From the NCBI GenBank assembly GCA_964016885.1, contig OZ024754.1, positions 21,204,001 to 21,268,000 of the forward strand: a DNA stretch of 64,000 nucleotides, written 5' to 3'. The position numbers were made by a program, and so were the translations under genes. This document shows, in pieces, positions 1-64,000 of this stretch (the first letter of the stretch is position 1; every line of letters starts with the position of its first letter). The DNA is from Eledone cirrhosa. Lineage: Eukaryota. The notes beneath the pieces were generated by a model. That model saw only the letters and a list, made by a program, of their open reading frames with translations. It was not told the DNA's origin and did no database searches.

Positions 1-601
1 AATAAAATTATTATTAGATTCTCCAGCTGCTGTATCAATATGAATCACAATAAAATTTCGCCAGAGATAGATTAGCAAAATTTAATAAGCGGGGTGGGTG
101 TGGAATAAAAGCGTGGGTGGAAATATCTTGTGTCTTAAACTAGCGTTAATTGTTGCGAATGTTTCCTTTTAATTTGTGTTGATAAGGTACTTAAAAAGGG
201 CATCGCATTTTTCTTTCAGGTCGTGTGTTTGGATCTCTAATAAAAAAAGAAATCAATTTTATACAAACTCAAATGTCTGGACTAAACATTACAAAAGCAA
301 TATCATGACATACCAACGCCTCCTCGAAATCTATATAATAAATGGCCTCTTACCGAGACAGTGAGCTTCTAGGAATGTGACCACCGGAATTTGAAACAAA
401 GGATTGCCAAGAAATTCCAGTAACTCGTCGTATACCCACTCATTTGTCTCGGCCATGGTATCTTTTTTCCTTGCTTGGGGCTGTGTAGCGAGATTATATT
501 ATTTACTGTTGTCCTTAGTAACCGTATTAGCAACAGGGACAGGTGACGACCAGCACCGTTAACACACCTGATTTTTGTCCATATCTATTTTGCTAAGATG
601 A

Positions 602-738
602 ATTGATGAATTCAAGCAATGGATTTCTATTACAAGTAAACCTTTGTATATATATAGATATACATTAGAGAAAGAGGATGGGTGATCTTTATACAAAGGT
701 TTACTTGTAATAGAAATCCATTGCTTGAATTCATCAAT
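602..738. repeat. Inverted repeat with ~48-bp arms
   Basis: ttgatgaattcaagcaatggatttctattacaagtaaacctttgtata (~603-650) recurs as its reverse complement at ~690-737. Confidence 0.9.
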
Positions 739-773
739 ATATATATGTATGTATGTATGTGTATGTATGTATA

Positions 774-1872
774 TATATCAACTAGAAATTGATTGACATA
801 CATATATATTTAAAATAAACACATGAAACAATCACAGAGGATAATTTGTAAAGTGTGTAATAACACATAGCTAGGTAGGTAACTAATTAAAGTTTAACTA
901 GAGCTTCAAATATTACCTTTTAAAAAATGATTAATCTTCCTTGTATATATTTCATTAAGGAAATATATTTCACCATTAATCCGTAAAGTCACAGTAGTCA
1001 AATCCTGGATCTTCAGCAAGGGAGAAGATTTAACTATCTGTGTTTACACATCAAATGCAAATCTGCGAGTGACCCATCGCCCGTGTTGCAATTCTAAAAC
1101 TGCTGACAACATGCTAGCGTCATCCTAGTGGCGTGAATAGGGTGATCGACTGCTATAAATAGCAGCCGAGTCCTTTCAACTGAGTTAGCTCTACAATTAA
1201 GGAGCCGTGTATATATCCAACATTAATTTAATTAAATTAAATTAAGGAATCGGCTGCTATTTATAGCTGTCGATCACCCCATTCACGCCACTAGGATGAC
1301 GCTAGCATGTTGTTAGTAGTTTTAGAATTGCAACATGTGCGATGGGTCATCCTAGTGGCATGAATGGGGTGATCGACAGCTATAAATAGCAGCCGATTCC
1401 TTAATTTAATTTAATTAAATTAATTTTGGATATATACACGGCTCCTTAATTGTAGAGCTAACTCAGTTGAAAGGACTCGGCTGCTATTTATAGCAGTCGA
1501 TCACCCTATTCACGCCACTAGGATGACGCTAGCATGTTGTTAGCAGTTTTAGAATTGCAACACGGGCGATGGGTCACCCGCAGATTTGCATTTGATGTGT
1601 AAACACAGATAGTTAAATCTTCTCCCTTGCTGAAGATCCAGGATTTGACTACTGTGACTTTACGGATTAATGGTGAAATATATTTCCTTAATGAAATATA
1701 TACAAGGAAGATTAATCATTTTTTAAAAGGTAATATTTGAAGCTCTAGTTAAACTTTAATTAGTTACCTACCTAGCTATGTGTTATTACACACTTTACAA
1801 ATTATCCCCTGTGATTGTTTCATGTGTTTATTTTAAATATATATATATGTCAATCAATTTCTAGTTGATATA
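774..1872. repeat. ~1.1-kb foldback with nested internal inverted repeats
   Basis: Arm ~774-1299 (tatcaactagaaattgattgac...actaggatgac) is nearly the exact reverse complement of ~1346-1872; the block gtcatcctagtggcgtgaat...agcagccga occurs four times in alternating orientation. Confidence 0.92.
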
Positions 1873-1989
1873 AAATGCTCGGATCTATTCATTGGAATCT
1901 TTGAGCTTATTCTACGGTGGATATGGCGCATGTCTCGGACATGACTCCCTTAATTTAATTTAATTAAATTAATTTTGGATATATATATA

Positions 1990-2325
1990 TCAATGATATT
2001 AATAAATGGAAACTATATTTATAAAACCATATTTATTTTAGTATATATATTTCAAGGGTATCAAAATTTTGGTACGCCCTCATCAGATAAAATACAAAAT
2101 TTGTTTTAGAAATGTTGACAGACCTTATCGGTTCAGGTTCAGTTTGGATAACTGAACCTGAACTGATAAGGTCTGGTTTCTTGGGTATATCAACATTTAT
2201 AAAACAAATTTTGTATTTAATCTGATGTCAGCGTATCAAAATTTTGGTACCCACCCTTGAAATATATATAATAGAATAAATATGGTTTTATAAATATAGT
2301 TTCCATTTATTAATATCATTGATAT
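1990..2325. repeat. Foldback of two inverted hammerhead-bearing segments
   Basis: tcaatgatattaataaatggaaactatattt... mirrors ...aaatatagtttccatttattaatatcattga; central hairpin gaccttatcggttcaggttcagtt / aactgaacctgaactgataaggtc. Confidence 0.88.
2033..2100 (-). ncRNA. Candidate type I hammerhead ribozyme
   Basis: Minus strand reads tattttat-CTGATGA-gggcgtaccaaaattttgataccctt-GAAA-tatata-TA-ctaaaata. The plus-strand partner at ~2212-2280 has a degenerate core (CTGATGT). Confidence 0.55.
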
Positions 2326-3006
2326 TATACTCCAGAAAACTTGTAGAATGCTTCAAATCTGTTATAAATAAATTTTTTGAATAACCAACAAATTAAATAT
2401 CTCTTTGTTTATATATATATATATGCCCACCCCCACACATCACCATTGTTATTTGGTCCAATCAAAATTCAGCGGTTTATAGTATGGTTTCTAACACAAA
2501 TCTCTATCACAAAGCCACCGTTTCGGCTACTACTCCTTAAGTTTAGACCTGGTTGCTTTTCGGTGTGCTTAATGGACTACAGAGTTGGAGAGTATGAGCA
2601 CTCCATGACAATGACAAAGATAAAGATAAATTCACCTCCTGCCGCCGGACAAGAATGCAAGCACTCCTCTCTATTTCAGACATGGAAGACCAACAAAATT
2701 CCGTCTCCCACACAACTCCCTGTGCTCCCATCCCATCCCATCCCTTCCGCCCACCCAGCGAAATCCAAAACTTCAGAGTTGGTACCATGAACGCAGGCAC
2801 ATTGAAAGGTCGTTCAAATGAGGTTGTAGAGATGCTTGAATATAAGGAAGTTGATGTTTGTTGTGCTCAAGAGACTAGGTGGAGGGCTGGTCTGCTAGAT
2901 ACATTGTGGGTAAAAAAAACTATGCTATAAACTTTTCTGGATGGGAAATGACAACGGGCTGGGTGGAGTAGGAATTATGTTAGCTGAAAAATGGGTAGAT
3001 AGGGTT

Positions 3007-4150
3007 GTGGGTATGGTGTGGTGTGCGGTAGCCGGAAGTTGGGGAGTGCTCAACCGGAAGAGTGCTTGACCGGAAGGGTGCTTGGCCGGAAGGGTGCTCG
3101 ACCGGAAGGGCCAGCAGGTCGGCTTCTCTCTAGCGGTGATCAGGAATGTGGTGGACGTCAGTTTTGCAGCTCCCGGTTTTAACAAGTTGGATTGTACGCA
3201 CGTGGAAGAGGAGAAACCAGCCATGGGATCTAGTAGCGCCTGTGAAAAGCGGTAAGTTAGGTAGCTTTTTCTAACCACAAGCTATTTCATCACTGGAAAC
3301 TGAGATCTGATTAAAAAAAAAAAAATTTAAAAAAACTTTCTCGAAAACAAAGCTACTGGAAAAACAGAGAGGAGTCTGTTATTTTTTTTATTACGTACCG
3401 CAAGACAAATTAGGATATGGCGACGAGACTATGAATGATCAAACCAATTAGGGCATTTACCGGTGAAGGCGATGTCGCTTGGCTGCAAAAAGTCCGGCTG
3501 GTTGCAAGCTTTCAGAAGATAGAAGATGTGGCTGGCCTCATGGCAGTGTACCTCGAGAGGGATGCGCAAAAGATTGAGAGGCGCATGATGGAAGCGTTCG
3601 TGGAGGGACCGTTAGCCGCTTTTGCTAAGCTGGCAATGGAACGGTGAACACGTTGACATTTTCGCAGCGGAAATACGGCGATTGGCCATGTTGGCTGGAT
3701 ATCAGGTGGAATGCGAACGCATGGTGCGGTTGGCGTTCATAAATGGATTTCCAGATGACATAGCAGTGAAACTGCAGCAAGTCCCGGGTTACAAAGAAAT
3801 GGAGATGCGTTCACTGGTGGAGCAAGCCCGCATCATAGCAGAAAATGCCAAGAAGAGTGTCGCGGTGATAGCAACTACAGAGGCCCAAGATAGCTGGCAG
3901 CGAAATGGTGAAAGGGAAGCAACCACGGCACGCGGTCACCCGCAAACGTTTAGAGGTTGCTGTTTTAGGTGCCAGGGCCCGCACATGGCGAGAGACTGTA
4001 GAGAGTCAAGGCCGGAAATAATATGCTACCGGTGTAAGCGACCAGGCCACATCGCTACTAGCTGCGACCAGGGAAATGATCCAAGGGGAACTACTGCGCC
4101 GGTAGTTGCCCCTTACGAGTAGAGGTGCTGCTCGTGGTGGAAGTCTTCAT
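3007..4150 (+). mobile_element. LTR retrotransposon fragment (probably Ty3/Gypsy): LTR/leader and gag, nested in the RTE
   Basis: ORFs 3435-3647 and 3622-4122 give a Gag-like protein with zinc knuckles CFRCQGPHMARDC and CYRCKRPGHIATSC; PBS-like TGGCGACGAG at ~3418; RTE coding stops at EKWVDRV and resumes at VIAINRVNDRII. Confidence 0.75.
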
Positions 4151-4473
4151 AGGTAATTGCCATAAATAGAGTGAACGACAGAATAATTAAAATAAGACTG
4201 GTTCTAAATAGAACAATCTGTTTATGCACCCCAATCTGGCCTAACTGACGTTATAAAAGACAGGTTCTATGAGTCGCTAATGCACACTACCTCCCAAATA
4301 ACCAACAGTGACTACTTAATTATTGCTGGCGACCTTAATGGTCATATTGGACAATATTGTGATGGCTATGATGGAATTCATGGAGGCTATGGGTTTGGTA
4401 CTAGAAATGAGGAAGGCTTCAGGATCCTGGAATTCTGTGACGCTTATAACCTAACTATCTGTAACACAAACTT

Positions 4474-5228
4474 CCAAAAGTCCCTGGCCTGGCAGTGCTA
4501 CCGAGGAGCTCTACCAGTTCGAGACAAGCTCTACAGACATGGGCGCCCGGGCAGGGACCCTGCAAAAAAGATCTGTCCGAGGTGCGTGCGAGACGAAGAA
4601 ACCGTCGCGCACGCATTCATACACTGCCCGGGCGTCACTGACCTGTGGGGATATGTAGAACGACTATTGTCGCGGGTGGGACCAATCCAGTTGACCACCG
4701 AGTCCATTGTCATGATCAAACCGCCACCCTCCTTCAAAAACGAAGGAGAGGCGGTTTTCCTTTGTGTGATAGCTATGGCGAAAGAGGTTGTATGGTGGAC
4801 AAGGTTGAAAGGGCTGAGGTCAGACACCTTTCTCTCCGGCCAACAACTGATTCTTTTTTTCAAATACCACTTTGGAAGAAGAATCAGGATGGAGAGAGAG
4901 GTGCTGTACCGCAGCAAGTTTTATGAAAGGTGGGTGAAAGTGGCGAGAATGGCCCGAGTGAATGGGCCTTCTCTCTATATCAGCCTGTAGATTGAGGAAA
5001 AGGAGGAGGAGAGGAAAGGAGTACAAGCTCTTCGTACTCCTGGAGATGAGGGTTGCACATTTTTTCGGGGGTATGTGTTACCCATATAAACTGTCTCCCT
5101 CTATTGGGGAAAATCGACTAACTTTTAAATTCCATCTGTGATAACATTTTACACGTTTTTATTGTATGTAAACTTCCCCCTTTGTATTTGTCCCCTTCTT
5201 TTGTGCCCCTGTGGCTAATAAAGAAATA
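4474..5228 (+). mobile_element. 5'-truncated Tx1-clade LINE with 18-bp target site duplication
   Basis: Near-identical to the minus-strand copy ending at ~23240 (CPRCVRDEETVAHAFIHC, same 3' UTR); TATCTGTAACACAAACTT at 4456-4473 and 5229-5246. Confidence 0.93.
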
Positions 5229-5478
5229 TATCTGTAACACAAACTTAAAAAATGAAACAATCACTTGATCACCTATAGATCAGGGGAACACGCCAGCCAG
5301 ATAGATTTTATCCTTACTAGAAGACAAGACAGAGTGTCCGTTGTAAACACTAAGTCCCTCCCTCGTGAAGAATGCACCTCCCAACATAGCCTAGTAGTTA
5401 GTGACCTCATAGTCAGGAATAGACATATTCAACGACAGAGAACTACCTTGAGGCGAAGAATATGGAAGTTGAAGGACC

Positions 5479-6205
5479 TGTAGTGGAGCTACTTGCATGG
5501 TGTATATCAATAATGTGTGATTTGGTTATGTTAGACCAATCATAAGCCACGTATGGATATATATCAACTTCCACCCAGCTCAAAGATTTTCCCGCTTCTT
5601 TTGTTTTCACTAAACAGTTGCTGCTTAATTGTAGAAAGGTAAACACCATTTTTCTCTTGCCGTTCGACCACTAGCCAATATGTAATGACAACAACTCAGC
5701 TTCAGACTGGCCGGTACATTTCGGCCAGTCGACTGTACCTTCTTAACTCTTAATTTGTTTGTTCTTTTTTAAATGGCATGCCAGCTCAACTTTTGTAATC
5801 ATTTCAGTTGTAAATAAAACTTGTAAAATATTATAAGGTCTTGTAATATTTTTACCACAGTCATCGCCTTTGGATGTGATATGAGAAGAATCCTTTCCCA
5901 AAGTTCATATCACTACCACAACAGCTTTATATTTCTCTCGTGGCTACAAAACTTACAACCAAACTTCCCCTTCTAACATTTTATACAAACAACATACACT
6001 TACCAACTAACATTTTACCTTTACGGCTAACATGGCCTATCACATAATATACCGTTACATTTCTTGCTATAACAATTAGCTAAACAACTCCTCGTATACT
6101 ATCATCTATAACAAATAACATGATTCCTCATATTCTTAATATGCCAACACGGCATAATAAACTTTCTTATTCTTATTATGCCAACATGGCATGATATTAT
6201 CTTTC
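5479..6205. mobile_element. Unclassified insertion in the RTE; first ~380 bp solo-LTR-like
   Basis: RTE frame breaks after WKLKD and resumes at KDPTTSNKYK; insert starts TGTAGTGG, has AATAAA at ~5813 and ACCACA at ~5859. Confidence 0.4.
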
Positions 6206-8371
6206 TGCTAAAGACCCCACAACCAGTAACAAATATAAAAGCATATTACTTGATGCTTTTGATAGTAAGGAAGAGTAATTAGAGACGTACAATATAAAGG
6301 AACAGTGGGAATTCCTGAAAGTTAACCTGCTGAAGGCGGCAGATGAAATCTGTGGCTGGAGCAGACCTATAGGCAGGAGGAGAGTAACATGGTGGTGGAA
6401 GAGTAAGGTGGAGGAGACAATCAAGGCCAAATGACAGGCTTGGAAAGAATGGCAAGGAGAGAAGCTAGGTGACAAGTGTACTTTCCAAGAAGGGAAGCAG
6501 AGGATAGAAAGTTCAAGCATGTTATACAACGTGAGGATCAAAAACGTGAGGTGTTCAGGATTGCGAGGCAATGTGTCAAGGAAAACTGAGATATTGTCGG
6601 GGAGAAGTGTGTCCATAATGATGATGGTGTACTTGCCATCACTGATGCTGATAAGAAGATAGCTTGGAAGTGTCACTACGAGAGGCTACTAAATGAGGAG
6701 AATGAATGGGATAAAGATAGTCTGCCCCACATCGATCCAATAGAAGGATCAGCGGTGCAAGTTAATGGTAATATAATAAGTAAGGCAATCAAAGATAGGC
6801 AAGGCAAGACAGGCAAGGCAGCTGGGCCTTCAGAGATAGTTACTGAGATGTTGAAGGCAACTGGAATGGTGGGACACACTATAGTCACCTGGATAGTAAA
6901 CCAAACAATACAGAACGGGGTCATACCAAATGACTGGCGTAGCAGCATCATCGTTAACTGCTACAAGGGCAAAGGTGACGCTCTAGATAGAGGAAACTAT
7001 AGAGGTATAAAGTTGATCAACCAGATCATGAAAGTAACGGAAAGAGTTATAGCACAGTTGATTAGGGACCGGGTAAAACTAGATGAGATGCAATTTGGGT
7101 TTGTACCAGGAAAAGGCACCACTGATGCTCTCTCCCTTGTACAGCAACTACAGGAGAAGTACCTAGCTAAAAGTAAACCCCTCTAATTAGCTTTTGTTAA
7201 CTTGGAGAAAGCCTTTGACAGAGTCCCCCGCTCCATTTTCTGGTGGGCCCTTAGAAAACTAGGAGTAGATGAGTGGCTTATGAGAGCTATACAAGCCATG
7301 TATAGAGGAACAGTCAGCAAGGTTAGAATTAACAATGAATATTGTGAAGAATTTAGCATAAAAGTTGGTGTTCATCAAGGCTCTGTCCTTAGCCCCCTCC
7401 TGTTTATTATTGCTCTACAGGCTATAACAGAGGAGTTTAAGACCGGCTGCCCATGGGAACTTTTAAATGCTGATTATCTAACTCTCATAGCTGAATCTAT
7501 GGCTGAACTAGAGAAGAAATTCCAAACATGGAAGCATGGCCTAGAATCAAAAGGCCTTAAAGTTAACTTGTCTAAGACTATAACATTCTAGTATGTAGAA
7601 AGGAAAATAAGGCACAGGTGCCCTCTGGGAAATGGCCATGTTCAGTGTGTAGGAAAGGAGTAGGTAGAATATCCATTCTATACCCGAAATGGGATCACAG
7701 GCAAGCTATCTAAGAATGTAGATTTTATACGTGGCCGATTCTCAGGTGCAGTAAGTGCCCACAGGATACTAGCTTCTTCAACTGCCCAGATGGTTCTATA
7801 GAAACTTTCCATTACCTGGGTGACAAAATCAGCAGTGGAGGAGGGTGCCCTGAAAGTACAGTAGCCAGAGTTAGAACGAGATGGAAAAAGTTCAGAGAGC
7901 TAATACCGCTGTTGGCCACAAAAGGTTTCTCTCTAAAAATGAAAGGCAGACTGTATGATTCCTGTATACGAAAAGCAATGTTATATGGCAATGAGACATG
8001 GGCATTGTGTGCAATCTTCCTGTGCAGACTGGAAAGAATCGAAGCTGCATGCTCCGTTGGATGTGTAATAGTAATATACATGAATGGCAAAACATAAATG
8101 GGCTAAGTGAGAAATTAGGAATAAGAGGGATCAGATGTTGTTTACTTGAGAGGAGATTACGTTGGTATGGTCACGTGATGTGCATAAAAGACGACAGCTG
8201 TATAAAAAAGTGCAGGGCGATCAAAATTGATGGAAGTTACGGAGTAGGTAGACCCAGAAAAACCTGGGACAATATGATAAAATCCGACCTTGCACACTTG
8301 TACCTCTCTAAGACAATGTCACTGGATCGAGATCTTTGGTGCCACGCAGTAATACAGAAGAGCTCCAACCA

Positions 8372-8803
8372 GACAGAGAGTGATATGGTGGTGGAACAGC
8401 ACAGTAGATAAGGCCATTAGAGACAAAAGACTAGCATGGAAGGCTTGGAAAAAAGGGTGGGAGTAGGGAAAGATATACAGCCGCTAAGAGAGAAGCTAGA
8501 CGTCAGGTGTACTTAGCACGCAGGGACGCTGAGAGTAGGAGGTTTGTCAATGTTCTGCGATGGGATGATCAGAGACGTGCGGTGTTCCACTTTGCAAGAC
8601 AGTGTGTCAATGCAAATCAGGATGTTGTTGGAGATAAATGTGTCCGGAATGATGCCGGTGTACTTAGTATCATGAATGATCAGAAAAAGGAGGCCTGGAA
8701 ATGTCATTATGAGAGACTGATGAATGTGGAGAATGAATAGGAGAAAGAGAAATTAACCTCAGTAGATGCGACAGAGGGACCAGCTATTGAGATTGACGAA
8801 TAT
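8372..8803 (+). mobile_element. Internal fragment of a second RTE family
   Basis: Closely matches 30605-31033 (agagacaaaagactagcatggaaggcttgg...gagattgacgaata). Confidence 0.88.
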
Positions 8804-8825
8804 GTATAATATGTATAATAATGCC

Positions 8826-9702
8826 GTGAATATGTATAATAAAGCCAAAACAATGCAGATATGGACATAGTATTTAAATGTCCTTAATTTTCGCATTGTT
8901 TGGCTTTATTATACATATTCAAACGTTTATACCTCATTACACAATGCTTCAAGTGAACTATAACCTCCTCCTATCCTTACGCCTGAGCCAGGCCCAGTTC
9001 ACAACTGTAATTTCCCTCTGAAGAAGAGATATTATCTCGAAAATTAAGGACATTTAAATACTATGTCCATACCTGCATTGTTTTGGCTTTATTATACATA
9101 TTCAAACGTTTATACCTCATTACACAATGCTTCAAGTGAACTATAACCTCCTCCTATCCTTACGCCTGAGCCAGGCCCAGTTCACAACTGTAATTTCCCT
9201 CTGAAGAAGAGATATTATCTCGAAAATTAAGGACATTTAAATACTATGTCCATACCTGCATTGTTTTGGCTTTATTATACATATTCAAACGTTTATACCT
9301 CATTACACAATGCTTCAAGTGAACTATAACCTCCTCCTATCCTTACGCCTGAGCCAGGCCCAATTCACAACTGTAATTTCCCTCTGAAGAAGAGATATTA
9401 TCTCGAAAATTAAGGACATTTAAATACTATGTCCATACCTGCTTTGTTTTGGCTTTATTATACATATTCAAACGTTTATACCTCATTACACAATGCTTCA
9501 AGTGAACTATAACCTCCTCCTATCCTTACGCCTGAGCCAGGCCCAGTTCACAACTGTAATTTCCCTCTGAAGAAGAGATATTATCTCGAAAATTAAGGGC
9601 ATTTAAATACTATGTCCATACCTGCATTGTTTTGGCTTTATTATACATATTCAAACGTTTATACCTCATTAGACAATGCTTCAAGTGAACTATAACCTCC
9701 TC
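8826..9702 (+). repeat. 183-bp tandem array (~4.4 units) with hammerhead-like core and an inverted partial unit at the left end
   Basis: CTGAAGA-agagatattatctc-GAAA starts at 9018, 9201, 9384 and 9567; 8826-8893 is the reverse complement of part of the unit. Confidence 0.9.
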
Positions 9703-9859
9703 CGACATATATATATTTCGTTTCTGAATTTGTTTAGCAAGATTCTTTATATGAAAACGTGTGCCTATTTTCAATAAGGTATCCCCCTACTATAATAAAG
9801 CCCTTCAAAATAGCGGATTTAGCGAACCGATTAAGTACATACCCAACAATACTAACTCC

Positions 9860-10572
9860 TTTAAACATAATAATAGGAAAAGAAAAATAATCTGGTTCAC
9901 ACACCCCTCCCCTACTCTTTAGCAGTTAAAACTAATGTAGGCAAAAAATTCCTAGAGCTCTTAGATAAACATTTCCCTAGAACACATAGATACTATAAGA
10001 TCTTCAATAGAAACTGTGTCAAAATCAGCTACTCCTGCGGTCCCTCTATTAAATCTTATATCCTCAATAAGAAAATACCCAGAGAACATCAAAATTGCTC
10101 CTGTAGAGTAAAAAGTGAGTGCCCATTACAAGGTAAATGCAACAACAAAGCCATTGTATATGCGGCTAAAGTGACAACCACCAGCAACAACCTACCAGCC
10201 ACCAGCGAACGATATGTGGGTATGACACAAGACAAATTCAAAACGCGTTATTATTTACACGTCGCATCTTTCCGACATCCTGAAAAAATATTTACAACAG
10301 TTCTGGCTAGCAGAATATGGGATTTGAAAGACCAAGCTATCCAATAGAAATTAGATTGGTCAATTTTGAACCAATCTAAAGAATATGCAAGAGGAACAAG
10401 AAGATGCGCACTCTGCATAAGTGAAAAATATTGGATTTTACAGAACCTTAAATCACCAAAAACCTGCCTAAATGCAAAAACAGAAATTTTCACCAGTTGC
10501 CCACACATGAAATCACACTTGCTTTCCAGCTCATATAAACTTAACTCAATTTCAGATACTTATCCTCCATAA
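9860..10572 (+). pseudogene. Penelope-like element 3' fragment (linker + GIY-YIG endonuclease)
   Basis: Manual translation: RKIIWF..., LDKHFP...KIFNRNCVKISYSC, CSCRVKSECPLQGKC, RYVGMTQDKFKTRY; ORF track RRCALCISEK...LNAKTEIFTSCPH. Confidence 0.85.
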
Positions 10573-12381
10573 ACTCTTGTTCTTCACTTTCCTTAACTTA
10601 CCTTCTTTACAGACTTCTCTTTCTGATTTACTTTCATTTTTATTTTTAACTTTATTTTTACTTCACATCCACTAGTGACCCCCCCCCCCTGCTTTTTGAT
10701 TCACTTATCTTCACAATTTTACATATTTTACTTCCCCCTTTTCTTTCACTACCTGATATCACATGTCACTTGTGTTTTCAACTCCATATATATTCTGTTG
10801 TCCCTCAGCCGCTTTTATGTATGTTTACTTGCGTATAATTTGTACCCATTTATTCATACGGCTGGTTTTTATATATGTATGTATGCGTGTAAGTGTGCAT
10901 ATGTGTGTATACGTGTTTGTCTATGTATACGAATGCATTCGTATGTGCGCGTGTATGTGTATATGTGTGTGTACGTCTGTTTTTATATCTATGTTTTTTA
11001 CATACTTATATATATATATATAATATAATATTACGGCTCCATACTGTTGAGCTAATCTTTAATCCCATATAAACGGCTGTTATTTCTAGCGCCATGAATA
11101 TGAGATAGCTAGTGAGCTGGATAACCTCGTGCAAATACCTCGTGCGTTTGCGCTAATAACCAGACCTCCAAAAAATTTTCGAGGTGAAGTGTCCTAATTT
11201 TTCTGGGTACCTGTTGATAAGCGCAGAGAATTGGAATATTTCACTTTTTATACTATCGTTTGCGAAACTTGTTTGAATTTTGAAGTTCAGATTGATCTGC
11301 GGAAAAGGTTTGGATTTTGAAATTTAAATTTGTCCAGGTACCACGGCTATTTGCCAATATGGGTTTGCTTTTATTGATTTATTAGTTTAGATCGAGACAG
11401 GCAATCTATATTTTTGTTTGAATTAGTTTATTTCATTCTAGCTAACTTCGTCCTTTACAATACAAACACTTTTGTGTTTATCATATATTAATTTATATTA
11501 ACTTGTATTTCACGGCTCAGAAATGCTTCTTTCTTTGAGCTAATTAATCGTAAAGGACTGTTTGAGTTTACAACTCTAAATATAATATAATATATATATA
11601 TATATATATATGGTCGCGTGCGTGCGTGTGATTAGATGTACATGTATGTATATATATATATGTGTATCGTGTGTATGTATGCGTGCTTTTGTATGTATGT
11701 ACGCATGTATGTGTTTTTGTCTGTACGTATATATATATATATTATATATATATATATATATATGTGCGTACGAACCTCTGTATGTTTTCTACTTTTTATT
11801 TATTTTTTCTAGTGTTACTTTATAATTGATAACCCCTCCCTCTTACTTTCTCTTTGATTTAATTTTTATTCTTATATATTATTTCATTTTCATATTTTAT
11901 ATTTTTATATCTGCATCGACCTTCAGTCTGACACTGCTTTGACTGTTACACTCCCTTCCCTGTATATATCACATACATGTATGTGGTTGCGCGTGTGTGT
12001 ATGTTTATACGCGTGCTTTCATCCTTGTATGTGTATATATTTCAATCCTTAGTCCCTCAGTCTGTATGTACACTAACTCTATTATCTTACAATTTCTTTT
12101 TTCAACATATATTATATACGTATTTGTGGTCACACATACACTGATATGCTTGCCCTCATGTATGTACTTACGCACACATTTTTTCACTATGCACATGCAT
12201 TTGTACATATACACATATGTACATTTGTAGGTGCATATACACACATTTATACACATACCCTTACTATATTTCCTTATTTTATTTTTATATATCTCTTGCA
12301 TTACTTTTATTTATATATTTTTTTTTGCTTGTTAAACTTTTGCCTATCTTGAGGAGATTTTTCAAATATTTCACTGTTTTA

Positions 12382-12459
12382 AATTGCCTTGTCTGACGAA
12401 CGAATGAGGACGTTTCTTGTATTCGTCTTATTCGGGAAACCTCTGGTAATGAGGTAATT
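12382..12459 (+). ncRNA. Type I hammerhead ribozyme
   Basis: Stem I aattgccttgt/atgaggtaatt (with G-U pairs), CTGACGA, stem II cgaatgaggacg/cgtcttattcg, GAAA-CC-tct-GG-TA, cleavage triplet GUA. Confidence 0.8.
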
Positions 12460-12642
12460 ATATTGTATTGTTTATTATACATTATATATATACATATATG
12501 TATATGTGTGTGTGCGTGTGTGTTTATATACTTTTATATTTATTATTCTTTTTCTCCTTTTCTTCTTCTTCCTCTAGCTTCACTTTCATATTTATTATAT
12601 TTTTGTTTTTCAAATCCACTTTCAATAAATACACCAGGATTT

Positions 12643-12702
12643 TTTCATTCTGATGACTGAAAGCAAATTTGTTTGCTTTCAAGAAACCACTGGTAAATGA
12701 AA
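12643..12702 (+). ncRNA. Type I hammerhead ribozyme
   Basis: Stem I tttcatt/aatgaaa, CTGATGA, stem II tgaaagcaaa/tttgctttca, GAAA-CC-act-GG-TA, cleavage triplet GUA. Confidence 0.85.
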
Positions 12703-12798
12703 TAATTATCTTATGTTGTTTATTACATAACTAATAAGCTCTGTAACCTACATAGAGCACTCTTTTTTCCTGGACCTTTCCGACGGAATTACTTCATT

Positions 12799-12959
<161 letters not shown>

Positions 12960-13211
12960 GTTTGGCGTTGTTTCATTGGATGAACAAGTCTAGTTTGTTA
13001 TAGCTTACTTTGATATAAAAGAAAACATTGATTGGATGCAGAGCGAAGGATATTAATGTTGGTAATTAGAACAAGTGGGTAATAAGAGAAGAAATGTTTA
13101 GAGTTACAAGATACATAGATTGTTGGATGGGTGGACAGATAGATAAACAGATAGTTAGATGGATAGATAAGGAGTTACATGGATATATAGATAAATGGAT
13201 AGATAGATATG

Positions 13212-14177
13212 TTTCTTTTATTTGCCACCAGGGCATCAAAAGTGGGACAAGTACAATGGGAGGAGTTTACAAAACAAGGCGTCCTCAATAAGGAGGAGGC
13301 AATAACAATATATAAAAATAAAATAAAATATAACAAAAAATAAAATTTATAACAAAGTCCTCAATAGAGAGGAGGCGCCTTGGGGGGTCGCACACACCCC
13401 CGAAAAAAGTGTGCAACCCTTCTCCTCAGGAGCACAGAAAAGGGGTGCTCCCTTGGTCTTTCATCTTCCTCACCTATAGTCTGATGTAGAGTGAAGGCCC
13501 ATTCACACGGGCCATTCTCGCCACTTTCACCCATCTTTCATAGAAACGGCTGGGGTGCAGCACCTCTCTCTCCATCCTGATCCTTCTTCCGAAATGATAT
13601 CGGAAGAAACGGACCAGTTGTTGGCCAGAGAGAAAGGTGTCTGACCTCAGTCCTTTCAGACGCGTCCACCATACAACCTCTTTCGCCATGGCTATTACGC
13701 ACAGAAACACCGCCTCTCCTTCGTTTTTGAAGAGGGGAGGCGGCTTGATCGTTACAATAGACTCGGTGGTCAACCGGATCGGTCCCACCCTTGACAGCAG
13801 TTGTTCGACATAACCCCACAGATCGGCAATGCCCGAGCAGTGTACCAATGCGTGTGCAACGGTTTCCTCGTCGCACACGCATCTGGGACAGATCTTTTTC
13901 GATGGGTCCCTACCCGGGCGCCCGTGTCTGTAGAGCCTTTCTCGAACGGGCAGAGCCCTTCTGTAGCATTGTCAGGCCAGGGACCTCTGGAAGTTATCCA
14001 TGGGTCCCGGGCTGAATGTCCTACCGAACAGGTTGGCCAGTTCGTCTTCCTCCATGCCTAGGGCTTCTCCGAGGGCGTCGTCGCACCTGCTAACCACCAG
14101 CCCTCTATAGAATGATGAGGTGGATTCTCCACTGACAGCCGGGTCCGCCTGCCAGAGAGCCGTGAGTGCCTGGGCAC
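13212..14177 (-). mobile_element. Tx1-clade LINE copy A (3' fragment)
   Basis: C-terminal ICPRCVCDEETVAHALVHC and 3' UTR ending AATAAAAGAAAC into TATC repeats; almost identical to the 3' end of copy B. Confidence 0.92.
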
Positions 14178-14239
<62 letters not shown>

Positions 14240-14241
14240 AT

Positions 14242-14307
<66 letters not shown>

Positions 14308-14309
14308 CT

Positions 14310-17300
14310 TTCTTTTTATTTGCCACCAGGGCATCAAAGAGTGGGACAAGTACAATGGGGGGAGTTTACATAAAAAGGCGTCCTCAATATGGAGGAGGCA
14401 ATAACAAAGTATAAAAATAAAATACAATATAACAAAATAAATTTTATAACAAAATCCTCCATAGGGAGGAGGCGCCTTGGGGGGTCGCACACACACCCGA
14501 AAAAAAGTGTGCAACCCTTCTCCTCAGGAGCACAGAGAGGGGATGCTCCCTTGATCTTTCCTCTTCCTCACCTATAGTCTGATGTAGAGTGAAGGCCCAT
14601 TCACACGGGCCATTCTCGCCACTTTCACCCATCTTTCATAGAAACGGCTGGGGGGCAGCACGTCTCTCTCCATCCTGATCCTTCTTCCGAAATGATATCG
14701 GAAGAAACGGACCAGTTGTTGGCCAGAGAGAAAGGTGTCTGACCTCAGTCCTTTCAGACGCGTCCACCATACAACCTCTTTCGCCATGGCTATTACGCAC
14801 AGAAACACCGCCTCTCCTTCGTTTTTGAAGAGGGGGGGGGGGGGGGGCTTGATCGTTACAATAGACTCGGTGGTCAACCGGATCGGTCCCACCCTTGACA
14901 GCAGTTGTTCGACATAGCCCCACAGATCGGCAATGCCCGAGCAGTGTACCAATGCGTGTGCAACGGTTTCCTCGTCGCACACGCATCTGGGACAGATCTT
15001 TTTCGAGGGGTCCCTACCCGGGCGCCCGTGTCTGTAGAGCCTTTCTCGAACGGGCAGAGCTCTTCGGTAGCACTGCCAGGCCAGGGACCTCTGGAAGTTA
15101 TCCATGGGTCCCGGGCTGAATGTCCTACCGAACAGGTTGGCCAGTTCGTCTTCCTCCATGCCTAGGGCTTCTCCGAGGGCGTCGTCGCACCTGCTAACCA
15201 CCAGCCCTCTATAGAATGACGAGGTGGATTCTCCACTGACAGCCGGGTCCGCCTGCCAGAGAGCCGTGAGCGCCTGGGCACACTCGGTGTGCTAGGCGCC
15301 CAGTTTTCTCGGTCTTTGCTTGACCCAGGATTGCAGCTCGGTGAGTGAGACGAGTCTGGGAAAGGCTCGCCTCACAAACGGGGCCCACACCGGTTGACCG
15401 GTGAGGAATACCTGGCGGTGCCGTAGCCATAATGCGTGTTTACGTATCATTAGCCACGGCATCCCCAGCCTCCCTTTCGAAGGGTGTTGACAGCAGATGG
15501 ATCTCCTCACCATAGGAGCCCGCTTCTTCCAAAGGAATTGGAAGAGTGCGCGCTCCATTTTGGCGAGCGTTTCCCTTGGGCAAGGCACAACGGTCAGGCG
15601 GTAGTAGATGACGGACGCTATATAAGTGTTCGCCACCTCCGCCCGACCTTTCAGGGACAGTTTGCACTCGGCCCACTTCTGGGTCAGTGCAAACACCCTG
15701 TTCGTTACCTCACCCTAGTTCTTCTCCACCTGGAGGTCTGGTCCGAACCAGATCCCGAGCAACTTGACCGTCCAGCGCCCGACGACGCCATCGGAGGGCA
15801 TCGATCTACGCCTCCACGTGCCGAGTTGCAGACCGATCGACTTGTCCCGGTTCAGCTTAGCCCCTGTAAACCTTTCGTACTCCTCCAGTAAGGTGCCGAT
15901 CGTCCCGATTTCCGAGGCCGTCGACACCATTACTGTTACGTCGTCGGCGTAGGCCGACACCGCTTTCCGCAATCCCGGTTCCAACGGGATGCCCTGCAAC
16001 AACTCCAACTTCCGCAGCAGTGGCTCTAGAGTCATTACATACAGAAGGGAGGAGAGAGGGCACCCTTGTCGGATGGACCGCGCGATTTCGAACGGCTCCG
16101 AGAGGTAGCCGTTCACCTTGACTCTAGAGCAGATGCGGCTGCTGTGCATGGCATTGATCCAGCCCCTGAAAACGGGTCCGAAGCCTGCCGCCGTTAGCAC
16201 CGCATCCAGGTAACCATGGTCGACCCTATCGAACGCCTTAGATTGATCCAAGTTGATCAGGGCCCCACCAAAGCCGGGTTCGTTCCAAACCCTCTCTATG
16301 ATGTATCGCATGAGGTGGAGGTTGTCGTGGATGGACCTGGACGGGATAGCACATGTCTGCGCATCTCCCACCAGGTTGCCCACGACAAGCGCCAACCTCT
16401 TTGCTAGCACCTTGGCGAAAATCTGTAACTCTGTATTTAGCAGAGTTATGGGCCTGAAATTATTTATATCGTCCCCCTTGTTCTCGTCCTTCCTCACTAG
16501 CGTCACTACGCCCTTAGTCACAGCACAGGGAATTCTCCTATTCTGTTGCCAGTTGCAGTAGACCGCCTCGAGGAGATCGGGGAACAAGTCCGGCATAGCT
16601 AGATACAGTTCGTATGGAAGACCATCGAGACCCGGGGATTTGCGTTTGCCGCATTAGCTCAGCACGTCCTCTATCTCAGCGGCTGAAATCGGCTCCTCGC
16701 AGGACTTCGCCTCCCTGTCCGAGAGACGCGGCAAGCCGTCGAGGTATGGATCGAAGTCCACTTCCCCAACCGGCTCCCCGCCCCTTCCGAACAATCTGGC
16801 AAAGTGCTTTTGAAAAGCCTCGCACATCTGCTTAGGTTCAAGGATCAACCGTCCATCCTGGTCTCGCAAAGACCGGATAGTGGATTTACTCCCTCTTTTG
16901 GCTTCTGTCACGCAGGCCCAGCTAACAGCTTTGGTCCCCTCGTTTCCCAGAGCACGTATTTTGCTTCGGACGGTGCAGCCTTCGTGTTTCGCGTCGAAGA
17001 ACTGGCCCAGGGCCGTTCTCGACGCTAGCACTCTGGCCACGTCGCCGCTTCTAATTGCCTCTTCTACACTATCTACCAACTCCCTTTCCTTCCTATTTCT
17101 ATTTGAGGCTAACTCCTTACTAAATTCTATAGAGACTACTCTAATCTCTCTTTTGAGAGATCCCCACCACCTGCTGTTGACGATGGCGCCCGTCGGGCTG
17201 TACAATTTCTATGAGGTCGGGGGATGGGTTGTTGGGTGGGGTGGTGGTTTGTGGAAGTGTAGAGGCATCAGTGTGTTGTGTGGTTGGGGTGTTTGGAGTT

Positions 17301-19225
17301 GTGTGGGTGTTTGGAGTTTTGTGGGTGTTTGGAGAGGGGTTGGGGAAGTTTTTTAGGAGGACGCGGTTAATGGCCCCGACGCAGAGGGGGGGGGGGCACG
17401 TCCTCTTTAAAGTTGTTTTTTAGTGTTTTATATGTGTCCTCTGGGGCCTTAATCATTTTGAGGTGGGGAAATCCCCTGTCTGGGTGAAGTTAGGCCCTTG
17501 GGTTTTTACTAAATTGTTGTTGTATACAATGTTTAGCAGTTTTTTATTTCTTGTGTTAATGTATGTGTATGCATGTTTTTGTTTTTGTGTGGTGTTTTTT
17601 GTTTGCTGTTGTTGTGTGCTCTTTTGTGTTGGTGTCTGTGTTATGTTTTGGGGAGGGGTAGTTTTCATATGTGTGTCTGAGGTGTGTTTTCTTTTTTTCT
17701 TTTGATTGTGTGGAAGTGCTCCTCCTCGTCTGACGACGAACGAGGGTCATCTTCCGCGTTGGAGGGGAGGGGTAGATTTTCGGGTTGTGTTTGCGGTGCG
17801 GGTGTTTTGGAAATTGTTTTTTTTTTAGTGGGGGGGGGAACAGTGTTTTGTTTTGGTTTGAGCTGTGGTTGTTGTTTTTGTAGTGGTGGTTGTGGTGATT
17901 GTGTTGGTTGTGCAGTTGTTGGTGGTGTAGGCAGGATTGGGGTTTTCTTTTTAAGTTGAGGATAGACAGCGCTCAGGTGACCTCTGGCTCCACAGAGGTA
18001 ACACGAGAGCCGCCTACCCTCAACCTCAACGGTAATGTTGATAAAAGTTTGATCATCCAGTATGACGCGTTCAGGGATCTGGGCGATCCTTTCGGGCCTC
18101 ATTTGAACTACAAGTTCGAGGCCCGTTCCACTGAACGCGTCACCCGATGCCTTTCCAATGGATATTAGTGTGTCATCGTCTAGGTTCAGGAAACCTGTCA
18201 ATACCCACCATATGTCCATAATAGGAAGGATGGTGTGAATTTTTATTTTTTGTGTCCTTCTACCCATGTACGTAGGGTAGAAGGTGTATGCGGTGGATGT
18301 GATTGGTTTTATGGACAGTTTCACTGCTGTGTCCTTGTCCTTCATGAGAATGGATAGACTCCCGTAGAGTCTATCCTTCTGAATGAATATGATGTCTTTC
18401 ATGACATCTTTTAAAACCAGCTCTATCTCACTCTGTGATGGTTGAGCTGGTTTTTTGCTATTGTTTGAGACTGTCCTAAACATGACAGTGTTTAGGAGTC
18501 TCTGGCTTTTTAGTTCCGGGGGGGGGGGGGATCAAAAATGATCCATTTTCCCCGTACACTATGTATTTTTTGGCATCTGCCAGTAGCTCCTTCGCTTTGC
18601 TTATATCTACTGGCAGATAATCGAGGGTTTTCCTTGCTGTCTGGGCGAAGGAGACCTTTTTCTTGTTTGTGTTGCTGTTGTAGTTGGTGGTGTTGTTGTT
18701 ATCATTGTTGTTGTTATCACAGTTATTGGTCTTGTTGTTGTTGTTATTGTTATTGTTGTTGGTGTTGTTTTCGTTCGTAGCATTGTTGTTGTTGTTGCTG
18801 GTGCCGCTGGTTGTGTTGGTTTTGTTCATTGTTTCACACTTTTGCTGGTGACGCTGGTTGTTTGGTTTGTTGCCATGGCAACGTCAAGTTGTCGGTCAGC
18901 TGGTGGAGAAAATCGTTCCTCTGGCTGACCTTTGTCTGAGACATCTGCTACTATGACAGTGGCAGGGGGAAGCTGTAAGCATATCTTCCCCTTTCCTCCT
19001 TCGAATGTTGGTGCCATTTAAAAAGAAATGTTAGCTTTTCAAAAAAAAACATTTTGTTAACTATTTCGCCTAAAGGCGTAGAATATTTTGAGAGACTGAC
19101 CAGATCAAAATTTGACCTGGCAGTCCCTCTACAAAATGGTACAAAAATGAAGGTTTACAGTCAAGAATTTCTATAGAAATTTAAGCAGAACTTACTCAGT
19201 AAGTTTCACGCGTGTGTCCATCCCA
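14310..19225 (-). mobile_element. Tx1-clade LINE copy B: 5' UTR, frameshifted ORF1, ORF2 lacking the endonuclease
   Basis: ORF1 pieces (19017-17665) with poly-Asn and knuckle CYLCGARGH; RT motifs NFRPITLLN, LDQSKAFDRVDH, IRQGCPLS, AYADDV; C-terminal CxxC...HxxxxC. Confidence 0.92.
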
Positions 19226-19236
19226 GAGATAGATAA

Positions 19237-19328
<92 letters not shown>

Positions 19329-19329
19329 A

Positions 19330-22052
19330 TTTCTTTATTAGCCACGAGGGCACAAACGAAGGGGACAAATAGGGAGTTTACATACAGGTATATGAAAATA
19401 AAACTATTAATAAAACAACAAATAACAATTGAAATCCCCAATAGGGGGGAGGCGTTACACATGGGTTGTACACACCCCGAAAAAAATGTACAACCCTCAT
19501 CTCCAGGAGCACTAAGAGTGAGTACTCCCTTCCTCTCTTCCTCTTTTTTGTCAACCTACAGGCTTATATAGAGAGAAGGGCCAACCGCTCGGGACATCTT
19601 TGCCATATTCACCCAGCTTTCATGAAATTTGCTGGGGTACAGCACCTCTCTCTCCATCCTGATTCTTCTTCCAAAATGATATTTGAAAAAACGAATCAGT
19701 TGTTCGCTGGAGAGAAAGTTGTCTGACCTCAGCCCTTTTAACCTCGTCCACTATATAACCTCTTTCACCATAGCCATAACACATAGGAAAACCGCTTCTC
19801 CTTCGTTCGGTGAGGAATACGTAGAGATGCCGCAGCCTGAGCGCGTGTTTGCGCATCGTCAACCACGGCATTCCCAGCCCTCCGTTTGAAGGGTGTTGGC
19901 AGCAGATGGATCTTCTCACTAAAGGAGCCCGTTTCTTCCAAAGGAATTGGAAGAGCGCGCGCTCCATTTTGGTGAGCGTTTTGGCTGGACAAGGCACGAC
20001 GGTCAAGCGGTAGTAGATGGTGGACGCTATAAAAGTGTTCGCCACCTCTGCTCGACCTTTCAAGGATAGTTTTCACTCGGCCCACTTCTGTGTGAGTGCA
20101 AACACCTTGGCCGTCATCTCGTTCCAGTTCTTCTCCACCTGGAGGTCAGGACCAAACCAGACCCCGAGCAGCTTTACCGGTCCTTCCGTCCAGCGTATAC
20201 AACGTCATCGGAAGGCATCGGTTTGCCTCTCCACGTTCCGAGTTGCAAACTGACGAATTTGTCCCGGTTCAGCTTCGCTCCTGTGAAACTTTAGTATTCC
20301 TTCAGTAAGGTGCCGATCTCCCCGAATTTGCGAGGTGCTCGACACCATTACTGTAACGACGTCGGCGTAGGCCGACGCCGCTTTTCGCAGTCCCGGTTCC
20401 AAAGGGATGCCCTGCAATAGCTCCAACCTCCGCAGAAGTGGCTCGAGAGTCAGTACGTACAGAAGGGAGGAGAGAGGGCATCCCTGTCGGATGGATCGCG
20501 TGATATGGAACGGCTCCGAGCAGATGTTGCTGTTGTGCATTGCAGCAATCCAGCCCCTGAACACGGGACCGAAGCCTGAGCCTCGAGCACCGCATCCAGG
20601 TAACGATGGCCAACCCTATCGAAAGCCTTAGACTGATCCAAGTTGATCAGGGCCCCACCGAAGCCAGGTTTACAGCCTACCCTCTCTATGATGTATCGCA
20701 TGAGGTGGAGGTTGTCGTGTATGGACCTGGTCGGGATTGCGCATGTCTGCGCTTCTCCCACCAGGTTTTCGACGACAAGCGCCAGCCTCTTTGCCAACAC
20801 CTTGGCCAAAATCTGTAACTCTGTGTTGAGCAGAGTTATGGGCCGGAAGTTGCCTATGTCATCCCCATTTTTTTCGTCCTTCCTGACTAACGTGATTACG
20901 CCCTTGGTCACAGAACTGGGAATTCTCCCGTTCTGCTGCCAGTTGCAGTAGACCGCTTCCAGGAGACTGGAGAACAAGTCGGCATTGCTACATAAAATTT
21001 GTAGGGTAGACTGTCGAGACCTGGAGATTTGCGTTTGCCGCATTGGCTCAGCGCGTCCCTATCTCAACGGCTGAAATCGGCCTTTCGCAGAACTTCGCCT
21101 CGCTGTCCGAGAGTCGCGGTAGGCCGTCGAGGTATGAACCGAAATCCATAGCCCCTCCCGGCGCGCCGCCTTCCCCGAACAGTTGAGCAAAGTGCCGCTG
21201 AAAGGCCGTGCACATTTGCTTCGGCTCACGTATCACGCGTCCGTCTTGGTCCTTCAAAGACCGAATCGTGGACTTGTTGCCACTTTTCGTCTCCGTCACT
21301 CGGGCCCAGCTAACAGCTTTTGCTCCCTCATTTTACAGAGCACGTATTTTGCTTCTGACAACGCAGCCTTCATGCTTTGCGTCGAAGAACTGGCCCAAGG
21401 CCGTTCTCGTCGCTAGCACGCTGGCTACGTTGCCACTCCTAAGTGCCTCTTCTACTTTATCTACCAGTTCCTTTTCGGTCTTAATTCTATCTAACACTAA
21501 TTCTTTACTAAAACCTATCGAGTCTAATCTAACTGCCCTCTTGAGAGAGTACCACCATCTGTTGTTGACAATGGCCCCCGTCAAGTGCTGCTTAACTAAA
21601 GTGCTAATCCGTCTACTGTAGGCTTTGCATGTCGGTAACGACAAGTTCAGCTTCCAGTAGCCGGGTCCCTGTCTATGGGTTTTGTCAAGGTTGACTAAGC
21701 AGGTCACTAATTTGTGATCTGAATAGGCGACCATGAACATCTGTGGACAGCTTAACATGTCCCTATCCTCCTTTCTAACTAGAACCCTATCTAGGTACGA
21801 TCTAGATGTTCCGCTGATTTTAGTCCACGTCCACAGTGGCACAGTCGGAAAATCTAATCGATATCTATCGGCCAGGTCAAATTGGGCGATTAACTGTTTG
21901 AGGCTGTTACACCCCCCTCTATCGGGACATGCTCCCACATAGTCCCAACGTGCATCTAGGATTCCATTCCAGTCCCCCACTAACAGCAGGGAGCGGGACG
22001 TTCCCAGAAAAGTCTCTAGACGTTTGAAGAAGTCTGGCCGCGGTGTCGAGAA
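19330..22052 (-). mobile_element. Tx1-clade LINE copy C: endonuclease C-half + RT, internally deleted
   Basis: APE motifs LLVGDWN, SYLDRVL, SDHKLV, GPGYWKLN; RT NFRPITLLN, SKAFDRV. Confidence 0.92.
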
Positions 22053-22129
<77 letters not shown>

Positions 22130-22167
22130 CAGATAGATAGATAGATTGATAGATAAATAGATAGATA

Positions 22168-23226
22168 TGTTTCTTTATTAGCCACAGGGGCACAAAAGAA
22201 GGGGACAAATACAAAGGGGAAAGTTTACATACAATAAAAACGTGTAAAATATTATCACAAATGCAATTTAAAAATTAGTCTATTTTCCCCAATAGGGGGA
22301 GACAGTTTATATGGGTAACACATACCCCCGAAAAAATGTGTATACCTCATCTCCAGGAGTACGAAGAGTTTGTACTCCTTTCCTCTCCTCCTCCTTTTCC
22401 TCAACTTACAGGCTGATATAAAGAGAAGGCCCATTCACTCGGGCCATTCTCGCCACTTTCACCCACCTTTCATAAAACTTGCTGGGGTACAGCACCTCTC
22501 TCTCCATCCTGATTCTTCTTCCAAAGTGGTATTTGAAAAAAAAGAATCAGTTGTTGGCTGGAGAGAAAGGTGTCTGACCTCAGCCCTTTCAACCCTGTCC
22601 ACCATACAACCTCTTTCGCCATAGCTATCACACAAAGGAAAACCGCCTCTCCTTCGTTTTTGAAGGAGGGTGGCGGTTTGATCATGACAATGGACTCGGT
22701 GGTCAACCGGATTGGTCCCACCCACGACAATAGTCGTTCTACATAGCCCCACAGGTCGGTAACTCCCGGGCAATGTATGAATGCGTGCGCGACAGTTTCT
22801 TCGTCTCGCACGCACCTCGGACAGATCTTTTTTGCAGGGTCCCTGCGCGGGCGCCCATGTCTGTAGAGCTTGTCTCGAACTGGTAGAGCTCCTCGGTAGC
22901 ACTGCCAGGCCAGGGACTTTTGGAAGTTGTCCATCGGTCCCGGGCGGTTCATCTTCCTCTACGCCTAGAGTTTCACCAAGCGCATCGCATTTGCTGCGGA
23001 TCAACCCTCTGTAGAATGATGAAGTGGAGTCTCCACTGATCGCCGGGTCCGCCTGCCAGAGGGCTGTGAGCGCCTGAGCACATTCGATGTGCCAATCGCC
23101 CATTTTCCTCGGTCTTTGCTTGACCCAGAACTGCAGCTCAGTCAGCGAGACAAGTCGTGGGAAGGCTCGCCTCACGAATGGGGCCCACACCGGTTGTCCG
23201 GTGAGGAATACGTAGAGATGCCGCAG
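22168..23226 (-). mobile_element. Tx1-clade LINE copy D (3' fragment)
   Basis: Same C-terminus and 3' UTR as copy E. Confidence 0.92.
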
Positions 23227-23237
23227 ATAGATAGATA

Positions 23238-24822
23238 TATTTCTTTATTAGCCACAGGGGCACAAAAGAAGGGGACACATACAAAGGGGGAAGTTTACAT
23301 ACAATAAAAACGTGTAAAATGTTATCACAGATGGAATTTAAAAGTTAGTCGATTTTCCCCAATAGAGGGAGACAGTTTATATGGGTAACACATACCCCTG
23401 AAAAAAAATGTGCAACCCTCATCTCCAGGAGTACGAAGAGCTTGTACTCCTTTCCTCTCCTCCTCCTTTTCCTCAACCTACAGGCTGATATAGAGAGAAG
23501 GCCCATTCACTCGGGCCATTCTCGCCACTTTCACCCACCTTTCATAAAACTTGCTGGGGTATAGCACCTCTCTCTCCATCCTGATTCTTCTTCCAAAGTG
23601 GTATTTGAAAAAAAGAATCAGTTGTTGGCCGGAGAGAAAGGTGTCTGACCTCAGCCCTTTCAACCTTGTCCACCATACAACCTCTTTCGCCATAGCTATC
23701 ACACAAAGGAAAACCGCCTCTCCTTCGTTTTTGAAGGAGGGTGGCGGTTTGATCATGACAATGGACTCGGTGGTCAACTGGATTGGTCCCACCCGCGACA
23801 ATAGTCGTTCTACATAGCCCCACAGGTCAGTGACGCTCGGGCAGTGTATGAATGCGTGCGCGACGGTTTCTTCATCTCGCACGCACCTCGAACAGATCTT
23901 TTTTGCAGGGTCCCTGCCCGGGCGCCCATGTCTGTAGAGCTTGTCTCGAACTGGTAGAGCTCCTCGGTAGCACTGCCAGGCCAGGGACTTTTGGAAGTTG
24001 TCCATCGGTCCCAGGCGGAAGGTCCTACCGAACAGACTGGCCAGTTCATCTTCCTCTACGCCTAGAGTTTCACCGAGCACGTCGTCGCACTTGCTGCGGA
24101 CCAACCCTCTATAGAATGACGAAGTGGAGTCTCCACTGATCGCCGGGTCCGCCTGCCAGAGGGCTGTGAGCGCCTGAGCACATTCGATGTGCCAGTCGCC
24201 CATTTTCCTCGGTCTCTGCTTGACCCAGGATTGCAGCTCGGTCAGCGAGACGAGTCATGGGAAGGCTCGCCTCATGAACGGGGCCCACACCGGTTGTCCG
24301 GTGAGGAATACGTAGAGATGCCGCAGCCTGAGCGCGTGTTTGCGCATCGTCAACCACGGCATCCCCAGCCCTCCGTTAGAAGGGTGTTGGCAGCAGATGG
24401 ATCTTCTCACCAAAGGAGCCCGCCTCTTCCAAAGGAATCGGAAGAGCGCGTGCTCCATTTTGGCGAGCGTTTTGGCTGGACAAGGCACGACGGTCAAGCG
24501 GTAGTAGATGGCGGACGCTATAAAAGTGTCCGCCACCTCCGCTCGACCTTTCAAGGATAGTTTGCACTCGGCCCACTTCTGGGTGAGTGCAAACACCTTG
24601 GCCGTCACTTCGTTCCAGTTCTTCTCCACCTGGAGGTCAGGACCAAACCAGACCCCGAGCAGCTTTACCGGTCCTTCCGTCCAGCGTCCGACGACGCCAT
24701 CGGAAGGCATCGGTCTGCCTCTCCACGATCCGAGTTGCAAATCGATGGACTTGTCCCGGTTCAGCTTCGCTCCTGTGAGACTTTCGTATTCCTTTAGTAA
24801 GGTGCCGACTTCCTCGATTTGC

Positions 24823-24823
<1 letters not shown>
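23238..24823 (-). mobile_element. Tx1-clade LINE copy E (RT thumb to 3' end)
   Basis: GAKLNRDKS, VKLLGVWF, LSLKGRAEV, GGLGMP, C-terminal zinc motif; bounded by GATA repeats. Confidence 0.92.
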
Positions 24824-24884
<61 letters not shown>

Positions 24885-25408
24885 AAGGATAGTTAGATAC
24901 ATAGATATTATAAGACATATATATCCTACAATCAAGCTTAAACCCTTTTTGATAGATTAATAGGTAGATAGCTAGATGGATAGGTAGATAGATAGACAAA
25001 TAGATAGATAGTAAGAGTATGAAGTGAAATTATAAGGGGAGGGCATAGAATGGATATAGACAATCACACAAAGATAACTTGTCTCTCATGTATTTGTATA
25101 CATTATATATAAATATATAAGTTCATATAAGTAAATATAAGGTGAGCCATAATTTGATTATGGAATACTGACAAACAATAATAATGGCCTCTTACAAAAC
25201 AGACATTTAATGTAACTACACATTAACTGAAACGAATTGACCATGTATTACTTTTCTATTAAAGTTTAGTATCATTATGGTTTGTTTGTTTTTTAATAAC
25301 ATTTCATGACAGTAGACTACTAAGATTATGACATACACTGTACATAATAGGTGTAACACAAGTACAAACATGTCTGTATTCATCATCTCTGTTGTTTTAA
25401 TGTCTGCT

Positions 25409-27960
25409 TTCCCTGCTAGCAAGGTGTTGGACAGGTTTATATAGACCAAGTCAGTACTGAAGTGGTCCACTTTCCCCACTAGCAAGGGTTGGACAAGTCT
25501 ACATAGACCAAGTCAGTACTGAAGTGGTCCACTTTCCCTACTAGCAAGAGTTGAACAAGTCTACATAGACCAAGTCAGTACTGAAGTGGTCCACTTTCCC
25601 TACTAGCAAGAGTTGGACAAGTCTACATAGACCAAGTCAGTACTGAAGTGGTCCACTTTCCCTACTAGCAAGGGTTGGATAGGTTTATATAGACCAAGTC
25701 AGTACTGAAGTGGTCCACTTTCCCCACTAGCAAGGGTTGGACAAGTCTACATAGACCAAGTCAGTACTGAAGTGGTCCACTTTCCCTACTAGCAAGGGTT
25801 GGATAGGCTTATATAGACCAAGTCAGTACTGAAGTGGTCCACTTTCCCTACTAGCAAGAGTTGGACAAGTCTACATAGACCAAGTCAGTACTGAAGTGGT
25901 CCACTTTCCCTACTAGCAAGGGTTGGATAGGTTTATATAGACCAAGTCAGTACTGAAGTGGTCCACTTTCCCTACTAGCAAGAGTTGGACAAGTCTACAT
26001 AGACCAAGTCAGTACTGAAGTGGTCCACTTTCCCTACTAGCAAGAGTTGGACAAGTCTACATAGACCAAGTCAGTACTGAAGTGGTCCACTTTCCCTACT
26101 AGCAAGGTGTTGGACAGGTTTATATAGACCAAGTCAGTACTGAAGTGGTCCACTTTCCCTACTAGCAAGAGTTGGACAAGTCTACATAGACCAAGTCAGT
26201 ACTGAAGTGGTCCACTTTCCCTACTAGCAAGGTGTTGGACAGGTTTATATAGACCAAGTCAGTACTGAAGTGGTCCACTTTCCCCACTAGCAAGGGTTGG
26301 ACAAGTCTACATAGACCAAGTCAGTACTGAAGTGGTCCACTTTCCCTACTAGCAAGAGTTGGACAAGTCTACATAGACCAAGTCAGTACTGAAGTGGTCC
26401 ACTTTCCCTACTAGCAAGAGTTGGACAAGTCTACATAGACCAAGTCAGTACTGAAGTGGTCCACTTTCCCTACTAGCAAGGGTTGGATAGGTTTATATAG
26501 ACCAAGTCAGTACTGAAGTGGTCCACTTTCCCTACTAGCAAGAGTTGGACAAGTCTACATAGACCAAGTCAGTACTGAAGTGGTCCACTTTCCCTACTAG
26601 CAAGAGTTGGACAAGTCTACATAGACCAAGTCAGTACTGAAGTGGTCCACTTTCCCTACTAGCAAGGGTTGGACAGGTTTATATAGACCAAGTCAGTACT
26701 GAAGTGGTCCACTTTCCCTACTAGCAAGAGTTGGACAAGTCTACATAGACCAAGTCAGTACTGAAGTGGTCCACTTTCCCTACTAGCAAGGGTTGGATAG
26801 GCTTATATAGACCAAGTCAGTACTGAAGTGGTCCACTTTCCCTACTAGCAAGAGTTGGACAAGTCTACATAGACCAAGTCAGTACTGAAGTGGTCCACTT
26901 TCCCTACTAGCAAGGGTTGGACAAGTCTACATAGACCAAGTCAGTACTGAAGTGGTCCATTTTCCCTACTAGCAAGGGTTGGACAGGTTTATATAGACCA
27001 AGTCAGTACTGAAGTGGTCCACTTTCCCTACTAGCAAGAGTTGGACAAGTCTACATAGACCAAGTCAGTACTGAAGTGGTTCATTTTCCCTACTAGCAAG
27101 GGTTGGATAGGTTTATATAGACCAAGTCAGTACTGAAGTGGTCCACTTTCCCTACTAGCAAGAGTTGGACAAGTCTACATAGACCAAGTCAGTACTGAAG
27201 TGGTCCATTTTCCCTACTAGCAAGGGTTGGACAGGTTTATATAGACCAAGTCAGTACTGAAGTGGTCCACTTTCCCTACTAGCAAGAGTTGGACAAGTCT
27301 ATATAGACCAAGTCAGTACTGAAGTGGTCCACTTTCCCTACTAGCAAGGGTTGGACAAGTCTACATAGACCAAGTCAGTACTGAAGTGGTCCACTTTCCC
27401 TGCTAGCAAGGGTTGGACAAGTCTACATAGACCAAGTCAGTACTGAAGTGGTCCACTTCCCCTGCTAGCAAGGGTTGGACAGGTTTATATAGACCAAGTC
27501 AGTACTGAAGTGGTCCACTTTCCCTGCTAGCAAGGGTTGGACAGGTCTACTTAAACCCAATCAGTACTGAAGTGGTCCACTTTCCCTACTAGCAAGGGTT
27601 GGACAGGTCTACTTAAACCCAGTCAGTACTGAAGTGGTCCACTTTCCCTGCTAGCAAGGACAGGTCTATATTGATCAAGTCAGTGTTGAGGTAGTCCACT
27701 TTCCCTACTAGCAAGGGTTGGACAGGTCTATATTGATCAAGTCAGTGCTGAGGTAGTCCACTTTCCCTACTAGCAAGGGTTGGACAGGTCTACTTAAACC
27801 CAATCAGTACTGAAGTGGTCCACTTTCCCTGCTAGCAAGGGTTGGACAGGTCTATATTGATCAAGTCAGTGCTGAGGTATTCTACTTTCCCTATTAGCAA
27901 CGGTTGGACAGGTCTATATTGATCAAGTCAGTGCTGAGGTAGTCCACTTTCCCTGCTAGC
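25409..27960. repeat. 62-bp tandem satellite, ~41 copies
   Basis: Unit ggacaagtctacatagaccaagtcagtactgaagtggtccactttccctactagcaagagtt; acatagac at 25501, 25563, 25625. Confidence 0.97.
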
Positions 27961-28559
27961 ACGCTGTTCAGTCGTGTATTTTACATTACCTATTGAGTAC
28001 GCTGAGATGCAACCGGTCCTAGCATTGATACATATGCTGGGTCCGTCAACTTATTATTATATATATAGAGAGAGAGAGATAGGTAGATAGGGAGCTCATA
28101 GATAGATAGGACAACACACGGTTTTTTGTTGGGGTAAGTTTTTACTAATTTTCGTATTCTGAAAGACCAAAATACAACAAAATGTTTGCTCATTGGAAGC
28201 CGGGAATATTCTGACAAAAATATTCCATATATTCTTCAAGATTAATCTCTATTTAAAAATTTTACATTTTACGCTTACTTGTCAGCCATTGCAAAAGGCC
28301 ATAAATTCAAATTTTGAAAAGAGAGGAAAACGGAAAAGGGACAAGTGAACTATGAACTTGTACATCTCACTGCACCCCGCCACCACAATAACAATAACAA
28401 TAACGTCTACACTCGCTCCCCCACCACCACCACATAAGTCATTACCCTATCTAAGCTGGCTGACCTGTTGACTGTTGACAAACTGCTAACTCCTTTGTTG
28501 TATGTATATGTATATATACATATATGTATGTGTGTGTATATATGTATATATATATATTT

Positions 28560-29725
28560 CAACACAGCAACAACTACAGCAACAACAGCAACTACAACAA
28601 CAGCGACAGCAACAACACCATTGTCTGTGTTGAATGTGTGTGTATGTATGTATATATATATGTGTATGCATATATATATGTATGTGTATATATCACACAC
28701 GCAAAGTGAACAAATTTCAAAATTTCAACCTAGCGACTACAACTACAGCAACAATAACAGCAACAGCAACAGCACCATTGTCTGCAGCAGCAGCATCAGT
28801 GAAATGAACAACAACAACGGCAGCAGCAGCAGCAGCAACAACAACAACAGCAACAACAACAACAACAACAACTGCCACCACCATCACTGACACCATCCAC
28901 CACCACGACCATCACCATGCTGACACCATTCACCTCCTTCACCACCACCACCATCACTGGCACCATCCGCCACCACTGCCATCACCACCATCATTGACAC
29001 CATCCGCCACCTTCACCACCACAACTACTACCACCACCACCATCACTGACACCATCCACCACCTTCACCACCACCACTACTACCACCACCATCATCACTG
29101 ACACCATCCACCACCTTCACCACCACCACTACTACCACCTTCACCACCACCACTTCTACCACCATCACTGGCACCATCCACCACCACCATCGCCACCATC
29201 ACTGACATCATCCACCACCACCACCATCACCATCACTGACACTATCCACCATCACTGACACTATCCACCACCTTCAAGTCCACCACTACTACTACCACCA
29301 TCACTGACAACATCCATCACTTTCACCATCACTGACACCATCCACCACCACCATCACTGGCACCATCCACCACCACCATCACTGACACCAGACACCACCA
29401 TCATCACCACCATTCACCACCAACACCACCATCACTGACACCATCCACCACCACCACCATCGCCACCATCACTGTCACCATCCACCATCACCGCCATCAC
29501 CATCACTGACACCATCCACCACCACCACCACAACCACCATCACTGGCACCATCCACCAACACCACCACCATCACTGACACCATCCACCATCATCATCACC
29601 ACCATTCACCACCAGCACCACCATCACTGACACCATCCTCCACCACCACCGTCACCATCACTGACACCATCCACCATCACCGCCATCACCATCACTGACA
29701 CCATCCACCACTACCACCATCACTA
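28560..29725. repeat. Low-complexity CAA/CAG tract followed by CAC/CAT tract with recurring catcactgacaccatccac
   Basis: Direct reading. Confidence 0.93.
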
Positions 29726-30039
29726 GCGTAAAGCAAACAATTATTATTATTATTATATAAAAACTGAACTGGACTGGAAAAGTCAACAGTTGACATAATT
29801 TTGATTTTGTATCAGTACTGACGGTAATATATATATATATATGTGTGTGTGAGTGGTGTGTGTTTTTGTATGCATGAGTGTTGGTGTGTGATTGGCGTGT
29901 ATGTTTGTAATTTGTATGCATGACTGTTGGTGTGTGAGTGTGTGTATGTGCGTGTCGTGTCAATAAGTGGGTTTTTTTATGACCATGCTGTAAAATGGAG
30001 GGGTAGAGAGGGCCCTTGAGTCTAGTAAGAGATCCTCTC

Positions 30040-32453
30040 TAGTGCTGGTGGCACAAATAAAAGCAGCCAGTCCATGCTGTAAAGTGGCGCTCGTGTAAGG
30101 AAGGGCATCCAACCAGTGTATCAATGCCAAAACGCTTATCAGCACAGCAACAAATAGATAAGAACAACAACAAAATATGAAGACGTCGCATCTCAGAGTT
30201 GCAACACTTAATGTTGGCACTCTCAGAGGTAGATCTGCTGAAATAGCGGAGATGCTGGAGAGAAGCCAGATCGACTTCTTACTAGTTAGGCACCGCGATA
30301 GGCAGATAGTGTCTAATACCAAGGCATACCCTGGGGAAGAATGTACCCCACAGCATAGGTTGTCGTTAGTGATATCTCAGTAAGCAAGAGATGGAATGAG
30401 ACATACAGGAAGGTGTGGAGAAGAAAGGTCTGGAAGCTAAAAGACCTTTCAATAAAATACAAATTTAGGAAAGCCCTTCAAGATGTATATGACGAAAAAG
30501 AAGACGATTTAGAGACGTATGACATAGATAATAACTGGAATTTGTTACGTGACAACTTACTGCAGGCTACTGATGAAACTTGTGGCTGGAGCAGAGCTCC
30601 AGCCAGACAGAGAGTGAGCTGGTGGTGGAACAGCACAGTAGATAAGGCCAGAGACAAAAGACTAGCATGGAAGGCTTGGAAAAAGGGTGGGAGTAGGGAA
30701 GGATATACAGCCGCTAAGAGAGAAGCTAGACGTCAGGTGTACTTAATACGCAGGGAGGATGAGAGTAGGAGGTTTTCCAATGTTCTGCGACGGGATGATC
30801 AGAGGCGTGCGGTGTTCCACATTGCAAGGCAGTGTGTCAATGCAAATCAGGATGTTGTTGGAGATAAATGTGTCCGGAATGATGCCGGTGTACTTAGTGT
30901 CACGAATGATCAGAAAAAGGAGGCCTAGAAATCTCATTATGAGAGACTGATGAATGTGGAGAACGAATGGGAGAGAGAGAAATTACCCTCAGTAGATCCG
31001 ACAGAGGGACCAGCTATTGAGATTGACGAATATAGGGTCCAAGAGGCGATTAAGGAAATGCTCTGGTGAGGAGCAATTATAGGGGTATAAAACTGATGGA
31101 TCAGGTTATGAAAGTGGCAGAAAGGATATTAGCACAACTAATTAGAGAAAGGCTCAAACTAGATGAGATGCAGTTTGGTTTTGTGCCTGGGAAGAGTACA
31201 ACATATTCCCTCTTCTTGGTGAGACGATTACAAGAGAGGTTCTTAGAGAAAAATAAGCCACTATACTTAGCCTTTGTTGACCTAGAGAAGGCCTGTGATA
31301 GGGTACCCCGATCTGTCATCTGGTGATCCCTAAGGAAACTAGATGTTGAGGAATGGCTTGTGAGGACAGTGCAAACTGTGTACAGAGGTACTGTCAGTAA
31401 AGTTAGGGTAGGAATGGAGTTTAGTGAGGAATTCTAGATACAAGTAGGAGTACATCAAGGTTCGGTCCTCAGACAGCTCTTGGTCATTATAGTCCTCCAA
31501 ACCATAACAGAGGAGTTTAAGACTGGCTGTCCATTGGAACTTCTCTATGCTGACGATCTGGTTCTTATAGCAGAATCAGTAGAGGAGCTAGAGAATAAAT
31601 TCTGGCTATGGAAACAGCAGTTGGAAGCAAGAGGACTGAGAATGAACCTAGCTAAGACAAAAGTGTTGATGAGTAGAAAAGAGGACAAAACTCTGATTCC
31701 GTCAGGGAAATGGCCATGTTCGATATGCAGAAAAGGAGCTGGCATAAATTCTATAAAATGCACACAATGCAGATCCTGGGTACACAAGAGATGTAGCGGG
31801 ATAGCAGGCAAACTAACAGGTCGAGAGAAATACGTATGCAGTAGATGTACAGGGAAATTAGTCAGTAGAATTCGCATTGATAGACACATTTTTCAAATGC
31901 AGGCGGGTGCTATAGAAATGGTGGATAAACTGCTGACGAAAGAGGGTTTCTCCCTGCGTACGAAAGGCCGGTTATATGATGCCTGTGTGAGGAGCGCGAT
32001 GCTGCATGGTAGTGAGATATGGGCAGCAACTGCAGAGGATATGTGACGGCTGGAGAGAAACGAGGCAAGCATGCTTCGTTGGATGTGCAATGTCAATGTG
32101 CGTGAACGACCCAGCATGAATGTGTTGAGAGAGAAAGTGTGTCTGAGAGAAATAGAATGTAGTGTGCGAGAGAGGAGACTGAGGTGGTATGGACATGTGA
32201 TGCGCATGGAGGATGACCGATGGGTGAAGAAGTGCCAGGAAATGCCTGTTGAAGGAAGATGTGGTAGAGGTAGACCACGAAAAACATGGGCGGAGGTGGT
32301 GAGAACAGACCTCAGATCGCTGAAGCTCACGGTGGAGATGACGAAGGACCGTGAAAAGTGGAGAGATGCTGTGCTGAATAAGACCCGTCCCACCCTTGCA
32401 AGCAGGGAAGAGCGGACGTAAAATGTTGATGATGATGATGATGATGATGATGA
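30040..32453 (+). mobile_element. RTE-clade LINE family 2, internally deleted, with (GAT)n tail
   Basis: RVATLNVGTL start, NYRGIKLMD, DLEKACDRVPR, LLYADDLVL, Cys-rich WPCSIC...CTQC..WVHKRC, RRLRWYGHV, GRPRKTW, tail gatgatgat. Confidence 0.92.
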
Positions 32454-32564
32454 TATATATAGTAATAATAATAGTAATAATAATAAATTTGAAGACTAAA
32501 ATCCAAAGAGGGCTCGATACAGATAAATATATATCAAATATATAAGAACCGTAGAGCAAATATT

Positions 32565-34840
32565 TATTAAAATAACAGATTAAAGTTTAAGCAAAGAATC
32601 GCTGCTTTCACCCTTAACGGGATCTTCTGAAACTAAAAAAAATCAATCTGTGAACGCAGAAGCAAATATTTCGAAAAACGTTGCAACCGAAGGAAGACAG
32701 GAAGACGATACTTTGGTTTGTGGAGACGTTCCCTGGCAAAGAACGAAAAAACCGAAGATAATACGTCATTATTTGGAGCGGTGAAAACAATTAAACATCG
32801 GCCTTTTCCTTCTTTTCTCTATCAAGGAAGAATTCCCCAACGTGGGCGGTGGTTTGTACCGTGATAATGGTCTTTTGACCATGATAAAGTGCGGCCCACG
32901 CGCTTGCTACAGGTTCAGAAAAGAACTCACAACCTTCTTTAAAGGCTTCAACCTCTCCGTTAATTACCTCGACGTTACCCTCAATTTGTCGAATGGCTTG
33001 CACTTCCCGTATAGAAAGCCGAATGATACACTTAATTACATAAGTAAGCATTCTAACCATCCTGCCAGCATAACCAAGAACCTGGTAAGAAACGTTTCTT
33101 TGAAGCTTTCCCGTCTATCTACAAACGAGCATATTTTCACCGACCATTCCATATATTACAATGAAGCTCTTGCTCGGAGTGGATTTGTCGATAAGGTAGC
33201 ATATACCGAATATGAGCATAGACCTAGGAAAAATAGATCCCAACGCATTATATGATATAACCCACCGTATAATATGGAGGTGGCCACACCATTAGCTAAG
33301 ATCTTTCTCTCCCTTATTATGAAGCATTTCCCCCCAGCTCATAAATTTAATAACATTTTTAATAGAAATACCATTAAAATGTCTTACTCTATGACTCCTA
33401 ACCTTGCACATAACATCACTGCTTCAAATTTAGCTAAATTACCTAGCCGTAGGAACATGTGCAACCCTGTAGCTAGTACTAACTGTAATTGTAGGAATCG
33501 GATTGACTGCCCCTATCCGGGAAATGTCTCTCTAGTAACATTGTCTACAAATGTAAGGTTTAAACACCCATGTCCCGTAGGGCCTACATAAGGTTAACCG
33601 TCAATAGATTCAAGCAGCGTCTTTACATCCATACCCATTCTTTTCTTAACACTTTAAGAAGGAATATGGCGTCACTTTCAACTTATATCTGGAGTCTAAA
33701 AGACAACCACACCCAATATAGGTTACACTGGGAGATCCTAGCTGAGGCTAGATCGTATAAACGAAATAAAAGACCATGTGACCTCTGCACCGCTGAAGCC
33801 CTGGAAATACTCTACGCCAATGACCACATCTTAAACAAAAAATCTGAGGCAATTTCGGCTTGTAAACATAAATTGCACAACACTTTCCTGTATTACAGCC
33901 CCACATTATACCCTAACGGATAATACAAACTATACGCGGATAATTTACGTCTTGATGTGGTAGCTAAGTATATTTTATGTTTATACCATTACTTATTTGT
34001 ATAGGTAAGTATATATTACCTGTATGTTTTGTGAAGGTACGTATACTTTCTCGTACGTATATTTGCTTGTATATGTTATAGGCCTATATATTATATTATA
34101 TATACTGGTACATGTGTATATGGTTATGGGTATACGTGGTTTTAAGTTTGTATGTGTATGCGCGTTTGCACGTATGTAGAGTGTGTGTATATGTGTACTT
34201 TGTGTTTTGTTTGACGTACGTTTAGCGAACATATGTGTATTTACATGTAGGTATGTGTGTGCGCGTGTTGTATACGTATTTATGTGTGCATATTTATATA
34301 CGTTTATATAATTATATGTATACACGCACACACACACACACGCATATATATATATATATATATTTTTATATATGTTTTAAGTGTATTTGGTGTATACGTT
34401 CGTATATGTGCGGGTACAGGCGTTGCGTGGGTTTTTGTGTATGTACGTATATGGATGCACGCATGTATATATTTAATTATTGTTGATTCCAATAACATCT
34501 GTAATTTATTTACATTATTTTTAACTCTGAAGCCGAGAATCATTCGGTTTCCTAAATAGAATTTTAGTCTACGACTTCAGTTATACCATAAACGTGGTTT
34601 TCTCTTTGCATGTAATTGTTTTCACCGCTCCAAATAATGACGTATTATCTTCGTTTTTTTCGTTCTTTGCCAAGGAACGTCTCCACGAACCAAAGTATCG
34701 TCTTCCTGTCTTCCTTCGGTGTAACGTTTTTCGAAATATTTACTTCTGCGTTCACAGATTGATTTTTTTTTAGTTTCAGAAGATCCCATTAAGGGTGAAA
34801 GCAGCGATTCTTTGCTTAAACTTTAATCTGTTATTTTAAT
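32565..34840 (+). mobile_element. 5'-truncated Penelope-like element bracketed by ~230-bp inverted repeats
   Basis: GLYRDNGL (YRDD-like), NYLDVTLNL, YISKHSNHP, CNCRNRIDCP, YIRLTVNRFKQR, CDLCTAE; 32565-32793 is the reverse complement of 34613-34840. Confidence 0.9.
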
Positions 34841-34861
34841 ATATATATATATATATATATA

Positions 34862-35720
34862 TCACATCCACTGATATGGATTCTGAACACATGGACACGT
34901 TTAGGTCACATTAAGGTCAATTGCAGAACTCAGTGATAAGTTACAAAAAAGTTTGATGATCAATAACCTGGAAGTTAGCTTACCATGAGATTAGTCCAAA
35001 GAATAAAACCCAAATTGTATGTTGACGAATATTCGTACTTCTGGCATGTTAATTGTAACATACCATCTTTGAGAGTAGAGTTTATTTTGTCGATATTTCG
35101 AGGTGTCGGATCGTGGAAAGATTAACACGAATTAAGATGTAACTTCTCCCCCATTATTGACATTTTGCAACAGTGAACGTTACAAGGCCGTCTTTAGAGC
35201 CAACACTTTTGATTGTTTATCCGACTTATTATAGTGTGTTTTCTCGGGTTATGTCTATAGGGGGAAAACGGGGTGGTTTTATTGAATTTCTTCAGTCATT
35301 CGAAGAGCTTTACAAATGGTGATATACAGGGTGCTTGAACAGTACCTGAATATGTTCACTCGGTTATAATTTCTTCAATAATTTCGATGACTTCCTCAAT
35401 TATTCTGTGTTTGTTATTGAGCGCTAAGGCAGTAAGCTTTGCTATTCTTATACATAACTTTGTTGAATAATTTCGATATTCTCCGAGCTCAAACTTCCCC
35501 GGCTTATTCACTCTGAATGAAGAAAGCTGGATGGAAGGACTTATGACTTAAGCAGCTATTGATAGTTCCACACAAAAAATTGATCTGTCATAAACACACC
35601 TAGCAAAGGTTCTTATTGAAAATCCAATATGGGCACCCAGGGTCGCTAGCATTTTCAGGCACATTCTGGGAACTGCGAGTAACCCCACCTTTCCCAGGTA
35701 TTACCGGGTACTGCAGCTAT
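34862..35720 (+). mobile_element. Non-autonomous Helitron-like element, copy 1
   Basis: Starts TC after A in (TA)n; ends with hairpin cccaggtattaccggg then tactgcagCTAT; homologous to 56969-57593. Confidence 0.7.
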
Positions 35721-35922
35721 TTACTCTATATTTACTATTGTATTTTCCTGGTAAACACTTTATTTCACATAATTATCTCGCATAATATTGAATCAATGAG
35801 ATTTTGATATTTATTTTGAAAACAATCCCTTAACAGAAGTATGAGTAGTTATGGCCAGTTTGAACAAAAAGAGGTGAGAGAATTCTGGCCGGTTATAGCT
35901 GGTTTAAATGCTAAAGGGTTAA
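35721..35922. mobile_element. Partial piggyBac-type MITE
   Basis: Ends taaatgctaaagggTTAA; body matches 36861-37256 and ~41395-41583. Confidence 0.6.
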
Positions 35923-36420
35923 AAGTATTTATAAGTATTTAAAAGTATATATATCTTTTGGGGAGAGGAATAATCAATTTTATTGACTCCAGTACTTTAC
36001 TGGTACTATTTTTTGTAGACCACAAAAGGATAAAAGGCATGAAAGGATTTGAAATCAGAACATAAAGGGCGGTAACTAAATATCACAAAGATTTTTGTCC
36101 GATGCTCTAATTATTCTGCTAATGATGAGAAAGTTTGTTATAAAACTAAATGTTTTTAAATTTTTGATTATTTTCAAAAAGATTTGAAATTAAAGGCAGA
36201 GTTCATTAGAAATATGGTAATGAAATGGTTAAAGACATGAACAGTGTCTTTCATTAGAAATATAGTAGAAATATGGTAGCTTTTCCTTTCATCCTTACAA
36301 GGTCGATAAAATAAAGTACCAGTAACACATTGGAGTCAATTTAATCAACTTTCACCTCCCTTCCTCCAAAACTGTTGGCCTTGTGCCTAAATCAGAAACC
36401 ATTATTTAACTCTTAATTTA

Positions 36421-36755
36421 ACGCGGTGGATTGGCAGTATCGGTAGAGGGTTGGACGCCATGCTTTGACGCATAGAGTTACCTCCCTTGCCATTCTGAGT
36501 TCAAATCCCGCCGAGGTTAACTTTGCCTTTCATCCTCACGGGGTCGATGAAATAAAGTACCAGTAATGCACTGGTTAATTGCTGGCCTTGTGCCAAAAGT
36601 AGAAACAATTATTTAACTCTTAAATAATGGTTTCTGATTAAATAACTCCCGCCGAGGTTAACTTTGCCTTTCATCCTTACGGGATTGATAAAATAAAGTA
36701 CCAGTAATACACTGATATAATTGCTGGCCTTGTGCCAAAAGTAGAAACAATTATT
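36421..36755 (+). mobile_element. tRNA-derived SINE plus an adjacent truncated copy
   Basis: A box TGGCAGTATCGG, B box GTTCAAATCC, body ctttgcctttcatcct.cggggtcgataaaataaagtaccagt, tail gtagaaacaattatt. Partial copies at ~35975-36120(-), ~36280-36405(+), ~39350-39475(-), ~49590-49636(-). Confidence 0.85.
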
Positions 36756-36860
36756 TTACTATTAAAATCTTTGTAATGATTTAGCAGGAAATATCTAAAA
36801 AAACAAGTTTGTTGATACAAATCTGTTTAGTGATGAAGTCATATTGCTATTTTCTACTTC

Positions 36861-37256
36861 TTAACCCTTTAGCATTTACATTACTCTATATTTACTATTA
36901 TATGTTCATGGTAAAGGCTTTACCTCACATAATATCAAATCTATGAGATTTTGATATTAGGGTGGTCGATTGGCAGTATCGGTAGAGGGTCGGACGCCAT
37001 GCTTTCACGTATAGAGTTACGCCCCTTTATGATCTGAGTTCAAATCCCGCCGAGGTTAACTTTGCCTTTCATCCTTACGGGGTCGATAAAATAAAGTACC
37101 AGTAATGCACTGGGATAATTACTGGCCTTGTGCCAAAAGTAGAAACAATTATTTATTTTGAAAACAATACCTTGACATCAGTATAAATGGCTGGTTATAG
37201 CCGGTTTGAATAGAAAGAGGTAAGAGAATTCTGGCCAGTTTAAATGCTAAAGGGAT
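36861..37256. mobile_element. piggyBac-type MITE interrupted by a SINE
   Basis: TTAA-ccctttagcattta ... taaatgctaaaggg termini. Confidence 0.65.
36958..37153 (+). mobile_element. tRNA-derived SINE
   Basis: Same A/B boxes and body as the 36421 copy. Confidence 0.85.
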
Positions 37257-37798
37257 AATAATGTCTTGCTAATGTGGTTTTATGTGGTACAGGACGTTAA
37301 GAGTAAATTCAGTGAAAATATTTGTTAACATTGTAAGGGTGACAGACAGACATTACATACTGTAAACTATATTAATAAATACTTCTTTGTAGTTTGAAGT
37401 CTTTTTACTTGAAAACTGACACATTTTTGAAGATTTAATTAGTTTATATTAAATGTTACATCAACAGATTTATTCTCTAGATTCCATTCACATACACACA
37501 TTCATATATATACATACACATATACATACATATATACATACATACATAGTATTCACATAATTCACATTCATATATACATACATACATACATTAGAAACTG
37601 ACTTTCTCTCTATTAACAAAAATTTGTGAAATTATAAAACCAGAAGACATACATACATACAAACATACATACACACACACATACATACATACATACATAC
37701 ATACATACATACACATACACACACATACATACATACATACATACATACATACATACATACATACATACATACATACATACATACATACATACATAATA

Positions 37799-38756
37799 GA
37801 CTAGACATGAAAAATGCGCAAGCTCAAAAGTGCCACAGAATGTTATAATAAACCTTCAAAAGTGTGGGACTAGAGTTGTTGCTAAAAAATATTGTAATCA
37901 TTATATATCGTACATTCTGTGGCATCTTTTATAAAAATAGCTTAAACCAACGAAGCCTTTATTTTTACGCTATTTCACTTAGTTAATTCTTAGAGTGTAA
38001 CATATAAAAATATGATTTACAACTATAAAATAAATTAATTAATATAATAACAGAGCTGCGGAGCTGAAATTTAGGAAATAATGGAGTATCGGATCCTGAG
38101 TTGGAGCCAGTCAATTTTTGGCCGACTCTGCAGCCCTGTATAATACATTTCATATTAAAGTTATTAATAAACCTATTTTACACTTCATGCAAATTACCAT
38201 GAGATATTGATATTAGATATAAGATACAGCGCAATATCTACAGCTGTAAAAGTACGAAAGCGAAGTAATAATAAGTGGCTTAAGGTAATTCCAATATGAA
38301 AGTTTGTAGTGATAAAAATTTGATAATGCAATACGATTGTTAAAATTATAGTTCTATGAAAATGTAACAATAGATAACTAAATTATTTTACTATTAGTAT
38401 ATTTAAGAAATTATCATTATAGATTTGATCGTTCATATAAGCATCATATTAAGTTTCAACACAATTATTTTGTTACTATGAGTATATGATAATAATATTA
38501 CGTAATTATTTATAGCTGTTATTACATTAAACATAGATGTATTTATTTTTATATGTTACACTCTAAGAATTAACTAAGTGAAATAGCGTAAAAATAAAGG
38601 CTTCGTTGGTTTAAGCTATTTTTATAAAGGATGCCACAGAATGTACGATATATAATGATTACAATATTTTTTAGCAACAACTCTAGTCCCACACTTTTGA
38701 AGGTTTATTATAACATTCTGTGGCACTTTTGAGCTTGCGCATTTTTCATGTCTAGT
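37799..38756. repeat. Inverted repeat, ~210-bp arms with ~535-bp spacer
   Basis: actagacatgaaaaatgcgcaagctc...catataaaaa (37800-38010) is the near-exact reverse complement of 38546-38756. Confidence 0.92.
38051..38138. mobile_element. Tiny hAT-type MITE
   Basis: Imperfect TIRs cagagctgcggag / ctctgcagccctg; 8-bp flanks tataataa / tataatac. Confidence 0.55.
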
Positions 38757-39944
38757 TTAATATTTTTTTAAGGCAACGCTTGTAATAACTCTAGTTAAAC
38801 AGGATATATATTAATAATAAATTATCGTTGTAATGTAATTAGATTATGTAATTGTTATTCTAAATTATCTTATAAATATTAGTGTAAGATGTATAAAAAT
38901 ATTTTCAGACTTTTAATATAAACAACTACAAAAAACAATCAATATTAAATCAATATATTATACATAATAGAAAACATAAAATAAACAATACAAAAACAAA
39001 ATATTTACATACAATTGCAATTATCAGTGTATATACATTTTCTTTATATTCCCTGAGCAAATTAATAAGATTTGTTTTTATTGTACATAATTTGATGACT
39101 TGTTGGAGTGTATTAAAAGATAGCAACAATTTGTGATTAAATTGTTATCTTAAGCAACTCACTTTTTAATAGTTGTTGGCTGAGCGAAATTGTAAAAGCC
39201 TATGAGCAAATATAAAAAAAAATACACAAACAACATTTCCTTGTGTTATTACAACATTAGATAAAATAATTGAGCAATGTCGTTATATTTTGCTCTTATT
39301 GCACATTAATAGTGTTTCTATTTTTCGGCACAAATCCATTACGGCAGTCCATTACTGGTACTTTATTTTATCGAATTAGTAAGTATGAAAGTCGAAGTTA
39401 ACCTCGGCAGGATTTGAACTTAGAATGCAAAGGACCATAACAATACTGCAAAGCATGGTGTATGACGCTCTACCAAAACTTGTGTTGAGCTGGTCATTAA
39501 TTTATGGTGGTCGTGCGTGGAGTAGAGCAATCGCTAGTTGACATATTATGAACAAAACATTTTTATTTGCCGAAGAACATATTTTCAATACTGTTTGTGA
39601 ATGTGACGAAGGAAATACATTCTGATATGGAACAGTGTACAAAGTGTGTCTGTGAATAACATAATGTTACCTCATGTTGTTGTCAAGACATAATGGATTT
39701 CGTATATCCAGTTAGAAGATGAAACCTAGCCATCTCGGATTAGTTATATTTCATGCCATGTGTAAACGTGTTTGAGGATAGCAAAATATGCGTGTTTCTT
39801 GTCTGGAAACTTTCTGCTAAACTGATTGGTTTCGTTTTTGGCACTATACAATACTCATCCAACAGATAGCTGTATTGGATCCTTGATTGGTTAATATTTA
39901 GGTGAGGGTGCTTGATGCAGAGTTAGTGCAAAATGGATCAATGA

Positions 39945-40600
39945 GTGTAATAATAATAATGATAATAATAATGAAAATATTGTGTACAATGCTGAGGTGC
40001 ACTACAACTCATCAAAAGTGCATATATAATACATAGGGTAATATAAAAACGTCAGGAAAAAAGAACAGTGCATGAGTCATGATATACACATATGTGCATG
40101 TGTATGGAAGGGGGACATCAGGTGTAGTTTTGGTGTATTTCGGAATGTATGATGGTTTTAAAGGATGCAGTGTGTCATCAGCTAACAACTGATGCAGGAA
40201 GTTTGTTCCATCCTTCAGCAACTCTGAGCATGAAGAAATATTTCCTAAAGTCATGGGAGCTGTGTTGTTTTCTGACTTTGTAGGCATGTCCACGTGTTAG
40301 ACACATGGAGATCAAAAAGGTGTTCGGGGTTGTTGTTGGTCGGATGGTTAATAACTTTGTGGGTGTTTACCAAGTCCATTGCCAGAGGGAAGCAAAATAT
40401 TCAGGGTATGGTAGGTGTCTGATGGAGGGTATGCGCTTGGTTGCATGTCTCTGAACAGTTTCCAGGAGGTCAATGTTCTGAGCAAGATAGGGGTTCCAGA
40501 CTGATGACGCGAACTCCAAGTGTATTCGTACCATAGATGTATACAGCTTTAAATAGATGGCTGGAGAGCAGCTAATGAAGGTCTTGCTGATTGATGCCAA
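39945..40600 (-). mobile_element. CR1-group LINE 3' fragment
   Basis: LYTSMVRIHLEFASSVWNPY...LETVQRHATKRIP is typical of CR1-group RT C-termini; (TTA)n tail at ~39949-39972. Confidence 0.8.
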
Positions 40601-42095
40601 GTCAATCTTAATAAATTGACTGATTTATCTGTTCACTACTGCTAATCCACCGCTGTTTGTACAATTTTTTAGATAATGTCAATTTGAGCTTGAATCATTG
40701 GCGTAATGAAATTTGAAAAGATTATAAGCAAATCTTTTTTAAAATACACAGACAACATTTAACTGCATCGTTGCAACATTAGATCTAATAATGGAGCAAA
40801 ATTTGTGCAGAATTATTGTTTGTGCAATAAGATATTTTTTTTTCTCCTATTGTTGATTTAAATTTCATATGTCGATTATTATAGTTGAATTAATAAAAAA
40901 ATTAAATATTACATACAAATAGTTTAACATAATAATGAAAAAAATAATCCAACATAATAATAATAAAATAATTTAACACAAAACAAACAATATAGACAAA
41001 TATACAAGTAAATATGATACAACCAATATTATAAGCATGTTATATAAATAAATCTTGTAATTTAATATATAATAGTTAATAATTACTTTTACAAAAGCAT
41101 ATTATATTGGCAAATGGACAAGTAACTATTAACTAGATCATTCATATAAAAGTAAATAAAGGTTACAATCAATATTGGAAGGTGCATTATAAAGATATGT
41201 AAATAAAAAACGTTATAATTTATTTTAATATATTTTTAAAATATAAGACTAAAAAAAAAATTTTTAAAGAAAGCATAAAATACAAAACAAAATATAGTTG
41301 ACACCACACAATGTGCAGATATATAATTTTAGTCAGCCATATTAATCCAAAGTATTAGAGGATTTTTGTGTTGCTAAAAAAGGCACAAAAATAGTGTATG
41401 TATTTTCACATAAAAGGCTTTACCTTATATAATTATCTCATATAATATTGAATCTACGAGAGTTTTATGTTATTTGTTTTGAGAAAAATACCTTACTATC
41501 AGTATGAGTGGCTAATTATGGCCAGTTTGAATAGAAAGAGGCGAGAGAATTATGGTCGGATATGGTCTCTTTAAATGCTAAAGCGCTAGAGAGTTTCTGG
41601 TACAAAAATTAATACATTGGAATTTAAAATATAATACAACATTGAAAGTAGTTGATATAATGGATAAAAAATAAAAGATTTATAAAATTAGATAATAATA
41701 GATAAAAATATGCTTAATTTAAGATAAAATATTGATAAAATTATAATACATAAAAATTGATATCATACGGAGAGTATAGTTCAGTGACAAAATGGTCACA
41801 CGAATATGGTTGAGTGACATGTGTTTTCAATATTATATCTCAAAAGGCCATAGTAGCTGCAAACCAATTTCACAATTCCCCGAGGGTAAAAAAAACAGCA
41901 GACATTCACCATGAAGATAATATATCTCAATGGTGGGACTGGATTCATATTCTAATAAATTCAGAAATGCCCTAAAGAAATAGAAACAAAGCAATAGTTA
42001 GAGATAACAAGACATCTCTCAACCTCTGTTACTTTTTCTTAGGATCAAGCAAATTTTTCAAAAAATGCTTGCTGCTGTACATTGGCGGTGAAAGT

Positions 42096-45000
42096 TCAAT
42101 TCAACTTTTCTAAAAACAACAGGTAGTTGTTAAGCAGTTTCGACGGGAAACCTATATACTGCTTGGAAAAAACGGCATCGTTAATAATGTCCCATCTGTC
42201 CTGATTGCGGACGATGCTGGTGTAGTGCCCGGAGTCTGCACTAGCCAGTGAATGCAAGACGGAGCCGATTAGTCGGAATTTTTGGCCGTAAATGCTCTGC
42301 TTGTTCGGAGAGAAATTCATCAACTCAGAATCAATTCTGATCATCTGATTGTTTGTATATTCGAATCTATTCAAATAAACAACCAAGTAACGCATTGTGT
42401 TTGGAAATACATGGTTAACTGTACCAAAGTGCTCGGTGTCAATGCCACACAGATCGCATCTCTTAATGAGCGAAACATCAGTTTTGAGCAAGCTTTTGAA
42501 TTGCTGCCGACCATTAACAGGCTGCAACGTCAGATCAGACTTGACATCAGTTATATGTGTGCAAGTGCCACAGCCGTTGATCGATGCACAATAACATTCA
42601 TCATTGTGCAATCTGGGGCAATTGTGCTCGTGTTTTCTAGTGCAGCTGAGCCAAGTATTTTCCTCAAAGGTGAATAGTTGTTTAATTTTTTTAGAGAACA
42701 ACTGATAAATGTGCTTCCAAAAATCGTGCGCACACTGTTGGGTACCATTATTAAACCTGCCACCGAGAATATTTCTCAAATTTGCGACCGATTTAGTTCC
42801 AGATGACGATATAATATCGCTAATTTCACGAATAGCAACATCATCAGTGGACTGAATGTGTTCAACCAACAACACCAGCTGGCGTATAACTTGCATGGTG
42901 CTGTTTACAAAGCAAGCATTTCTCTCATTGATCAGCGAAATGTACGGCTTTGCAACCGTTTTCTCAGTTCTGGCCTTTTTTGGATTCGCCAAGTTGACCA
43001 TTCCACTGTCAATATTAATAGCAAATTTACTTTTTTTAGTTGCTTTTTTGGCCTGTCCAATACTGTTGGGCCTCACGTTACACAATGGAAGCGGTCCCAT
43101 ATTAATGGTCTCTCTCAAATAATTGTATTCTCTCCAAGCACTAGAGTCGCACATGATCAAACTCGTTGGATCAAGATCAATCAAGTAAACATTGCACAGT
43201 TTGCGGGCTCTAGACAAGGCTACATAGGCCATACCGTCTGCAAAAACGCCAGTGCCCAAATCAACAACGACTCCATCGACACTTATTCCCTGTGATTTGT
43301 GGATGGAAATTGCATATGCAATGCACAAGGGATATTGTTCTCTAGTGATAAAAACACTAGGAGACAATTCGTAATCGGCTTTGACACGTTTGATGGCAAC
43401 AATTTGGTTTGTACTCTCAAAGAGAACGTCAATGGAAGTAATTTTTCCAAACTCATAATTGAGTTGCTTTACAGTTCCCATTGCACCATTGCACAAGCCT
43501 TTCTCAAGATCGATGTTGCGTTTAAGCATAACTCGAGCATTAACGCCAACTTTAAGAACAGTTTCAAGGCCAGCAGTATCAGAAGTCTTTTTAGTGGTCA
43601 GCTTTTTTCTTATTGTTTTCTTTTGACATTTGGTTTGCCTCATATTCGAATCAATAGCCATAAGTTCAACGGTATTAATGCCAAGTTTATTGAGCATTGC
43701 AGCGTTAAACTTTTCTACTGACTCGTTTAGAGGCATGATACAGACGATACTCAAATTAGAAGTCTGTATCAGCTCACACATTTTGTAAGCAACCTGATCA
43801 ATGGAAGCTTTGCCGTTGAGATCAATTCTATGCTTATTTAGAATTTCAATATCTGAATCAAGTGGTGAACCCAGCCTTATTCGGCCGAGCATGTCAACAT
43901 AATTATCCAAGTCTTCTTTCTGACGCATGTTGACTGTCAACTCGTCGTACTTGAAGTACCTCCACAAATGGTGGCTGCTGACGCCTATGCATGATCTTTG
44001 TGCATCTTGGTGAGTAACTTTGTTAAACACCGGCTTTTCTCTAACAGGCGGTAATTGAAGCAAATCTCCAAAAACAACAATGTTCATTCGCCCGAAAGGA
44101 GAAATGCCTTGGGCAAAGTCACAAAACAATTGGCACAATCTCAAGTGAATGAATGCCAACTGCAAATGACTGACCATGCTAATCTCATCGATTATGATCA
44201 GTCGGACATATTGAAGCCCCATCCTCAGCATTTTCAAAAAGTCCTTTGGTAGATCATCGTACACGGGAGTTTTACCGTGCTGCACTTTGAGCTTTAGCAT
44301 TCGATGAACAGTCATGCCGTTGAGTTGGAAAGCAGCCATTCCTGTGGGTGCCGATATCACTACGCTCGGGCCATTGTCATTTGGATACATGTACTGAATT
44401 TTATCAGCCAGTACATTTATCAAAAAACTCTTGCCCGTGCCACCAACACCTGAAACAAATTTCAAGACTTGTGGACAATCATCGCAACTACATCTCGGAT
44501 AAGGTTTGCTGTTGTCCCAATGTTTGTCTTGTTTGTCAATACCGGCAACGATATCGTCATAAATTTTTCTTTGCACTTCATTCAGTTTATTTTCTTTATG
44601 CCTCAGTGCATCCTCATTGACATCTCTCATGCAAGGCAAATCGACATTAGCATCATCAACTGCCAACGCCTCCATGTGATCACCGCAAGAATGGTCATCA
44701 TTATCATGAGACTGAGGTTCGTTTTGAATATGTTTGGCTTGTTCCAGCGCATTCTCCAAACGTTTGCGCACATTCTGGAACCTGACCATTTCAGATAAAT
44801 GGTTTGCACACTGTTCAAAAGACTCTTTATAAGTCTCACAACCTCCCAGCAAGTCTTTTTCCTCGTCTCGCCAAGGTTTAAAGAGTATAAGCAGGTTGTG
44901 GTGATAGCGCTCACAGGTATCTGCAGTCAATCTAATGTTTGGCGACTTCACAATCCGCTCTTTCACAGATTTGAAATAGCCAAGATTATTTCTCAACCTG

Positions 45001-45305
45001 AAGTCGTCATCAAAATTGCTGTTACCAATTGGATTCACATGTTCGTATTTACTCGCAAGTTCATACAAACACATGTGCTCCATCGAATCAGGCCTGTTTG
45101 GATACCAATTTTCGACCATATTCTCGTAATAAAGATCGGTAGAATACGGTTTCAATTTATCCAGTTCATACTGAGGCCTGAACCTGTGGGATCGGTAACT
45201 AGGCAAATCGGCCCCAATCCAAATGAGGCTTTCAGAGCATCCATAAAAATGGTGGCCAAGCAATTTGTCTGCAGCCTCATAGGCACCTGTATCACGCTTG
45301 CCCAT
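42096..45305 (-). CDS. C-terminal part of Helitron-class RepHel: PIF1-family helicase fused to USP (peptidase C19)-like domain
   Basis: SGVGGTGKS, IIIDEISMV, FGDLLQLPPV, YAISIHKSQG, YVALSRA; then LINERNACFVNSTMQ, QQCAHDF, SGHYTSIVR...WDIINDA. In frame with the upstream ORF. Confidence 0.9.
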   Translation of the reverse strand: MGKRDTGAYEAADKLLGHHFYGCSESLIWIGADLPSYRSHRFRPQYELDKLKPYSTDLYYENMVENWYPNRPDSMEHMCLYELASKYEHVNPIGNSNFDDDFRLRNNLGYFKSVKERIVKSPNIRLTADTCERYHHNLLILFKPWRDEEKDLLGGCETYKESFEQCANHLSEMVRFQNVRKRLENALEQAKHIQNEPQSHDNDDHSCGDHMEALAVDDANVDLPCMRDVNEDALRHKENKLNEVQRKIYDDIVAGIDKQDKHWDNSKPYPRCSCDDCPQVLKFVSGVGGTGKSFLINVLADKIQYMYPNDNGPSVVISAPTGMAAFQLNGMTVHRMLKLKVQHGKTPVYDDLPKDFLKMLRMGLQYVRLIIIDEISMVSHLQLAFIHLRLCQLFCDFAQGISPFGRMNIVVFGDLLQLPPVREKPVFNKVTHQDAQRSCIGVSSHHLWRYFKYDELTVNMRQKEDLDNYVDMLGRIRLGSPLDSDIEILNKHRIDLNGKASIDQVAYKMCELIQTSNLSIVCIMPLNESVEKFNAAMLNKLGINTVELMAIDSNMRQTKCQKKTIRKKLTTKKTSDTAGLETVLKVGVNARVMLKRNIDLEKGLCNGAMGTVKQLNYEFGKITSIDVLFESTNQIVAIKRVKADYELSPSVFITREQYPLCIAYAISIHKSQGISVDGVVVDLGTGVFADGMAYVALSRARKLCNVYLIDLDPTSLIMCDSSAWREYNYLRETINMGPLPLCNVRPNSIGQAKKATKKSKFAINIDSGMVNLANPKKARTEKTVAKPYISLINERNACFVNSTMQVIRQLVLLVEHIQSTDDVAIREISDIISSSGTKSVANLRNILGGRFNNGTQQCAHDFWKHIYQLFSKKIKQLFTFEENTWLSCTRKHEHNCPRLHNDECYCASINGCGTCTHITDVKSDLTLQPVNGRQQFKSLLKTDVSLIKRCDLCGIDTEHFGTVNHVFPNTMRYLVVYLNRFEYTNNQMIRIDSELMNFSPNKQSIYGQKFRLIGSVLHSLASADSGHYTSIVRNQDRWDIINDAVFSKQYIGFPSKLLNNYLLFLEKLN

Positions 45306-45419
45306 CAGCTTAAGTCCGACACTCTTGTATCTGGAGTAAATGGACTTGGACTTGTCAATCTCAGCCCAAATACCTTCAGTTTCAGTCTTTTCGGACTTTG
45401 TCTGATAACTAGTAACATA

Positions 45420-48400
45420 TCAGTTTAGAATCATGCTATCTTCACCGATGTATTGGATATCGACATTAGCTTTCCAGACATACAGAACAACAGGATTGTA
45501 GTCATTGATGCACTCTTCCCCTTGTCGTCTGTCAAGCTTGTACAACTTTTTGACAGCTCTACCTTTGTGTCGAGATTTTATGCACTCGTTGACGCTAAGC
45601 AAATTGAAATTCCCGATAGGACGAGGAAATCCAAACCTGCATCGAGTGTAAAAACGACCACTCGAAAATATTTGCCTTTTGCAGGATCCACTACACACAT
45701 GTCGTTGAAAACGCAACACCAAGTCTGACAAAACGGGGCTTTCTACATTGGACGGCATGCGACATGTGATCATGGACTGTATAAACGTCTGAATAGCATA
45801 CTTGTCGTCTCTGTCCATAATAGGGCCATCTTTAATCCATAATTTCATATGAACATGCGGAGCACCTCTCATTTGGTATTCCAACCTCCAAAAAAAGTGC
45901 TCGACAATACCAAACGGAGAATTGGTATGTTTAACAACTTCTTTCATAAAGGTGGTGAACCGATGGTGAAAATGTTCGCTAACAGCCACCACGTCATCCG
46001 CGCACAACTCATTGGTGCGTTTTCCAGAAATGTCTGGTATGTCAGCATTCAACTTTTCCAGGAACTCTCTCAGATCAGGCCAAAAGTACTCTGCACAAGA
46101 CAAAGTTAAGAACAAGTGGGCCGGGCCAAATTTCTCGTCCATAGCCATCAAGTCTGAACATTTTCTAGACCAAAACTGCTTGGAACCACGGACATTGGCC
46201 ATCATCATATTTAAATTGCCCTCTAGGTGCCTGTCATTTTCATGAAGCCGCCTTCTAAACTCGCTTATAGTCATGCGGCTGTTTTTGGTGGTCTTCATGA
46301 TGGCATATATACCAGAATCAATGCCTCTCTTGTCGGCTTTATCAAGACAAAACATGAGATATTGTATATCTCGCCGAAATCTAGAGTCGCTATGATTCAG
46401 TCTGTTTCTTATGAACATGTATGGCTTTACAGCGCCAAACGGTCTATTGTCCACGAAAATGCCAAACTGACCAGTTGGATAAAGACAAGGAAAGCACAAC
46501 AACTCAAGTTTTTTATCATTGTCTGCAATGAAATCGCCTTCCACTCTTTTCATTTTGTACAAAGCCAAGTCAGTGTCTGCAGGGAGACACGGATTCATGT
46601 CTTTAACAGTGTGATGCTCATAGGTAATGCCAGCATTCGATTTAAGTAAAAGATTATCGAATTTGGCATTATTAACTCCCGAGCACTCGACAATGTTTTC
46701 ATTTTCCGTATCGGCGTAGCGATTGATCTTAACATCGGCATACATTACATTGTTTGCTGCAAGCCAATCAAGTGCCTTCAATACTTTACTCATGTCTACC
46801 ATTGAACGCCAGATAATTTGTTTCCGCGAAGGCAAGCTATCAACGACTATTTTAAGCATGTCGTCTTGAAGCGCAGGTAACGTATCCATGGTGCGGTTAA
46901 TAGTTCCGTCCATAGGCAAAGGCAAGTGAATTGCAATTCCTTTAATAGCGGAAATGCATGCTGAAATATTGCCTTTGAATGAGTATGGCACCAGTTTTAT
47001 TACATTGACGAAACATTTGGCCCGTTGTACAAGTATTCGCTCATATGTATTAAGATCAGCAAGTTCTTTGGGAACGGCAGCAACGCCCAAGCCATTTATT
47101 GAGGCCATTGAAGGCACCCCACTGTTTCGCAAATGTGTAGTGCATGTTGTGCAGACTGTGCAAGGCAAAGAGTAGTTGGCAGTTATTGCATCCTTTGCAA
47201 CGGCCGTTTTAAAATATCTAGAGTTCCAATTATCCCAAACTTTTAGTTCCTTGCTATATTTGTGCAGTTTGCAGATATGACAATGTTGGATTTTATAGTT
47301 GGTAATTTCAGATTGAAATCTTTGAACTTGATTACCATATTTATGAATGACATCTGCATCAGTGTGTTCGACATCATTGAAACCAGTGCACATATTATTG
47401 AATTTAACTGCAATAGCACGCTCAATGTTGGCAACGTCTGTCAAATTCTCAAAGTTGGTCCAATCGCCATTGAAAACAGCTTCATTGTACTTGTTGAGCC
47501 AAATACATAAGGACCGAACTTTATAAATTTTCCTCAGCAATGTGCGCAACTTTGGCGAGTGAACTGCTATGGATTTTAAAAAGCCAAATTCACTGGTGCA
47601 GCCAGTTTGACCGATGCAGTGCTGATCATTATCATGAGTAACATTGCAAAACTCATATTTCTCGATCAACTGCCTTATTTCAGCAACTGTCATATCGGGA
47701 TTGAGTTTTGGAAGTTTATCATCAATTCTTTGGCACAAAGTTAGACGAGTAGCTGAGTCATTTGGACATGTATCTAATATGGAAGACCCGCAAGGTCTAA
47801 CCAAACATTTAGACACATCATTATCATCATTCTGCTCGTCAGCATTAGCCATGTCATTCACAATGTTGTCTGTCTCCTTATTATTGATAACGACTATTCG
47901 GACTTTCTCAACGGACTGATTTTTAAACTCATCCATTTTCATGTACTTTGCAGTGCTCTTGTCAAAATTAGGAAGCTCATTGGTGGAACTGTGATAATGT
48001 TGATTTCCCCAATAATGCAACAAACCGTTAGCATTGATCTTTTCCATCAATGTATGCACAGCTTTAACATTTATTTTTAATTGAGCACACACAAAATTTC
48101 GCATCCCAACAGATCTGGAGAACACACTCAGCACGTGACTATATGCGTCGTTGCGAAGATTGGTATCTGTTATTGTCTTTTTATATGACTTAACAAATTG
48201 GGACATCAAGATCTGATGCTGCATCCGGAAGTCAACCATTTTATTTAGTTTCTTCATTTGATACAAAGACCGCTTATGAAGAAACTTTTTTTTATAATAT
48301 GTTTTCTCATAAGACTGTATATTATCTTTATGGTGAATTTTATACATAGCCTTTGTTTGTAATACTTTGTCTTGATTTGCAGATCTGTACTTGGTCTGCT

Positions 48401-48773
48401 CTTTAGCCAACTCGGTACGTTTAGAAGCTCTACGCTCGGCTTGCTTTTGAGATATAATAGCTGAATTTGCAGATCTATACTTGGCCTGCTTGTTTGCCAA
48501 CTCATACCGTTTTGAACATCTATACTTGGCCTGTTTTTGTCTCAACTTCTCCCGATTCCGCATCCGGTAAGCTGCTTTCACATCCAATTTAATATGCCCA
48601 TCTAGATTATTAGCACAGGAATGTGAACAAGCTTGTGGGACCGCATCATTGTAAGTATATGAACTGCCTGCAACATCAAGACCCAATTCACAAGTGCAGC
48701 GTTGCTCATTCACATCGGCAGTGGGGACACCAAAATCAGTGACAGGTCTCGATTCACTCGCGAGATACATCAC
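45420..48773 (-). CDS. N-terminal part of Helitron-class RepHel (HUH Rep)
   Basis: RGSKQFW...FGPAHLFLTLSCAE, WRLEYQMRGAPHVHMKLW (HUH), CRFGFPRP, INDYNP...ANVDIQYI; Cys pairs and a VPKELADLNTYERILV segment upstream. Ends at a TGA just before YVTSYQTK. Confidence 0.9.
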   Translation of the reverse strand: MMYLASESRPVTDFGVPTADVNEQRCTCELGLDVAGSSYTYNDAVPQACSHSCANNLDGHIKLDVKAAYRMRNREKLRQKQAKYRCSKRYELANKQAKYRSANSAIISQKQAERRASKRTELAKEQTKYRSANQDKVLQTKAMYKIHHKDNIQSYEKTYYKKKFLHKRSLYQMKKLNKMVDFRMQHQILMSQFVKSYKKTITDTNLRNDAYSHVLSVFSRSVGMRNFVCAQLKINVKAVHTLMEKINANGLLHYWGNQHYHSSTNELPNFDKSTAKYMKMDEFKNQSVEKVRIVVINNKETDNIVNDMANADEQNDDNDVSKCLVRPCGSSILDTCPNDSATRLTLCQRIDDKLPKLNPDMTVAEIRQLIEKYEFCNVTHDNDQHCIGQTGCTSEFGFLKSIAVHSPKLRTLLRKIYKVRSLCIWLNKYNEAVFNGDWTNFENLTDVANIERAIAVKFNNMCTGFNDVEHTDADVIHKYGNQVQRFQSEITNYKIQHCHICKLHKYSKELKVWDNWNSRYFKTAVAKDAITANYSLPCTVCTTCTTHLRNSGVPSMASINGLGVAAVPKELADLNTYERILVQRAKCFVNVIKLVPYSFKGNISACISAIKGIAIHLPLPMDGTINRTMDTLPALQDDMLKIVVDSLPSRKQIIWRSMVDMSKVLKALDWLAANNVMYADVKINRYADTENENIVECSGVNNAKFDNLLLKSNAGITYEHHTVKDMNPCLPADTDLALYKMKRVEGDFIADNDKKLELLCFPCLYPTGQFGIFVDNRPFGAVKPYMFIRNRLNHSDSRFRRDIQYLMFCLDKADKRGIDSGIYAIMKTTKNSRMTISEFRRRLHENDRHLEGNLNMMMANVRGSKQFWSRKCSDLMAMDEKFGPAHLFLTLSCAEYFWPDLREFLEKLNADIPDISGKRTNELCADDVVAVSEHFHHRFTTFMKEVVKHTNSPFGIVEHFFWRLEYQMRGAPHVHMKLWIKDGPIMDRDDKYAIQTFIQSMITCRMPSNVESPVLSDLVLRFQRHVCSGSCKRQIFSSGRFYTRCRFGFPRPIGNFNLLSVNECIKSRHKGRAVKKLYKLDRRQGEECINDYNPVVLYVWKANVDIQYIGEDSMILN

Positions 48774-48833
48774 AGCTACACTATATATTTAAACATATAT
48801 ACAGTGATACCTCGCTACTTGGCGGTTCATACG

Positions 48834-48878
<45 letters not shown>

Positions 48879-48966
48879 TAAGTAATTAATACCGTATAAA
48901 TGGTACAAAGACTGTTTATGTAAAATGTATTTCTCAACAGAGCATTGAATACTTAGGAGAAATTCA

Positions 48967-49131
48967 AAACGAAGAGTGATAAAATTTTCAAGCAAAGAGT
49001 TTAATTAGGTAATGACTTACAAATTTGTTTCAGTATATAGACAAAGCCTGAAGCGTTAATTATAATAATTAGTTAATAATATTACAAAATATACCTAATT
49101 AAACTCTTTGCTTGAAATTTTATCATTCTTC

Positions 49132-49135
<4 letters not shown>
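48967..49135. repeat. Inverted repeat (~45-bp arms) between (TA)n tracts
   Basis: aaacgaagagtgataaaattttcaagcaaagagtttaattaggta / tacctaattaaactctttgcttgaaattttatcattcttcgttt. Confidence 0.85.
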
Positions 49136-49220
<85 letters not shown>

Positions 49221-50575
49221 GAGATTTATCTAGTCCTTCGCTCAAGATTAATCTATAAGTTTAGATGTTTGCCTTCGTTTAAGTAAATATTACAGTAAGA
49301 TTTTTAATATAAACAACTACAAAAAACAATTAATATTAAAACGAAAAAATTATCAATGATAAAAGAAGCGGATGCAACTTTTTTTTTTATAAAGTTATAT
49401 TCCTGTTTCTTTAAAGAACATTTCATTTTTGTTCTATTGTAGGCGAAATAATGCAATGGTTTAATAGGGAAGATATAACTTACGAATTATGTCTCTAACC
49501 GTGTAACGCTTTTTAAGTAGATAACTACAATTGAAAATACTAAAGAAATGGAACCAACAATTCAATTTGAAAGTCGTCTAGTGACAGTGTATTACTGGTA
49601 CTTTATTTTATCGACCCCGTAACGATGAAAGGCAAAAATGCAAATGCTTAAAATTTAAATTGCCTTAATTCTATCGTCTGCTGTTTCATTAAAGGGAGAT
49701 TATCGTCTGTATTTAATTCTATCGTCTACTGTTCCACTAAACAGATATACCTCCACTATCGTCTCTATTTATACATTTTAACTTATAACTTATACACATT
49801 TGATTTGAAATATTTTATCTAGTCCCCCCTCTCAATATTATGATGATTTCTTTCGAATGAAACAGTTCTAGTCCTGTAGAAGCCATTTATATATATAATT
49901 GAACTGAGTTAAAAATTCACAATATTTATAATTAAATAAGCTCATATATATATGTGTGTATTTATCTGTTTATTGTATTATATATAATGTGTGTATATAC
50001 AGGATGTCCCCCAAAAATATATACACACTTCAACAGCATTCTAATAACTATTGCCTGTACAGGTAATCAAAGTGTCAATCGAATGTTAGTTTCGTGTTTT
50101 AACAGTACAAATTTACAATACACACATAAAACCAGTGTATATACATACATGAGTGTGTATACACATACATGAATGTGTATATACAATATATATGTATATA
50201 TATATATATAGACACATATATTCACGGTGCAACGGTACATTAAAATATAGATGCGGGAGAGGGGGGGGTGTATATATAGGGGCGCTGGGGATAAAGGAGT
50301 GTAAAGCGTGTGTAATTGATATATTGAAGGAGAGGAGCGTGCAGCGACAGAGTAACAAATATATAGAGAGGGGGAGAGATGGTATTGAAGGGGAGGAGTG
50401 CAAAGCGAAAGAGTAAGAGATATAAATAGAGACGGAACAGATAGAGAGAAACAGGCGTAAGTAACAGTGGAAGAGATATAGAGAGAGGTACTCTGATTGG
50501 TTGAAAATTAGCCAATGACATACGATCACCACCACGGCTATCCCCGAAAAATTTTTAGATAAGCTAGGCATATAT

Positions 50576-50628
50576 GTTAGAACACGAAAAGTGAACATTC
50601 TGTTGTTTCACACTTTTCGTGTTCTAAC
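50576..50628. repeat. Perfect 18-bp stem hairpin
   Basis: gttagaacacgaaaagtg ... cacttttcgtgttctaac. Confidence 0.85.
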
Positions 50629-51409
50629 AGATACTCCACCCTGATTACACCTTCAGATTTATGCCTGTGATTGTTGGGGCACTGGGGTATGTTAGTAACT
50701 GCCTCAATACAAATCTTGAGTAGCTAGGCTTCACAGGAACAGAAAGAACACAACTAGTTAGGAAATTACAAGTACAATCCATTAATGGAACAGTAAAAAT
50801 ATGTAAAACATTCCAAAAATGTTGCATCTAATAACTGCATATACACATGTACAGATACAAAGCATATACACATGCACACATACAACTCAAAACATCCACA
50901 TCCACACATACAATAACATCCATATCTACACATGCATGCATACATACATATCTACCTAGTTGATGTTGTGTAAATTCCAATGGGAGAGTCTTGTGTCTAT
51001 CTTAGAAACCGACTCTCTCTCTCTATTGGTAAAACTTTGTGAAATTATAAAACCAGAAGAACATACATACATGCATATATACAGTATTCTACATCTGAAA
51101 CACATTTGTCTTGAAAATAATTTATTGGACTAGTGGGGGGGGGTAGAGAGGAGGAGGAGATGAGTGTGAGGGAGATAGGGAAGAGAGGAGATTGGGTGAG
51201 GAAAGGAGGGAGAAGAAGGGTAGAGAGATGGGATTGAGGGGCTATGGGTGGGGGTAGATGGGAGGGGGAGATATAGGGAAGAAGAGGGTAGAGTAGGGAG
51301 ATGGGATAGAGGGAAAGGAGGGAGCGAGAGAGGTGAGGGTAAAACAGAAAAACAACTTCATATTTGGTGAAAAACTATCAGCCCAAAACTAATTATAATC
51401 AACAGTAAG

Positions 51410-51466
<57 letters not shown>

Positions 51467-52029
51467 AAGGGAGGGAGGAAGATAGTGAAACGAGAGAGAG
51501 AAAATGGTGGGAGGGGGGGAGGTAGAAGAAAGAAAATATTACATCTGTCAGTTCATATTAACCATCTCCCTCCCTGATGGAAGCCAACGCCTGTTGCTTG
51601 TGGCAAGTTATTTAGATGAGATTTGTTTTCACCAAAAATGCTGGCAATATTCTACTAAAGCACAGGTTCTCAACCCTTTTGCCCCTCGAAATCACGAAAC
51701 GCCCCCTACCCTATTTTTCAATATACTACTAATTTTGATATCAGTAGATTACTAAAAAATTGATTAACAATATTCAAAAGATACCATTGCAGGCAGCTGA
51801 GAGTATAAATACATCCTTGAAAGGAAATATATAAATTTGAAAAAGAGGAACATAAATGTTCTTTTTTATGAATAAGGACCAGTTGAATTTGTTATATTCC
51901 CACCAGGCGATACCAGCTATTTTGAACATTTATACAAGAGCAACTGTCTACCCTAAGAGTGCTCTTATCTGGAAGAATGTGGCAATTATATCATTTCAAA
52001 GCTTTTCAACAATGTCAAATAACAACACC

Positions 52030-52069
<40 letters not shown>

Positions 52070-52074
52070 CATGA

Positions 52075-52458
52075 AGGCACATGGCTTAGTGGTTAGAGCA
52101 TTGGCCTTGCAATGAAGGCACATGGCTTAGTGGTTAGAGCATTGGCCTTGCAATCGAAAGGTTGTGAGTTCAATTCTCAGACTGGGTGATGTGTTGTTTC
52201 CTTGAGCAAGACACTTTATTTCACATTGCTCCAGTTTACTCAGCTGTAGAAATGAGATGATAGGGACCGGGGTCCCTATCATTCCACTGCAAAGTGGTCG
52301 TGGAGGTGCCACGGCAAAAAAGCACCCAGCACTCACTGTAAATGAGGTTGGTGTTAGGAAGGGCATCCAGCTGTAGAAATCAAGCCAGAATCAGTTCCCG
52401 TCCCACCCTTGCAAGCAGGGAAAAGTGGACGTAAAATGAAATGATGAATGATGATGAT
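52075..52458 (+). mobile_element. Composite SINE: duplicated tRNA-like head, CORE-like centre, RTE-derived segments and tail
   Basis: TGGCTTAGTGG twice, GTTCAATTC, ccttgagcaagacacttt; tail cccgtcccacccttgcaagcaggga matches the RTE 3' end at ~32384-32423. Confidence 0.82.
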
Positions 52459-52516
52459 ACATATAAATAAATATACACGGGTGTGTATGATTGTGTATAG
52501 AAGATTATATTAATAA

Positions 52517-52810
52517 AAGGAATTCCAACTTTGTCTGATTTACTCGTTTTATTTACAATCCTTTAAAATTATAATGGTATTAGAATGAAATAGTATGGTA
52601 GAATATTAAATGTTAAGTGTTAATTGAACAAGTTCAGTTGAAAATTGCAAACTTGACTGTCACCACAGAATATGGACCCGAAGATTGCGAAAGCATGAAA
52701 GTACTTGTTCAATTAACATTTAATATTCTACCATAGTATTTCATTCTAATACCATTATACATTTTAAAGGATTGTAAATAAAACAAGTAAATCAGACAAA
52801 GTTGGAATTC
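52517..52810. repeat. Inverted repeat (~115-bp arms) enclosing a variant minimal hammerhead-like motif
   Basis: gaattccaactttgtctgattt...aattgaacaagt mirrored at 52703-52810; ggac-CCGAAGA-ttgcgaaagcat-GAAA-gtac-TT-gttc at ~52674-52710. Confidence 0.75.
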
Positions 52811-52818
52811 ATTTTATT

Positions 52819-52849
<31 letters not shown>

Positions 52850-52899
52850 TAATAAAAACAATGAAATAAAAACAAAGAACAGTTTCCTTATATTGAAAA

Positions 52900-53034
52900 A
52901 TTTCTGAAGATGGCATATATAGGTGAAGGTATGTATATCTTCTCTGATAATTTGTAATATTTTTTTACATAGATCTTTAATATGATATACATACCAACAC
53001 ACACACATATATATCCCAGAAACGATCGTAAAAT
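52900..53034 (+). ncRNA. Candidate type I hammerhead with long stem II, inside an inverted repeat (52845-52900 / 53043-53097)
   Basis: attt-CTGAAGA-tggcatatataggtg...cacatatatatccca-GAAA-cgatcg-TA-aaat. Confidence 0.6.
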
Positions 53035-53252
53035 GATGATTTTTTTTCAATATAAGGAACCTGTTCTTTGTTTTTATTTCATTGTTTTTATTAATTTATC
53101 TTGACTCTGTTTTCCTATGATTTTTATCGTTAAATTTTGAATGCATTTTCTTCTATATTTGGATTACATTGAGTTCTTCATACGGATTGGACACTACCGT
53201 TTATTTTGGTAGATTTATCTACATATATATATATATAAATAACAAAAATAAT

Positions 53253-53415
53253 AATTGTTTCTACTTTAGGCACAAGGCCAGCAATTACCCAGTGCATTAC
53301 TGGTACTTTATTTTATCGACCCCGTAAGGATGAAAGGCAAAGTCAACCTCGGCGGGATTTGAACTCAGATCGTAAAGGGACGTAACTATGCTGGAAAGCA
53401 TGGCGTCCGACCCTC
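53253..53415 (-). mobile_element. tRNA-derived SINE (same family as 36421)
   Basis: Reverse complement of B box, body and tail. Confidence 0.85.
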
Positions 53416-53679
53416 AATAATGTTGATGTTACATAAATCGTTTAATCATTATAATTATTTCCACGGTTTTCTATGCAATCGAGAAGTCCTTCATGCATTT
53501 GTTGTTGTTATGAGAACAGTATCCTCAGATGAAATCCGATTTAGTGCTATGCTGCCGGCAGGAAAAAACACACGGCCTTCTGCTCGTGTGTCCAGCTGAC
53601 ATATGAGTTCCTGAAAGGAACCTAGCACAAAATATAGAAGCCTTAAACCGAAGTAAATTGAAAAACGTTCACGACTCCG

Positions 53680-54243
53680 GTGGGTTCCGCAACTAGGAGG
53701 AGGCAAGCAACAAATGCCTCTTCCTTCGATGGTAACATTGTGAACCGTGTACGACCAAGGAATCATGCAGTGCGATCCGGTAATCCGGGTGGCAACACCT
53801 CTCCGAGCTGTAATTGTAGAAACCCCGGTAACTGCCCCCTGGAAGGCAAGTGCCTTAGCAGTAGCTTAGTCGATGAATGTAGGGTGAGTACCAATAACCA
53901 AACCTTCACCTATATCGGAGCCACAGCTAATAAGTTTAAGGAACGCTGGTACAATCACTGCCACACCTTTAGGAGAGTGGATAATAAAAATAGCACCACC
54001 CTCTCCGAACTGGTGTGGCGTCTCAAACATGACAACATGGGATACATCTTGTCGTGGTCCAACGTGGCCTGAGCCCAACCCTACAGGGGAGGAGGGCATG
54101 ACTCATGCAATCTATGTGTCACCGAGATTATGGAGATAATCGAGAGGGGAACACGGGTTATCAATAAAAGGAGTAACCTGTGCAGCACCTGCCACCGCAG
54201 ATCAACTGGAACCTTCCTCAGACTGTACGGATTAACAACATAG
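53680..54243 (+). pseudogene. Penelope-like GIY-YIG endonuclease fragment
   Basis: CNCRNPGNCPLEGKC, YIGATANKFKERWYNH, STTLSELVWRLK, then past a TGA CNLCVTEIMEI...INKRSNLCSTCHR. Confidence 0.85.
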
Positions 54244-55048
54244 TTGAACTGGCTGAGGGCCAGTGCAAAGCTTGACCGTGGGAGCTGGAAGTGGCCACAC
54301 AACAACCCCAGCATCAGGCAAAGCCTGGATAGCCTGTATGCACGCCTGGAATCTTTGAGGGTCCATGTTTTATATCCCTTGGTTCCTTGTTCCTTGTTCT
54401 TTGTACGTATACCTTTGTATGTATAATCTTTGTCCCTTTCTCTATATGTGCCCCTGAATTTATATCTACATGTTTTTCTCTCCCTATTTTCACTTCCCAC
54501 AGCTCACTTGCAGCCCTTTTGATAGTATTAATACCATTGTAGTTACAACTGATAGCTATGGTGGCTAGTTATTTTCTGCACTGTGATTATTGCTGGCCTT
54601 GTGCCTTAGGGTGGAAGCGAGGATTGTCATGATTACTATATTAGTAATTGTTATACTTTGGGAGGGTCATGTTGCCAATAAGAAACACACGCACCAGTTG
54701 CTTTCACTTCAATTTATTATAATAAATTTAGGAATTTATGAATTTATAAATTTCCGGTTGGTTGGTTGGTTCCACAACCAGATGGTTGTTTATATATTGT
54801 CAAAGTTCTTTCGTCACACATTCTGTTACCTCTTCAGTGATTGGGGATTCTTTTCTTTGTTTTTGTGCCTCTCCTTTGTTCTGTCCTACGCCATCTTGTT
54901 TCTGTGTGTGTGTTGTGTGCTCAGTCTGCGCATGCGCCACATCCGGGTGTCTGTGTGTGTTTATATTCGTTTATTTATTTGTTTATTTACATGTTACTGG
55001 TTGGTTGTTTGTTCTATGTGCGTGTGTGTTTTCATTCTGTCCTTAATT

Positions 55049-55967
55049 CTAAGTTGTGATGTTGCTATTCCATTCATGCTTTCTATTTAATTTTGGTTGG
55101 AGTTCATTTATATTTATTGCCTCTGTGATTTGTCTAAACATTGCGTCTTTTCTGTGTGTAGATTCTATTTTTATTTCTATGTTCTCTAATTTACCCTTAT
55201 GTTCTATTTTAGCATGTTGGTAGAGTACAGATGATTCTTTACTATCTTGAAGCTCTCGCCAGTGTTCATTTATCCGTTCTCCTATACTACGAGCTGTCTC
55301 ACCTATGTACACTATATTTTTATCTCTACATTGTCCTTCAGTACATCTTATGCTATATACTACATTTCTAGTTTTACAGTTAATATGGGGGCTTAATTTA
55401 CAGGTTATACATTTCTTATCTATACAGGGAGGTCTTTGAAAAGGGTATGTCTTGCTAATAAGTGTTTTTATGGAGGTACCTGGTCTTTCTACTATCTTAA
55501 TATTGAGTTTATGTTTATCTAGGGCCCTTCTAATTTGTAAGCTAATTCACCTCTAGGAGTTGTATCGATGAACATTATACTCTGGTATTTATTGCTATCA
55601 TACCATCATACTATCATACCATGATACTATTAGCCTTATTCCTAGTTCTTTCTATTCTATTCCAAAATTTGCTCCTATACAAGGGGCAGGTCCCATTTGT
55701 GTCATTATTTACCATTTTTCCCATTTGGTTCTGGCTCCTCTATACACTCTGATTCTATCTCTCTGATTGTAACCAGAGAACTGCATACGGTGGATGAAGT
55801 GTTGTATGTGTCTCTCTAGTTCTTCGGGGTTGCACATGCGGGACACGTTTCTCATCACCCGTACCAAATCCGCAATCAGTATGTTGATTTTGGCATGGTC
55901 CGAAACAGCTGAGTTTCGGTGGATCAGATATTTGGAAGTCATGGGTTTGGCATAATTCCACATATCA
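55049..55967 (-). pseudogene. Penelope-like element 3' fragment of a different lineage
   Basis: YAKPMTSKYLIHRNSA...MQFSGY (RT C-terminus), PCIDKKCITC linker, YIGETARSIGERINEH, RQITEAINI...PKLNRKHEW. Confidence 0.85.
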
Positions 55968-56195
55968 TTCCACTGTAAAGTGGTCGTGGAGGTGCCACGG
56001 CAAAAAAGCACCCAGCCCACACTGTAAATGAGGTTGGTGTTAGGAAGGGCATCCAGCTGTAGAAATCAAGTCAGAATCAGTTCCTGTATGAGCAAGGCAT
56101 GGTCAGCCGAACAGACACTGCCCACAACAGGACAACACATCTAACCCATGCTAGGGTGGAAGAACGGACATAAAACGGTGATGATGATGATGATA
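55968..56195 (+). mobile_element. RTE-related short element with (GAT)n tail
   Basis: Matches 52282-52397; tail aacccatgctagggtggaagaacggacataaaacggtgatgatg. Confidence 0.75.
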
Positions 56196-56212
56196 TATAT
56201 ATATATTATTAA

Positions 56213-56368
56213 GGGCGGGGGATTGGCAGTATCAGTAGAAGGTCGGACGCCATCAAATCCCGCCGAGGTTAACTTTGCCTTTCATCCTTACAGGGTTGAT
56301 AAAATAAAGTACCAGTAATGTACTGAGTAATTGCTGGTCTTGTGCCAAAAGTAGAAACAATTATTATT
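56213..56368 (+). mobile_element. Internally deleted tRNA-derived SINE
   Basis: Same family as 36421. Confidence 0.8.
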
Positions 56369-56968
56369 AAGGCTAAAAAATGAGTGTTGGTTACTCTAAA
56401 GTGATACACTGGACTTCTAACTTTTAACATCTGAAATTTAGAATTTTGGGATATTCGGGTTGTGAAACCTTAAATATTTTCTACGATAAGTTATATTAAT
56501 CATAGCAGTAGGTAACTTTCTCACTTTGGGGTTAATGGTCTGTATATTATCCTGCCATAAATGGGTAACGGGTACAAATGCACTAAAATTCTGCTGGACA
56601 CCAAAGCTAGCAGTAAATTATTTTTGACTGGTTTGAACTCCCACTGACCATATAGTCTTGTCGGGTAAGGTGGTGGGGGACTGGTAGCTAGAGAGAACAA
56701 ATAAGGTTGGTGGTATTCTAGGTTGTAGTTGAGTGGTCAGCCACCCACACCCCTGCGACTGTGCAGTGCTGTTGGGATGTTCTGAAAGTTAGAAGGGAGC
56801 GGACACTCCAAGCAAAAATATACATTGCCTTGGAAATGTTACCTTTTAATCAATATTTGCTGTCTGAAGAAATCACAAAATCTATCGTCATGGAAATATG
56901 TATAATGGCTCAATTATTAAAGGACTCAAACATCTTCAAATTCGCATTTTCCTCTTTATATATATATA

Positions 56969-57592
56969 CTAGCTGCAGTACCTGATAATACCCAGGAAAG
57001 TTGGGGTTATTCGCAGTTCCCAGATTGTGCCTGAAAATGCTAGCGACCCTGAACACAGAAGAATTGAGGAAGTCATCGAAATTATTGAAGAAATTATAAC
57101 CGAGTGAACATATTCAGGTACTGTTCAAGCACCCTGTATATCACCATTTGTAAAGCCCTTCGAATGACTGAAGCAATTCAATAAAACCACCCCATTTTCC
57201 CCCTATAGACATAACCCGAGAAAACACACTATAATAAGTCGGATAAACAATCAAAAGTGTTGGCCCTAAAGAGGGCCTTGTAACGTTCACTGTTGCAAAA
57301 TGTCAATAATGGGAGAGAAGTTCCATCTTCTTAATTCGTGTTAATCTTCCCACAATCCGACACCTCGAAATATCGACAAAATAAACTCTACTCTCAAAGA
57401 TGGTATGTTACAATTAACATGCCAGAAGTACGAATATTCGTCAACATACAATTTGGGTTTTATTCTTTGGACTAATCTCATGGTAAGCTAACTTCCAGGT
57501 TATTGATCATCAAACTTTTTTGTAACTTATCACTGAGTTCTGCAATTGACCTAAACGTGTCCATGTGTTCAGAATCCATATCAGTGGATGTG

Positions 57593-57593
<1 letters not shown>
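56969..57593 (-). mobile_element. Non-autonomous Helitron-like element, copy 2 (internal deletion)
   Basis: Minus strand A|TC...tactgcagCTAG|T; reverse complement of 34862-35720 lacking ~35411-35636. Confidence 0.72.
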
Positions 57594-57618
<25 letters not shown>

Positions 57619-57623
<5 letters not shown>

Positions 57624-57763
57624 CCTCATTACCAGAGGTTTCCCGAATAAAACGAATACGAAAAAAACGTCCTCATTCGTTCGTCGGACAAGGTAATATA
57701 TTACCTTGTCCGACGAACGAATGAGGACGTTTTATTCGGGAAACCTCTGGTAATGAGGTAATT
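57619..57763. ncRNA. Back-to-back inverted pair of hammerhead motifs (core CCGACGA variant)
   Basis: Plus: ttaccttgt-CCGACGA-acgaatgaggacgttttattcgg-GAAA-cctctgg-TA-atgaggtaa (57681-57761); mirror copy at 57621-57677; same family as 12382. Confidence 0.7.
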
Positions 57764-57871
57764 ATATTGTATTGTTTATTATACATTAAATTTTGCTCTG
57801 GTACTTACATAGAGCACTCTTCACTCCTATGACTTTTTCAATTTTCAACGGAAACTTCAATACTTATATAT

Positions 57872-57912
<41 letters not shown>

Positions 57913-58329
57913 TATATACATATATATATATACATATATATATACAGAGACATCTGTTCAGTCGCCAACCAAAATTAGATTGTTGTCTGCTTTGTTTGAA
58001 ATTTCTTTATGTATATTTCTAATAAGTTGTTGCCTAATTTTGGAGGACTGAGTTGTGGGAGGAGGAAGGGGAGTAGTGGGAGGGAGTGTTTAACATAGAG
58101 TAGTAGTATCTCCTCTTCCCCCTCTCTCACTGAAACGTCTTCTCTTTCCTCCTCCATTGTAAATATGTCCCCAGGTGTTCCATTATTGATTTTTATTGAA
58201 ATCCAATTAGCCAGTCCTGTTTCTGAATATTAACTTAACATGTGTGTATAGTTTCATCAGGATCGGATCACTGGTGTAGGCGCCAACTGGTTATACACAG
58301 ACGGACAGAAATTGCCATTTATATAGTAG

Positions 58330-58330
<1 letters not shown>

Positions 58331-58362
<32 letters not shown>

Positions 58363-58545
58363 GTTTAACGTCCATCTTCCACGCTAGCATGGGTTAGACG
58401 GTTTTGTTGCATTTGATGCGGGATTGGTTGGGAGACTGTCTTGCTTGTATGGAAGTGTCTCTGGTATTTTTCCACGGCTGGATGCCCTTCCTAACACCAA
58501 CCACTTTACAATGTGGACTGGGTGCTTTTTGTTTTGTCACCGACA
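58331..58545 (-). mobile_element. RTE-related short element with (GAT)n tail
   Basis: Reverse complement of the ggtgttaggaagggcatccagc block and the acccatgctagcgtggaagatggacgttaaacgatgatg tail. Confidence 0.75.
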
Positions 58546-58639
58546 CTGTGAACGGAAATGGGAGGATGGGGTGTATATTGGGTTAAGAGGTGCCTACTGA
58601 CTGCAAGTTTGTTTGCAAGGGAAGGCAGGTCTTCTGTAC

Positions 58640-58765
58640 AACTGCATGGCACCAAAGATCTCGATCCAGTGACATTGTCTTAGAGAGGTGTAACTGAGCA
58701 AGGTCATTTTTTATCACCTCATCCCAGGTTTTTCTTGGTCTACCCACTCCGTAGCTTCCATCAAT
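58640..58765 (-). mobile_element. Small RTE 3' fragment
   Basis: Reverse complement resembles 8228-8355 (ggagt.ggtagacc.agaaaaacctggga). Confidence 0.75.
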
Positions 58766-59361
58766 AGCTATATATATATAGAAATGGCTTCTACAGAACT
58801 AGAACTGTTTCATTCGAAGGAAATCATCCTGTAGAAGCCATTTCTATATTAAATGTTGTATATACTCTTCAATGTATTGAGTATTTTACTTTTTGTGGTT
58901 ACTCCTGATTGAACTCGGGATACACTTACACATATATATATATATAAATATATATACTTTTTCTAAATCCATAATATAAAATAAAATGTTATACAATTTC
59001 TCCCATATTAAATGAGTTGTACAGTTGTACGGGATAATGCCAAAAGTAGGTCAGGACAGTTACTGGTGAACTTCTACTATGTCTCTTCCAGTTCCTCATA
59101 TTACAAATATTTTTCTTCACTAAACAAAAGTTAGAGTGGAATGTGTTACGTAAACTGAGAACTTTGGGGGGAAATGGGTGAAATTGAGAGGAGGAGGAGG
59201 AGGGCTTGTGAATATGGAGTCAAAGAGAGAGTGGGAGGGGGGAGAAGGAGGAAAAGTGAGAAAGAATAAAATAGAAAAGAAGGAGCGATTACAGAAGTCT
59301 GAATTTGAGAAGTGAAGTTGAGGGAGGGGAAAAAAAGATGAAGAGTAATAGGTTGAGTAAT

Positions 59362-62300
59362 AGGTACACATTGTAGAGCTAACCAAGGGTGTTAAATACC
59401 CAGGTACACACTGTAGAGCTAGCTAACCAAGGGTACTAAATACCCAGGTACACATTGTAGAACTAATCTAGGTTGCTGAATACCCAGGTACACATTGTAG
59501 GGCTAATCTAGGGTGTTAAATACCCAGGTACACATTGTAGAGCTAACCAAAGGTGCTAAATACCCAGGTACACATGGTAGAACTAATCTAGGGTGTTAAA
59601 TACCTAGGTACACATTGTAGAGCTAACAAAGGGTGCTAAATACCCAGGTACACATTGTAGAACTGATCCAGGGTGTTAAATACCCAGGTACACATAGTAG
59701 AGCTAACCAAGGGTGCTAAATACCCAGGTACACATTGTAGAACTAATCTAGGTTGCTGAATACCCAGGTACACATTGTAGGGCTAATCTAGGGTGTTAAA
59801 TACCCAGGTACACATTGTAGAGCTAACCAAAGGTGCTAAATACCCAGGTACACATGGTAGAACTAATCTAGGGTGTTAAATACCTAGGTACACATTGTAG
59901 AGCTAACAAAGGGTGCTAAATACCCAGGTACACATTGTAGAACTGATCCAGGGTGTTAAATACCCAGGTACACATAGTAGAGCTAACCAAGGGTGCTAAA
60001 TACCCAGGTACACATTGTAGAACTAATCTAGGGTGTAAAATACCCAGGTACACATTGTAGAGCTAATCAAGGGTGCTAAATACCCACATACACATTGTAG
60101 AGCTAACCAAGGGTGCTAAATACCCAGGTACACATTGTAGAACTAATCTAGGGTGTTAAATACCCAGGTACACATTGTAGAGCTAACCAAGGCTGCTAAA
60201 TACCCAGCTACACATTGTAGAGCTAATCTAGGGTGCTGAATATCCAGGTACACATTGTAGAGCTAATCTAGGGTGTTAAATACCCAGGTACATATTGTAG
60301 AGCTAACCAAGGTTGCTAAATACCCAGGTACACATTGTAGAGCTAATCTAGGGTGTTAAATACCCAAGTACACATTGTAGAGCTAACCAAGGGTGCTAAA
60401 TACCCAGGTACACATTGTAGAGCTAATCTAGGGTGCTGAAAACCCAGGTACACATTGTAGAGCTAATCTAGGGTGTTAAATACCCAGGTACACATTGTAG
60501 AGCTAACCTAGGGTGTTAAATGCCCAGGTACACATTGTAGAGCTAACCAAGGGTGCTAAATACCCAGGTACACATTGTAGAGCTAATCTAGGGTGTTAAA
60601 TACCCAAGTACACATTGTAGAGCTAACCTAGGGTGTTAAATGCCCAGGTACACATTGTAGAGCTAACCAAGGGTGCTAAATACCAAGGTACACATTGTAG
60701 AGCTAATCTAGGGTGTTAAATACCCAGGTACACATTGTAGAGCTAACCTAGGGTGTTAAATGCCCAGGTACACATTGTAGAGCTAACCAAGGGTGCTAAA
60801 TACCCAGGTACACATTGTAGAGCTAATCTAGGGTGCTGAATACCCAGGTACACATTGTAGAGCTAATCTAGGGTGTTAAATACCCAGGTACACATTGTAG
60901 AGCTAACTTAGTGTGTTAAATACCCAGGTACACATTGTAGAGCTAACCTAGGGTGTTAAATACCCAGGTACACATAGAGCTAATCTAGGGTGTTAAATAG
61001 CCAGGTACACATTGTAGAGCTAACCTAGGGTGTTAAATACCCAGGTAAACATTGTAGAGCTAACCTAGGGTGTTAAATACCCAGGTACACATTGTAGAGC
61101 TAACCTAGTGTGTTAAATACCAATATAAACATTGTAAAGCTAATCTAGCGTGCTAAATACCCAGGTACACATTGTAGAGCTAATCTAGGGTGCTAAATAC
61201 CCAGGTAAACATTCTAGAGCTAACCTAGTGTGCTAAATACCCAGGTAAACATTCTAGAGTTAACCTAGTGTGCTAAATACCTAGGTAAACATTTTAGTGA
61301 TAACCTAGTGTGCTAAATGCCCAGGTAAATATTCTAGAGCTAACCTAGTGTGCTAAATACCTAGGTAAACATTTTAGTGATAACCTAGTGTGCTAAATAC
61401 CCAGGTAAACATTCTAGAGCTAGCTTAGTGTGCTAATTACACAGGTAAACATTCTAGAGTTAACCTAGTGTGCTAAATGCCCAAGTGTACATTGTAGAGC
61501 TAACCTAGTGTGCTGAATACCTAGGTACACATAGTAGAGCTAATCTAATGTCCTCAATACGCAGGTACACATTATAGAGCTAACCTAGGGTGTTAAATAC
61601 CCAGGTAAACATTGTAGAGCTAATCTAGATGGTTAAATACCCAGGTACATATTGTAGAGCTCACCTAGTGTGCTAAATACCCAGGTAAACATTCTAGAGC
61701 TAACCGAGTGTGCTAAATACCCAGGTAAACATTCTAGAGCTAATCTAGTGTGCTAAATACGCAGGTCAACATTCTAGAGCTAGCCTAGTGTGCTAAATAC
61801 CCAGATAAACATTCTAGAGCTAACCTAGTGTGCTAAATACCCAGGTAAACATTTTAGTGTTAACCTAGTGTGCTAAATACCCAGGTATACATTCTAGAGT
61901 TAACCTAGTGTGCTAAATACCCAGGTACACATTGGAGAGCTAACCTAGGGTGTTAAATACACAGGTACACATTTTAGAGCTAACCAAGGGTGCTAAATAC
62001 CCAGGTACACATTGTAGAGCTAATCTAGGGTGCTGAATACCCAGGTACACATTGTAGAGCTAATCTAGGGTGTTAAATACCCAGCTACACATTGTAGAGC
62101 TAACTTAGTGTGTTAAATACCCAGGTACACATTGTAGAGCTAACCTAGGGTGTTAAATACCCAGGTACACATTATAGAGCTAATCTAGGGTGTTAAATAC
62201 CCAGGTACACATTGTAGAGCTAACCTAGGGTGTTAAATACCCAGGTACACATTGTAGAGCTAACCTAGGGTGTTAAATACCTATGTAAACATTGTAGAGC

Positions 62301-64000
62301 TAACCTAGGTTGCTGAATACCCAGATAAACATTCTAGAGCTAATCTAGGGTGCTAAATACCCAGGTACACATTGTAGAGCAAACCTAGGGTTTTAAATAC
62401 CCAGGTACACATTGCAGAGCTAATCTAGGGTGCTGAATACCCAGATAAACATTGTAGAGCTAATCTAGGGTGCTAAATACCCAGGTACACATTGTAGGGC
62501 TAACCTAGTGTGTTAAATACCCAGGTAAACATTCTAGAGTTAACCTAGTGTGCTAAATACCCAGGTAAACATTCTAGAGCTAACCTAGTGTGCTAAATAC
62601 GCAGGTAAACATTCTAGAGCTAACCTAGTGTGCTAAATACCCAGGTAAACATTGTAGAGCTAGCCTAGTGTGCTAATTACCCAGGTAAACATTCTAGTAT
62701 TAACCTAGTGTGCTAAATACCCAGGTAAACATTCTAGAGTTAACCTAGTGTGCTAAATACCCAGGTAAACATTCTAGTGTTAACCTAGTGTGCTAAATAC
62801 CCAGGTAAACATTCTAGAGTTAACCTAGTGTGCTAAATACCCAGGTAAACATTCTAGAGCTAACCTAGTGTGCTGAATACCCAGGTAAACATTCTAGAGC
62901 TAACCTAGTGTGCTAAATACCCAGGTAAACATTCTAGAGGTAACCTAGTGTGCTAAATACCCAGGTAAACATTCTAGAGCTAACCTGGTGTGCTAAATAC
63001 CCAGGTAAACATTCTAGAGCTAACCTAGTGTGCTAAATACCCAGGTAAACATTCTAGAGCTAACCTAGTGTGCTAAATACCCAGGTAAACATTCTAGAGC
63101 TAACCTAGTGTGCTAAATACCTACGTACACATTTTTGAGCGAATCTAGTGTGCCTAATACACGGATATATATTGTAGACCTAATCTAGGGTCCTAAATAA
63201 CCATGTACAAATTGTAGAGCCAAACTAGGGTGCAAATACCCAGGTACACATTTAAGAGCTAACCTAGGGTGCTAAATACCTAGGTACACATTGTGGAGCT
63301 AACTTAGGGTGCTAAATGCACAAGTGTACATTGTAGAGCTAACCTAGTGTGCTGAATACCTAGGTACACATAGTAGAGCTAATCTAATGTCCTAAATACG
63401 CAGGTACACATTGTAGAGCTAATCTAGGGTGCTGAATACCCAGGTACACATTGTAGAGCTAATCTAGGGTGTAAAATACACAGGTACACATTGTAGAGCC
63501 CATCTAGGGTGATGAATACCCAGATAAACATTGGCTTGCTAATCTAGGGTGCTAAATACCCAGGTACACATTGTAGAGCTAACCTAGGGTGTTAAATACC
63601 CAGGTAAACATTGTAGAGCTAATCTAGAGTGTTAAATACCCAGGTACACATTGTAGAGCTCACGTAGTGTGCTAAATACCCAGGTGAACATTCTAGAGCT
63701 AGCCTAGTGTGCTAAATACGCAGGTAAACATTCTAGAGCTAACCTAGTGTGCTAAATACCCAGGTAAACATTCTAGAGCTAGCCTAGTGTGCTAAATACC
63801 CAGGTAAACATTCTAGAGCTAACCCAGTGTGCTAAATACCCAGGTAAACATTCTAGAGCTAACCCAGTGTGCTCAATACCCAGGTAAACATTCTAGAGCT
63901 AACCCAGTGTGCTAAATACCCAGGTAAACATTCTAGAGCTAATCTAGTGTGCTAAATACGCAGGTCAACATTCTAGAGCTAGCCTAGTGTGCTAAATACC
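59362..64000. repeat. 40-bp tandem satellite running off the window end (>110 copies)
   Basis: Unit tacccaggtacacattgtagagctaacctagggtgttaaa with variants. Confidence 0.97.

Follow-up and report, generated by a model that had tools for sequence, protein, structure and literature searches.

In this study, we analysed a 64,000-nucleotide stretch of the Eledone cirrhosa genome (contig OZ024754.1, positions 21,204,001 to 21,268,000; "the window" below means this whole stretch) and found an HLE2-type (Helitron2-like) element whose Rep-helicase (RepHel) transposase runs in the same frame into a C-terminal ubiquitin-specific protease (USP, peptidase C19). Structural models and conservation make it quite possible, if not quite probable, that this tail is an active deubiquitinase working on its own DNA-bound transposase. 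The gene and its parts are as follows.

42096..48770, minus strand: RepHel-USP gene, 2224 aa in intact sibling copies, split by one stop in the window copy
46722..47120, minus strand: DUF6570, Pfam E 8.4e-18
45405..46415, minus strand: HUH Rep nuclease (Helitron_like_N), Pfam E 7.5e-29
45849-45857 and 45405-45419, minus strand: HVH and YxxxY, which we take to be the HUH Rep catalytic motifs
45420-45422, minus strand: premature TGA, CGA in siblings
43206..44462, minus strand: PIF1 (SF1B) helicase, Pfam PIF1 E 1.2e-24, also Pif1_2B and UvrD_C_2
42099..42950, minus strand: USP/peptidase C19 domain with N8, C13, H242 and N257/D258, and conserved finger cysteines C103, C165 and C168
42927-42929, minus strand: oxyanion Asn
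42912-42914, minus strand: catalytic Cys codon TGC
42225-42227, minus strand: His codon CAC
42177-42182, minus strand: Asn257/Asp258

The window carries this gene as two long minus-strand frames, 45420-48788 and 42096-45419, which are equal in phase and have a single stop between them. The first holds DUF6570 and Helitron_like_N, and the second holds PIF1, a basic linker and then, in its last 284 aa, the UCH domain; the initial annotation had described this order in one frame and had placed the catalytic Cys and His codons exactly. The separating TGA stands one codon before the YxxxY motif, so the product of the window copy would be without the catalytic tyrosines, the helicase and the USP. 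Twelve of the 13 other copies read CGA at this position, and one was unmatched by the probe. The split was not attributed to a frameshift, an intron or an alternative code, all of which were excluded, since the halves are in frame and the siblings have CGA. Judged by its reading frame, the window copy is broken and non-autonomous through the TGA. Separately, a basic 15/30-aa repeat lies in the N-terminus (48375-48539), with an extra unit in some copies (2245 versus 2230 codons).

Sibling copies demonstrated that the fusion belongs to the family. Searched with the USP domain, the 3.0-Gb genome yielded 128 candidates and, from these, 106 matches; 15 of the matches, the window copy included, were 99-100% identical across all 284 aa. 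Seven of these 15 lie within an open frame of 2230-2245 codons spanning Rep, PIF1 and USP, and all seven were confirmed; these intact siblings are 99.4-100% alike. The initial annotation had named absence of the fusion from sibling copies as a possible refutation; its presence at 15 loci answers this and also excludes an assembly chimera. Coding identity among family copies is 99.1-100%, which implies very recent movement of the family. Among named proteins, the nearest comes from Octopus bimaculoides (70%). A third, older group with about 40% aa identity (L065-L069, L077, L078) was observed as well, all seven copies of which match only from residue ~1530-1560 onward; by this shared boundary, the group is an amplified deletion derivative that retains half of the helicase and the USP.

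The extent and ends of the element were defined by copy comparison, in which similarity spans 50633 to ~37800.

37801..50631, minus strand: whole HLE2-type element, 12,831 bp, 5'-TC...CTAG-3'; sibling similarity stops there
50575..50629, minus strand: 5' terminal hairpin with a 19-bp outer stem, DNA fold -21.3 kcal/mol (a value without shuffle control); identical sequence in 13 loci
50594-50603, minus strand: left short inverted repeat, within the 5' hairpin loop
37835..37844, minus strand: 10-bp subterminal inverted repeat on the right, lying 34 nt in from the 3' end, identified by eye
38544..38770, plus strand: internal inverted copy of the element's own terminal ~225 bp, 97% complementary

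The insertion point is TA|T and a target duplication is absent: TA precedes TC at all 13 loci having the 5' end, and T follows CTAG at all 13 loci having an intact 3' end. One sibling sits in a tandem array, where removal of TC...CTAG restores the 8-nt TA spacer exactly (ends placed one base over would be formally equivalent). Paralogues of the left flank of the window copy read on TA-TCT, in agreement with the first three bases of its right flank, and then diverge into a microsatellite. Through the 10-bp inverted repeat, the hairpin loop pairs with the site near the 3' end. In the same genome, a second family (~48% aa identity) shows by eye an equal end plan, with a 13-bp inverted repeat and CTAG/CTGG ends.

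Several further structures were recorded in and around the element. The inverted copy at 38544-38770, 530 bp inside the element, is found in siblings and in one non-autonomous derivative and is missing from two deletion copies. The 3' non-coding part contains short frames at 40128-40624 that are common to siblings and presumably resemble a LINE reverse-transcriptase tail. A 3.8-kb non-autonomous derivative of the window's family with both ends present (L094, G000:C28 near 136.46-136.47 Mb) lies directly downstream of a second-family coding copy and is followed by a second-family 5' end. Outside the element, the window contains degenerate retrotransposon pieces at 3616-4990, 13474-24956 and 31438-32046 (RVT_1, zf-RVT, endonuclease and zinc knuckle, with one RT followed by a PHD finger) and tandem arrays at 8893-9703 (183 bp), 25407-27961 (62 bp) and 59362-64000 (40 bp).

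Compared with known systems, the element combines features of two classes. Rep HUH and PIF1 lie within one protein and the terminal inverted repeats are short and asymmetric (10 bp, and 13 bp in the second family, by eye), as in HLE2, and DUF6570, an HLE2 marker (PMC11417382), is present, which is not the case for an HLE1-type transposase. In place of canonical HLE2 ends, the element has a TA|T target, TC...CTAG ends and a strong 5' hairpin; the 5' TC, 3' CTRR and A|T target are those of HLE1. Pfam did not find Exo_endo_phos, the C-terminal AP endonuclease of Helentrons, and the USP occupies that place. By its domains and termini, the element is an HLE2 protein with HLE1-like ends. This plan agrees with the published descriptions, by which the comparison was made, of the proto-Helentron (PMC4067079), which likewise has an HLE2 protein without endonuclease, a CTAG 3' end, an A|T target, a 5' stem-loop and short inverted repeats but is from Phytophthora, an oomycete, and starts with TT rather than TC. 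It is also close to the fungal HLE2-reverse elements FoHeli3-5 of Fusarium, with their 5' stem-loop and short inverted repeats (PMC5148889; PMC11417382). No mention of a USP was found in the available parts of these three accounts, and HELIANO reported nothing proto-Helentron-like in 404 genomes (PMC11417382).

The initial annotation had considered a C-terminal USP unusual, which stands for the in-frame fusion and not for the domain as such, because UCH in HLE2 and deubiquitinases in Helitrons are known (PMC11417382; PMC9741609). HELIANO (2024) names 20 domains as stably captured; UCH is one of these, is enriched in subgroups c and d of HLE2, and also counts as one of 17 domains in separate ORFs, mainly in lungfish and axolotl elements (PMC11417382). 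Our element resembles HLE2 c/d, compared by description, in its HLE2 transposase, DUF6570 and stably carried Pfam UCH (PF00443), and differs in having UCH in frame instead of in a separate ORF; the available parts of that account treat UCH without residue, fold or selection analysis (PMC11417382). Helentron elements with VTD or OTU also hold a deubiquitinase domain within the RepHel frame, but they bear an AP endonuclease, whereas our element has its USP behind the helicase and no AP endonuclease (PMC9741609). A description of an in-frame RepHel-USP fusion was not found in the literature listings and selected papers searched, which lie outside most subscription journals, Repbase and Dfam, and an Octopus vulgaris repeat paper that counts recently active Helitrons does not, in its available parts, appear to mention ubiquitin (PMC13282606). 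The in-frame fused form thus appears to be undescribed.

Profile and fold searches confirmed the C19/USP assignment, which had first been made from motifs. The 284-aa piece matches a single Pfam family, UCH PF00443, scoring 48 bits where the gathering cut-off is 23.9 (E 1.6e-12) and covering positions 3-238 of the 254 in the profile, and a single-sequence PDB search placed USP15 first (E 2e-4) with other USPs beneath. AlphaFold2 gave a USP fold from an 82-sequence alignment (pLDDT 91.7, pTM 0.89) and a pLDDT of 32.5 from the single sequence; the alignment-based model was adopted, and its support is not independent of the many cellular-type USPs in that alignment, which helped it toward the fold. 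A PDB profile search with such an alignment is circular and was excluded from the evidence. All 37 Foldseek rows shown were USPs, the best being USP21 (E 3e-18, TM 0.79, 19% identity). The model shares with cellular USPs (USP21, USP2, USP12/46) the palm-thumb-fingers fold and the Cys and His boxes at TM 0.75-0.80; unlike them, it is a compact 284 aa with 15-19% identity, QQC for QQD and a Cys/His-rich insertion at residues 104-129. That insertion (42564-42641), within the first finger CxxC and of low pLDDT, is common to the second family and missing from other homologues, and it is possibly a second metal site.

In the alignment, the triad is intact as had been proposed (Asn8/Cys13/His242/Asp258). 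The expected Cys and His boxes were found, but QQCAHDF stands in place of the QQDAxEF motif, with D replaced by C; Cys is at that place in 6 of 21 homologues as well. Among 22 fused homologues, the window copy included, Cys is kept in 21, His in 22 and Asp in 21; among 37 distinct genomic loci (40 rows with 3 duplicates, from families ~40-100% alike) the counts are 36, 37 and 35, respectively. In addition, a predicted complex of the USP with host ubiquitin scored 0.69 versus 0.00 for the best of three controls, and runs shared at least 94% of contacts with a partner pLDDT of at least 87; among reference pairs, the mark for this score is attained by 51 of the 78 that are solved and by 2 of the 108 that are mismatched (for eukaryotes, 39 of 65 and 2 of 126, respectively). 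The predicted interface takes in the ubiquitin tail 70-76 and USP residues 11-14 and 239-243. Because USP-ubiquitin complexes have already been solved, this prediction shows likeness only. On the evidence as a whole, the domain is probably an active ubiquitin or ubiquitin-like isopeptidase.

Comparison of codons between copies showed selection on the USP part. When the window's family was set against the codons on which two copies of an 88% subfamily agree, 250 codons of the USP part held 20 non-synonymous and 19 synonymous changes, a dN/dS of 0.28 (binomial p 2e-4); the same comparison gave 0.18 for the helicase, 0.14 for Rep and 0.39 for the N-terminus. In the second family the USP reached 0.38 (p 2e-4) and the helicase 0.13. 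A codon filter on local identity could lower these values; single-copy comparisons, in which all 284 USP codons passed the filter, gave 0.34-0.36 for the USP. These ratios indicate that the USP part is under purifying selection, weaker than that on helicase and Rep (0.28-0.38 versus 0.13-0.18). Besides, L062 compared with L060, L063, L064 and L070-L073 showed a pS of 0.15 in the USP versus 0.28-0.30 in the helicase, and this roughly halved value suggests a later exchange of tails between subfamilies.

These data also bear on the explanation that the tail is a non-catalytic ubiquitin-binding module or a captured passenger of little function. Its constraint is weaker than that of the helicase, QQD is altered, and a few relatives are without Cys or His: P0059 has Cys changed to Ser, P0051 is affected in the first of its two USP domains, and P0044 is without a His box. 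We nevertheless regard it as unlikely, as the triad is kept over homologues ~25-30% alike and in-genome families ~40-46% alike and dN/dS is well under 1.

The Rep+PIF1+UCH architecture, which the initial annotation had proposed to look for elsewhere, was recovered widely. A protein search with residues 780-2224 of an intact sibling gave 223 matches, and 21 of the 120 listed carry PF00443; on rescanning, 19 of these 21 had UCH behind PIF1, one had it N-terminally and one fell below threshold. The named hosts of fused proteins are Rhodnius, Linepithema, Bemisia, Prorops and the sponge Dysidea, at the protein level, where some could be spliced models; the fused form is present, unremarked, in public insect and sponge protein sets. 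The fusions were brought up by the RepHel-wide query, whereas a word-index query of longer proteins with the USP region alone (611 candidates) recovered nothing. None of the 21 UCH-bearing proteins has OTU, VTD or AP endonuclease alongside. One Rep-PIF1-USP protein, P0002, comes from a 7-kb contig filed under a Gammaproteobacteria MAG and is likely misbinned animal DNA.

Classified with profiles built on the tails themselves, the regions behind the helicase in the 120 listed relatives were USP in 26, OTU in 38, Ulp1-like in 10 (one full-length member, P0069, the nine others stopping before the catalytic residues), AP endonuclease in 24, none in 21 and other in 1. In a midpoint-rooted helicase tree of 119 sequences (P0072 and P0099 left out for short coverage), our element and 74 relatives form one clade (support 0.91), and 71 of the 74 have a protease tail: USP in 26, OTU in 35 and Ulp1-like in 10. 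OTU tails of this clade keep Cys in 34 of 35 and His in 32 of 35, the remainder being truncated. An N-terminal OTU or USP occurs in P0072, P0076 and P0075. USP tails are basal and scattered in the tree, OTU tails form two groups and Ulp1 tails one; deep nodes are weak (0.31-0.49), and the order and number of swaps in this slot are tentative.

A self-processing protease that would cut the 2224-aa protein into Rep, helicase and protease, as the initial annotation had also suggested and as was proposed for the Helitron OTU (PMC4067079), finds a candidate site in the LLGG that the two families of this genome carry between Rep and helicase. The relatives speak against it: LxGG occurs at the equivalent site in 0 of 20 USP-tailed relatives with a locatable site, on which cleavage at LxGG was rejected, and GG is missing from the window's helicase-USP linker and present in only 4 of 26 relatives. 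We consider this explanation very improbable.

As for function, host SUMO and ubiquitin marks on DNA-protein crosslinks lead to destruction by SPRTN or the proteasome. HUH Reps become linked to DNA in a 5'-phosphotyrosine adduct (PMC5876387). For a viral HUH-DNA adduct, recruitment of PARP1 and SPRTN has been observed in vitro, and DNA-protein crosslinks become ubiquitylated and SUMOylated (bioRxiv 10.64898/2026.01.09.698661). The host might read the covalent Rep-DNA adduct as such a crosslink while the helicase would keep RepHel on DNA during more than 10 kb of unwinding, and the tethered USP could then strip the ubiquitin mark from the DNA-bound transposase in cis. A slot open to ubiquitin and SUMO enzymes alike would fit the reversal of a two-step SUMO/ubiquitin mark. 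We favour this shielding in cis, a function that the initial annotation had raised, on the basis of profile, fold, triad conservation, dN/dS, slot exchange, adduct chemistry and the Helitron VTDs, which are active deubiquitinases that cut K48 and K63 chains (Erven et al., PMC9741609). The authors of that study suggested that a DUB activity benefits Helitrons and can come from different enzyme classes. Given an active isopeptidase, we lean slightly towards the element's own transpososome as the main substrate.

Other observations stand against shielding in cis: the USP is less constrained than helicase and Rep, the QQD Asp has become Cys, some relatives are without catalysis, OTU and USP can also sit N-terminally (P0072, P0076, P0075), and 24 of the 120 relatives end in AP endonuclease while 21 have no tail. 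The HLE1 element Helraiser reportedly transposes in cells without a protease tail, and together with the tail-less relatives this suggests that the protease is dispensable for rolling-circle transposition as such. To our knowledge, DDE transposases form no covalent adduct. Similar tails on DDE transposases such as Ginger1 (PMC2836005) therefore favour a more general role.

Such a role could be played in trans by an active deubiquitinase directed at host chromatin ubiquitin, PCNA or fork-repair signalling, or silencing and degradation factors, or by one stabilising free transposase. USP21, USP12 and USP46 have histone roles, and they are among the best fold matches, at 15-19% identity that assigns no subfamily. 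Ginger1 transposases have a C-terminal OTU or Ulp1 but never both, Mutator DDE transposases bear OTU/Ulp1 tails as well, and one transposase of Trichomonas has a C19 domain fused to it (PMC2836005). Our element's clade resembles Ginger1 in the mutually exclusive Ub/SUMO protease at the transposase C-terminus and differs in being HUH rolling-circle instead of DDE cut-and-paste (PMC2836005), and the separate UCH ORFs of HELIANO need no tether (PMC11417382). In contrast, the C-terminal fusion that 19 of the 21 relatives with UCH retain at the applied Pfam threshold and the persistence of the slot through swaps between unrelated folds argue against action in trans. On balance, action in trans on host chromatin or repair is possible, and nearly as likely as the role in cis.

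Extending shielding in cis to the whole clade, we tentatively propose, with reservations about each part, an animal-wide HLE2 clade in which an exchangeable Ub/SUMO-protease slot would shield the Rep-DNA adduct, with proto-Helentron-like ends seen here for the first time in an animal. Within this proposal, the USP would tentatively be the earliest tail, replaced about twice by OTU and once by Ulp1.

The question of why transposases carry ubiquitin and SUMO proteases goes back to 2010 or earlier (PMC2836005) and was unsolved in 2022 (PMC9741609). The natural copies described here are 99.9% alike, with an intact frame and defined ends, and so allow a whole-element test by one Cys-to-Ala change. 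The in-frame fusion corrects the published view of UCH outside the RepHel frame and extends the USPs by a compact, highly divergent lineage. End-based annotation tools could misclassify animal elements of this kind, in which HLE2 proteins go with TC...CTAG ends. What gives the finding its value is the in-frame fusion, together with the exchange of three tail types in one slot, the unusual ends and the availability of young copies that are intact.
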